DNA of 63,773 bases, filler included, from Dimorphilus gyrociliatus (lineage: Eukaryota > Animalia > Annelida): NCBI GenBank assembly GCA_904063045.1. It is 5 parts of 5 records of this genome, joined end to end, with 100 filler letters (N's around TTAATTAATTAA, not from the genome) between each part and the next. Parts side by side here need not be neighbours in the genome. Positions count along the whole stretch, not along the records: positions 1 to 28,227 come from CAJFCJ010000145.1; 4 more parts are not named here. One strand, written 5' to 3'. The position numbers were made by a program, and so were the translations under genes. This document shows, piece by piece, positions 1 through 63,773 of this stretch. The notes under the pieces were generated by a model, which did not search any database, was not told where the DNA came from, and saw only the letters and a program-made list of their open reading frames with translations. Numbering within the stretch: the stretch's first letter is position 1; every line of letters starts with the position of its first letter.

Positions 1-14
1 TATATATATATATA

Positions 15-1662
15 CAGTACGGGTAACCTATTTTTGAACGCCCAGCTTTTTTCTATATTAGTTAAAATATTTTTTCTTTAACATTAATTTTACAATCCAA
101 CAATTAGACATGGCAATTGTGACTTTGTAATCAACATATTCAATTAATTAAATCTTTGTATTTTACTGTTTAAATAACAAAAAATTTTTTATTATGAAAA
201 AATCGTGAAAAGTACCCGATATCCTATTTTTGAACAATAATTAAAAATTTACGAAAATGACCAAATTTTTTTGCTTTCCCACACGAAAATTTATGTCAAG
301 AATCAAAGTAGGATAACAATTTTAAAAAAGTTAAAAATGCCAAAAATAAGCTTGGACATGAGAAAATTAGTGTTGGAAAAGAGGAAGGAGAAGATGTCAA
401 TGAACGAAATTGCAAAACAATTAAAAATTTCAAAGGGATCTGTCCACTACATAACAAAAAAATTTGAGAAACATGGAACTATTAACAATCTATCGAAACT
501 ATGTACCCCAAAGATTTTAACAGAAAGGGAAGAGAGAAAAATTTGCCAAATTTCAAAGAGAAATCCATTTCTAACAGCAAGGAATGTGCTTGAACATTCA
601 GGATTAGGTTCCAAAATTTCTCTATCGACATGCAAAAAGATTTTGCAAAAAAACGACCTTAAAGGCTATGTTGCAACAAGTAAGCCAGCGCTAAAACCTT
701 GCCATGCAAGAAATAGAAAATCTTTTTGTTTGTCTATGTTAAATAAGAGTCAAGAAGATGTAAACAAAATTATATTTTCCGATGAAAGTCGGATTGAATT
801 GTATCCAAAAAGGAGAATTTGGGTCCATAGGGGGAGTCATAAACGGTATGATCCAAAATACACCAAAAAAGCTGTTCGAACAGCAAATTCATCAATATCA
901 ATATGGGGGTGTATAAAAGCTGATGGGACAAGAGCTATAAAGTTATATAATGGGTATATGGACAGCAATTTATACCAAGAAATACTTGAGGAGAAGCTAT
1001 TTCCAATGTTTGAGCCAGACAACCTGCTTATGCAGGATGGTGCCAAATGTCATACATCGGCATCTACAAGGACATTTCTTGAGAGAAACAATATAACAGT
1101 TTTACAAGACTGGCCATCCAGAAGCCCAGAATTGAACATTATTGAAAATTTGTGGGCTTACTTAAAAATAGGTTGCAAACCCATGTTTTGCAGACAAAAG
1201 ATGATTTGTGGAGGGCAGTAGAAGAGGAATTTAATAACATACCAAATTGGTATATTGCAAATTTATACAAAAGCTTCCATAAAAGAGCCAGATTATGTTG
1301 GAAAAATAAAGGATATAATATAAGATATTAAAGAAAAAGAAAAAGTGATTATTTGAAGTAATATAATCTATACGTTAATAAAATGTAAAAATAAACATAT
1401 TTCTTACCTTTTCTAACAACATTTTTATCAGAATTCATAAAGTTCAAAAATAGGATATCGGGCACTTTTTGTGACATTTTCAGAATAAAATTTTTTTTGT
1501 TATTTAAACAGTGAAATTTAAAAATTTAACTAGTTGAATCTGTTGTGTGCAAAGAGATAATTGACATATCTAATTATTCGATTGTAAAATTAATGTTATA
1601 GAAAAAATATTTTAACTATTATAGAAAATAGCTGGGCGTTCAAAAATAGGTTACCCGTACTG
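15..1662 (+). mobile_element. Tc1/mariner DNA transposon, family 1 copy A (1648 bp, IR/DR type)
   Basis: Termini CAGTACGGGTAACCTATTTTTGAACGCCCAGCT at 15 and its reverse complement ending at 1662. TA on both sides. Imperfect IRs of about 220 bp, each with an outer and inner 13-bp repeat CCTATTTTTGAAC (27-39, 223-235; 1442-1454, 1638-1650). Confidence 0.97.
337..1331 (+). pseudogene. Tc1 transposase (DD35E) with a 1-nt frameshift near the C-terminus
   Basis: HTH region plus FSDES, QDGA and SPELNIIENLW motifs. The A-run at ~1164-1168 has 5 A versus 6 in copy B, shifting YLKNRL to YLKIGC. This could be a homopolymer sequencing error. Confidence 0.9.
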
Positions 1663-2554
1663 TATATTGCCTAGTGATTATATGACATTCTATTTTTAGA
1701 TTTTGGAGACTGAAAAGTATAAATATTACTTATCAACAAGTAATAGTATTGTTAAAACATTATCCCAACAAAACCATGACATTTTGTCTCTTGGAAATTT
1801 TTTTAGAAAGATATTAATACAATTTCATTTGATAAGAAAATAAAATTCAAAACTCTTTTTGTTTCCTGTTTTTATTGTAATAAAACACTAAAGTACTTCA
1901 AAATCTCCCATATACTGGGCTTGCTACATTTAAAAACCCCTTTTTCACTGATGCTTTCAGGGTAGATGGTACTAAACCACCAAAAATGACCCCCTTTATA
2001 GGCAAAATATAGCATGTTACATATCCCAACAACATCAAGTGTGGTTTAGTCTACTGCCCTTGCTGTACAAATACAAATTTAGAGTGTAAAAGAAGGGTGA
2101 TTTATAGACTTTTGTAAGATGGTAAAAAATTTTGCAACAATGAAGTGATTATAAATTAACCAAGCAAGATGATGAGTATATTACCTTGAAAAACACCTAT
2201 CAATAAATATTCTTTAGACTAAATAGTTTTATTCTGTCAATAGATTTTTTGATAAAATCTTTGTGAAACATCCTTGAAAAAGACCTTACAAATTCAGGTC
2301 ATACCTTTACAGTTAGTCTTTCAATTGCTAATAAATTTACGTAAGCCAATTATGGAGTGTTTATACAGTTGAAGGTTTTACTGCATTTTTGTTGTTAGAC
2401 TATCAGTAGGCAAAATATTCTAGATTTTGATCTAAGGAAAAAATGGCCTACCAAAAAGGCCTATTATACTAGAAAATTGGCGAAGCGTATAATATATATT
2501 TAAAAGGGTAGAAAAGACCTTAAAGTAGCTCTAGTATGGAATATCAATAATAAA

Positions 2555-4222
2555 ATGGCTTCCAATACTTACTTGATTAGTGAAGATAGTCTAACTTGCG
2601 CTATTTGTTTAGATTCTTGGCTAGAAAGAGAGCCGAGAATGCTACAATGCCAACATACGTTTTGCCTGGATTGTCTACAAAAGTTAACAGTTACGAATGG
2701 GGCAATTGTCTGTTGCCTTTGTAAGGAAAAATGTAAATTGCCTGGCGGCCGAGTTGGCAACCTTCGAAAAAATATTATTGAGAGTTCGCTAAAGAGAGTG
2801 CCAATAGAAGAGAAATTGTGCTGTAAACATCAAAAAGAGTCGTCTCTCTTTTGTAAAACTCACAATACCGATAATCTGTGTAGTCTATGCTTCGAAGAGG
2901 ATCATCTACAATGCAATATTACAACAATGAAGAAGCAGAGGGAAAGGATCAACTTTATCAAGAATAATTACATAGGAAAAGAATTGAAAAAGAATGCGGA
3001 TATCCTCCGCAAAATTGACGTCATTAAAAGAACATGGCTGGAAACTATTGACAAACAATTTGCGGAAATGAAATATAAAATAAATAACATAAATCAAAAA
3101 AGAATTCAATTATTAAATGAGATTTTAATGCAAAATCCGGATGACGTTTATTTGAATGATTTCTTGGAGAAATTCTCCAAACAACAAACTCAATTTGAAA
3201 TATTAAATGACGCAAAAGTTGGCTATAGGATCAATAATCCAGGAGTAAGGAGTAATAGTTCAAATGAAGAGCCAAACGTTTTAATTGACTTTGAAAGAAG
3301 TTGCAGTACAGAGAAAGAAATTCATAGAGTTGTTGAAATTTTAAACAAAAGCCACAAAGTTCAAGATGTGAACTTTTCTCATAATTTACATTTGAACAAT
3401 GGAATTTCAAGAATTTGTAAACAATTAGAGAAATCTTGTGATTATTTAAAAAAGATTTATTTACAAAATTGTAATTTAAACGAAAACAGTTGCATTCTTA
3501 TTGGAAATTTATTAATGAACTGCTCGCAAATTCAACTGATAGGATTGGAAGAGAATACAAATATGGGTAGTGGATTGATGAAAATATGCCAAGGACTCGA
3601 AACGTCTTCGGCAACGTTGAACGCTTTAGGCTTTACGAATTGTAATCTAGATGAAGATATGAGCATTTATCTTGGTGAGTTGTTGGAGAATTGTAGTCAA
3701 ATTGAAAATATTTACTTGGGAGGGAATAGAAATATGAAGAATGGATTAATGAAGATATGCAAAGGTCTAGAAAGATCTTCAGCCAATTTGAAGATAATAT
3801 CTTTCAACAGTTGTAATCTGGACGTAACGATGTGCAAATATATTGGAAATTTATTAGTAAATTGTTGTCAATTTCAACAAATCTATCTTGGAGAAAACGT
3901 TAATATGAAACAGGGATTGTTAAAGATTTGCGAAGGTCTTGAAAAATCCTTTAATACCTTAAAGATTATAGCATTGGACTATTGCAATTTAGATGAATAT
4001 ATGTGCGGCTATATTGAAAGAGTTTTGGTGAATTGTACTCAAATCGAAAAGCTATATTTAGGTGGCAATACCCGTATAAGAAATAGGATAATGACCATTT
4101 GTGAAGCTCTACAAAAGTCTACTTCTCCTCTAATTGAGATTATTTTAACTGATTGTAAATTGGATGAGAATCATTGTAAAAGTATTAAGAGCCATTTTAG
4201 AAATATCTCTTTTACGATATAA
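2555..4222 (+). CDS. TRIM-like RING/B-box/short coiled-coil protein with C-terminal RI/NLR-type LRR array (555 aa, intronless)
   Basis: C3HC4 RING (CAIC...CQHTFCLDC...CCLC), B-box2-like CCKH-x7-CKTH...CSLC...HLQC, helical segment, then about 10 alternating 29/28-aa LRRs (IENIYLGGN... / LKIISFNSCNL...). ATG in AAAATGG context. Confidence 0.93.
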   Translation: MASNTYLISEDSLTCAICLDSWLEREPRMLQCQHTFCLDCLQKLTVTNGAIVCCLCKEKCKLPGGRVGNLRKNIIESSLKRVPIEEKLCCKHQKESSLFCKTHNTDNLCSLCFEEDHLQCNITTMKKQRERINFIKNNYIGKELKKNADILRKIDVIKRTWLETIDKQFAEMKYKINNINQKRIQLLNEILMQNPDDVYLNDFLEKFSKQQTQFEILNDAKVGYRINNPGVRSNSSNEEPNVLIDFERSCSTEKEIHRVVEILNKSHKVQDVNFSHNLHLNNGISRICKQLEKSCDYLKKIYLQNCNLNENSCILIGNLLMNCSQIQLIGLEENTNMGSGLMKICQGLETSSATLNALGFTNCNLDEDMSIYLGELLENCSQIENIYLGGNRNMKNGLMKICKGLERSSANLKIISFNSCNLDVTMCKYIGNLLVNCCQFQQIYLGENVNMKQGLLKICEGLEKSFNTLKIIALDYCNLDEYMCGYIERVLVNCTQIEKLYLGGNTRIRNRIMTICEALQKSTSPLIEIILTDCKLDENHCKSIKSHFRNISFTI

Positions 4223-4424
4223 AATACTTTTTAAAGTCATGTTTTAATGACTAGATTGTAAAAGAAGAAGAAGAAGAATATTTCTATTCATTAATTATCG
4301 CTCTTTTTTTATGTAGTTTTGTTTTTTTTTTAAAAAAAAAGGTTTTCTTCATAAATCATCACAAATTATCAAGCGTTAAAGTCCCTTATCAACGTCTACA
4401 TTCATTCGTTCATTCTTTACCAGT

Positions 4425-7007
4425 TTATTCTATTATCGTTTCGTATATATGCTCGGGGACAAGATGTAATATACAATGTTTAAATCGAGTTTTAAGAAGA
4501 TCACAATAGCAATCTTCCAATTTGCAATTGAGAAAATTAATTTCCTTTAAAGTATTTAATGACGTTAGAAGTGCGTTGTAAATAGCTACAAATCCGTAGC
4601 TCATATTCTCATTTTCTCCTAGGTATATATTCGTAATTTGAGAGCATTTCTCTAAAAGACTCTTAATAGATTCGCACATATCTTCCTTAAGATCGCAAGC
4701 TGTAAAATTAATGATTTTTAAATTATTCAACGAGTTTTCAAGTCCTTTACAAATTTCCTCTATTCCATTTCTTATATAGACATTTCCTTCAAAGTTTACT
4801 TGTTCTATTTGGGAACATTTGATAAAGAGATTTCCAATATCTTTGGATAGATGTTCGTCTAAGCTATTGTTTGCAAAATTGATACGTTTCAGCGTTGTAG
4901 AAGATCTCTCGAGTCCTTTACAAATGTTGAAAAATCCGTTTTGAATTTCGCTATTATTGCTAATGTCTATATCCTCAATACGACAGCATTTCAATAAAAG
5001 ATTACCAATAGATTGCGCAATATTCTCGTCAACTCCACAATTCCGAAATGAAATAGTTGTTAGGGAAGCCGAAGAATTTTGCAATTCATTACAAATATCA
5101 ATTAGACGTCCTCCTATTTTTCTATTTCCGGTTAGGTTTATATTCTCAATTGTAGAACAATTTTGCAACATTTGACTAATATTGGTGCACATTTGCTCAT
5201 TTAAATTACAATATTGAAAGTGGAGACACCGTATATAATTGGAATTTATTTCGAGTCTTTTCGAATATTCCAAGAATGAATTATCCATCTTGTCATTTCT
5301 GGATAGATTTATTTCTCTAATTTGAATGCAATTTATCAGCAGATTTTCAACGGCTCCGCACAAAATTTCATTTATGTTACAATTGCAAAGACGAAGAATC
5401 TTTAGCGTTTTTGAAGAGCTTTGTAATCCTTCTAAAATATTCAATAATCCTTCTTCTAACTTTTGATTGTTACTCAAATCTATACTTTCAATTCGACAAC
5501 AAATTGATAATAGATTTCCAATAGAAACGGCCTGATTCCTATTTAGATTACAATTTTCAAAGGAAATAACTTTGAGAAAAATTGAAGAGGCTGCCAGTCG
5601 TTGGCAAATTCCATTCAATTCACTTTCAATCATTCCATATCCTCCCAGACTGATTGTTTCAATTTTATGACAAACTGAAAGTAATTCTCCAATAGACGTA
5701 AACATGTTTTTAGACAAAGTCTTGTCCGATTTACAGCCAATAAGATTGATAAACTTTAAAGAATCGCATGACTCTTTTAACGCTATACAAATGTCTTTAA
5801 TTTCATCGCCAATTTCTTGATTGTTTGCCAAGTTTACGTGTTCGAGAATTGAGCATTTTTTCAATAGATTTACAACGGTTTTACCTTGATAACTACTCAA
5901 TTGAAAATTTTCAAAATCTAGATATTTCAATAGCGTTGATGAATTTCCAAGCGCTTGACAAACAATTAAAAAACCATTATCATTACTAATCCTACTTCCG
6001 GATAGACTAAAGCGTTTAATTTCAGTACAATTCGTTAATAGCTTTCCGAGATGTTCGCACATATTTACATCTAAACGACAATCAATAAATTCAATAACAT
6101 TTAAATGAGCGGCAGATGTTTGAAGATGGCGGAAAATTCTTTCCAATCCATCATTAACCAATGGTAAATTGAATGAAAAATTGATTTCTTCAATGTTTGT
6201 TGTTGTTTTTAACCGATTAATAATCTTTTTAATATCCATTTCCGTATTGAGATTCGGTGTAAAGCGAACATTTTGGCAAGTTTGCCTTTCAACCGCCATT
6301 TCCTCTCCATCTATTCTGAATTGCAATAGAGAATCGTCGAGTATTTCAATACTGGTGTTGTATTGAGAGAATTTTTCCAAGTAATCTTTCAAGCGAATTT
6401 CATTGGCGTTGTTGTAAAAGTATTGATTTAAAATATGAAATCTTTGCTCCTTTCTCTTATCGACAATATTTTGAATTTGTTGAAATTGTTCATTAACGTT
6501 TTGTATACATTTTGCTTTCAATTGGCGAATTCTATTAGAAATATTTGTATTCTTTTCCAACTCTTTTTTTACATAGATTTTCTTTAGTAAAGCGAAATTG
6601 TGTTCAGTTATAACCATATCGCATTTATGATGTCTTTCGTTGCAACATTCGGTGCATATATCTTCCCTATGAGTTTTACAATATATATACAATTCTTTTT
6701 GGTCATGTTTCTTACATAATTCATACGACGCCTTCTTCTTAACGCATCCATTGTCGGTTGTTGACTTTTGAAGTGACGTCAATAAAGGATTCCTTTTTAG
6801 ATTATCAACAACACCACCAGGAACAATTGACACTTGGCGACATCTAGAACAAGAAATACGTTCGTTTACAATTGACGATGATAGTAAACAATTTCGGCAG
6901 AAAGTATGTTGACAATCCAATGTTAGTGGATCATTTTCAAACCAGGAACGCTGGCAAATCGTACAAATTAAATCGTTTTTGTTTATTATAACTTCTATAG
7001 AGGCCAT
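4425..7007 (-). CDS. TRIM-like RING/B-box/short coiled-coil protein with long RI/NLR-type LRR array (860 aa, intronless)
   Basis: RING CTIC...CQHTFCRNC...CSRC, B-box CKKH...CKTH...CTEC...HHKC, then about 21 alternating 29/28-aa LRRs. Paralog of 2555-4222 in convergent orientation. Confidence 0.93.
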   Translation of the reverse strand: MASIEVIINKNDLICTICQRSWFENDPLTLDCQHTFCRNCLLSSSIVNERISCSRCRQVSIVPGGVVDNLKRNPLLTSLQKSTTDNGCVKKKASYELCKKHDQKELYIYCKTHREDICTECCNERHHKCDMVITEHNFALLKKIYVKKELEKNTNISNRIRQLKAKCIQNVNEQFQQIQNIVDKRKEQRFHILNQYFYNNANEIRLKDYLEKFSQYNTSIEILDDSLLQFRIDGEEMAVERQTCQNVRFTPNLNTEMDIKKIINRLKTTTNIEEINFSFNLPLVNDGLERIFRHLQTSAAHLNVIEFIDCRLDVNMCEHLGKLLTNCTEIKRFSLSGSRISNDNGFLIVCQALGNSSTLLKYLDFENFQLSSYQGKTVVNLLKKCSILEHVNLANNQEIGDEIKDICIALKESCDSLKFINLIGCKSDKTLSKNMFTSIGELLSVCHKIETISLGGYGMIESELNGICQRLAASSIFLKVISFENCNLNRNQAVSIGNLLSICCRIESIDLSNNQKLEEGLLNILEGLQSSSKTLKILRLCNCNINEILCGAVENLLINCIQIREINLSRNDKMDNSFLEYSKRLEINSNYIRCLHFQYCNLNEQMCTNISQMLQNCSTIENINLTGNRKIGGRLIDICNELQNSSASLTTISFRNCGVDENIAQSIGNLLLKCCRIEDIDISNNSEIQNGFFNICKGLERSSTTLKRINFANNSLDEHLSKDIGNLFIKCSQIEQVNFEGNVYIRNGIEEICKGLENSLNNLKIINFTACDLKEDMCESIKSLLEKCSQITNIYLGENENMSYGFVAIYNALLTSLNTLKEINFLNCKLEDCYCDLLKTRFKHCILHLVPEHIYETIIE

Positions 7008-7093
7008 TTTGTTATTGATCTCTGACGAATATCGAATAGAATCATTTATTAAAAGTACAATCCGCGTATTAGCTTAGAGATCGATATAATATC

Positions 7094-7224
7094 GAGGGAG
7101 GAGGAAAAGGAGGGGGAGAAGGGTGGGGAGATGAATGAAGAGTAGATGGAGGAGAAACAAGTGAAGGAGAAGGAGGGGAGGAGCAGGAGGAGCAGGAGGA
7201 GGAGAAAGGAGAAAAAGAAAAAGA
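7094..7224 (+). repeat. Polypurine (GA-rich) low-complexity tract
   Basis: About 130 nt of almost only G/A (gaggaggaaaaggagggggag...), just upstream of the minus-strand TRIM-LRR start. Confidence 0.8.
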
Positions 7225-7626
7225 ATATTCGTATTCTATTCTCTTCTCTAGATTCCATTAAAATCACCTTTTCATTTTAAATGTAATAAATAGGCTTTTA
7301 CTATTCAATAATCATTTTCGTAGACCAATCTATACTAAGCTTATTCCCCTTATCTAATACCAATTGTGTAAAGAGAGATAACAGAGAGAGAATAGCTAGT
7401 GCTTATCTCTTACGAAACTCCGGCAAAGAGATAAAATATAAAGATTTGTGTGCGAACCATAGTAACGAGGCCAAGAAACTAGATTTTCTTTAATCTCTGG
7501 AGAAGTAATCAGCATAGCAGCGGATAATAAATGCAGATAATAATACAATTAAAACTTGTCACGTGACTCTTATTCATAAATGAGAAATTCTCACATAGGT
7601 CAAAAAATTAAATAGAATTACTACTA

Positions 7627-9708
7627 TTAGTTCTTTAAGCAGACAATGAATAGAATGAATGATAGAATGTAAGAAAATAGTCCTATATTCTTCTTAACCG
7701 CCGTTGATCCACTACTATTTCCCTCTGAAACGATTGAAATAAAAGTTGAAAATCTGGAAAAATAAAACATTTGCACTGTTGAAACGCTTACTTTGAACTA
7801 AGATTTGTCTGCTATTGCTAGTCAGAGTAACGTAGTTATCAGAGTTTTTGTATAGTTTAACAACACAAGAAAAACTGGAATTATTAATAGAATATTGAGC
7901 AATGTCCGTAACTTGAAGTGTTATCCAATAGGGATTTGTCAACAACGTTTCATTCGCTTTGAAAACATTACCATTTCTATAGAGTTTGATATCAAACTTT
8001 CCACTACCCCAAAGATCCAGTTTACAAGCAAAATGAAAGCGTTCACCTTCTCTAAGAACCCTTGACGGACTTAAAGTCAGCTGTGGATCGGAATCTATAA
8101 TTTAAAAACAAATAAAATAAACAAGCGTTTGTTTGTCAAGTTTTGCTCAATCTTACTATAAACATAGATATGATCTGTATACGTATTCAAATTTCTTGAA
8201 CAGATAAAACTAGAGGCAAGAATTCCGCCGTTAGTCTGAAAGAGAGAGAGAGTAAAAAATATGTAAATGTTGAATGTTGATTTTTTCTTGTTTTTTATGC
8301 AAATTTTTTCATTACAGTCTCTAAACTTTTTATAGTAAAGTTGTAAAACGTTAGATTTGAATTCGTTGAAACTGTCCATTTATCTTTGAAATAATTGGAG
8401 AGGTAAGGTGTTTGGTATACGTTTAAAGAGTTAGCAGTGTTATTCAATTTCAGTTTTAGGTCTTTCTTCGCTGGAAAGGAGAAAATTTTGAATTTGAAAT
8501 GGAAAAACAATAGATAATAAGTTTTTACCTGAAAGAGAATAGGTAAATGATACAGTTTCTCCAACTTTACCAACTACGTATCCAGGTGTTGTGTGGAATT
8601 TAACTGAAAAAATCGCAGATGTTTAGTATTTTACAAGTCGATTGAATAATAGGGTTTAATAGGGTTTCTTACCTACATCTCCTATTACGTTATTATCTGG
8701 AAAAAGTAGATAGCGTCAGGCCTATTGTTGTTATTAAATAGAAATAGTAGTATTTACCTTTAACCTGAATGTTTATGGTATTACTGGAAAAAACTACAAA
8801 TTGCGTAGAATTCCTATTCAACTTGACATGACAAGTGAAATTATCGCCATTCATATCTTTGTTTGCGTGAAGGGAGATCCGTTGCGATATTTTTCCAAGA
8901 GATATTGTCGTTTCTGACGAGTTGATATTTTTAATTTTGTCTCCATTTTGAAGTATGTCAATGACAAAGCCGCCACTTCCCCATAATTCGAATTGGCAGT
9001 AAAAGTTGAAAAATTCATTAGTTTCAAGAATTTCACCTGGGCAGCTGGACAATGTTGGATCTGAATCTGTTACGGTAGTCAAACAAAACCACATTCGATT
9101 AACCCTTTTTGTACATTACGTCATAGAAAACAGTATAGAATATCTACCATAAACGTAAATAGTATCGTGTATATCGTCGTAATCAATGGTTCCAGTGTTT
9201 ACAATGATAGAAGATTTGAGAACGCAGCCGTCGCTCTAAGCGTAGGCAAAATGTTTCGTATATATGTTATATTAAAATAATTAAAGCGGACAGTGTTTAA
9301 TCACCTTTTGTAAGTTTCTAACAGTAAAATTATAAGTTGAACTGCGTCGAGAAGGTGTAACTGCCCACCTATCTCGAAAATTATTCATGATAAATGGAGT
9401 TCGGTAGATAACCTCTTCCCTATTTTTCATGACTTTCATTAAGCTTCTTTCTAATTAGCAATTGTATAGAATTGATTATTCAATATTTTTCCTACTGTTT
9501 CTACCGCTGATTGAATAGGTCCACGTTAAATCCTGTCCAATTTTGGCAAACATTCTACCCGGACGTTCAGTAAAATAGACTGAAATTCAAGTAGTATTGA
9601 TATATTAACAAGACGCTTTTTTGTCATCTTACCGCCGTAACAAACGGAAAAGCCAATTAGAGGTAGAAGAAGAAGAGGAGAACAGGAGGAGAGTAATGAA
9701 TTACGCAT
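7627..9708 (-). CDS. Secreted, probably GPI-anchored Ig-like protein; 11 exons, 475 aa; two tandem V-like + C-like units
   Basis: Hand-built GT-AG model keeps frame: 9708-9633, 9579-9505, 9450-9305, 9235-9148, 9066-8758, 8696-8673, 8603-8529, 8470-8316, 8235-8157, 8094-7792, 7724-7627. N-terminal signal peptide, paired Cys in the C-like domains, C-terminal GNSSGS followed by a hydrophobic tail. Confidence 0.85.
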
Positions 9709-9940
9709 TGTTATAGATGTCTTTTTTGTCGCTGTACTACAACTAATTTTTTTCTTTCTACTGCAAAATGCAACTTATCAGTTGTGTATTGTACATAAAA
9801 AACAATTGTAATATTATAATAGACAGATAAACGAAGGTAACAATGAGAAGACACTAAAAAAACTGCTTGTCTTACAAAAAGTACTCAACAATAACCGATT
9901 TATTCGTCAATCCAACGTAACAATGCGCTTCGTTGCTGTT

Positions 9941-9943
<3 letters not shown>

Positions 9944-9974
<31 letters not shown>
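9944..9974. repeat. (TA)n microsatellite
   Basis: About 15 TA units. Others occur at 1-14, ~15138-15160, ~31804-31820 and ~37902-37930. Confidence 0.9.
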
Positions 9975-9978
<4 letters not shown>

Positions 9979-10755
9979 ATCAGATAAGGTATGTATATTA
10001 AAATCGATAGTATTGTCACTATCGTCTGGTATAAAAATTTTCTTTATTCCTTTTCCCGGCTAGAAATTACCTTATTAATTTGTCAAAAAAATGAAAATTA
10101 TGAATAGAACAGCAAAAATTCCCAACGTTACAAAAAACCCTTTCAAATGCCTTTTTGGTTCATTTTTTCTTTTCCTTATCTTTTATACTTATCAGTCTTG
10201 TAAAAAGTATTCTAACACAGTTCATTTAGTCTATTGGCTAGGATGTTTACCTTTGATCTATTTTCTTCTATAAACGTTACTGCTACATCTCTATAATCCA
10301 CAAATTTGTCGGGTTAAATTTTGCCTGTTTTGGTAGTATTTATACGTATTCGTACATTTAATTGGTAATATAATAGCTATAGCTGCATTGTAAAACCGGA
10401 AATGGTAAATAATTATCAAAGTATACGCATACTGATTCATAAAAAATTCCAATTAATCAGCAAATTTACCTTTGAAAAACAATTGATTTTGAAAGCATCG
10501 TATACCATTATAGATGGTATAAAGTCAACTATTTCAACCGGTTAACAATAATACAATGACCTAATTATACAAAACAATGGGAATGGTTATAGGGTTAGGG
10601 TTGGGGTAACCACGAAAAAAAAAATCGATAGCAACCATAATACGAGCCTACCGAAAGTAGGAAAATGAATAACAAAATGGCCTAATATTTAGTTATATAA
10701 TACATTACAAAAATAGTTTAGTCAGTATAGTCTCGTTCCGATGAAGAAATGAAAA

Positions 10756-12015
10756 ATGGCGAATCTTTCAATATCTTTTCAACGGCAGACTGTATTTTCA
10801 AAGATCTGCAATCAATTGTTAAAATCATCTAATACTCTGAAGAGTGTTACTTTCAATAAGTGTAATATTAATGATAAAGAGGTTCGAGTTATTGCGGAAT
10901 TATTGAACAAATGTTCAAAAATTGAAACCATTAATCTCGGTTATAACGACAATTTAGGAAATGGATTTTCATATATTTGTTTAGAACTTGAAAGATCATG
11001 GAAAACGTTAAAAGAAATTAATTTTTCAGTATGCGATTTGGTCGATTATCAGTGTAGAAGCCTTTGTAGATTAATGGCTAATTGTTGTCATCTCGAAGCA
11101 ATCAGGCTAGAATGGAATAGAAAAATGATGATAAACAATATAGAAAGATTCTGTTTAAATGTTGAAAAATCAGCAAATACTCTAAAGGTAATGGATTTTG
11201 GTTATTGTAATCTAAACGAATTCCACTGCAATTATATTGGTGATTTATTATCTAGTTGCTCAAAAGTTGAAACATTCATTTTAGGCGGAAATACCAAGAT
11301 GAACACTGGCTTTTTGAGTATTTGTCAAGGACTTTGCAATTCATTCAATTGTTTAAAAGAGATTAATTTTGAACATTGTTCTTTAAGTGAAAAGCAATTG
11401 GTGTTTTTTTGTGATCTATTAGAAGGTTGTTGTCGAATTGAAAGAATCAATTTGATGGGAAATGTAAATGTAGGAAAGAATTTAAAGAGAATTTGTGACG
11501 AACTTGAAAAATCTTCAAATGTTTTGAAGGAAATCAATCTTTCATGGTGTAAATTGGAAAATCAACATGCCAGTTACATAGGAGATTTAATAATGAAGTG
11601 TTCAAATATTGAAAGTATCAACTTGGAAAGGAATGAAGATCTTGGAACAGGACCAATGAATATATTCACAAGCTTTGAAAAGTCTGTAGATACTTTGAAG
11701 GAAATCAATTTGTCAAAATGCAATTTATTAATTGATCAAAGTCTATATATTGGAAATTTATTGATGAAATGCTCTAGAATTGAATATATAAATCTATCTT
11801 ATAACAGAAATTTACGGCACGGATGGCTACATATTTTTAAAGGATTTGAACAGTCGGTAAATTCTCTCAAGTACATCAATTTGTCGTATTGTGGAATCGG
11901 CAACAAATATCATAAACGTTTCGGCGATTTCTTATTGGCAAGCCGCCAATTAAAAACTGTATCACTGGAAGGTAATTACGGTATGGATATGATGTGTTCA
12001 TTGATAAGACAGTGA
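10756..12015 (+). CDS. LRR-only paralog of the TRIM-LRR family (419 aa, intronless)
   Basis: About 14 alternating 29/28-aa LRRs with the same consensus (IExINLxxN...ICxxLEKSxNTLKEINLSxCNL...IGxLLxKCS). No RING or B-box. ATG in AAAATGG context. Confidence 0.88.
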   Translation: MANLSISFQRQTVFSKICNQLLKSSNTLKSVTFNKCNINDKEVRVIAELLNKCSKIETINLGYNDNLGNGFSYICLELERSWKTLKEINFSVCDLVDYQCRSLCRLMANCCHLEAIRLEWNRKMMINNIERFCLNVEKSANTLKVMDFGYCNLNEFHCNYIGDLLSSCSKVETFILGGNTKMNTGFLSICQGLCNSFNCLKEINFEHCSLSEKQLVFFCDLLEGCCRIERINLMGNVNVGKNLKRICDELEKSSNVLKEINLSWCKLENQHASYIGDLIMKCSNIESINLERNEDLGTGPMNIFTSFEKSVDTLKEINLSKCNLLIDQSLYIGNLLMKCSRIEYINLSYNRNLRHGWLHIFKGFEQSVNSLKYINLSYCGIGNKYHKRFGDFLLASRQLKTVSLEGNYGMDMMCSLIRQ

Positions 12016-12292
12016 GAGCTTAGGCCAGTAAATGCAACATCAGATAGGGCTTGCCAATCAATGTTTGGTTGGCAAACACTTAATTAAGCTCAAGACCAAA
12101 CAATTAGGTCTAAAAATTTTACCAATGATGATGATTGATAGATAGTTAGTTAGTTTTTTCACAAATCCTACTCTGGCTAATTGATTGATTGATAGACTGA
12201 TTAAAATAGATAGCGTTTTTTGTTTTTTTTCAATACATATTGTACAAAGTTCAAAAGGCAACTAGGTACATTTTGTTCAAAGACTAATTACC

Positions 12293-13383
12293 ATGAATCT
12301 ATTAACTTTAACAATTCTATTCCTAATTGCCTATATTAGTTTTAAAGTTTACAATTATTACAAGAAATTTTCAACAATTAAGGATTTAAAGTCAAAATAT
12401 GTCCTGATTACCGGATGCGATAGGGGTTTTGGTAAACTTACCGCCGAAAGACTCCATTCCAAAGGTGTTAATGTAATTGCCGGTTGCTTAACTGAGAATG
12501 GAAGAGAGGCGTTAGAAAAGCAAGGAATTCGTAGTATTCTATTAAACGTTACTGACGAACGGAGTATAGATAAGGCGGTTGATTGTGTAAAAGAAATATT
12601 ACCGAAAGGCTTAGGTCTTTGGGGTTTGATAAATAACGCTGGAATCCTAGAATTGATTGCTCCCAACGATTGGCTACAAATATCAGATTATAAGAAAGTA
12701 ATAGACGTCAATACAATTGGTCTAATAGGCGTTACGTTAAAATTCTTACAATTGGTGAAGAAGGAACAAGGTAGAATTGTTAATATGGCTAGTTTAGCTG
12801 GTAGAATAGCACCAGATAGTCTTGGACCTTACACAACGTCAAAATTCGCTGTTGAAGGTTTTACAGATTGTTTAAGGTTTGTTAATGTTGTTTTATTAAT
12901 CGGAAACAAAGAATTTCTTATTCGATAGGAGAGAAATGAAGAAATGGAACGTTTCCGTTCACATAATTGAACCGAATTCATTCAATACAGCGATTATAAA
13001 CGTTGGAGAGAATTTTATTAAAAGATTTCAACAGATAGATGATAAAATTAGACAAGATTACGGAGAAGAATATCCTAAACAATGTAAGAAACTGCAATAA
13101 ATACTGCATTAAATTTTTTCTATATTAATAATTTTTCTATAAATCTACATTTTTAGTTATGGAAATGTATGATAAATTGATTGAATCAACTGTAGCCCAA
13201 GATCTTAGTCCAGTGATTGACGCTTATCTTCATGCAATTTTATCAAGATATCCAAAAATTAGATATACTTGCGGTAAATTTTCCTATATACAAGGTTTAA
13301 TAGGCAGTCACCTACCTGATTGGTTAATTGATTATACGTTGGCTAAGTCAACAACGTTTCCGAAACCTTTAAAAGCTCAATAA
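12293..13383 (+). CDS. Short-chain dehydrogenase/reductase, retinol dehydrogenase/17-beta-HSD6-like; 3 exons
   Basis: N-terminal hydrophobic anchor, TGCDRGFG, NNAG and YTTSK motifs. Exons 12293-12876, 12929-13083 and 13157-13383 join in frame (CLR-REMKKW...IEP). Confidence 0.92.
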
Positions 13384-13676
13384 AATATTCAAGATAGGAG
13401 ATGATGACGATGATGATGATGAATTTTTGTTGTTGTTGTTGTTACTATAGCAATAAATCCCCCTATGAATTATCTATCTGAAATATTCCATCATAAGAGA
13501 AGGTTGTACCACATAATTAATATCTGTCTAACGGTCTATAGACAGTAAATATTTATTTTGGGTAATGAACTATTAATTTCTGTTTGGTGAAGCTTTTTCT
13601 TCATTTACGTCAAGTGAATATACCGCATAGAGGTATTGTCTATTGGCAAGTCTCTCTCTCTCTCTCTGTGTCAGAA

Positions 13677-14594
13677 ATGAATAATTCTACTGTAGATTTC
13701 ACTACTGCAAATGTAAAAACCTCCGAGATAGTAATCGTTAATACGTTTTACTTTCTATTCTTTATTCTGGGTGTTACGTTCAATGGTATCGTTTTAATTG
13801 TTATTGTTTATAATTACAAACAACTGAAAGATACTATTGTTATATTTATACCTGCAATTACAATTTGCGATCTATTGACATGCGTTTGGAGTTTGGCAAG
13901 AATGTTTGTAGGATCATTGTATAGATACGAGAGTTTATCACCTCTCTTATGCGTATTTATGAATCTATTTCAATCGATAATCTATGTAGAATCTCAATAT
14001 TTTCTATTGTTTATCTTTATATATAAATATATTATGATTAAATATCCATTTCATTTTGAAAATTATCTCAATTTAAAGAGATCCTTTATCGTTGTTCTAT
14101 CTATTGTATTATTCTCATTTAGCGTATGTCTATTTCCGTCTTATGTAGCGTTTCTTGGTGTTGGAAAGAGCAACATTTGCCAAGGACACATGGCTTATGA
14201 ATACGAATATTATTTAATCTATTTTACATTTTTTCTACCAGTTATTATTGGAAGTTTAATATTTCATATTAAAATATTAAAGATTGCTAAACACCATGCG
14301 CTGGATATTGAAAGGCAGACTAGAAGAATGAAAAACGTTTCTAAATCCTCCAAAGCCACACTTTTCCAATTGTGCTTAATACTTTTTCTATGGTTGGCCT
14401 ATTCAACATGTACAGTTCACTTAATCTATAATTATAATGTTGGCCTAGTTAAATTATTAGCGTGCGTAGATTTTCTCATATTGCTGCAAGCAGTTGTCAA
14501 TCCAGTAATAACAACATTCGGTAATACACCAATAAAAGTAGCAATTATACAATTTTTTAAATTAGAACAAAGTGCCGTGGCTGCCGTTGAATAG
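13677..14594 (+). CDS. Class A (rhodopsin-like) 7TM GPCR, orphan, atypical motifs (305 aa)
   Basis: Seven hydrophobic segments, N-terminal NNS sequon, TM2 DLL, KYxxIxYPFH after TM3, TM7 NPVI. True ATG is probably 13677. Confidence 0.85.
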   Translation: MNNSTVDFTTANVKTSEIVIVNTFYFLFFILGVTFNGIVLIVIVYNYKQLKDTIVIFIPAITICDLLTCVWSLARMFVGSLYRYESLSPLLCVFMNLFQSIIYVESQYFLLFIFIYKYIMIKYPFHFENYLNLKRSFIVVLSIVLFSFSVCLFPSYVAFLGVGKSNICQGHMAYEYEYYLIYFTFFLPVIIGSLIFHIKILKIAKHHALDIERQTRRMKNVSKSSKATLFQLCLILFLWLAYSTCTVHLIYNYNVGLVKLLACVDFLILLQAVVNPVITTFGNTPIKVAIIQFFKLEQSAVAAVE

Positions 14595-15200
14595 AGAAAA
14601 TTTATGCAAAACAATCAAAAATGTTTGTCACTTAAAGCGTCTTTTTTTTGTATTTTATTGAAAAATATTATTTGAATTGGTGTAATAAAGCAATTTCTAC
14701 AATTTTATGAGAGCGATATTTAACAACAATTGAACAAATTTCAATTCTTTTAAACCATTTGCAGAACTTTCAAGTTCGTGATTGGAAGATCCTAACCCTA
14801 ACCCTGTTTGTTAGTTCCTTGAATGAAACATGAAATAGGCCTTTCGAGTATTCAATCATCAAAGTGGAAATACTGGAAAAAAACCGATTATCCCTAAAAT
14901 TGTATAATCATTAAGGGTAGTATCATCAAGATGTTCGTAAATGGATTAAGATTACTAATAGAGTATTCACCAATCATAAAATATTTCTAACATTCTAAAA
15001 ACTACGAGGTTTGTCAACTTTTAACTCTGGACAAAAATAATCGTACATTCATTTATGATAATAAAGTGAATTAGATCAATTTTTGTATTTTACAATTATT
15101 CCTCTTTAATCTCTTTATTTCTCTCTCTCTCTCTCTTTATATATATATATATATATATATTTAAATGACATGCATTCAGCATTGACAATTCATAAACACG

Positions 15201-16131
15201 ATGACTAAATGGTTTGTATTTGCGTTTGATCTTCTGCTTGTTTTTCAAGCATATTCAAGTAATACGTAAGTTTTCATTATGGTTTTATCCCCTTTGTTAC
15301 ACTTTATTCTTTCTAAAAATGAAAACAATGCAGGAATGAAATACATAAGAATTTATTAATTGACTACAACAAGTATTTGAAACCTTCTGGACAAGTTAAT
15401 GTCTCTTTTGGACTCACTTTGAATAGAATAATATCTATTGAGAAGGATATTGTAGCTTTTAATATATGGGAAACGTTTGTAAGTTTTTAAATGCATTTCA
15501 TCATAGACAGAGATTCTAGAGTATTGAATTGTATTATACACTGTATATAGGTTTGGAAAGATTCTAGATTATCCTGGTCCCGAGAGGCGTATAACTTAAG
15601 TGATATTCGTATACCTCCCAATCAAATTTGGACTCCTGATATTGTACTTTACAACAAGTAAAATCGTCATTATTTTCCAGTTCAAATGTTTGTCATACTG
15701 TTCAATCTTTTTGACAGAGCAGACAAAGGTTATCAACTTTCAGACGTTTCCTTAGTAATCTATATTGACGGAAATATTTTTTACGTCAATCCAAAGTTGA
15801 ATAAAGTAATTTCATTAATTTTAATAATCATAAATACTAAATTAATTAATTTTCACTTAATCCAATTCAGGTCAAATGTGAATTGAATAAATTAGAAAGA
15901 GGAGATGAATATAATTGCACATTTAAATATGGATCATGGACTTATACCGGAAATGATATGGGTTTAAAAGAATACAACAAAGGAAAGATAGATTTAAGTT
16001 CTTACGATGGTAAACATAAAATCGTTTCGAATGAAGGAAAAGTCAATGTAAAAGTGTATGAATGTTGTCCTGAATCTTTTACAGATATTACGTATAATCT
16101 AAGATTTTTTAAACAAAGGAAAAATGTATAG
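15201..16131 (+). CDS. AChBP: Soluble acetylcholine-binding protein (Cys-loop ligand-binding domain only); 5 exons, 221 aa
   Basis: Exons 15201-15265, 15334-15478, 15551-15657, 15718-15805, 15871-16131. Signal peptide, WTPDIVLYN (loop A), GSWTY (loop B), YECCPESF (loop C), hydrophilic C-x12-C loop. Stop directly after the LBD, no TM helices. Confidence 0.9.
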
Positions 16132-16241
16132 AAATATTACAAAAACATTTTCATTTATCTTCATAAAAAATAAAAGTGATAGAGTGTGCATTGTTCAAAA
16201 TTTTAAGCCTATTATTTAGAAGGAAAAGGTGACAAACAAGT

Positions 16242-17141
16242 TTAACATTTAGGTGAAAAAAATTTGATTAAATTCTTTCTAAATGATACTTGGAATAAAA
16301 TGTAGATAAAGAAATTTGAAGAATTATTAATAAGATATAAATGATGTAGAATTAAATTTGTTGGTAATATTGAAGTAATTTCAAAGGCAACTGGAAACCA
16401 ACTGAGTAGATATACTGTTGTAACGCCAAACAGCATTATTGCAGTTTTAATACTTTTAGTAAAACGTTGAAAATCTGTTTTCATGTTATCTTGAATATTA
16501 ATTTGATTTTTCTTCAATTTTATACTCCTTAGGAAGACTACTTTAAAAATTAAGCCATAAATTGAATACAAGATAATCAGAGCCGATATAAAAACGAAAA
16601 AGATAAGGTGTCTATGAACTTTAAAAACTAATCCAGGTACTGGAAAACAATTCTTCAATGTGCAACCATCGTATCTTTTACCATTTCTGACTTTGTATAA
16701 TAAAGCGTTAAATGCCCCAGCAACCAATCCTGATAATCCAATTGATATAAACATGTTCTTGATATGCTTTTCATAAAGTCTTGTAAATGGTCTACAAATA
16801 CAAAACCACCTTTCAATAGCAACAAATACAAAGGTAAATGATGAGCTAACCAACAGAAAATGATAGAGAAACATAGTAATTTTGCAAATGATGGTATTTT
16901 TAATAAAACCAAATTCCAGAATTATAATATAAGGACCACAAGATCCACATATGACTATATCAATAATTGCTATACCTTTTATAAATAGATCATTAGGATT
17001 AAAGGTTTTTTTGAAATCATAAAAAAATAATATTAGAAAATTTGAAATTATTCCAGTGATTATTGTTATTAAAACATAAATTAAAAATGGAATAAATTGC
17101 ATTAAATCTATTCCAGTTTTGCAGAATGTTCCATTTTTCAT
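16242..17141 (-). CDS. Class A (rhodopsin-like) GPCR, peptide-receptor-like, intronless
   Basis: TM3 AIERWFCICRPF, TM2 DIVIC, TM6 SWFP, TM7 NFFIY. Likely start MKNGT at 17141. Confidence 0.88.
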   Translation of the reverse strand: MKNGTFCKTGIDLMQFIPFLIYVLITIITGIISNFLILFFYDFKKTFNPNDLFIKGIAIIDIVICGSCGPYIIILEFGFIKNTIICKITMFLYHFLLVSSSFTFVFVAIERWFCICRPFTRLYEKHIKNMFISIGLSGLVAGAFNALLYKVRNGKRYDGCTLKNCFPVPGLVFKVHRHLIFFVFISALIILYSIYGLIFKVVFLRSIKLKKNQINIQDNMKTDFQRFTKSIKTAIMLFGVTTVYLLSWFPVAFEITSILPTNLILHHLYLINNSSNFFIYILFQVSFRKNLIKFFSPKC

Positions 17142-18262
17142 CACAACCAACTGCAAATTCAAAAAGAAAATCGAAAATATATACTGTATAAAATTGGTTT
17201 TATACTGCAAAAGTAAGTAAACAATCTGTGACGTAACGGAAAGTTTTCTAATGTTTTTTTTAATGTATAGATTAAAGTGGGAAGAAGCTATTGTATTCTT
17301 ACTTTGATGTAGTATCTAATAAAATTACTCTTAATTAGACACAATTAGGCAAGATAGCAGACACTGTACAAAGTTGTTTTTAAAGTTACTATAAGCTCTT
17401 TACACACCTTGGCAGGTAGATAGAACACTTGTAACACTTGCGTTTTTTCCTAAATATAGCTTTGTAAGTCAGATTGTTATCAGTTGTGATAAGAACTTCC
17501 GGCTATGGCCATTGAAGGTAAAGCTCTCTCCTTCTCTCTCTCTCTCTCTCTCTCTCTCATTCAATAAGCGATAATTGACAAAAATATGCATTCTGTTTTT
17601 AGAACACATTTGGATGTAGGATTCAGAGTTTCACCTCAAGACTATAAAAAAATGAATGGTCTTATTGATAACATTGCCAAAAAAAGAATACATAAGATTA
17701 CCAGAAAAGTAGCAGAAAAGCTTCAACTGGCATTAATGGATACATTTTCAAGGCATCTATAAAGAACAGAGTTGGAGACCAATGTTGATTGATAGATGTC
17801 AATGATGTATTGAAATCTGAAATACCTACTTGACCAAATTAATCAATATTAAGATGGAGTTATAACCCTATTTACTATCATCCTGGCCACATATCCCAGA
17901 TATTCAATGTAGATATAAAAATGTAAAATTGTTTTTTAGCTAAGCCTAACAGACAAGCAAACCATTAAAATATGATATAGTTGGCACAAGTCCAAAACTT
18001 TAAAAAGTTAAGGTTGTTCACCTCTTATTATTTTGGCTGGTATCTCTAACAGGGGACCGAGAAAATAATATCCTAAAGGGTAGACTTTTTAGAGTTAGAT
18101 TAGGGACAATTTTAGGGTTAAAATATTGAAATTACTTTTCTTTAGCCTAAAATTAAACTGAGAATTAGGAAGAACAAAAGGAAGGTAAATTTGTTTATTG
18201 GTAGGGTTAGGATGAAAATCCAACAACTAGGGCATTTTTCTTTTCACACCAGCAATAATATA

Positions 18263-19910
18263 CAGTACGGGTAACCTATTTTTGAACGCCCAGCTATTTT
18301 CTATAATAGTTAAAATATTTTTTCTATAACATTAATTTTACAATCGAATAATTAGATATGTCAATTATCTCTTTGCACACAACAGATTCAACTAGTTAAA
18401 TTTTTAAATTTCACTGTTTAAATAACAAAAAAAATTTTATTCTGAAAATGTCACAAAAAGTGCCCGATATCCTATTTTTGAACTTTATGAATTCTGATAA
18501 AAATGTTGTTAGAAAAGGTAAGAAATATGTTTATTTTTACATTTTATTAACGTATAGATTATATTACTTCAAATAATCACTTTTTCTTTTTCTTTAATAT
18601 CTTATATTATATCCTTTATTTTTCCAACATAATCTGGCTCTTTTATGGAAGCTTTTGTATAAATTTGCAATATACCAATTTGGTATGTTATTAAATTCCT
18701 CTTCTACTGCCCTCCACAAATCATCTTTTGTCTGCAAAACATGGGTTTGCAACCTATTTTTTAAGTAAGCCCACAAATTTTCAATAATGTTCAATTCTGG
18801 GCTTCTGGATGGCCAGTCTTGTAAAACTGTTATATTGTTTCTCTCAAGAAATGTCCTTGTAGATGCCGATGTATGACATTTGGCACCATCCTGCATAAGC
18901 AGGTTGTCTGGCTCAAACATTGGAAATAGCTTCTCCTCAAGTATTTCTTGGTATAAATTGCTGTCCATATACCCATTATATAACTTTATAGCTCTTGTCC
19001 CATCAGCTTTTATACACCCCCATATTGATATTGATGAATTTGCTGTTCGAACAGCTTTTTTGGTGTATTTTGGATCATACCGTTTATGACTCCCCCTATG
19101 GACCCAAATTCTTCTTTTTGGATACAATTCAATCCGACTTTCATCGGAAAATATAATTTTGTTTACATCTTCTTGACTCTTATTTAACATAGACAAACAA
19201 AAAGATTTTCTATTTCTTGCATGGCAAGGTTTTAGCGCTGGCTTACTTGTTGCAACATAGCTTTTAAGGTCGTTTTTTTGCAAAATCTTTTTGCATGTCG
19301 ATAGAGAAATTTTGGAACCTAATCCTGAATGTTCAAGCACATTCCTTGCCGTTAGAAATGGATTTCTCTTTGAAATTTGGCAAATTTTTCTCTCTTCCCT
19401 TTCTGTTAAAATCTTTGGGGTACATAGTTTCGATAGATTGTTAATAGTTCCATGTTTCTCAAATTTTTTTGTTATGTAGTGGACAGATCCCTTTGAAATT
19501 TTTAATTGTTTTGCAATTTCGTTCATTGACATCTTCTCCTTCCTCTTTTCCAACACTAATTTTCTCATGTCCAAGCTTATTTTTGGCATTTTTAACTTTT
19601 TTAAAATTGTTATCCTACTTTGATTCTTGACATAAATTGTCATGTGGGAAAGCAAAAAAATTTGGTCATTTTCGTAAATTTTTAATTATTGTTCAAAAAT
19701 AGGATATCGGGTACTTTTCACGATTTTTTCATAATAAAAATTTTTTGTTATTTAAACAGTAAAATACAAAGATTTAATTAATTGAATATGTTGATTACAA
19801 AGTCACAATTGCCATGTCTAATTGTTGGATTGTAAAATTAATGTTAAAGAAAAAATATTTTAACTAATATAGAAAAAAGCTGGGCGTTCAAAAATAGGTT
19901 ACCCGTACTG
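18263..19910 (-). mobile_element. Tc1 family 1 copy B (1648 bp, complete, inverted relative to copy A)
   Basis: Same termini and IR/DR structure as 15-1662, TA on both sides, only a handful of differences from copy A. Confidence 0.97.
18594..19589 (-). CDS. Intact Tc1 transposase, DD35E (331 aa)
   Basis: Open from MPKISLD to GYNIRY-stop. FSDES, QDGA and NIIENLW present, with 35 residues between the second D and the E. Confidence 0.95.
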   Translation of the reverse strand: MPKISLDMRKLVLEKRKEKMSMNEIAKQLKISKGSVHYITKKFEKHGTINNLSKLCTPKILTEREERKICQISKRNPFLTARNVLEHSGLGSKISLSTCKKILQKNDLKSYVATSKPALKPCHARNRKSFCLSMLNKSQEDVNKIIFSDESRIELYPKRRIWVHRGSHKRYDPKYTKKAVRTANSSISIWGCIKADGTRAIKLYNGYMDSNLYQEILEEKLFPMFEPDNLLMQDGAKCHTSASTRTFLERNNITVLQDWPSRSPELNIIENLWAYLKNRLQTHVLQTKDDLWRAVEEEFNNIPNWYIANLYKSFHKRARLCWKNKGYNIRY

Positions 19911-20770
19911 TATTATCCTACTGTGTAACACAAACATCTTTTATATGAAAAGTTTAACAATTATACAGAAAATTAGCAGAAAACAAAGAAAAGTATATTA
20001 GAATATTGGAAGCAAAATATTCAGGTTATGGTAACAATTTGAAATGCTTCAATGACATCATTGGATTTACTTGATAGGGCTTCTGACATTTATACCCTAA
20101 TCTATAATATCTTTGTTCTTCAATATAATTATAATGTTGTCAATTATTATTGTTCTGCTCTTTGCTTGGTCAACTTTATGAGTTTGCAGGTCACAACAGG
20201 CTGCTTCTACTCCATATTTATTTTTAGTACAAGGTGAAACATTTAGGTAGGCTTATTGAATTTACGGTTAGCCACATCTTAAAAGGGCTAATTGAATTAT
20301 GTCTTGGCCACACACAATAAAAGATGGGCCTCTGGGATGACTAATTGGAACACAATTTGAATAAATCCGCTTGTTAGTTGGATTGTGTATAGTAATATAA
20401 TTTAAGCATAAATGATAAGAAAAGTTGTAAATTACTGTTATTACTCTTTTTTTAGAAAGAAAGCTTTTGATATGAGCCCAAGAACACCTGGCCTGTCAGT
20501 TAGTATAAAACTACCGCACCTTAAACCATTCGCCATTCTGTTCATCAAATTTTAGACTACACGCCATCTGTGAACACTTTTTACCTGAGAGAGTTCAATG
20601 GCTAAAGCAAGAGAAAGCTGTCAATGCTAACATTTTTTTTGCTTGGCAAGTTGTAACCTAACATCTTAACTTGTTAGGCCTTTTTGTTTTATTTGAAAAC
20701 TGAAATTATTATAGGCCTTGTGTTATTATTTTGTTTAGGAGAGAAGTCATTGTTGTAATTCTGAAAAAGT

Positions 20771-21893
20771 ATGTCAATAATAAGACAATGGTGCACTATT
20801 TCTTTTTGTATAATAATAAGTGTATTTGGAATATACATGAGTCTGCAGATCTGTTCAGAGGAGGAGGATTACGATGATACAGATAATGAAGGAATATTAC
20901 AAACTGATAAGGTATTTTAAAAATAAATTTCGGAAAATAATCAGAATTTATTGGGAATAATTTTACATGCAGAATATATTAACTAAATTGGATAAAACGC
21001 AATTATACGTCTTGTGTCTACCAGAAAAAGGATTTGCTAATACCATAAGGTCTTTGATTGCTTGTAAAATTCTATCTGAAGTCTTAAATAGAACTACACT
21101 AATTTATCCAAATATTCCAAAACGAGAATGCTCCCTTGAAACTTTTTTTTATCTCAACTCTATTCGAGTTATTGATAGTGAAAAATTGACTCTTCCTAAA
21201 TTTCCTACTTATAGAATTCTTTATTCTAATGTAACCTATATTGAAGAGCTAATGGGTAATAAAGAAAAAATTTTTGCTGTAAGCAGCTTTAATTACTTTT
21301 TAAAGATAGAAACATTGTCTAGACTGAAACTTTCAAAAAAGAAATTCAAGAAATCAAGACTCGATATTAACGTGTTTTTAGAATATTTTGAGAGACTTTT
21401 TAAACCGAAGGAATTACTCTTAAATGAGCTTTCGATGCATTTAAACACTTTTAGGAAATACAAAACGATCAATTGTATTCAATTTAGAACTGGCTGGACT
21501 GAACATGATCACCCCAGGAAATGGACAGAGAAATGCATTAGGGACGCCTTAAATCTTAAACGAATTGCATCCACCGAAAAAGATTCATCACTCCTTTTCG
21601 TTACGGTGGATAGTTTTATTTTGAAGCATTTTATCAAGAGCACTGCAAAATATCCCGTATATTTTGTCGAAGGCGTACCAAGTCACTACAGAGATATACA
21701 TTCATCTTGTCAATTAATTTTAAATATATATACGGAATTCTTCCTCTTACGACAGTGTGGCGAGGTGTTGGTAAGTGATAGTTCAACATATGGAATGTAT
21801 GGAGCTGCAAGAAGTTTTGCTAAGAACAGAGTGTCAATAATGAAATGCGTTAACAACACTTTATCACATAGAAGAAGCAGAATGTGGGTATAG
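20771..21893 (+). CDS. Type II membrane GT-B glycosyltransferase, fucosyltransferase-like (alpha-1,6/O-FucT/NodZ-type motifs); 2 exons, ~353 aa
   Basis: Exon 1 (20771-20911) encodes a short tail, TM helix and acidic stem. Exon 2 runs from 20973. Motif-like segments KGFANTIRSL, CIQFRTG, FVTVDS and EFFLLRQC...SSTYG. Confidence 0.7.
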
Positions 21894-22838
21894 AAACATG
21901 AATGGATAATTGTTCCACAAATCATAGGAAATAAACTTTTTATGCTATTTTCGTATTTAAAAATATTTTTATTGTGAAAAGAAATTCATTCAAAACTTAC
22001 CCTTTCAAATATGCTAATTTATTTAAGCCTATGATTAAGATTTATATCTCAGTTCTTCCCAATCCACACCCTCTTTTTTTGTTAGGATTTTACTTGTATA
22101 GAGGGTTGATGACTAATAATCCAAAACCATTAATATCTGATACAATTACGTATTGAAATTTCCGTCACCTGTAACAAATTGTTAGAATATGTAAGAGTTG
22201 CTACACAAAGAAACAGGCTGACTTATTACAAATTCACAAAGTGAACACCACCTAGTAGGGTATATAGATTTTTTAAAGGCAACTTTTGAACATTTGATAG
22301 AATGATCCTTTTCAATTGAAAAGTTCATATATTCAATATTTTGAGGAAATGGTCAATTGGCAAATTGCCAATAAACAAATATTTTTGAAGGCTTGATGTC
22401 CAAACTGATTAGTACTAGTGCACCCCCCCCCCCTTCCCACCTAATTTCTGATCAAACTAAGCTAAATAATGGTTCAGTACAGTCAGTCGACCACTTTTAG
22501 AAACCAAATTTTTAAACACTTGTTAAAGTCTAGATAATCTTACTCATTCATGTAATTTTTACCATTTTTTTTTAAAAATCTACTTCCTGTTCCTCTGAAT
22601 GAAAAGTGTTTTGAATTTAAAAATCTTTTTTAAGTTTAAAGCGCTTGATTTAACAATTGGATTTTTCTATCTAAAATCTTTTTACTGTTTTGTGAAAACA
22701 TTTTGTTTTTCTTGGCCTACCACGGCTTTGTCCTCCTCTCTACATTCAATACCAAGGATTCAACAGCTAGAGAGAGGTTGAAAATTTCCAATAGGGAATT
22801 CTCTATCTCAAGTTGTGACCGTGGACTACATTTATATA

Positions 22839-24063
22839 CAGTACCGGCGGTAAGTCACTGTTACACCTCAAAAAAATAATATTTTCTTGATTTTTTCTCT
22901 TTCCATACTTAAAGAATGAAAATGAAGGATATTATTATATTTAGTAATATTCTTCTTATCATTATAGAGAGAAAATATATGTTTTTCATTTAAAATCTCA
23001 GAAATATGATTGTATGACAGCTAGCCCCATCCTGCTGGAAAATTTCCCCTCTCCTATAATTTGGGACAACATGACTGCTCAAAATTTTAACATAATCCAA
23101 AGCTGTCATGCAATTAGACACTAAAGCTAGGCCCCTATCTCCTGTATATTTGATATAGCCAAACACCATGATATTCCCTCCCCCAAATTTTACTGTTTTT
23201 GTGGTATATTTGGGGTCATTCCATTTACCCAGTGGCCTGCTAACAAACTCCCTTCTCCTAGGATGCAGCTCAACCTTTGATTCATCAGAAAAAATTACTT
23301 TTTTCCAATTTTCAATCCCCCAGTTTTCTCTTTCTCTACAGAACTCTTTCCTACTTATTATCTGCCTCTTAGATAAAGCAGGTTTTTTGGCTGCAATTCT
23401 CCCATTTAAATTATTTTTTCGTAGTACCTGCTTCACTGTTGTTAGAGAAAGAGATATAGGTATACCAGAATTATATAATACCTGATGGGCCATCCACTTT
23501 GGGTTTGACTTAGATGCCCTGGTAATTTGCCTTTCCATCTTTGGTGTCACTTTTTTGGTCTACCACTTCTTTGCTTATCTTTTATCGTTTTTAGCTCTTT
23601 AAATTTATTTTTTATATTTTGTACAGTAGTTGGACTACATTTAAAAAGCTTTGCCACTTTTCGAATGGACATTTCTGGTCTTTGAAGACAATTTAAGATA
23701 GAAATTCTTGTTGCTTCAGATAGCTTCACCATTTTTATTTTAAATTTGTCAACTGTTAGATTACACATGCACACACACATAAATGACCTTAAAATCTGGT
23801 TAAAAGTGACACTACTCAATGATCAGGGTAAATTTTTGGAACATAACTGATGCTTGTGCTTTTCCATAAATAGGTCTATCACATTAAAGTGATCATATTT
23901 CTGAGATTTTAAATGAAAAACATATATTTTCTTTCTATAATGATAAGAATATTATTATTAAATATAATAATATCCTTCATTTTCATTCTTTAGGCACGGA
24001 AAGAGAAAAAATCAAGAAAATATTATTTTTTTGAGGTGTAACAGTGACTTACCGCCGGTACTG
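22839..24063 (-). mobile_element. Tc1 family 2, internally deleted (1225 bp)
   Basis: 172-bp near-perfect IRs (22839-23010, 23892-24063) starting CAGTACCGGCGGTAAGTCACTG, with TA flanks. Confidence 0.95.
23011..23732 (-). pseudogene. Truncated, frameshifted Tc1 transposase (family 2)
   Basis: MVKLSEA...SGRPKK, frameshift in an A-run at ~23547-23552, FSDESK, then QQDGASCHT fused directly to IR sequence. The catalytic E region is deleted. Confidence 0.9.
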
Positions 24064-24575
24064 TATAAAAATTAATTGTCAGTCTTTAAATAGCTCTATT
24101 ATATTATAATGGGCAAAGATATTTTGTCCACTTTTGGCTGCTGCTCCATACTAAATATAGATAGTGTTGAACTGTATTGATAGAGATTGGTAGTGTTGAC
24201 CTACATTCACAAAAATTGGTGCACACACGAAATGCAGCAAAAGGTGCACCTAACCCTGAAATTAAGAAAAGATGGAACATTTTTATTTAATATGATTATT
24301 AAGCAGATTTAAAAATTGTCGCGTGACTAAAATAAGGAGTTAAAAACAAAGGATTAGCATCTATAATGTTAGAAAGGTCCAATAAATTAAGAGAGAAAAA
24401 GAAAATCATAGTGAACGCTTGCCACCCTATTATTACAAAGGTAATAAATCATATTCGTTCATGGGCAAAATCACATGTCCTTTAGAATGATCTGGGTAAC
24501 AGACCCATAAATTGATCCCAGCAAAGAATAGTACAATGGCATTACTTTTCTTTTTGAATATAAATTTTAAAAATA

Positions 24576-25682
24576 CAGTACAGGTAACCTATTTTTGAAC
24601 TCCCAGCTATTTTCTATATTAGTTAAAATATTTTTTGTATAACATTAATTTTACAATCCAATAGTCAGACATGGCAATTAGGACTTTGTACACAACATAT
24701 TCAACTAATTAAATTTTTAGATTTCACTGTTTAAATAACAAAAAAAACTTTATTCTGAAAAAATCACAAAAAGTGCCCGATATCCTATTTTTGAACTTTA
24801 TGAATTCTGATAAAAATGTTGTTAGAAAAGGTAAGAAATATGTTTATTTTTACATTTTATTAATGTATAGATTATATTACTTCAAATAATCACTTTTTCT
24901 TTTTCTTAATACCTTATATTATATCCTTTATTTTTCTGACATAATCTGGCTCTTTTATGAAAGCTTTTGTATAAATTTGTAATATACCAATTTGATATGT
25001 TATTAAATTCCTCTTCTACTCCCCTCTACAAATCATCTTTTGTCTGCAAAACATGGGTTTGCAACCTATTTTTTAAGTAAGCCCGCAAATTTTCAATAAT
25101 GTTCAATTCTGGGTTTCTGGATGGCCAGTCTTGTAAAACTGCTATATTGTTTCTCTCAAGAAATGTCCTTGTAGGTGCCGATGTATAACATTTGGCACCA
25201 TCCTGCAATTGTTAATAGTTCCATGTTTCTCAAACTTTTTAATTATGTAATGGACAGATCCCTTTGAAATTTTTAATTGTTTTGTGATTTCATTCATTGA
25301 CATCTTCTCCTTCCTCTTTTCCATCACTAATTTTCTCATATCCAAGCTTATTTTTGGCATTTTTAAATTTTTTAAAATTGTTATCCTACTTTGATTTTGG
25401 ACATAAATTTTTGTGTGGGAAAGCACAAAAATTTGGTCATTTTCATAAATTTTTAATTATTGTTCAAAAATAGGATATTGGGTACTTTTCACAATTTTTT
25501 CATAATAAAATTTTTTTTGTTATTTAAACAGTAAAATACAAAGATTTAATTAATTGAATATATTGATTACAAAGTCACAATTGCCATGTCTAATTGTTGG
25601 ATTGTAAAATTAATGTTAAAGAAAAAATATTTTAACTAATATAGAAAAAAGCTGGGTGTTCAAAAATAGGTTACCTGTACTG
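24576..25682 (-). mobile_element. Tc1 family 1 copy C, non-autonomous with a 541-bp internal deletion (1107 bp)
   Basis: Both ends and TA flanks present. The junction ctgca|attgtt at 25207/25208 removes the equivalent of 18896-19436 of copy B (1648-541=1107). Many CpG transitions. Confidence 0.95.
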
Positions 25683-28227
25683 TATATATTTTTAACTATT
25701 ATTTCATATATAAAATAAAAGAAATTTGCTGATATGTGAAAAACTTATGCTTAAATTATAGATATTTATCTGAAATTGCGCCTGATGTTTTGTTTGATTG
25801 CGAAACAAATCCATAAGGATAACTGCCATTCTAGCCTATCGCCGATGAGAGTCTTGGTCAGTGAGGAAAACTAGGTGCTCAATGAAGTTACTACCATTCG
25901 TAGGGTAATAGACAAATGTGAACAATGTAACTTATTTAGAAAGAAAAGGAGATACTGTAGAGAAGATAATCTGCTCTGACCCTTTCAAACTGACATCGAT
26001 CTAAAAATATCCAAAAACTTGCTTTTAAAGATGGACAACACTTTGCAAAAGTTGGTCAATACCTCTTATCTATTTCAGAGCGAATCAGCACTGCTCTATA
26101 CTAATTCAATACTATTTATCTACAGAGGATAGATCTGACAAAGGTATGTATGCAGAACTAGTTATTTCTTGCTTTCTAGTTTACCAGCCCTACAAGTAAC
26201 AGTTAGAGATAAATCTACACAGTGCTGCTCAAGCTTGCCTAAAGAAGGGGATACTCTACTCCAAAACATATAGTGAGAGTGAATGTTTTTTCTTAGTGTG
26301 TGTGTATTTTACTGGCGCTCTGCCTTACAAAAGATTGGAGAATACCCACAACTGGCTTTCTCAAAATTCCATTAATTATTCCCGATGGGCAGAACCCTAA
26401 CCTAAGAAGCTAAGATGGAAATTTCACAAACAATTAAAGCCTTCCAGCAAATTTTTTTATATATCTGTTATAGGTGTAACTATATTTATATACTCCACTT
26501 GAGTTAATCTCTAACAACTTTTAAAGCTACCAGAAAGCTATTGATGTACAATTTTGCTAATACATTTATCAAATATAAATTCAAAATTTACTCTTTTACA
26601 AATGGTTGGCAAGAAAACTATTTTGTACATTTTATATTGGAATAGATATTTTCTCAACACAGGTTTGCAGTTGAACTTAAACAGCAAAACGCTATCAATT
26701 ATAATTCAAGTATACATTAACTCAAAAAGGCAAAATATGTCTCCTGAGTCTGTGTTGATGTGTTTACTGACTGGAGAAATCATAATCCAGCTAAAATACA
26801 AAAAAGTACTATAAAGAAAAAAGTTAGGCCTAAAAGTTAATCATAATTTTTATTATTAATCTATTGATAAATACATTTTGAGTACTTTGAAGAACTTTTT
26901 TTGTAAATGTTCAGTAAAAACAGACTGAAAAATTATTCAATTGATTAATTTGTGTTTTTTCGGAGCCGGATTCCAGAAGAGAAAAGAAGCAGAAGAAAAA
27001 TTTCAAGCATTTTCTAATATGACAAAAAAACAAAACAAGTTAATGGAAGTTGGAAATTTCACTTTAAATATTGGATATTTTACATAGAATCTAACTAACT
27101 ATCTACAATTCACAACAAAGGCTTAGTAGACAAAAATTTTCTCATTTTGAATGTTTTCTCAAGTGTTTTTCTATTCTTTTAAAAGTGACTAAGAATAAGA
27201 GAAGAGAAAGATGAAGAGGGAAAATGAGCAAACAGAGAAAGTGAGTGATGGAATGTAAACATATATCTATTAAATTTCGTAATGTTCATATCTGTAATAT
27301 CAGTGAACAACTTGTATACTTAGGATATAAAATTTTTTTTTGGATAGGATGAGAGAATTTTATCACTCTTTCAACTTCTCTTCCTCTCCAATTTGCAATC
27401 TTTTAGCAAGGGACAAACATTTTGGTACAGTGTCAAGACAAATTTAAACAATATGAATTAGGAGAAGACGAAACACGGAAAGAAACGACAACTAGAAATA
27501 ATCGTATCTTATCTAGATATAGTAAAAATAGTTGTTATCTTAAAAAAAAACGCAAGAAAAATTTAAGGTTTTTTTCAGTAGGAATACCCAACTTTACGTT
27601 TTAAAATGGCGATCATCAGTAAGAATAATTTCATACACGATCAAGCAATGGCTACCATCGGACTGCAGTTCAATCTACTTTTAATCCTTCTCTCTTCTTC
27701 AAGTTTCTCAAGTTTTTCTCAAAGTAAATACTTTTTTTATTTCATTTCAAATTGTAAAAGATTTCACCAAAATAGTAAAGAGGAACATTCCTTGTTCTCG
27801 CCATCGATATTTTTCATCGATTCACTTCTTTTACGACAATGTCAATAGAATTACATTGAAATTGGAAGATGATAATCATCATCAACAGATTAATGTTTGT
27901 ATTTCAATTAAGATGATTAATCTATTCGAATCCGATGAAAAAAAATTATATTTTACAGATTGGAAACTACATCAGCGTTACATTAGAAAAGTATCTATAT
28001 TTGGGATGCGTTCGGCAGGAATCCCAGTCTATATCGGATAAAGTTAAAAGCCTTTTACAAGTGTATTGGGAGTATTCAAGCATTTTGAATTGTGTCTGTA
28101 AGAAAACGGTCAAGAGAAAGAGAATTATAAGCAATTGTTATCTTTTAAAAGAGAAATTTTCCAATCATCGACAAGTGAATGAAATTGATTTAGATAAAGA
28201 TTTTAAGAGAATATTTCATCATTTATT

Positions 28228-28327
28228 NNNNNNNNNNNNNNNNNNNNNNNNNNNNNNNNNNNNNNNNNNNNTTAATTAATTAANNNNNNNNNNNNNNNNN
28301 NNNNNNNNNNNNNNNNNNNNNNNNNNN
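28228..28327. other. Assembly gap with synthetic linker (44 N + TTAATTAATTAA + 44 N)
   Basis: Identical 100-bp construct occurs four times. The linker gives stop codons in all six frames. Confidence 0.95.
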
Positions 28328-28331
28328 TTGA

Positions 28332-30242
28332 AATTGCTTACAAAAACACTTAGGAAATTTTCAACCATATGGATTTTTTAAATGTAGAAATCAGCTGAAA
28401 TTTATAGACACTATTAAGATTTGTGATAATATTTACAATTGTGTATATGGCAGTGATGAATTATATTGTTGGGAAGAAAAATTCAATAACTCCCATTGTA
28501 GAGAAATTTCATTTTTTCAATTGGACTGTTTCAACTTTCCAATTGAACAACCATTTCAAAATGTTTCATCTCTATACAAAATATTAAAAATTAATGGTTT
28601 CCTACCAAAATTCAATAACAAACTATTTAAAAGTGTTATTCAATTAACAATAGAAAATAGCCCTAATGAACAGTATCATTTTATAGACAATTTTCCAAAT
28701 CTGAGCTATCTTTCATTAAAAAATAATCCTTTTGGAAGTAACATTATAGCTTTAGAAAAATTTAAGAAACTGTTACAATACCTTTTCTTATCTAATAGTT
28801 CAATTCAATCATTGTCATTCATACAAAAATTAAAATGTACATATTTAAACTATTTAGATGTATCTTTTACGCAAATAACAACAATATTTCACAATGAACT
28901 ATCTAGTATCCCCAATTTGAAAATATTGAATATAAGTAATTGTCAAATCAATTATCTAGAGGAAAATAGTTTTAGTTCACTTAAAGCACTTGAACAATTA
29001 TTTATCTATAATTTAAAAATATCAAATTACAAATTTATTAATATAATAAAAGAGTTGAATAGTATTAAACAAATATTTGGTAATAATCTACATTTCTGCT
29101 GTTTTGCTTGGCAGCATATTGGATCAAAAATCTATTGCAGACCATTACCAACTACATTTTCCAAATGTTCTAGTCTTTTGTTTTTTCCATATTTAAAATA
29201 TTATTACTGGTGTTTGGGTTTAATTGGTTTCATTGTGAATTTCTTTAGAATACATCATATTTTTAGTATCAAACAAAATTACAAATATTTCATTGCATTA
29301 TTATGCCTCGGAGATAGTTTAAATGTAATTTATGTATTACTTTTAGTCATAGCAGATCAGTATTTTGGCAAAAAATATGTAGATCATGATGAGAGTTGGA
29401 GGAAAAGTATATATTGTAAATTACTTGGAGTAATTATCTCATTCTCTCTCTTTCTAACACTTTTTGGTGTTTTATTCACATCTTTGGAGAGGTACTACTC
29501 CATTTCAAGGCCATTTTTGATGACATCACTAAGGACAAGGTCACTTTTAATATCATTACTGTTGATGTTATTAGCCATCTTTTGCGCTGTTTTACCAATA
29601 TTGGCCAATGTTGTAAGTATTTCAAATTTTTTCCCCCTAAAGAAAATTCTTTTTAAATTTAAATTCAATAATCTTTTTAAGTTTACATTCAAAATTTTTA
29701 AAATATCTATTTTTTCTACAGAAAATTTATGGTGATTTCTCATCTTGTTTCAATCCCTTATTGCATAAAAGTAACTCTCCCATTGTTTGGACATATTCAA
29801 CTATTCTGTATGGAATTCTGCCTTTAATTACCCTGTCAATTGTTTTAATTGTCAATAATATTCTAATGAAATTTGTTGAAACATCAAAAAAAACTTTCTC
29901 TGATAGTCTACAATCAAAATTTTCAATTAAAAGACTCAAAATATTTTTGACATTAACTTCTGCAATTAATTGTATTTTTTGGCTAACATTTCCAATATTA
30001 GGTAGTTTTTAAAAAAAAATACACAGATTTTGTGAATTATTTTGTTTTTTTTTCTAAAAAAAAAAACTATTCAAAAAGGATTTGTGAATATTACATTGGT
30101 GAATGATAACAAGAATTTGCTTCCTCTAATACTTTGCCATATAATACCTTTATACTCATTCATCAATTCACCTATTAGCATTTTGAATGAAATTCATGGT
30201 AGAAAGGAACAGATAAAAAATAAAAGAAAATTAGAATTGTAA
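28332..30242 (+). CDS. LDLa-LRR-7TM GPCR (GRL101/RXFP-like), 5' end lost in the gap, 3' part apparently intact
   Basis: Open frame 28332-29612 (LDLa CDNIYNCVYGSDELYC, LRRs, hinge CCFAW...C...C, TM1-4 with LERYYSI). Spliced in frame to 29722-30001 and 30079-30242 (TM5-7). The last acceptor is weak. Confidence 0.78.
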
Positions 30243-32707
30243 TATTATCTGATTCTTTATAGATATATTTCTTTTCTCTCTTTTATATAGTAATATTGTT
30301 ACTTTTTTTAATTTTTAGGAAACAAGCTGAAAAATTAATGCAAGAAGGAATTTTTTTAAATTGTTAGAAAAAATCATTTTTTTTTCTTTTATAAAAAACT
30401 TTTTTATTTTTATTTAGTCAATAAATTACTTGAAGATAATATTCATGGTATTATATTTAAAAATGAAATTGATAATTTTGAAAAATTTGTCTTGTGTAAA
30501 GAGTTATTTGAACAATTTGATTATTTCTACTGTATTAAACAGTATATTGGAATGATTTCTTTTCTTCATGACAATAATTTTTCATTAAAAGGAAATATCC
30601 ATTTAGATTCTATATATAAAAAGGTTTTTTTTATAAATTTTCCTATAAAAATGTTTACCATTTTTCATTTTTTAGAATACTCAAAAGTTTTACTTTTTAA
30701 TTGGCAATGTCAGTGTAAGGAGTGTTGAGAATGAGAAAAGTGACATTTATGCTTTAGGAACGATAATTAGAGTAGTTTTAAAAAGCAGAATTATTTATAC
30801 ACCAGGCTCTATAAATTTTAAAAAGCAATAAAACTGAAATTATTTTTTTGATTTTAAATTTTTTTAAATACAATAATTTTAAATTTTTCTTCCATTACAT
30901 GGAAATTATCTACAAAATTTTAACTTTTCAAAGGTTTTAGGCTTAAATGTGTGTAAACCTTTCTAAATTACATAAAAAACGCACCAATAGTATTAGGGAA
31001 GAAGGAAAGTAAAAATTTAACAAAATGAGTGAATTAAGAAGAAAATCAATGATATTGCCTCTGCTACTAAAGAGAATCCTTTTGGGTTTCAAGTCAATTT
31101 CCTCCCTCTTATGTTCAATAGACCGTTTGCAAGACAAACATCATTTATAGTAGAGTCTAAGAGCCATCTAGTGGCTCAGCAGTTGAACGATATAGATTAG
31201 CAAATTAATTATTCTTTGTTATATCTTTTTACTTATTTCTATCCAATATAATAATCAATTTATCAAATTGAATACATTCATTTTTATTATCTTTTATTTT
31301 TTTTAATATTTAATTAAGAAAGCATTTAAATAAAAAATTTATAATGGCCATTTTGAATGTATTGCTATTGTTTCTATAACTTTTATTCATTTCACTAGGC
31401 TTAGTTAAACAAAAAATTCACCAAGAATTCAATAAAAAATTGAATGAGGGGGAAATTAATGCTGATAAAAGAAAAAAAAGTAAAAGAAAGCTTTATAGTT
31501 GTCTTAGGAGTGAACAGAGTCTATTTTTTTTATTTCTTAAGCATTTAAGCAGGAAAGGGAAGAATGTTGAAAGAAATTCCAATACTTTTAATTTATCTTC
31601 TCTCATTCTCATCGTTGATACCAAGATTATATAATTTGTGTCCTGGTAAAGTATTTAAAGGTTTATCAGTTCCAATTGTTCAATTCAATAATAAACTCTT
31701 TGGTAATACAACTGTGGAACTTCCTAAGGAGTACTAGGCTTACTCATAATTCAAATTTGTTTGAACAAATATAACATATACTTTATTCAAACAATCCCAA
31801 ATTATATATATATATATATAGGGACCATGTGATCTTAATTAAAGCATTGAGTGACTCTACTCAATTTTTGAGTGGTCACGTGACCTTATATAAAGCATTG
31901 ACACATTGACACACTCAACATTGGAGGAGCAATGCGAAAGGTATTGTTTTCATGAGTATTTTGTCTTAAAACTATGTAATACATTTTATTATACATTCTT
32001 TCATACACAGAGTAGGCATTGGTACTAATTAATCAATCAATATATTTTCTGTTGATTCATAGACATTTTCTGTTAATTGATGGACGTTTTCTGTCACATC
32101 CTGATAATTTCTTTCTTTCCTTAAAAGGAATATTGCTGATTAAGCACTATATAAACGATTAATCACTACATTACAATAGCTAAGGCTTAAACAGTAAATG
32201 CTTATTGTATTATTATAGAATACAAGACATTCTATGTTTAGATATCCCTACTAATTATTTATTGAGATATATTGCAAATCAAATAAATAGGATAAGCAAA
32301 AAAAACAGTAGTCATATATTTTTAATTTATTTATATAAAATATATAATTCAGCTTATATTATAAATTTCAAAATGTGACGTTTATCTCAAAAAAAGGCGT
32401 CTAATATTGTAAAGAAATTGAAGAAGGTGTTGATTGGCTATTATATTGAAATTTTTATAAAGAGAAGGAATTTTGGGTTCAGGTAAGCTATACAGTTAGG
32501 GTTAGGGGTTAAATTTGACAAACATAGTAAATGCATTGATAATTCTAATCTTCTTTTAATGAATACATTAATTAATCTGAGTGGTAGGCTTTTTACTAAA
32601 CAATCAAAAAAAGAAGGACATGAAATCAAGGTAGGTCAAGTAGGTAAGAAATAATATTTTTACTTTTTTATACCAGGTTATTTTGGTGGGCAAAATATAT
32701 ATATATA

Positions 32708-34063
32708 CAGTATCGGACACCTAAAAGTAGCCACCCTGTTTTTTCGACAACATTTACGATTTATTTTTTATTTACACATAATTTTATTTTTTATTATATA
32801 ACATTAGAAAACTGAAATACTAATATATTCAGTAATGCTAAAATCATAGTCTATTATAATAGGAAAGAAGAGGATTATTTAATTTTTCCAAAAATTGTCA
32901 AAATAGGCCGGCCACCTAAAAGTAGCCTGTGACAAAAAGTGTAGGAAAATATCATTATCTGTACATTTTTTCCCACATTACAATTTGATCATGCTCACTC
33001 TAATCATTATATGTGAAAATGCCAGTGATTCCATTAGAAATAAGAAAACTAGTTGTTCAAAAAAAATTGAACAAGGTTTCACTAAATCAAGCCGCCAAAG
33101 AGCTGAATATTTCAAGACGAAGTGCTCAAATTATTTGGAAGAAATATGTAAAGTACGGATCAATAAGAAATAGACCAAAGGTGAACACACCAAGAAAATT
33201 GTCTGAGAGGGAGGAGAGAAAACTCGTTCGAATATCCAAAATGAACCCCTTTTTCACAGCTAGAGCTGTTCTTGAACATTCTGGGTTTCAAAATACTATC
33301 TCAATACAGACTTGCCGTCGAATATTAAAAAGAAGTGGGTTGAACAGTTATGTGGCAACAAGCAAACCAGATGTTAAACCCACTCATGCTAGATGCAGAT
33401 TGACATTTTGTAAGAAGATGCTTGATATGGGAGAGGAGAAAATAAAGAAAATTATTTTTTCCGACGAATCCATGATTCAATTGTACCCAAAGAGGAGATT
33501 ATTTGTTCGACAAAGTCCCAACAAAAGATTCCACCCATTTTATGTAAAGAAAGCAGTTAGAATAAAGAATAGCAGTATTTCTATATGGGGTTGCATCAAA
33601 GCTGATGGACGGAGATCTGTTCATCTATATGATGGGTACTTAGATAGTGAAAAGTATCAAAATATTTTAGAAGAAAAATTACTTCCTCTATTTACTAAAG
33701 GTGATGTGTTTATGCAGGACGGTGCTAAGTGTCACACTTCTGCATCAACTTGCAATTATTTAAGAAGGAGAAGAATTAAGAGATTGGCGAACTGGCCAGC
33801 TAGGAGTCCAGAGCTTAATATAATAGAGAATCTATGGGCGTATGTGAAGAACAGGCTCCCAATATACGCTTTAGATAACAAACAAGATCTATGGACAGCT
33901 GTGGAGAAAGAATTCATGAATATACCTAACTGGTATATTCAAAACCTCTACAGCAGCATAGAGAAAAGAATGAGACTCTGCATTAGAAACAGAGGATATA
34001 CTATAAAATATTAGATGTTAATACCTGTTATGTAATTATTGCTAATGAATAATCTAATCATAA
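32708..34063 (+). mobile_element. Tc1 family 3, left IR/DR only; right end missing
   Basis: TA + CAGTATCGGACACCTAAAAGTAGCC terminus. 15-bp direct repeat CACCTAAAAGTAGCC at 32718 and 32913. An LTR begins 50 bp after the stop codon and no right IR was seen. Confidence 0.88.
33019..34014 (+). CDS. Intact Tc1 transposase, DD35E (331 aa), paralogous to family 1
   Basis: FSDES, QDGAKCHTSAST and SPELNIIENLW motifs, with 35-residue D-E spacing. Confidence 0.93.
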   Translation: MPVIPLEIRKLVVQKKLNKVSLNQAAKELNISRRSAQIIWKKYVKYGSIRNRPKVNTPRKLSEREERKLVRISKMNPFFTARAVLEHSGFQNTISIQTCRRILKRSGLNSYVATSKPDVKPTHARCRLTFCKKMLDMGEEKIKKIIFSDESMIQLYPKRRLFVRQSPNKRFHPFYVKKAVRIKNSSISIWGCIKADGRRSVHLYDGYLDSEKYQNILEEKLLPLFTKGDVFMQDGAKCHTSASTCNYLRRRRIKRLANWPARSPELNIIENLWAYVKNRLPIYALDNKQDLWTAVEKEFMNIPNWYIQNLYSSIEKRMRLCIRNRGYTIKY

Positions 34064-34751
34064 TGTACTGCCTTCCTTGAATGTAGGTTAAAGCCTAGTG
34101 GTTAAAACAGTACTGGTTCTACTCGAACCTTTAAACAAAATGTTTCAACTTTGAGAGGTTTATTCAAATTAGATACTTAAGCAGATAGTAAGAGAGTTCA
34201 ATAGAATATTGTAGTGAGGAGAAGCACTTTATGCCAGTTTACCAAGTCGCGATTTAGTAACAGAACAGGGTTGATTCTGACCAGTCCAATAGGGAGTTGT
34301 CCTTTTCCAAATGGTCTTTTCATTGTTGTTCCAAGTAGTTATGCTGAGTTGTGCTCGGTAGGAGATGGATAGTTTGTATGAAATTCTATGAGTTTATATA
34401 TACTTTGGTTGGTTTGTCTCATCCAATCATCACTTTGCTGCTGGCGAATTGTGTAGTTGACAGTTTATCTTTAGTAACAGGATGTTTTGAGGGTTAAGTG
34501 TGACTTGGCTTAAAGTATATTGGGTGTGTCCAGATACAAACGTTAATTATACTTTAGGGTTGAGGCTTGCTTAGTCAGAGTTGTGCCAATGATTAATGAG
34601 TTTCTGAAGTGGTCATTTAGTGTGGCCTAGGCTACTTCTACACATATTATAAGAATAATAAGAGTTTTACAATAGTTTCGTAGCTTTTAGTAAAGTTAAC
34701 ATATAAGACCATAGTAGTTAAAGCACATTAGAATATAACGAAAGTTGTACA
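34064..34751. mobile_element. Solo LTR-like element (divergent subfamily, 688 bp) with non-matching flanks
   Basis: Starts TGTACTGC and ends AAAGTTGTACA. Shares TACTGGTTCTACTCGAACCTTTAAACAAA, ATCCAATCATCACTTT and TTAGTAACAGGATGTT blocks with the 50/52/60-kb copies. Flanks are ATAA and GTAT. Confidence 0.82.
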
Positions 34752-36104
34752 GTATAAAAGTTAGTTCTTGTGAATCATGCATTGTTGGTAATTTCCTTTT
34801 AGGAACTAATATTCCACCAATATATGATGACTTTTTTATAATATCATTTGTAAAGATTTTTTCACCATAGATTAAATTATTAAAAGCAATGGAAGAGATA
34901 CATTGAAACACCTCATTATAAATGTCAGTATTAAAATATATTCCTTTTTTAGATAGGAGAACTTTAATGGCATCATCTATTATGTTATATTTGTCTGATT
35001 TCATTTTATCATGCTTTTCCTCCCACACACCAGCAACTAAGCAAGCCATAAATGGATTGTTGCATAGCTTAAATAGTTCTTTGTTATTACTTGATAAGTA
35101 TTGATATAGTTTTTCAGATTTTATTGATTTTTTGGTATAATCATGTTGTATGTTCATGCCATCTTTCTTATTAGACTCTTCATCGAAAAACTTTTGAAAG
35201 TAAATTTGCAACTGTTGTTGATTGAATCCTTCAACATTCAATACAAAATCATATGTTTTAATAACTTCCCTTATTTTCCAATTTCTTGATAAAACAATAA
35301 TTGGATGCTGAAAATATTTTTTGTTTTGAATTATTGAATGAAATATTGAATTTTCATATTTTAATTCGTCAGCTCCATCGAAGAGGAAAAGAAATTTGTA
35401 TTTTTCATTATGGAGAAAATATTTCAACAGTTCGAGGTTGATTGAGGATTTTACTTCAAAATCATTTTTTAAGACAAAATCTTCAATTGATAAATTCTCT
35501 CTATCAATATCTCCAAGTTGAATATATAAGAGAAGATAATCACTGAGAAAGTCTTGATTATCAATCCATGTATGTAATATTTTCATTGCGTAATATTACC
35601 CATACCAGCTTCTCCTTGTAACAAAATTCTCTCTTTCCCATTAGTGAGAATCTTTTGAAAATTGCAGATGCTGTTAAAGTCAATGATATCTGTTTTTGTC
35701 TTAGAAGATACCAATTGAACTTGAGTAAATATATCACAGAATTTGATTAATGATTGACTCTCTTTCCAAAAAGGGAATTTTCTGATTGAATTCAATTCTT
35801 GTTCTACAAACATTTTTCTCTCTTTTATTAATTTAGGCCAAGTATCTGTTATTAATTTCTTAAGTATATTGCATTTTGCCAAATTCATGTCAATCAAAAT
35901 ATCAAGAAAATTGTATGTTTCCATGAAAATAATATAATTTTTAAATAGATCACTAAAATCCAATTTTTCATCATTACTCAAATAGTGTTTTGGTATTATA
36001 TTTTTTCCAATTAAACGATGAAGAAAGTCAAGGTCATCACTCAAATAACTCTCTATGGTTTCATAATGAAATTCCAGTAAATGATTTTTTAAATTTTTTT
36101 CCAT
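34752..36104 (-). pseudogene. NLR-like gene: putative CARD/death-fold N-terminus + NACHT, frameshifted in Walker A and cut off by the LTR
   Basis: RILLQGEAGMG-[shift]-YYAMKILHTW, Walker B FLFLFDGADEL, IIVLSR, LCNNPFM. Ends at QELTFI at the LTR boundary. The death-fold call is by pattern only. Confidence 0.85.
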
Positions 36105-36846
36105 TCTGAAAATTAAATAGCAGTTTTAGAGACAAACTATTAAAATTTTAATCAAATGGAGCTAGTATAGATGTGTTAAAGTTTGGTGTTTTAACTTGTT
36201 TGCTTTGATATAAATTACTAAATTTTACTTAAAGAATTATCTTGCTGAAAAAGGAAATTTTGTATACATTTTGTTTGAACTGCCTGACAAAAGAATAAAG
36301 CAATAAGTGTTTGAAAAAAATTAAGATATTTCTGTAAATATTGTGTGATACAGTATAAAAAAATCAATCGATATCAACAATGAAGCAGTAGATTTTAGCC
36401 AAACAATAACTGTTTTAAAAAAAATCATTCTATTTCTATAAATATAGAATGATAAGTATAAATATATTAATCTATATCAATAAATATCCTTTTCCAACCT
36501 CACCTTTATCAAGTATCTATTAATACAGTTAAAATGTTGTCAAAACAGTGGTCCTAAGTAGAATGATTTTCAACTATAAAATGACAATTCATGGCCTAAA
36601 TTTGTATTAAACTGTAATAAAAACCATTCAAAATTACAATACTGTGTGTATTGATTAGGAGAGTTAAAAGATTATTGAAGCCTAATAATAAGTGTGGGTG
36701 ATAATATAGAAAAAAAGAGAAACTATTCTTCAAACTGACAATTGAGATTTTTTCTCCAATTCATTAAGAATGAATTTGTATATATAAACAGTTGTTTAAT
36801 AGACTAAATATTATACTAAAAAAGAATAAAGCTTGACAAATGATAT

Positions 36847-37370
36847 TTATGCTGGAGAGTAGATATGGGATGTCTGCATTAATAGATCAATTGATGTCAA
36901 TTTGTTCAACTTGAAATCATCCCATAAATCAAAAATTTTCTTTTGGATGTCAATATACTTTTTCTTTTGATGTTTGTATATCCTTTTTTCTGACAGTAAT
37001 TTCTCAAAAACTGCAATCAACTAAGACTCTTTTTTTAGCTCATCAACCAGCATGTAAAAAGACCCTTTAGCAGGTAGCTTACTGTTCATTCTTTGATGCC
37101 ATCCTTCACAATCATTATTGGTCCTAATAGACAAACCAAAAACTGACCAGTTATTTGGTTTCCATAATCTATTTTGGATCCAGTTTGTTTGGAAGTATTG
37201 CAGCAGGTCCAAAAATTTATTTTTTTCACAAAGTTCTGCATTTATACTGTCAAATGTTGGTTGAATAATATGTGCTGGCAAGAATGGCAGAGCCATCAAT
37301 TTTCTGAAATCTTTCCAATCATTTCCTTTTTCTTTGTATTTCTTTACATAGCCAAAAGCCTATTCAATAA
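36847..37370 (-). mobile_element. Mutator-like (MULE) transposase 3' remnant
   Basis: RKLMALPFLP...YFQTNW...WSVF...RTNNDCEGWH, one in-frame stop, then KIFDLWDDF...IYSPA-stop. Confidence 0.82.
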
Positions 37371-37865
37371 TATAAGTTATTCAATAGATAATGTTATATA
37401 TATTTGAATGTAACTGACTTAATATCTGCATTCTATCTAATCAATATATTAACAAACATATCATGAAGGAACAGAAGGAAAACAGGCTGTCAATGTACAT
37501 GTTTATTCAAAAATTCAAAAATAAAATAAATAGAAAAATAGGGTGCGAAGAATTCTCTTTCATAAATTTATGTTTACTATTCAAACAGCTATATTAATAG
37601 CATTTAAAGTTAATAATAATTTGAGAAGTTGTTTGAAAGTGAGAGAGAGGAGCAGCCAAAGTTTGGCTTACTAACAATGTCATAAAGATAGTTGCCAATA
37701 ACAGTTTCATCTTGTTCAAAATGAGTGAACTGACAGGAAAAAAATCTACTTTTTATACCTTTCAATCTATTATTGTTATATCAAAACCTTGAACTTTTTC
37801 AATAAAACTATTTTTTAAAAATTTTTGATATATTATTGTGAAAAGTTAATGTAAACATGGTTTTA

Positions 37866-38003
37866 ATACTTTCCTTAACAATGTATTCAAGGTCACACAT
37901 CTATATATATGTATATATATATATATATATAAATTATCTATTTGAGAAGAGAAATTATATATATAGGGACATGTGACCTTGAATACATTGTTAAGGAAAG
38001 TAT
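37866..38003. repeat. Perfect 32-bp inverted repeat around a (TA)n-containing spacer
   Basis: ATACTTTCCTTAACAATGTATTCAAGGTCACA at 37866-37897 and its reverse complement at 37972-38003. Confidence 0.85.
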
Positions 38004-38008
38004 AGATT

Positions 38009-38108
38009 NNNNNNNNNNNNNNNNNNNNNNNNNNNNNNNNNNNNNNNNNNNNTTAATTAATTAANNNNNNNNNNNNNNNNNNNNNNNNNNNNNNNNNNNN
38101 NNNNNNNN
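38009..38108. other. Assembly gap with TTAATTAATTAA linker
   Basis: 44 N + 12 nt + 44 N. Confidence 0.95.
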
Positions 38109-39281
38109 ATTATGTCTAAAATCTACTTTTTCAATTTTTAAGCATTTTATTAATAGATTTCCGATACAAATGCACAAAAATTCATTAATACAACATTTAT
38201 CAAAATATAGGCCTTTTAAACTGTTTGAAGATTTTACAAGACCTTTACAAATTGATGAAAATTCCTGCCTTCCCATATTACTATTACAATTTAAATATAC
38301 TTTCTCAATTGTTGAACATTTTAGTAATAAATCACAAAGAGAAATGATCCTATTTTCATCTAAATTGCAGTCAGCAAAATCAAGAGTCTTTAAAGTAGCA
38401 GACGATGTTTCAAGTCCTCCACAGATAGATATAATTGCATTCGCAAGATGTTTATTAGATTTCAATTGACATGCCTTCAATTGAGTACAATTCACTGGCA
38501 ACTGTGCCAAGGATAATCTCATTTTATCATTTAAATTACACTCTTCTTGATAAAGAAATTTCAGCTTTGCTCAAGAATTATGAAGACCATCACAAATTGC
38601 AGAAAATCCTTTTCCCATGTATGTATTTCCTAGTAAATCGAATTCTTTGATATGATGACAATTCAATAGTAGATCTCCAGGACAATTACTAATATCTTTG
38701 TTCAATTTTAAATCTGTGATACAAATTATTTTTAATGTGTGGGAGGAATATTGGAGACCTTCAAAAAGTTTCAGATTCTCATTAGCTATAGTATTATTGT
38801 TTCCAAAGTTGATTTGTTGAATTTGAGGAGAGAGAGTGAAAAGATTTTTAAGCTCTTCACCATATTCTCCACAGAGACCACAATTATAATTGCTTATTGT
38901 ATTTAGTGCTTTGCAGGATGACCCCAATCCTTTACAAATATCAAAGAAGTGCATTCCATTATTTGTATTAACTCCCAAATAGACACTTTCAAGTGTTGAC
39001 AAATTTCAAAACACATCTATAATGAGTTTGCTAGATGAAGAATTACAAAATGATTCACAGATTCTTGTAAAACAATTAAATTGTTATTTGGCTTTGTTTG
39101 TTCTTTTGTTATTAACTGATCATTGGTTTGTTTTAACATATTGTCCTCCTTGTATTTTTGATGTTTAGGAGAAACCAGAACAGTTGGAGACTGATTCAGT
39201 GTTGTAGTTTCCTTAACAACATTAATTAATATAGTATGTTTTCGTAGCAGACAAAATAAGTAAACTTTGTTTGGACGCCAT
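38109..39281 (-). pseudogene. Pseudogene of the 29/28-aa LRR family
   Basis: Same LRR consensus (ICKGL..SS.TLK..F..CNL). In-frame TGA at 39006-39008 and 38571-38573. Degenerate N-terminus from AAAATGGCG at 39281. Runs into the gap. Confidence 0.85.
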
Positions 39282-39804
39282 TTTTAATTTGTTTGTTCTA
39301 ATATTATATTACAGAAAGAGATATTGATTCAAGTCGGCCATTTTTATAATTTGGTATCAGAGTAGCACTGAAGGGAAATAACAATCAATAGCAGATTTCA
39401 GCTTAAAGGAATGATTATTTTTTCAAAATTGGGGTTAGCTAACCCTCATCAATGATTTTCCTTTTGTAATTTTACAGATTGAATGATCCTGAAGTTAAAT
39501 CGGAAACCTTTGGACAAATATCATTCATTTACTAATATTTGTGGACTATATTTATAATAAATAAAAAAAATTTAATTTTTTAAGTATTGCACTAAGAAGC
39601 AAAAATTTGGCAGTAGACTGAGTTTGAAGTATATAACTTTACAACTTATAGCATTATCACAAATTTGATTTGATGTTGCCTTTGAATCATTCACTTCCTT
39701 GCCACACCATTTTTCAATTACAGAACTACATTTATAGTAACTTCCATACTAGTTTGTGAGTAAGTACAGGTTCAAAGAGAACATAACAGATATAGCAGAC
39801 AGGT

Positions 39805-41050
39805 TTATACATGAAAAATTACGCAACATTTCTTCAAAAGCTCACTGCCACAAATATCATCATTCTGAAACTGGTCCCAAAATTTCTAAATTTTCTTCTG
39901 AATGTTGACATAAATTCTTTTCTGTACCCTTCAAATCTTTTTCTCTGAAAGTGACTTTTGATAAACTCCAATTAAATCACTTTCTCTCTTCAACTCATCT
40001 ATAGTGCAATAAAAAGAAAAGCTTTCTTGTAAGTCTTGATTGAATTTGTTATGGAATCTTTCCAAGTCATTATATCTTTGAATAGCTCTATTAAAAACTA
40101 GCAAATTATTTGGTGACCAGAGATTGTTATATATCCATGTTTCCTTTATATATTTAACAAGATCATTTAATTTATCAATTTTAGCTAAAGTTTTTTTTAA
40201 CCTTTTTAAAGTGATGCTTTATGATATTACTAGAAAGAAGTGGAAGAGCTGACATAATCTTCATTGCATATCCTTCTGCTGTTTTCTTTTTATAGTGTCT
40301 ACTAAAGCCAAGGGACCTGGAAAGAACATCTCATGGAATGAATGTCCTGTATTAAAAAGAAAGTAGTTCTATAGAATAACACATGGCAGTGTGAAAATAC
40401 TATTCTTTCAAAAGAATTTAGCAGAGAAAAAGCTTTACATATAACATGTATTTCAGTAAGAAACCACTTTCCAATGTCTTCTTTGATACCTAATTTCTAA
40501 AGTTCTGAGAGTCTTTCAATGTCTAATTGAGGTTCTTCCAGGTTATTAGAAATCTTTAATCTTATTGATTGAGCAGCAACTTTCCTGAATTTGCATCCAT
40601 TTGTAGAATAATGAATAAATATTTTCTGTTCATTATTACTCTAGCTATCCAAAGGATTATCTTTTACCTTGAATAGATTTTGTTCAGTGTTACATTCGCC
40701 ATATATTATATCTTTTAAGCTGATTTCACATATCTGATGGGTTATGGGCTCCACTGAGAATATTAACTCCTTATATTTGCCCAATAGTTGCTTTGAGCAT
40801 TTACCATCTTTCACAATAATGTTCAAGTCACATATGATCTGAATAGATTTGTATTGTGTACAATAATTAATTGTTGTGAGGTCTCCCAGCCAAGTGCTAT
40901 GTGTTCCTTTCTCTTCAGATAAAACTGTTGGTAACATTTTTCCAATATATGCATTTTGTATACTCCATGGAAAATGCTTACCACTTAGTTCCATTTGCGA
41001 AAAGAATTTACCAATCCTCCCAACTAAAAGTAATGATACGAAACTATCCA
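39805..41050 (-). mobile_element. Second, more degenerate MULE transposase remnant
   Basis: GHSFH (CxxH-like), MSALPLL...KYIKETW, RYNDLERFHNK, NIQKKI*KFWDQF, collinear with the 36847-37370 remnant. The upstream extent is uncertain. Confidence 0.65.
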
Positions 41051-41099
41051 ACTATTTCGGAAATTATAAAACAAAAATTCCAAATTTTATGACAAATTT

Positions 41100-42760
41100 A
41101 AAAAATGAAAAACTGCAATATAAACAAGGAGAATATCTTTGTCAAATTGAAATATTTTGTATAGATATTAAATTTGTTTGCGATGGAATTAATCATTGTT
41201 TTCATAAGGAAGATGAAGAGAATTGTGGTAAGTGAGAAAAAGTGAAGAATGTTGAATGTTTGATTTAGACGTTTACCAGTTTATTTTGTAGGAGAATTTA
41301 TAGCAAAAGGATTTTTTAAATGTGTAAAAAAAACACTTATCTGCATCTCAATAGAATATGTGATGGTAAAATAGATTGTATTTATGGTAGTGATGAATTA
41401 TTGTGTGAACAATCATCAATAACAAATAAATTCAATGATAAATTATTATGCAACAATACAACTCCATATGATATTGAATGCCAAACAAAGAATCAAAATT
41501 CCTTATCATCTACAAAGGCAAATAGTCAATATCTATTGAGTAGTGTTTTGAAAAGAGTATCTCTCCTGGGAAATATAGAAATACTAACAACAACAAAACA
41601 AAGCATTCTCCCTTCTCTAGTAGTATTAAATATAACAGAAAATGAAATTTTGTACAAAACTTCATTGAATATTCCAAATATATTTTTGTTAATTCTAAGA
41701 AAAAACTTGATAAATAATTTAGCATTTCTAAAAGACAATAATCAACAAATACTGCAATTTCTTGATATTTCATTTAATCCAATTTCCAGAATTTCTAATC
41801 TAAAAATTTTATTCAATTCCATAAATCTTCTCTACCTTGATTTATCATTTACAAATATAACAACAATAAGTAAAACTGATTTTTTTGGTATGAAAAATTT
41901 AGAAATTCTTTTATCAATTTAAAAGAATTACATTTAAATAAAACTAGATTTTCTCTTAAATCTACTAAAACTATTATGGAAAATTTAATGAAATTGACAA
42001 AATGCTTTAGTGAACAATATAAATTATGTTGTCTATTGTGGAAATATATTAGTGAAAATGTACAATGTATACCTGATTCTCATACTTTTAGTACTTGTTC
42101 AAATCTTCTTAGTTCAAAAATTCTAAGAATTTTTTTCTGGATATTTGGAATATTTGGATTTTTAGCAAATAATATTACAATCGTTTTGATTATTATGTCA
42201 AATACAACGTCAAAACATTTTAAATTAGGCCTATCATTTGCTGATTTACTCACCTCCTCTTATATAATATTAATCAGCGGCGTTGATAGACATTTACAGG
42301 ACAGATACATTGAAAATGAACATGTATGGAGAGAGAGCATTCTATGTCAATTCCTAGGGGTTCTAGTAACAAATTCCTTTGTTTTATCTTCATTATTCTT
42401 ATTACTAATTACACTGGAAAGATATTACGCAATAGTAAAATATACTGATTTTTCCCCATTCAAAGCCTACTCCACCTCTATTGTGATAATTGTACTACTG
42501 TTATCCAGTTTTATAAGTTTATTCCCATTTATCTTTTATAAAGTAAATTTCTTGAATTGCCAACAACCAATCAAATTTTTGCAATAAAAACCCATTACTC
42601 GTAACATTCTTACAGATTTTATTCAAGTTCACCAATTTGTATTAACATTCAAGTTGGAAGTGAAAAGAAAGAGGGATGGATAATTTCATTCCTAACTAAT
42701 TCTTTTTTCATTTAAATAGTTTTAGGGTTTATTAAATCTATGGATAAATATTCCATAACA
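41100..42760 (+). pseudogene. LDLa-LRR-7TM GPCR (GRL101-like) with frameshifts and a stop
   Basis: Two LDLa modules (CDGINHCFHKEDEENC; CDGKIDCIYGSDELLC), LRRs, hinge CCLLW...C...C, TM LERYYAI. Frameshifts at ~41325-41333 and ~41915, and a stop at ~42713. Confidence 0.85.
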
Positions 42761-43475
42761 AATTTAGAGCCTGAAAATTGTAAAGACTTTGAAATGACTA
42801 AGGAATATTTGGAAAATTTGAAATTTTTTATCTACATCAAAGAAATTTTGGAAATATGTATTTTTTTTCATAAAAATGAATTTTCAATTGGAGACAATTT
42901 TGAAGAAAGTAGCATGATATGCTTGATGAATTAATTTGAAATATTTCAAATTTTCTTCTTTAATCAATAAAAAACAAACATACAAGCAGGAAAGAAATGG
43001 AAAGTATTATTTGAAATTTGAAAATTTTTCCCCTTTAACAAAGGAGAATGAAGAACGAGACATGAAGTTTTTTGGATTATTCATTTCTAGAATTTTGGAT
43101 AAATTTTAATTTAGTGATGAAAAGCAATAAATAAAAAAATATATTACATTCAATATTTTATTTAACATTCACCATTCACAGGACTATTTACAGTACTACA
43201 CTTTAGATTGTAGACAGTCTAAACTCATGATTGAGACAAAAAGAAATCCATAGTGTTAAGATCTAGACAATTTAGAAGGTTAAAGCCTAAGTTGGCTCCA
43301 ATCTCTCTGTTCTGTTACAGATAATATCTACTGGGTGTCAATCAAAAGCGAATAAATTTCATATTTCTAAAAAAGAAACTTGAATGCTAAAGAGCAGATA
43401 TAATAAGACAGGACATTAAGAGAAACAATAAATTCTTGTAATCTATTAGATATTTGATAAAAATTGATCAAGCAT

Positions 43476-44450
43476 TTAAGGAAAAAGAATATCATTGATA
43501 TTCATTAGATTACACTTGATATGATCTCTTGTAATTACCCCACTTGGATAAATCTTGCCATTTATTTTAATCATTGACAAAGATCCATCTTGAACTGCTT
43601 CAAAAAACTCATACTTTTGGTTAGCTGCTTCTTCAAGAAGTCCACTGGATGACTTATAAGAATTTAAATTGGCAATATACACATCTAGATATTCACCAGT
43701 CAACCTTCTTTTTGATTTTTTTACAACAAAACTATTCTCATTAAATTTTTTATCATTTCTTTCAAAGGAAACATAGAATAAATCATTCTTTAAATTGACC
43801 TTAATAACTCTGTGCTTTGAATGGAATACAAAAGATTGATCAATCCATTGAATCAGATGTTTATCTTGAAAGTAAATGCCATTTAATGTTATCTTCAAAA
43901 TTTTACTATCTATATAGAGGTGTATTTCATGCATATAATAATCATCTTTCAAAAGTCCATAAACAGTAACAAAACATATTTGGTGGAGTGTGTTACTGTT
44001 ATCATCTGGAACAAGTAGTTTGAAATGTGGATCACCATTTCCTCCAGGTGCATCAATAACTTGAATCGTATTAGTCAAATCTTTGGGTGTTCCTGAGTCT
44101 GCACAATTCATTACTATTGTCACAGATTCTTCACCCTCTGTTTCATTATCTACTATCAATGTTACAGTGGCTGTTGCCAACTGACCCCCAGTAAGTGTTA
44201 AAGATCTGACTCCAACAAAAGTATAATCGGGATTACTTGATGCTAATCTTTGAAAAGAAAAATTAATGATATTAAACAGAAAGAAAAAATCTGAAATAAT
44301 ATATTCTTACTCGCAAGTTGTTCCCACAATATCAGGTCTTATTGTAATTTCTACTTGTGTACCTTCTTGGAAAGGACCTGTTCCCACAACAGTTGACAAA
44401 GATGGAATGATAGCAGCAATATTTCCAATATCTAAATTGTTTAAAATAAT
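43476..44450 (-). pseudogene. Calx-beta-like domain followed by an ITIH C-terminal-like (GDPHF...ICF) domain; frameshifted
   Basis: ATATVTLIVDNETEGEESVTIV (Calx-beta-like) and GNGDPHFKLL...QICF. Frameshift at ~44185 relative to the upstream exon. Confidence 0.55.
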
Positions 44451-44950
44451 TGAATTGTAAAGAGCCAATTTATTCTTTTATTTATTATTCAGATTCAACA
44501 AACATTTATCAAGAAAGTTTGTTTGTTTCATATTTAAAGTACTTACTCAAACAAATTAAAACTAAACTCCTTATCTTAAAAATTTCCATTTTTGCTACTT
44601 TAACAACTTCAAGAGTTGCTCTGAAAAAGATATCAATATTTTTTATTATATAGATGGCTATATAGATATACTCTGAGAAAATGTGTACCTCTATCTACAA
44701 ATGGGGAAAATTTTTCCCTCAAGATGGAGTGAGCTGCCATACAGTAAAAAGAACCCTTGCATACATCAAAAATGAAATGAAATAGCTAGAGAACTGACTA
44801 GAAAATAGGCCAGATATTAACATTATCGAGTGCATTTGGTGTATTAATGAGAAAAAAACCATACTCAGAGGCTATTGTTTTTAAAATAATGGTCAAAAAT
44901 GTTTTTTCCCATGAAAATAGTTTTTTTTTGTCTAAATTTCAATAGATAAA

Positions 44951-45062
44951 GAGTAGTATTTACGTAATATTGAAAAAAATTGATAAAAATTATGAATAAT
45001 ATTTTGCTAATAATATTCTGAAATATCATAATTTTCTCAATTTTTTTTCAATGACACTACTC
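44951..45062. repeat. Imperfect AT-rich palindrome (MITE-like hairpin)
   Basis: GAGTAGT...TTGAAAAAAATTGATAAAAATTATGA pairs with TCATAATTTTCTCAATTTTTTTTCAA...ACTACTC. Confidence 0.6.
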
Positions 45063-46419
45063 ATAATTATAAGATCATAGTGACCGTGTTATAATTACAT
45101 AATCTCTCTGTTCTGTCAGATTTTTAGGGTAAATGTCTTTCTTGAAAGTTCCTCCTTATGCTCTTCATAAAATTTCTTTTAATACAAAATATGTAGAGAC
45201 CACAAAATATAGAAGAAAGAATTCCAAATATAACAAGAGCCAAAAGTATCCATATACAAATACTAATCTAGGCAAAGATTTAACAATATTAGATTATTGA
45301 TTTTAAATTAAAAACTGTGCCAAATGTTGAAAAAATAGATTAAATCATTAATCTTTCAACTTCATTTTTCAACATTTTAATAATTAAAAATAAAGCAAAT
45401 AAAGATTTTAAAAATAATACCACATCCATAAAATCCCTGAATATTTCCCAATTTAATGCATTGAATTGGTGAGATATTTCCACGAAAATCCCTATAATCA
45501 AATAATAATAGTAGACGTAATAAAATAATTCTATTTCCTGTTTGCTCACTTCCTGTTAATCGCCAAGACTACTCAATGTTTGAATACAAAAATCATTGTG
45601 TATTGAGAATGGTTGTTCCATCTCTCTTACCAACAAATAAATCTAAGCCAGCTTGTCACAGTCACTCCCAACTAAGAAAAATAGTAAGCCCTTACGGGTC
45701 AGTTTTTACACTATTTAAATGACAGGTAAAGAGTTAGTCAGCTCTAATACCATTAAATTTGACTGTTGTCTAAAAATATAGCTACCATATGTATAGGAAC
45801 TTCCCAGTGTTATGTACATTTTATGATAATTATCAAGTCTAGAGCCTAAATGAATAAAGTAAAGTCCATCGCTTGGAGCTCTAAAATCATTAAAAAGAGA
45901 AAATTTTTTGAAATGCTAAATAGATTATTACTATTTAAATCAACTGAACTCCATTTAACTTTGGCAATGGAAGGGTTCAGACACACATATAATGACATAT
46001 TGATACTTAGACTTAAAATATAAAGAAACTTTAGAATGACTTTTATTTTGTATAGAAATTTGAAAAAGCTGTGGGAAATTTTTAAAGAGGAATTTTTCAA
46101 AATATCAAATTTTGATACAGGCATTAAATGCCTTTATTGAGAAGAGTCTAAATAAGGAAGAAAGGCAAAAGGCATGCATAATGGCTTTAGGAAAACATTT
46201 CTGTAGTCTCAATATCTATAGCAAAAGTTCATTTAGTGCCAGACCTCTTAAAAATAGTATCTTGTTTCAAAAGAGTTCTACTCATGTAAGAGTTAAGGTC
46301 AGACTCAATTTTTAATTTTCACAAAAAGAAACTGTAGCTCACTAAGTCTCTCTTTCAAATTTCTAGGCTGCCTGAGTATGGTTTTTCTCCTCACAAATAC
46401 ACCAAATGGGCTCTTTCAT

Positions 46420-46680
46420 AAATTTAAAGACCATGATGCTTCCACAACCAAACTTTACTGTTTTAGTTGTATATTTTGGATCATTTCTTTTACCAACTGG
46501 CCTCCTAACATACTCCCCTCGACAAGGATACATTTCAATCTTGCTTCCATTCATGAATATAGCCTTTCTCCATGTATTTGAGCTGTATTTAAGTTTTTTT
46601 TGTTTGTAAAATTCTTTTCACTTTTTAATTTGCTTTCTACTTAATGCTGGCTTCTTTGCATTTGTCAAGGTTTGCATATC
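46420..46680 (-). mobile_element. Tc1 transposase fragment related to family 2
   Basis: KKPALSRKQI...SKIEMYP..GEYVRRPVGKRNDPKYTTKTVKFGCGSIMVF. Confidence 0.8.
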
Positions 46681-46775
46681 AGTATTTTTATAAAATTGTA
46701 TTATTTTACTTTATATATTTATTTCTTTTTAGTTAAATGCTCTATTTAGTTAAATGTAAATCCCTACACTTGTTC

Positions 46776-47190
46776 ATAGAGATTTTGCATTGGGGGAATT
46801 AAGAGTAATTCTCACTTATCTCTTTCATAAGCATGGAGAATCAAAGGATGAATATCTTTATCCTAAAGATTTGAAGAAGAGAGCCAAAATTGAACAATTC
46901 CTTTGTTATACTCCAACAAAACAGTTTCTCCAGCTGTTCTTGGCTACTTTGCAGCACTTTTCTTTGGGAATCGAAAACCAATTGAGGAAGACATAACTAA
47001 ACTTTACAGAGCATTGAGTGACCTTGATAATATTTACTTTCAAAAATCTAATTTTAGTTTTGGAGATAAGCCAACTTTGGCTGATTTGGATTTGGCAACA
47101 ATTCACAAAAACTAAATAATGAACAAATATCTACAGAATTCCAATATTTTCCCAAATATGATATGTATGAGTATTCGGAGCTTTTATCTC
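46776..47190 (+). pseudogene. Glutathione S-transferase (theta/delta-like) pseudogene fragment
   Basis: DFALGELRVILTYL...YLYPKDLKKRAKIEQFL, frameshift, then GDKPTLADL, followed by a premature stop. Confidence 0.8.
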
Positions 47191-48149
47191 TAAGAAAGCA
47201 GTTAGAAAACTAATAATTAGGTCAGTAATTTGTGATGTATTAACCGAGGCTACTGAGATTGAAGATAAGCTGTGAAACCATCTTCCTGATCTGAATATTT
47301 AAGAGAAGTTTTAAATTTTGCAGTGATCATATTTACAGTTATTTCACTTATATTCTATATCTATTAAAATCATCTCTTTAAAGAATTTTAAATATTTTTA
47401 GCCCTATACAAAATTTCAAATCAATCGGAGCTAGTTGAAAATTTCAATATTTTCAATGGTCAACTGACTATTGAAAGTACCTGCCAGGGGATTTTTAGCA
47501 AATAAGATGCATCTAACTGGTACTGAGCCTAACGTACCGTAAACCTTTTAAGAGTCAGACTGGCAGAGAAATAACCCTAGCCTCTCAACTCACTTGAAGA
47601 CAGAAGAATACTTCCAAAATATTGAGTTTTTAAGTTGAGAAGTAGATTATCTAAAGTCCAAATTCTCTTCACTCTGTTTTAAGAATTTGGACTTGTGGTG
47701 TTGGAGATACCAGGAAAAGCTTTGGCCAGGAAATACTAGTTTTAGATAGTAATTCCTAATAGCCACACTAACCCTAGCCTACCAAAGCTTATAGTGTGAG
47801 TGCAACAAGCAGATTGCCAGTCAGTATTGGATTGCCAAACCCTAACTTTATAACCTAAATATCTGAAACTGCAACTGATGGTATAAATATTACAATTGTA
47901 TCATGAATATTTTGAACCTTATAGTATAGATATAGAACAATAATAAATAATTTGCTCTTTGCATAAAATAATGGAAATTTTGTGCATCATTTCAGTCTGG
48001 TTATTTTATGATAAAACGAGATATTTAGTTCTGTTTATTCTTATTAAGGTTGTTTAACATATCTATATTTGTAAATAGAAAACACAGACAGAGCCAGATA
48101 CAACAAAAAAAAGCAATTTATATGAAAGAAAAATGAATGCTTGTAACAA

Positions 48150-48530
48150 TTAGGAATTCAGATCAATATTTTGCTGAAACATTGTTCACAATTTAAACAA
48201 TAAGTCAATCTGAGAATAGAGAAATGAATTGAGATATATTGAGTATTTGTGAAGGACTTCAAATGTCTTCAAATACTTTAAAAAGTCTTCATTTTAATGG
48301 GTGTATTTTAAATGAAGATCAAAGTACACAGATTGGAGAAATGTTGCTAAAATAGAAGCAATAAGTCTTTTTTTGGAATAGACAGATGGGTAAGGGATTT
48401 GTTAAGCATTTGTGAAGGACTTTAAGCGTTATCAAACACTTTGAAAAGGTTTATCTTAATGTTGTATGAGTCGGGAAAAGGTTAAAGAAGAGACATTGAA
48501 ATTTACTAAAACATTGTTCAGATACAAGTG
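48150..48530 (+). pseudogene. Heavily decayed fragment of the 29/28-aa LRR family
   Basis: LSICEGLQMSSNTLKSLHFNGCILNEDQSTQIGEMLLK* and ...ICEGL*..SNTLK. Confidence 0.75.
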
Positions 48531-49063
48531 ACAGAGTCAAAACCTTAAAATTCCACAGCTAGCTCCAAGTGTTCAAGAAGGAGTTGATTGGAGTTTCTCT
48601 CTTTGCAATACAGTGCTAGTGTCTTTCAATAAACACAAGGCTGACACTGTCCTAGATCTGCAAAATGCTAAAGATTCACAAACTAAACATTGAAACATTA
48701 AAATCTATAACATGTTCAATGAAAAAGCCTTATACTAGTTATATTTTCTGAATAGATCTTTTGTTCTATCAGTCTATTGGTGCCAATAACAAAATTTAAA
48801 AGCTAATAATTTGGGTCTAATGACATGTAATAACTATAATATCTGGCCAATTCAAAGTTGATTTTGTATTTTCTTTGACAGCAATATTGATTATCTATAA
48901 ACAAGTCATAGTCAAATAATATGTCATCTAAATTTTTGACAATTTAAAATTATTGATTCATTTGAATGACAAATATTAATTATCTTTTAATTATCATTGT
49001 GTTTTTATAAATAATCAATTAAATGGACATAGGAAATCTCACAGAGAGACTAAAAGTGCTACA

Positions 49064-49366
49064 ATGAAGATTACTACAGTAGAAATAGTTGTCAAGTTTT
49101 TTTTACTATTTCTAATTAAAGGAATTCAATTTGGTTTGAAACAATTTCCAGTAACATTCATACTTTTTCAATGTTTTCTTAACATTTTTACACATATTGT
49201 GTATGATTTTAAAAAGTATGAAGGAGTTGGTTCATATGGCAATGATATTACAAGTGGTATAGCCTCATCATTTTCACTATGCGAAAACCACTGTAGGAAT
49301 ATTCAGCTTTGCGTTGCATTTACTTTTCATCCTACAAATAGCAAATGCTTTTTCAAAGGACGTTAA
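49064..49366 (+). CDS. PAN/apple-domain-containing secreted protein fragment (gene model unresolved)
   Basis: Hydrophobic N-terminus, then GNDI...CENHCRNIQLCVAFTF...KCFFK. Confidence 0.5.
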   Translation: MKITTVEIVVKFFLLFLIKGIQFGLKQFPVTFILFQCFLNIFTHIVYDFKKYEGVGSYGNDITSGIASSFSLCENHCRNIQLCVAFTFHPTNSKCFFKGR

Positions 49367-50241
49367 AAATAACTTTAAATCAATTGAAAAACATCAGAAC
49401 AGTGCCATTTTCAAAGTGGATTAGGATGCTAGATATCAGGCTTACTGATACCCCCAATTGTTTCTTTTTTTCTTTTTTTTTATTTCTATAATCCTTAATT
49501 GATAATGCCAAAAAATGAAGAAATAATCAGTGGTCTACTACTCTTTCTTATAAAAATTTGAATATTCAGAAAAAAAAGACAGATTTATTAAACAGCAATG
49601 CTTTTACATTATAATAATGAAACAAAAATCAGTGTACATTGAAATAAAAAAGCTAATGTTGATGCTGTTGGAAAATTTTCATTTATGGAAATACAAACTA
49701 CATCATTCCATAAAATCATTTGGTAATGTACAACTTTTGTTATACTATGCGATTAGATACAACTGATCCATGCACTTACACAAAAAACCTACATTTTTGA
49801 AAAGATTATGGAAATTTACAAATTGGTGAATTATTTACAATAATTAATGTATTGGCTTGTGAACTTCCAATGAATTTCTTTCATTTTGGTAAGACAAAAA
49901 AGTTGGAATGAAAATTTCAAATCATAATTCATTAAAAATAAATATCTGCTCTGTCATTCTTTTGAAAATTTAAAAGAAAAAAGAGATAAATTTAACTTTA
50001 TTTGTCTATAAAAATTTTCATAATCAAGTCAATCAATTTGTAAAATGATGTATTTGAAATGGTTGATAAATAATAATGATGAACTGAGTCCTTTGACTAA
50101 TGCTACTTAAATTTATGTTGTACTGCTTTAGCTAAGCTTCATTGTAAGTTTGAAAAATAAAATAGAACTAAAAAAAGCTAAATGATAATCCACAAAGGTT
50201 GACAATTGAGCACATAGTAACAACTCAGAATTTCATTATTC

Positions 50242-50876
50242 TGTACTGCTCTTGCTGGCGAAATCTATGCGTTTGCAAGTTATAACAATACTGGTTCTAC
50301 TCGAACCTTTAAACAAATGTTTAAATTAAAACGGTTTATTCGCAATAATAATACTTAAGCAAGTAACAATATGAGAGTTCGATAGCAGAGTAGATAGTTT
50401 GTAAAAGCAGGTTGCCAAATTACCAAACTGTCTTCTAATGTTGAGGAGTAGATGGATGGTTCCAGTGGAGGTTGTTTCCAGATGATTCTCCCAGGTCCTT
50501 GGGTCCAGATGGAAGCTGCATGCCAAATGAGAATAGTGAGGATTTATATACTTTGAGGTTTGCCTCTGACATCCAATCATCACTTTACAGTTGCCAAAAT
50601 GTGTAGTTCATATTTATGTTTAGTAACAGGATGTTACAAGGTTGAACATTTAGGAAGGTTAATTGAATTATAACTTGGCCACACCCTAGGCAAGTTAATT
50701 AAATTATAACTTGGCCAAACCTTTATTGGTAATTAAAGATGAGCCTTGAAGCTGACTAATCAGACTTATGTTTGGCCAATGTTATAGCATTTTCTTGCGT
50801 AGGTTTTAAGATGTACATGTATATGTTGCATAAAATAATAGAGTTCAAGCATGTAAAATATAACCAAAGTTGTACA
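50242..50876. mobile_element. Solo LTR (635 bp)
   Basis: TGTAC...GTACA termini, flanks ATTC and ACTC (4-bp TSD with one mismatch), highly similar to 52292-52906. Confidence 0.88.
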
Positions 50877-51896
50877 ACTCAGTATAATGGGACGGTATAA
50901 ACCACACAGTAACCGCTCATATAAGAGTTGGGAGTAATGCAAAAGGCTAGTTACAGACAAGGGTTGGATTTAGGGTTAAAGTAAAAGCAGTCATGTAAGG
51001 ACGAAAGTATACCAGTAAAGCAAATGTGATAAATTAAGATGGCTTGTGCAATCAAAACAAGGGATGTGAAATTTGACTGCCTGCCTCAGTAAAAGAATGG
51101 GATAGTCAGACAGTGAAGAAGATGAAAGAGACAGAGGGTAATATGCCGCACACAAAACTCCAGGACAGAGGACAAGATAAAAAGGATCTGAAAGATAGGA
51201 CAGATTGAAAGGAGAAGCAACAATGAGAGCAGTAGTAAATCCTGGATTGAGGGGCTTACAGAAACAAAAAGAAAAATTAATAATGAGGAACTCAAAGGGT
51301 AAAAGACAAAATTCACCCTTCTATGAAAGTACAACAAAAGGATTTGATGTGGAGGAATGGTGGAGGTTTAGAAAAAAGTGTTATTTCATTGAATTTATAA
51401 TTGTGGAGCTTTAGAAAGACTTTTATTTAGTAGAATAAGAGTCTAGACCTTTAAAAAGATCTATATTCTGTAGGAAATAGATTCTTTGACCATTACAGAT
51501 GGTGCCACTATGGAATTAACAAAGAAACAAACAATATGAAAAAATGCATGTCAAACTTCTTATATCTCATTCAAAACAGATGTGGAAGACGCAGGCTTGT
51601 TAGCCATAACTGATGTAATAATTTTTCCTGTTTTTTTTTATATATGCATTATGAGACCATTAAATTTAAACTTCATAATCCTTTGTGCTTCAATCTGAAA
51701 TCATCTGGTCGGAATCTTGTAGTAGATTTCAATTTGGAATTTTTCAGCATTGTCAGAATGTAATTGTTATCTATATCCGAAATATCAGGTGCAATATAAT
51801 TTTGCCAAAATAAGTGTTTTTACTATTGGTGTTGATTGGGTTTTTAGCAACATGTCATAGCTTTTATCACCTTCTCTATACCAATCGTTGGTTTAT

Positions 51897-52000
51897 GGAG
51901 AAAAATGTCCACAAGAGAAAACATTCACAGGAGAAATCGTCCACAACTAAAGAGAAAATGTCCACAAGAGAGAACGTCCACAGGAGAAAATGTCCATAAC
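51897..52000 (+). repeat. Short degenerate tandem array of a GAGAAAATGTCCACA-like unit
   Basis: About six imperfect copies of gagaaaa(t/c)gtccaca. Confidence 0.7.
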
Positions 52001-52291
52001 TTAGGAGAAAGCATGAACAGTAATTTTTTATATGAACAACGGTTTAGAGATTAATATTTGGTATAGATAATTGGATGTTTTCTCCTACACCCCCTATCAA
52101 TATAAGTTACAATATTTTGTTTATCTGTTTCATTTGCATTTCTCAAAAAGGATTTCTTTTTTCCTTGAAACTTTTCCAGTCTCATAGCTTCAATATTTGA
52201 AATAACTTGATAATTTGTGTCTGTTAGCATTATCTTATTAGCATAGTTTGACTCTTTGAGGTCAGTTTTTAATAAATCAAATGCTTTATGT

Positions 52292-52906
52292 TGTACTGCT
52301 CTTGCTGGCAAAATCTATGCATTTGCAAGTTATAACAATACTGGTTCTACTCAAACCTTTTAAACAAATGTTTAAATTAAAATGGTTTATTCACAATAAT
52401 AATACTTAAGCAAGTGCAATATGAGAGTTCAATAGCAGAGTAGATAGTTTGTATTAGCAGGTTGCCAAGTTACCAAACTGTCTTCCAATGTCGAGGAGTT
52501 GTTTCCAGGTTATCTTTCCAGGTCCTTGGGTTCAGATGGAAGCTGCATGCAGAATGAGAATAGTGAGGATTTATATACTTTGAGGTTTGCCTCTGACATC
52601 CAATCATCACTTTACAGTTGCCGAAATGTGTAGTTCATATTTATGTTTAGTAAGAGGATGTTACAAGGTTGAACATTTAGGAAGGTTAATTGAATTATAA
52701 CTTGGCCACACCCTAGGCAAGTTAATTAAAATCATAACTTGGCCAAACCTTTATTGTTAATTAAAGATGAGCCTTCAAACTGACTAATCAGACTTATGTT
52801 TGGTCAGTGTTATAAGCATTTTTCTTGCGTAGGTTTCAAGATGTACATGTATATGTTGCATAAAATAATAGAGTTCAAGCATGTAAAATATAACCAAAGT
52901 TGTACA
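52292..52906. mobile_element. Solo LTR (615 bp) with perfect 4-bp TSD ATGT
   Basis: ATGT|TGTAC...GTACA|ATGT. Excising it restores a minus-strand frame (...RVLIPH-KAFDLLK...). Confidence 0.92.
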
Positions 52907-53959
52907 ATGTGGAATTAACACTCTTTTTCTTGGTCCACCTAATCCTCTTATGTGTCTGTCTTGATATGGGAGGTTCATTATTGAATAGTTTGGATATGAT
53001 AAATATCTTCTTAGCTTGATGCATTCAACATTTTTATCTAGAGTTTTTCAAGATGATGTATGACTTTGTGTATTATTACCAACAATTAACAGGCATAAAC
53101 CACTCTAATTTGTCTTATTTATCCAGTTCATTTCTTGTCCAATGTGTTCATTGACTATTTGAACCCAGTCAGCAAATGTGTTAATTGTAGGTTTTCTTTA
53201 TTAAGTCTTTATTTCTTTTGATAAACCATATTCAATCAATTCACTTTTCCATTCTTCACATTGTTTAGAACTAGAAACTCATTTACCTTAATATATTTTC
53301 TTTAACTGAAATACTGGGCACTTTGGTTGATTAATTTCTACAAAAATTACATTTTTTAAGACTATTTGTGTAGGAACTTGAAAGGTTCTATTTGTGTGAG
53401 TACTTTGGTAAATTGATAAATAATTGGAAAGGACAAATACTGTTCCGAAGAAGCAGATATTCCTATGATTACAATACAACAAAGTACATATTCTATATGC
53501 TTTTCCTATGTATTAATAAATAAAATGTCTGGAATTTCAAGAGTCATGGTTTCACCTAATATGACTAGGGTTTCAATCAGGTATGGTTTTACCCCCTATT
53601 TTGTTAAATTTCAAGTGTATAATTCAGCTCAACAGATTCTGTATAATGTGATCATTATATTATTCAATATTATATTTATATACTTCTTAACAACCTATTT
53701 TAGCAATATCCATTTAAAATATTTTGCATTTTAGACACTTCCACATTTGATTTATTTAAAAGATTATTTAAAATTTCCCATTTTTCATAAAATATCACAA
53801 ATTTTAAAAAACAAAAATAGATACTCTTCTTCTGAGGTGGTTTCATTCTTTCTTCAAATGAATTTATAATAAGTTCTGAATCAGAGCCTGGATAGGTTTT
53901 AGTGCCAGCTTCTTCAGTGGTGTTTTGGTAGTTGTGAAAATATTTTCCCAACATTCCAA

Positions 53960-54803
53960 AAGTTTTTTTGTCATATTTGCTTGTTTTCCAGATTTGTTTG
54001 TTGATTTTGGGCTTGTTGTATAAACTTCTTAACTGGTTCCCCTCTTTTGATAAAGAATGGAAGGGAAACTTGTTTTGTTGCAAAGTTGATAATGGCTCCA
54101 GAATTTTGTAAGAAGTCACAACCAAGTATTACAGCCATATCCAATTTTTCCATAATGAAAAATTCTTGTTTCATAATTCTTCCAGCAAACTGGATGTTCA
54201 ATTTTGCTTTTCCTTTAATCTTTAAAGCTTTTCCATCTGCTTAAGTGATGGTTGGTAAGTCTGTAGTTTCTATCATGATGAATTTAATGGTCCATTAGCC
54301 TGATTTCCTTTTCAGTAATAAAGGACATAAAGGCTCCTGTATCACATAAGGCCATGACCTCTCTTCCATTATGATATTTAATTCGAAATTGGAAATCTTT
54401 TTCTGCCTTTTACCAAAGAAGTACACTTAAAATGTGCGATTTTCTCTTTTTTTTGAGATTAAATGTTGCCATTCTTCCTTTAGAAATTTCAGTCTCATTC
54501 GGTTCATCAGGTCCAACATGTATTAGTCTCTTAAAGCTGCCTTTTTCATTATTTCCTGCATTTCCATTTCTTTGTTGTTGAAATCTATTTGAGAAAAAGG
54601 TTTAAATGTATGTTCATTTTGATTTGAGTTACTCTGATTGTTGTCAAATCTCCTTTTGTACTGTTTGAATTCATTTTTGCTTTCCTTTCTTGCATTATCA
54701 AAAAAATATTTTTGCTGTTTTTGCCAAATTAATATACTGATTACTGAGTTAATCTTTCATCTTTTTCCACATGATTAGCCATTTCAGTATTATTGAATGG
54801 TAG
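53960..54803 (-). mobile_element. LTR retrotransposon gag-protease remnant
   Basis: Retropepsin motif VMALCDTGAFMSFI (DTGA at 54332-54343) and ...VILGCDFL. Upstream Asn/Gln-rich gag-like sequence, many stops. Confidence 0.75.
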
Positions 54804-54903
54804 NNNNNNNNNNNNNNNNNNNNNNNNNNNNNNNNNNNNNNNNNNNNTTAATTAATTAANNNNNNNNNNNNNNNNNNNNNNNNNNNNNNNNNNNNNNNNN
54901 NNN
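54804..54903. other. Assembly gap with TTAATTAATTAA linker
   Basis: 44 N + 12 nt + 44 N. Confidence 0.95.
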
Positions 54904-55173
54904 TTAATAAAAATGACTAGATTCTTAAATATGTTAAAGAAAATTTTGAACTAAAAAAAACATATTTTTCATATATTTTCAATGTTCTTAACTGTAAAAG
55001 TTATATCCTTCATCATTTTCATTGTAGCAATCACGTTTTTTATCATTTATATATGTGGAATGAACACAAGTATTATCACAACTGATTTGTCTATTAGGGT
55101 GACAACCTAGATAGAAAAAGACATTAAAGATTATAGATTGACAATATGAAAGTCTCTGGAAAAGCTTAGGAAT

Positions 55174-55700
55174 TTGGAATGCAGAGAATTGAGATATCTG
55201 AATTTATCTTGGACAAAAATAAAGAAAATATCTGAAAATGGTTTGTCAGCAATTGAAAATCTAAGAAAATTTGATATTTCAAATTGTAAAATTAAAGATA
55301 TTCATCAAAATTCATTTCAAAATTTCACAAAATTAACACATTTCTATTTGAATAATACTCAACTTCCTCTTCCTTATTGTTTTTAACTTCAATTTTATTT
55401 ATGGTAAAAGGTATTTTCTGCTTTTAACAGTTCTTTGTGATCTGGGATTTGTATTATATACTACTTCTATTCTGATTGTTGACTATATCTTTTGGAATAT
55501 TTACCTTTCTAGTGATTATCAATGGAGAAATAGCATTTTTTTGCCAGACTCTTGGATTTACTATAACATTTTCTTTGCTATTAAAACCAGTGACATTATT
55601 ATTTTTTGATTTTCACTACTTTAATACTTTACTTAAGAAGTTTTCTATTAAAAAAGATTTTCCAAATTGTATAATTGTTCTATTCATAAATTTTATTTTT
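55174..55700 (+). pseudogene. Third LRR-GPCR remnant
   Basis: LRYLNLSWTKI...LRKFDISNCKIKDI..NSF (matching LRRs at 28.9 kb), then FCQTLGFTITFSL (TM3-like). Broken frames. Confidence 0.6.
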
Positions 55701-58575
55701 TGAAAACAAAGTAAACTTGAGTTTTTGTTTTTCTAACATTCTTCATCTTCTGACTTTGAATAATGTAATTTAGCCTACAAGTAATTTGTTTATTTGGATT
55801 ATTTTTATATATTGGCCTTTGTGTACTTTCATTAATCTCCCTCTATGGTTAAAAACATCAGCTATAAATAGAAGAATAAACAGAAAATTAAGAAAAATTC
55901 AAGAAAGGTTTGCTATTGTTCTCACAAACTTTCCACAACAAAGAAGTGGATGATTATGGGAATAGATTATATAAGACAATTGTGTAATAAGGGTCGAGGT
56001 GTATCTTTCCTCAAAGCCACAGTTTTGTTAGTATCTGTCCCCTTTGCAATGATTCTTTGAATTTCCAAAATAGGCATATAAAATGCTTCAATTTCCATTC
56101 TATAGAACAAAAATTACTGAAACAACTACAAGGGAAGAAACTGAAATATGTTGAGTAAACATATTATCTACTTTTAGTTTCTTTTATCTTTTTATTAAAA
56201 ATTATTTCAGCTTTACAATTTGTGAATAATTTTGAAACTTTTCATTTGAAATTTCTTCCTTTAATTATTAAAAATCAAGATTTTACAAAGAGAGATGAAG
56301 TTTCTTTTTCTTTCTTAATAATATTTTAAATGAAATAAAAATTTCAGGTGATAACTAGAAAATTCTTTTTACACTTAAGTAATGTTAGCAATGGGAGTGA
56401 ATCTGCTAAACATAGAGATATGTTGACCATTGGAAGAGTAATAAGAAAAATACTCCAAAAGAGGATAAAACTTTTATAAAACTTCTATCTGTCTTTTGTT
56501 TCATTCAGTTTAATTATATTTATTTTAAAATACAAGATTTTACTTATTCACATGAACTCTAACTACTAACATGGTTTTAAACTTATTATTCTTTTGACCC
56601 TGGTTTTACCCTAACTCAGCCCTGAACCCTATTTTAAAAGCTTCATTCTTCCTAACCTATACCTAACCCAAAATCTCACCCAAAACTGACTCCAAAATGG
56701 TCCCCTTCAATTTGGAAGATTAGAAAACTTTTCAGTAAAGGACTTAAAATGAACTGAGTTAGAATTTAACTTTTTTTGAAATCACCTAACATCCTATAGA
56801 TTTTATGTTGGTAGGAACACCAGCACTATCCAGGTTAGGGTTAGGGTTAAACTGTGCATTTAGGAACGTTTTCTATTGTATCCTTTTTTGATATATCTCT
56901 ATATTTCAGCAAAAAAAAAAGAATTATATAAAATAAACTAAAGAACAGAAAACGTCCTCAAAGTGACAGAAAACATCCACAAGCTTAGAGAAAATAGACT
57001 CATGAAGATAGAAAGAACAGGGCTGTATTAATTAAAAAATATCTGCACAAAATAATATTTAAATTTTTTAGAATATTTCACAAATTTCACAATAAATGCT
57101 CCAAACAACAATTGAAAATCTTCAGCCAGTAAGACAGAAAAATTCTACTTCTTTCTCTATTATCACTCATTAGAGGTAATGTGAAAATTTATTATTTATT
57201 GTTTTCAAAAAGAAATCTTAGCAATTTGGGAAAAGTTTAAAGCTGGCAAAATTACAGAGATAGTCAAGTTCTTGAAATGTCTTCTGAAGTGTATTATAAA
57301 TACCTTTACTTCTGTTTTCTGTAGTATGTTAATGTCAAAATATATTTCATTAAATTTGGAAAATCATTTAGATATCAATTATTATTTTAACTAATTTTTC
57401 ATTTCTAGAATTAACATTCAAACCTGGCATAAAATAATATAGCATTCATTTGAATTGTCTGCCCAGGGACGTTTTCTGTCGGGCCCCTTTTGGATTGTAT
57501 GTATATGGAATATGAAAAAAAATTTCAGATAGCTTATCAGTGATTTTACTCAATGTCAATATTGCTTGTTTTGTCTAAAATAGATAGAAAATAAACTCAA
57601 TTATTACACATTCTATCAATATAAATTCTATTAGAAGATATTTGAATTAGTAGAATGAAGAAAAAAGTTAGGAAAAATATTCTTCTTAACATTTTAAAGT
57701 TAAGTTTATTTTTTGTCTTTTTTATATGAAAATATCTGAACAACTACAAAACAAGAACATCATTTTAACTGGAAATTGCATAACTTAAATCCATGTATTA
57801 TATATGCAATTCTCTTCCATTTCCATTATTTTATTACAAAAGCAGGAAGATTAGATTAATGAATAATTAATTGTGTTCACACAGTTTTTAAATATTTGAT
57901 AATCAAGCAAAATACAGAATGATGGAATGTTTAAAGAATCGCGTTTAAATATTGATGTGTCATCATTAAAATTTAGTAAAAATTTTCACCAGTGCATAAA
58001 AAATGCATGTTATGGATTTAATTCTAAATAACACAAGCTTTTCCATAAACAAAAGAGAGAAATCCAATCAACTTTACCTGGGGTATAGTTTTATTAGATG
58101 TACAAATAGTGTCATTGGAATGAAAAAGGGTGCAATATTGTTTAAGCTGTCACTTTATGAGTAATGAAATTTGATCTATTATCAGAGTGGAGAATTTATA
58201 TTCAGGATCATATGGCACACATAATTTCCTTTCAAAAATCTTACTTGGGGACATTTTCTATTGGCCCTGAAACAAAAAAAAAAGCAAAGAATAAAAAATA
58301 CAATCTAACTAAGCCTTTTACAATATGCCTTTAAAATGTCAATTGCATAAAATTAAATACAAATCTATTGATGAGAATTTATTACACCAAGGCAACAGTA
58401 AATCAATTTTAATATTTATAAGAACTATTTACTTCATTTCCTACTAAAATTAATAGAATTAAATCCATAACATTCATTCTTTATGCACTTTGTGATAGAA
58501 AAAACAGCAAAAACTCTGAGTTTTCAATTGCTTTAGATATTTTACTTGTGTTTAAAGAAAAGTCGAGGATTCAAA

Positions 58576-58730
58576 ATTGGAAAAAAAGTAATTTTTTTCT
58601 GATGAATCAAAGGTTGAGCTGCATCCCAGGGGGAGGGAGTTTGTTAGGAGGCCACCAGGAAAACGAAATGACCCTAACTATACAACAAAAACAGTAAAAT
58701 TTAAGGGAAGGGAATATCATGGTGTTTGTT
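58576..58730 (+). mobile_element. Tc1 family 2 transposase fragment
   Basis: NWKKVIFSDESKVELHP.GREFVRRPPGKRNDP.YTTKTVKF, nearly identical to 23170-23310. Confidence 0.85.
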
Positions 58731-59179
58731 AAATTTTATAAAGATATATTATCAGAGAATCTGTAATACTACAATATTATTTGATTACTTACATATGTAT
58801 TAGCAATATTTATATCTGTATTATAAAAGTTATCAAATGTTTAGAAACTCTGTCCACACAATTGATGATTCATTAATCTAGTGTTCCTGCATTTTTAACA
58901 AAATAAGTAAAATGAATGGAAAAGAATTGCATATATAAAATCTGGATTTAAGTTATGTAGATTCCAGGAAAATTATTTTCTTGCTTTGTCGTTGTTCAGA
59001 TATTTTCATATAAAAAAGACAAGTAATTTAAAATGTTAAGAAGAATATTTTTCCTAACTTTTTTCTTCATTCTACTAATTCAAATATCTTCTAATAGAAT
59101 TTATATTGATAGAATGTGTAATAATTGAGTTTTTTTATCTATCTAAAGTTTTGTAAATTTGATCTCATTTTTTTTCAGT

Positions 59180-60171
59180 TTGCAATACATTTATTGGTCA
59201 GAAGAATGTAAAACTGGTTAATACGGAAGATACTTCAGTAACGCAAAATTTGGAATGGACAGATTGTATTCAATCTTTCCTTGATAGTAATGCTCACGCA
59301 AGTGTTGAATATAATGAAATATCGAAAGAGTGTCGCAAAAAGAGATTTGGTTCTTATGGATCTAACTTAACAGCTGCAGAAGGAACTTTATATTATACTA
59401 AAATTGTCAATAATGGTAAAATTATAAGTGAAATATTTGTGAAAATCTAAATATAATCTTTTAAAAAGGTTCCCAGACTTGGCAACATTTAGCTGGAAAA
59501 TTAATACACAATTGTCTGCCTTGCGCCACACTACATAATTTTGATTCCACTGATATAGTAACGTGTAAAGAAGAATGTTTAAAACATAAAGATTGCCTTT
59601 CAATAAAGAAAACCTCATCTACAAGTTGTGCTTTTTTCTCTTTAGTTGCAATCCCTGGTGGTTTATTGGATTACCCCGGTTTTTCTTATTATCAGAAACA
59701 AAATCCCCTAAGTAAATCAGAAATACTTTTCTAATAAAATACAATTTATTAAATTGTGTTTATTTTCTAGCATTATTCAATATTTCTACAGAGAATATCT
59801 GCCTCGAATCACAAACACAGTTTATTAAATCAATTGGTGATGGAATTATTGAATGTCCATTAAAAACAATCTCTATCCCAGCAAATTTTCAAATAAAATA
59901 TACATCTGACAAAATGATTAATGGAAACATACAAATTTCTATCTATATAATGGAAAATGATGAGGATAAGTGCTCAAATATCATTGTTTTAAACGATCCA
60001 AATATTCAAATTCAAATGTGTAATATGGAAATGAATGAAAAGAATTTCTGTAAATTTGTGTGTGCAGGAGATGATTATAATGAAATTATTATTCAAAGTT
60101 TATCAGCTAAAAATATTTTCTGTGAAATTCAAATTTTGTCTGAAGATAGAATGATTAATGTCTGTATGTAA
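59180..60171 (+). CDS. Putative multi-exon Cys-rich secreted protein with PAN-like segment (5' end not found)
   Basis: Open exon-like stretches with AG acceptors at ~59179, ~59646 and ~59770. DCIQS...ASVEYNEISKEC and C-terminal CKFVC...FCEIQI. Confidence 0.35.
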
Positions 60172-60348
60172 AAGAATCTTTCTTGAAATACATTTTGAAT
60201 GAATTAATTTTCCAAGTTTAAGAATTACAGTAAATTAACTTGATAGTCAAGGAAGTTGTCAACATTTGATGAATACTTCAGAATCTTTACTGAATATGCT
60301 ATATATTAATTAACAGTCTAATTAAGACAAGCATAAAACTAGTTGGTT

Positions 60349-60550
60349 GACAGAAAACATCCACAAATAAGAAATTTCAAGACTAGATTTTGCATTGAGA
60401 AATTGTTTAGGGGGAAAAAGACAGTAACTGATTTGTACTTAGGAGGATCTCCTCTAAGGGTTAGGGGAATGGAACAAGTTAGGTATAGCCAAGGGTTGGG
60501 TTAGGGTTAGGGTAAAAACACTGATTTGTGGACATTTTCTGTTGTATCCC
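60349..60550. mobile_element. Small MITE-like element with ~14-bp inverted ends and internal TTAGGG repeats
   Basis: GACAGAAAACATCC at 60349 versus GGACATTTTCTGTT at 60530, with GGGTTAGGGTTAGGG at ~60498-60512. A related end occurs at 56833-56883. Confidence 0.5.
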
Positions 60551-60636
60551 TAAACTTGATATCTCTTAAATGTTTTCTGACATTATTCATAGAGAGACGC
60601 TGCTAGTGAACAGAATGACAAATTAATCAAAACTAC

Positions 60637-61012
60637 TGTACTGCTCTTGCTTGGCAAATTTATGCGTTTGCAAGTTACAACAATACTGGTTCCACTCGAA
60701 CCTTTAAACAAATGTTTAAAATAAAACGGTTTATTCGCAATAATAATACTTAAGCAAGTAACAATATGAGAGTTCAATAGTAGAGTAGATAGTGAGTAAT
60801 AGCAGGTTGCCAAATTACCAAACTGTCTTTCAATGTTGAGAAGTAGATGGATGGTTCCAGTGGAGGTTGTTTCCAGGTTATCTTTCCAGGTCCTTGGGTC
60901 CAGACACGAATGCTTAGAATGAAAATAGTGAGTGAGGATTTATATACTTTAAGGTTTACCTCTGATATCCCACTAATCACTTTACAGTTGGCAAACTGTG
61001 TAGTTCATATTT
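60637..61012. mobile_element. LTR copy truncated by the gap
   Basis: Starts TGTACTGCTCTTGC, collinear with 50242 and 52292. Confidence 0.88.
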
Positions 61013-61112
61013 NNNNNNNNNNNNNNNNNNNNNNNNNNNNNNNNNNNNNNNNNNNNTTAATTAATTAANNNNNNNNNNNNNNNNNNNNNNNNNNNNNNNN
61101 NNNNNNNNNNNN
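61013..61112. other. Assembly gap with TTAATTAATTAA linker
   Basis: 44 N + 12 nt + 44 N. Confidence 0.95.
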
Positions 61113-61194
61113 AAATGAATATTTAACACAAAAATAACAAACAATTATCTTTCATTGTAAGTATTTATTCAAAGTCATTTTGGCAAAGTTAGAA

Positions 61195-61652
61195 TTAATA
61201 TTGTGCATATTTTCTTAGCAAATCTTCCTTGGGATGTCCCTCCACATGTGCAACTTTATTGCCATTCTTCATAACAAAGACATGAGGCGCACTATTTACC
61301 TTTATAAATAAAATATGAATCTGTAAAAACAGCATATTTAAAAAGTTATGTAATTTACTTCGAATTTCTTAGCAATCTCTTCCAATTCATCAATATCTAC
61401 TTGGATAAAGATAGCATTTGGAAACTCTTCAGATACTTTTTCATAAAGAATGCTCAGGCGTTTAGAGATTGGAGACCACAGAGCAGAAAAATGAATCAAT
61501 ACTGGCTTATCAACAGCATTCTTTATAGTTTCATCAAACTGTTTCTGTTTGCAGATTAAGCAACAACTTAATTTATAGAAGCAATAGAAAATAGGAAAGA
61601 GATGATGGACACACAATGTACATACCACAGAGCTAATATTAGTAACTACCAT
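61195..61652 (-). CDS. Thioredoxin-fold protein lacking the CxxC active site; 3 exons, 105 aa
   Basis: Exons 61652-61626, 61544-61359 and 61299-61195 give MVVTNISSVKQFDETI...VLIHFSALWSPISKRL...VDIDELEEIAKKFEVNSAPHVFVMKNGNKV. AATAAA about 25 nt downstream. Confidence 0.85.
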
Positions 61653-63773
61653 TCTTCCTTCTTGATTGCTTGCCTGCTGCTAACAAATTGCCTTTGAAAT
61701 GGTTCCACAATTTATACCAAGTTTACAAATAGAATGTTTATGGCAACTGGTGTTTACAGTTCCACAAAATGTTAATAAAAATCAATTGATTTTATTATTA
61801 TTGCCAATTGAGAGAAATATTGATAATTTGCTACAATTATTTTGAATTGTACATAAAAAAGGATTTATTAGCAAATAATAACATTCTTCAAAATTACTCA
61901 CTAATACTATTTGTTGTGAAATATTCTTCAATACTTGAACGTGTAATAGATAATTTGAATCATTTTTTTCGCATTTTACAAAATTATGAATTAAGATGTT
62001 TTTTATTAATTTTTTGAAGCCCTCAGAAGCTGTTTCTTAATTTATTCTCCCATTTCCATTTTACTTTTTTAGGAATTTTTGGTTCATAACAACAGTATTC
62101 ACCCAATCATTTACTGAATCATCAAAGTTCTGATCCAAATAGAACCTTTTATATTCATCAACAAATAGTCTTAATAAATGTAATTTTGGTAGAAATAAAT
62201 CAAGGAATATAATACTTTCAAAAGTTCTATCATTTTAATTCCCAAATATCAATACATTACTATAAAATCAATAAAAAAATCATTTTTTACACAAAAGAAA
62301 AAGCAGGCATGCATTAACGTGATCTGTACTGCAGTGTTTTGTTTTGTTAAAACTTCTCTCTTGTTTACCCCAGAACAGAGAGGATAAGGTGCCACATTGA
62401 CAGATGTTCATATAATATTTTCAATTCTAAACTACTTACTTGTATGGATATGGAATTAATTGAGGAAAAAGAGGAATTAAATTGGTTGATTCTTTTGTAT
62501 TCAATCAGTATAGGCCTAATTTTTTAAAAATTGAATAAAAGGAAACAAATCTTTTTAGCAATATTTTTTTATTTAAACTGTTTTTGATTGATTTCAAGAT
62601 AACCACTTTTTAACCCACTCAACCTTCTCTCTGTGGCCAACATGTACCACTGCAAACTAAGCTTCCATCTTCATCATATGGTATTGAATAACAACTTTGA
62701 CATGCATCTTTTCCATGTTCTTTGTTAATTCCCAAGTAGCCACCATCTGTTATGGTCAGACAGTCTTACATTTACTTTTATACATTTCAAAAGCTTGGGT
62801 TCGATTGGTCAAAGGATAACAAAGTTGAAATCTGACAGTCTCATAATTGTCATGTAACAAAAATATGAAAGACTGTTATATCACACATATAAAATATCAT
62901 TTCTGTTGAAGTCCTACTTACCAACCTTATCAGTTAACAACAGTAATACTCTTATCTTTATTCATCATTTTTGGTCAAATATGCATTTTATAAATGGAAA
63001 AACTTTAATTTTAATATGTTTATTTTTAGACCCTTAGACAAGAAATGTACATATTGGACAGGAATGAACAGAGTAAACACTACGACTGATAAATTGTCAT
63101 GAATCTCATACTGAAGATATTAACTTTATAATTGAGTTTTCAGATAGATTTGTTTGTCAAGTGATTCAAGTTTCTTTAACAAAATGACTTGTTTTAGATA
63201 TATTTTACTGTTAGTTTCCATTTTGTCTATTGAAACTTCAAGTTAAGAAAATAGTATTTCCTTCAAAATGGCAGTATCGACATTCCACAGAAAAAAAGAA
63301 TGTTTTAAAACCATTTTTTAATCAATTATCGCTCATAGATAACTGCATGTTTAAGTAGTGCTTTGAAAATTTCTAAATTCTTTCTTTATATTTTTATATC
63401 AATACCATAGTGTTCAAGTAGGTTTGTTACAGTTGGTAGTGGAATTATAAGTAGTGGACAACCATTTAGATATAATACCAGGTCTTCTTTTACAAACATT
63501 CATTCAATAATGTACTTATTTCTAAAATTCTATCATTCTAATTCTCAAATATCAATACATCACTACTTATATGTGTAGAGATGAAGTTTTTATGACCCAT
63601 TATCAAAGGTTGGATATTCTAAAGGAAATTAATGATTTGAACTTTTATTCCATATATGTTTAAAAACATCAATTAGGTAGAATCAAAGTATCAATCAACT
63701 GAATGTGTATCTTTAAAGTTGTAATTGTAATTTGGGACAATGTTTTAACAAAGGGGTCGGGTGTGAACGTACC

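Follow-up and report, generated by a model that had tools for sequence, protein, structure and literature searches.

TRIM proteins and NLRs are two of the main expandable families of innate immunity in animals, and in each of them a signalling part is paired in a fixed manner with a sensor. What, then, is to be made of a locus in the annelid Dimorphilus gyrociliatus where the N-terminal half of the one appears to be joined to the sensor of the other? The window analyzed here, a joined stretch of 63,773 nucleotides (filler included), carries two intact intronless genes, each of which encodes a RING, a B-box2, a long helix and an LRR array (table 1). In the discussion below, the segment from the RING through the helix is designated RBCC and the complete arrangement TRIM-LRR.

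Table 1. Position of the two TRIM-LRR genes, their domains and the neighboring paralogue in the window
Feature	Position	Strand	Details
Gene 1 CDS	2555..4222	+	555 aa, uninterrupted ORF; RING + B-box2 + coiled coil + LRR; 5 double units (~10 LRRs)
Gene 1 RING, C3HC4	2597..2722	+	aa 15-56; Pfam zf-RING_UBOX 25.5 bits vs cutoff 25.2
Gene 1 B-box2	2819..2914	+	aa 89-120; conserved ligands and TRIM3 profile alignment; no Pfam match for the gene 1 copy
Gene 1 predicted coiled-coil helices	2927..3181	+	aa 125-193 and 198-209; AlphaFold2 model m125aec96e045, pLDDT ~70-83
Gene 1 LRR horseshoe, RI/NLR class	3311..4195	+	aa 253-547; 57-aa periodicity; pLDDT >90; Foldseek NLRP3, RI, NLRP14
Spacer with both 3' UTRs	4223..4424	.	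202 nt; X2 contigs overlap at 4283-4303
Gene 2 CDS	4425..7007	-	860 aa, uninterrupted ORF; RING + B-box2 + helix + LRR; 10 double units (~20 LRRs)
Gene 2 LRR array	4485..6200	-	aa 270-841; ten matches to the 57-aa unit HMM; RI 2.9e-22, NLRP5 1.3e-12
Gene 2 B-box2	6621..6716	-	aa 98-129; Pfam zf-B_box weak, E 7.9e-4, aa 97-138; ligands conserved
Gene 2 RING	6840..6965	-	aa 15-56; Pfam zf-RING_UBOX 27.5 bits; PDB match to TRIM2/TRIM3 RING
LRR-only paralogue	10756..12015	+	419 aa, 7 double units; unit HMM E 1e-88; upstream RBCC absent

The two genes are convergent and their proteins are 31% identical. Their structure could be compared with the assembled contigs of an independent 2017 run (X2), which are transcript-like, the library type not being on record. 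One colinear X2 contig spans gene 1 (2573-4303) and another spans gene 2 (4283-7324), both with zero mismatches; these contigs end at the gene ends, with the upstream intergenic DNA uncovered, and they are identical base for base to the 8.3-kb genomic contig, which comes from a different run. Since the X2 contigs are colinear and stop where the genes stop, each gene corresponds to one unspliced transcript and not to a misjoin. Gene 1 and gene 2 are thus single-exon genes, and the transcript-like contigs show them to be transcribed; that they are intact and intronless at these positions, as the initial annotation had it, is confirmed by the uninterrupted ORFs and by this colinearity. Elsewhere in the window the RBCC HMM found no match among the remaining ORFs, and the DNA that precedes the LRR-only ORF (start 10756) revealed no RBCC exon in any frame; two RBCC-LRR genes and one LRR-only gene are packed within 10 kb. 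The window also contains other animal genes, namely two rhodopsin-type GPCRs, a short-chain dehydrogenase and a Tc1/mariner element. No transposon copies are common to the window and the D. gyrociliatus loci with which it was compared; in GC the two are similar.

The features that identify a TRIM protein, an N-terminal C3HC4 RING with a B-box2 directly after it, are found in both products. The zf-RING_UBOX match exceeds the Pfam cutoff in both proteins, and the eight zinc ligands of the RING are invariant in alignment A1 and kept in 36 of the 37 family members. The position that contacts the E2 (I17 in gene 1 numbering) is I, L or V in 32 of these members, and the linchpin position, immediately after the last RING Cys, is K or R in 27; a minority of the family is without the E2-contact Ile or the linchpin. 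The B-box2 ligands (C89/H92/C100/H103/C109/C112/H117/C120) are similarly constrained, being kept in 32-35 of the 37. The RBCC profile aligns to the solved TRIM3 from the RING through the B-box into the beginning of the coiled coil (E 2.4e-19), as far as position 194; it also matches TRIM2 (E 8e-17) and aligns through a TRIM21 RING-B-box construct. The RING of gene 1 was modelled poorly by AlphaFold2 (pLDDT 31-56). Judged by these profile comparisons, the RBCC is nearest to the TRIM2/TRIM3-type (NHL) TRIMs. The RING, B-box2 and helical segment that had originally been recognized from sequence alone are hence each recovered by other means: the RING by Pfam, the B-box2 by its conserved ligands, both by the TRIM3 alignment, and the helix by the AlphaFold2 model.

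The C-terminal array is built of a double unit of 57 residues, in which 28- and 29-aa repeats of the ribonuclease inhibitor (RI) class alternate. Residue autocorrelation has a sharp peak at lag 57, with 46% self-identity in gene 1, and the consensus of 245 units gives the LRR strands LxxLxLxxN and LxxLxLxxCxL. The Pfam LRR models, LRR_6 included, do not recognize the repeats of either protein at E <= 0.1, which is probably why the public name of their relatives is merely “RING-type domain-containing protein.” Sequence matches of the array reach 2.9e-22 for ribonuclease inhibitor and 1.3e-12 for NLRP5, and the best matches outside the family are NACHT-LRR proteins. In Foldseek, some 310 residues of the predicted structure superpose on NLRP3, NLRP5, NLRP14 and RI at 2.4-3.4 Å; for the RI chains the rmsd of the predicted structure is 2.4-3.1 Å and the TM score by target 0.58-0.62. 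Periodicity, sequence matches and superposition all agree with the assignment of the repeats to the RI/NLR class in the initial annotation. Its further statement that a NACHT is absent also stands: none was found in Pfam (E <= 0.1) or in the PDB searches, where the NLRP matches cover only LRR parts, and the gap of about 45 residues between the helix and the first LRR leaves no room for one. The order is RING, B-box, helix, LRR, with no match to a SAM domain. Within the arrays no tandem repeats are detectable at the DNA level. Per-position entropy of the LRR unit gave no clear contrast; the variable positions lie equally on the concave strand and on the helices, and hence no clear hypervariable binding face is apparent.

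How does this architecture compare with those already known? The closest solved RBCC belongs to the TRIM-NHL proteins of class VII (TRIM2, TRIM3, TRIM71/LIN-41, Brat), which have the same order of RING, B-box2 and (in TRIM-LRR by prediction) coiled coil; in TRIM-LRR, however, an RI/NLR-class LRR stands where these proteins have the propeller and filamin repeat, and its intronless genes occur in many copies that diverge fast. The LRR, with its alternating units of 28 and 29 residues, is of the class found in RI and in NLRs such as NLRP3, NLRP5, NLRP14 and NLRC3. A C-terminal LRR of this class is the one NLR trait that TRIM-LRR has; it lacks the central NACHT/NB-ARC STAND NTPase that acts as a switch in NLRs, as well as a death-fold effector, and carries a predicted E3 ligase module instead. 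The class IV (PRY-SPRY) proteins TRIM5alpha and TRIM21 belong, as TRIM-LRR does, to a multigene, lineage-specific expansion. In them a single chain recognizes its target with a variable domain at the C-terminus and ubiquitinates that target with its RBCC; the mechanism proposed for TRIM-LRR resembles theirs in logic only, and an LRR solenoid takes the place of their B30.2 beta-sandwich. LRRs also serve as target modules in other ubiquitin ligases, a trait predicted to be shared by TRIM-LRR: LRSAM1 has an N-terminal LRR, a SAM domain and a C-terminal RING without a B-box; in the bacterial NEL ligases (IpaH/SspH) the LRR binds the target and the catalytic domain is Cys-dependent and not a RING; FBXL, PRAME and LRR-1 are LRR adaptor subunits of cullin ligases, not single-chain RBCC ligases. 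TRIM-LRR is not of the LRSAM1 type, since its RING comes first, its LRR last, a B-box is present and a SAM domain is unmatched. A reciprocal exchange can be seen in the fish NLR-C proteins, which reportedly carry a finTRIM-like B30.2 domain in an expanded immune family; there an NLR gained a TRIM sensor, whereas here a TRIM gained that of an NLR. With an RI-class LRR array at its C-terminus, TRIM-LRR falls outside the canonical TRIM classes C-I to C-XI, which end in COS/FN3/SPRY, PHD-bromo, NHL/filamin, MATH, ARF or TM or lack a C-terminal domain, and the original remark that LRRs are foreign to classical TRIM C-termini is borne out by their absence from the sequence-based classification (PMC3503706).

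When the RBCC of gene 2 by itself served as query, a word-indexed search gave nothing; relatives came to light only in an exhaustive RBCC profile search of 1.84 billion representative proteins. The same LRR array is present in 35 of the best 150 of these RBCC relatives, and every LRR-bearing relative with a species name is from D. gyrociliatus, the others all stemming from a single sequencing project. On the RBCC tree 34 of these 35 cluster together (support for the enclosing clade 98%), and their sister group, found in the same organisms, ends in an NHL-like beta-propeller. The position of the LRR group beside this propeller-bearing group suggests, on the tree topology, that a TRIM-NHL-type ligase traded its propeller for LRRs. 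Gene 1 and gene 2 fall inside a clade restricted to D. gyrociliatus, and the family has radiated separately in two organisms. For D. gyrociliatus itself there are two NCBI taxids, which agrees with the identical sequence that the two organism codes have in common. It consists of dozens of divergent copies, intronless and often clustered, whose arrays range from 2 to 19 double units; it also includes fragments and LRR-only paralogues (g3, P0004, P0007). The single-ORF RBCC-LRR architecture recurs at seven other loci in the two organisms, and at one locus (L003) three family genes lie in tandem. Identity among paralogues is 31-48% (44-48% for those in tandem), a divergence too great for dN/dS, which was dropped. 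The notion that the family was undescribed can be retained in part: no description of a “TRIM-LRR” architecture was found in the literature searched, but databases already contain nine or more members, entered as uncharacterized D. gyrociliatus proteins. The proposal of a new class of immune receptor and E3 ligase, in contrast, overreaches; with its RBCC nearest to TRIM2/TRIM3 and its propeller-bearing sister group, this is a lineage-restricted TRIM subfamily. The D. gyrociliatus genome paper reports no more than nine families as expanded, for the most part immune genes that duplicated locally; its text does not name them, and the terms TRIM, NLR and LRR are absent from its supplementary files (PMC7854359).

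From these comparisons we consider that gene 1 and gene 2 are probably functional members of a TRIM-LRR subfamily restricted to dinophilid annelids, and we read them as putative E3 ligases with the LRR as target binder. Because its zinc ligands, Ile E2 contact and linchpin Lys/Arg are conserved, the RING would recruit a ubiquitin-charged E2; the helix would form a TRIM-style dimer; and the concave face of the LRR would bind the target in place of a propeller or SPRY, a protein bound there being, we propose, ubiquitinated. An artefact as the source of these genes is hardly credible. The misjoin of RBCC and LRR that the initial annotation had foreseen as a refutation is ruled out by the colinear contigs from two runs and by the recurrence of the architecture at other loci. 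As to a chimeric assembly, a contaminant such as a ciliate, or decaying retrocopies, it is true that the exact window proteins were not found in the public protein collection searched, that annotated relatives are mostly on small scaffolds, and that 6 of the 54 members in the nearest ESM Atlas cluster are assigned to Ciliophora; however, the genomic contig and the two X2 contigs agree base for base, the reading frames run unbroken through 555 and 860 codons, the neighbors are animal genes, one relative lies within a 4.6-Mb D. gyrociliatus scaffold, and the zinc ligands are constrained. It is decidedly improbable that the proteins are mostly noncatalytic, with the LRR a stoichiometric (RI-like) binder or inhibitor, or a scaffold, and the RBCC serving only for oligomerization. 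Some TRIM RINGs are described as inactive as monomers (PMC6487577), and both the members lacking the E2-contact Ile or the linchpin and the LRR-only paralogues are in keeping with such a role; but the retention of zinc ligands, E2 contact and linchpin in 36, 32 and 27 of the 37 members is difficult to account for unless E2 binding has been under selection.

If the proteins are active ligases, what might the LRRs bind? A role in immunity is plausible. The family has radiated species by species and duplicated locally, and its LRRs are NLR-like; on these grounds the targets may be non-self or danger-related molecules, which would make the family a cytosolic sensor-effector set like TRIM5/TRIM21. 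We hold such targets to be a real possibility, although one somewhat short of an even chance. That the LRRs instead bind endogenous substrates, in a regulatory or a germline/developmental role, seems fairly unlikely. LRR substrate receptors are, as is generally known, common among ubiquitin ligases (FBXL, PRAME, LRR-1); the best structural matches include the oocyte-lattice proteins NLRP5 and NLRP14 besides NLRP3, the sister group resembles the TRIM-NHL developmental regulators, and a hypervariable face was not seen. Housekeeping receptors, however, are usually one-to-one, and here paralogues are only 31-48% identical, radiations are separate in the two organisms, and arrays of 2 to 19 double units coexist with fragments and LRR-only copies. 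The most specific version of the non-self reading is itself unlikely. It would have a single-chain cytosolic pattern-recognition ligase, in which the NLR-type LRR recognizes a ligand of microbial or viral origin, and avidity or a lattice formed through the coiled coil and B-box turns on the RING at the bound target. Such a protein would amount to an NLR-like sensor without a nucleotide switch, from a miniaturized annelid lineage, and perhaps one that offsets a reduced NLR set.

The TRIM-LRR genes escape the Pfam LRR models, and the public protein set searched is missing the exact proteins of the window. Their architecture wires an NLR-type sensor straight to a TRIM ligase and multiplies the combination into dozens of divergent copies. 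If non-self ligands are bound, ubiquitination can follow from an LRR sensor with no NACHT switch between them, and a laboratory annelid whose genome is 74 Mb would offer a compact, intronless system open to experiment. Should the family turn out not to be immune, it still adds a C-terminal class to the TRIM classification and would document a swap of a propeller for an LRR.

The piece of the window that carries the two genes has a G+C content of 30%, and the genes, which are uninterrupted ORFs, are convergent with 202 nt between them (gene 1 and gene 2; see the table). The protein of each begins with a C3HC4 RING that exceeds the curated cutoff of Pfam zf-RING_UBOX. The B-box2 that follows is matched weakly by Pfam in the gene 2 protein and not at all in that of gene 1; nonetheless, its eight zinc ligands are conserved across the TRIM-LRR family, the proteins in which a RING, B-box2 and coiled coil (RBCC) precede an array of leucine-rich repeats (LRRs). 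Used as a profile, the first 260 residues matched the solved TRIM3 (E 2.4e-19) from the RING through the B-box into the first part of the coiled coil, followed by TRIM2, TRIM21, TRIM56 and TRIM72. The AlphaFold2 model of the gene 1 protein (mean pLDDT 76.6) has a poorly modelled RING, then a helix (residues 125-193), a second, short one, some strands and a confident LRR horseshoe (253-547). In their RING, B-box and domain order both proteins are TRIMs; they are not NLRs, because they have no NACHT, nor any space for one. The ORFs, domains and model thus bear out the architecture proposed in the initial annotation: RING, B-box2, helical segment and ribonuclease-inhibitor (RI) class LRRs without a NACHT. 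An AT-rich, TATA-like stretch precedes the start of the first transcript-like contig (2542) by about 35-55 nt, which is consistent with a short 5' UTR, about 13 nt long, in gene 1.

Logan contigs from four runs were compared with positions 2000-7600. In the probable source run a single 8.3-kb contig crosses both genes. An independent 2017 run has exactly two contigs in this interval, both colinear with the genome, without a mismatch, and spanning RBCC and LRR, so the two parts are not misjoined. The contigs share about 20 nt at their 3' ends, and no contig of that run covers the upstream intergenic DNA (2000-2560). The library type of the run is not on record, but this pattern is that of a transcriptome assembly, and from it we infer that each gene gives one unspliced RNA. 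In all relatives whose DNA was examined the gene is likewise a single ORF. Neither protein, nor that of a 308-aa ORF elsewhere in the window, has an exact match in a public collection of 15 billion proteins; the two genes appear to be absent from the annotation or otherwise modelled, perhaps through masking of multicopy, repeat-rich genes.

The repeat region has a sharp periodicity of 57 residues (self-identity at lag 57 is 46% in gene 1), and its stacked units alternate between 28 and 29 residues as in the RI class. Sequence searches matched ribonuclease inhibitor (2.9e-22) and, within NLRP5, NLRP3 and NLRP14, their LRR parts; Foldseek superposed about 310 residues on NLRP3, NLRP5, NLRP14 and RI at 2.4-3.4 A, and a shape search of the ESM Atlas returned LRRC31, RI and NLRC3. 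With a full-length family profile, the top matches beyond the TRIM-LRR family were NACHT-LRR proteins, from metagenome assemblies, a sponge (NLRC3-like) and fish (NLRP3-like). Best hits, rather than a tree, thus support the label "NLR-type" originally given to these repeats.

An exhaustive RBCC profile search over 1.84 billion representative proteins gave 40 proteins at E <= 1e-30. When the best 150 matches were scanned with an HMM of the 57-residue double unit, 35 were found to carry an LRR array of 2 to 19 units directly after the RBCC. Nine of these are annotated proteins of Dimorphilus gyrociliatus, labelled "RING-type domain-containing protein" or "uncharacterized". Every named relative belongs to this species, and the remaining ones whose source was checked come from one run set (SRR23372216/228/229/231), which has three TRIM-LRR genes of about 1166 aa in tandem with pairwise identities of 44-48%. 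As far as seen, the architecture is restricted to dinophilid annelids. Short ORFs that match the LRR unit, probably decayed copies, lie directly downstream of annotated TRIM-LRR genes at two D. gyrociliatus loci (L006:12903-13242, minus strand; L007:12959-14011, plus strand). The window also holds an LRR-only paralogue with no RBCC upstream in any frame; D. gyrociliatus has a comparable protein (P0004), as does the run set (P0007). Such LRR-only proteins may belong to the lineage that donated the array, or they may have arisen by truncation.

In a tree of the RBCC, the TRIM-LRR family and a set of proteins of about 500 aa form one clade (98% support), separate from other animals' TRIM-NHL and TRIM-SPRY proteins. 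Within it, one group holds 34 of the 35 LRR-bearing proteins (support 84) and another consists of 23 proteins without LRRs (support 92). The run-set proteins form their own subclade, and genes 1 and 2 nest with three D. gyrociliatus proteins (96%). The sister group, P0032 and about 23 relatives from both sources, is itself a sizeable expansion; its members have the same type of RBCC and then a C-terminal domain of about 250 aa that has no Pfam match and that AlphaFold2 models as a beta-propeller, matched by Foldseek to the NHL domains of TRIM71, TRIM2, TRIM3 and Brat. Most simply, an RI/NLR-class LRR array would have replaced the propeller of a TRIM-NHL-type ligase once, with independent radiations in each species afterwards. 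Domain shuffling is common in invertebrate immune repertoires.

A published sequence-based classification of TRIMs does not mention LRRs (PMC3503706), a wide-ranging survey of domain architectures in invertebrate immunity mentions no such fusion (PMC8195603), and neither "TRIM-LRR" nor similar terms were found in any paper of the literature searched. The claim of a new class stands insofar as the architecture is real and no description of the family was found in those papers; it goes too far in that this is a subfamily of TRIM, with a C-terminal module outside the canonical classes, whose members were already deposited in databases. In the ESM Atlas, zf-B_box occurs together with LRR_4/LRR_8 in some metagenomic clusters, a RING and B-box cluster (about 743 aa) has ciliates among its assigned sources, and the uncharacterised A0A814JAE2 of AlphaFold DB (950 aa) aligns to the RBCC and LRR of the gene 1 model (residues 11-554); these are possible convergent architectures outside the annelids.

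The neighbours of the pair are of animal type, with two GPCRs of the rhodopsin family, a short-chain dehydrogenase and Tc1/mariner. Together with the species of the named relatives, the clade at 96% support and a D. gyrociliatus locus equal to the window in G+C content, they lead us to assign the window to D. gyrociliatus. NCBI lists this species under two taxids, Dinophilus and Dimorphilus gyrociliatus, which would account for the different organism code under which the 2017 run, identical in sequence, is filed. The Tc1/mariner element, with terminal inverted repeats of about 225 bp, looks recently active; its two complete copies, oppositely oriented, share 99.6% identity, one retains an intact 353-aa transposase ORF, and a further copy (about 95% identity) is internally deleted. 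Pairs of similar short ORFs (7715-9439) resemble duplicated exons of a single gene on the minus strand, perhaps an immunoglobulin-like one; the one ORF tested had no Pfam match.

Features of the window discussed in the text
Feature	Position	Strand	Remarks
TATA-like stretch	2488-2506		
Gene 1	2555-4222	+	555 aa
Gene 2	4425-7007	-	860 aa
Contig, 2017 run	2573-4303		1731 nt
Contig, 2017 run	4283-7324		3042 nt
Short ORF pairs	7715-9439	-	7715-7945 similar to 8693-9094; 8295-8573 to 9281-9439
LRR-only paralogue	10756-12015	+	419 aa, 7 double units
GPCR, single ORF	13584-14594	+	7tm_1, E 5e-16
GPCR, single ORF	16242-17210	-	7tm_1, E 6e-15
ORF	20967-21893		308 aa
Tc1/mariner copies	12-1668, 18257-19913, 24570-25689		element ~1657 bp
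Second, distinct Tc1-like transposase	22990-23819	-	broken: HTH-part ORF and truncated DDE-part ORF

Of 37 members, 36 conserve the zinc ligands of the RING; the hydrophobic residue that contacts the E2, located between cysteines one and two, is I, L or V in 32, and the linchpin position after the last cysteine is Lys or Arg in 27. TRIM-LRR proteins would be active E3 ligases, probably dimeric, with the concave face of the LRR as the putative target-binding module. We favour, with some confidence, the reading of an E3 ligase whose LRR is its target receptor; within it, an immune role is a more tentative proposal. Recognition of non-self would fit several features of the family: its copies are numerous and divergent, repeat number varies, genes cluster locally, LRR-only copies and LRR fragments occur, and the radiations are species-specific. 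A strong immune claim is weakened by the per-position entropy of 245 units, since residues of the strand face are no more variable than those of the helices. The paper on the D. gyrociliatus genome reports nine expanded families, mostly of immune genes duplicated locally (PMC7854359); its text does not name them, and its supplements contain no relevant terms. What the family would offer is a clean hybrid of TRIM and NLR logic, testable in a laboratory animal.
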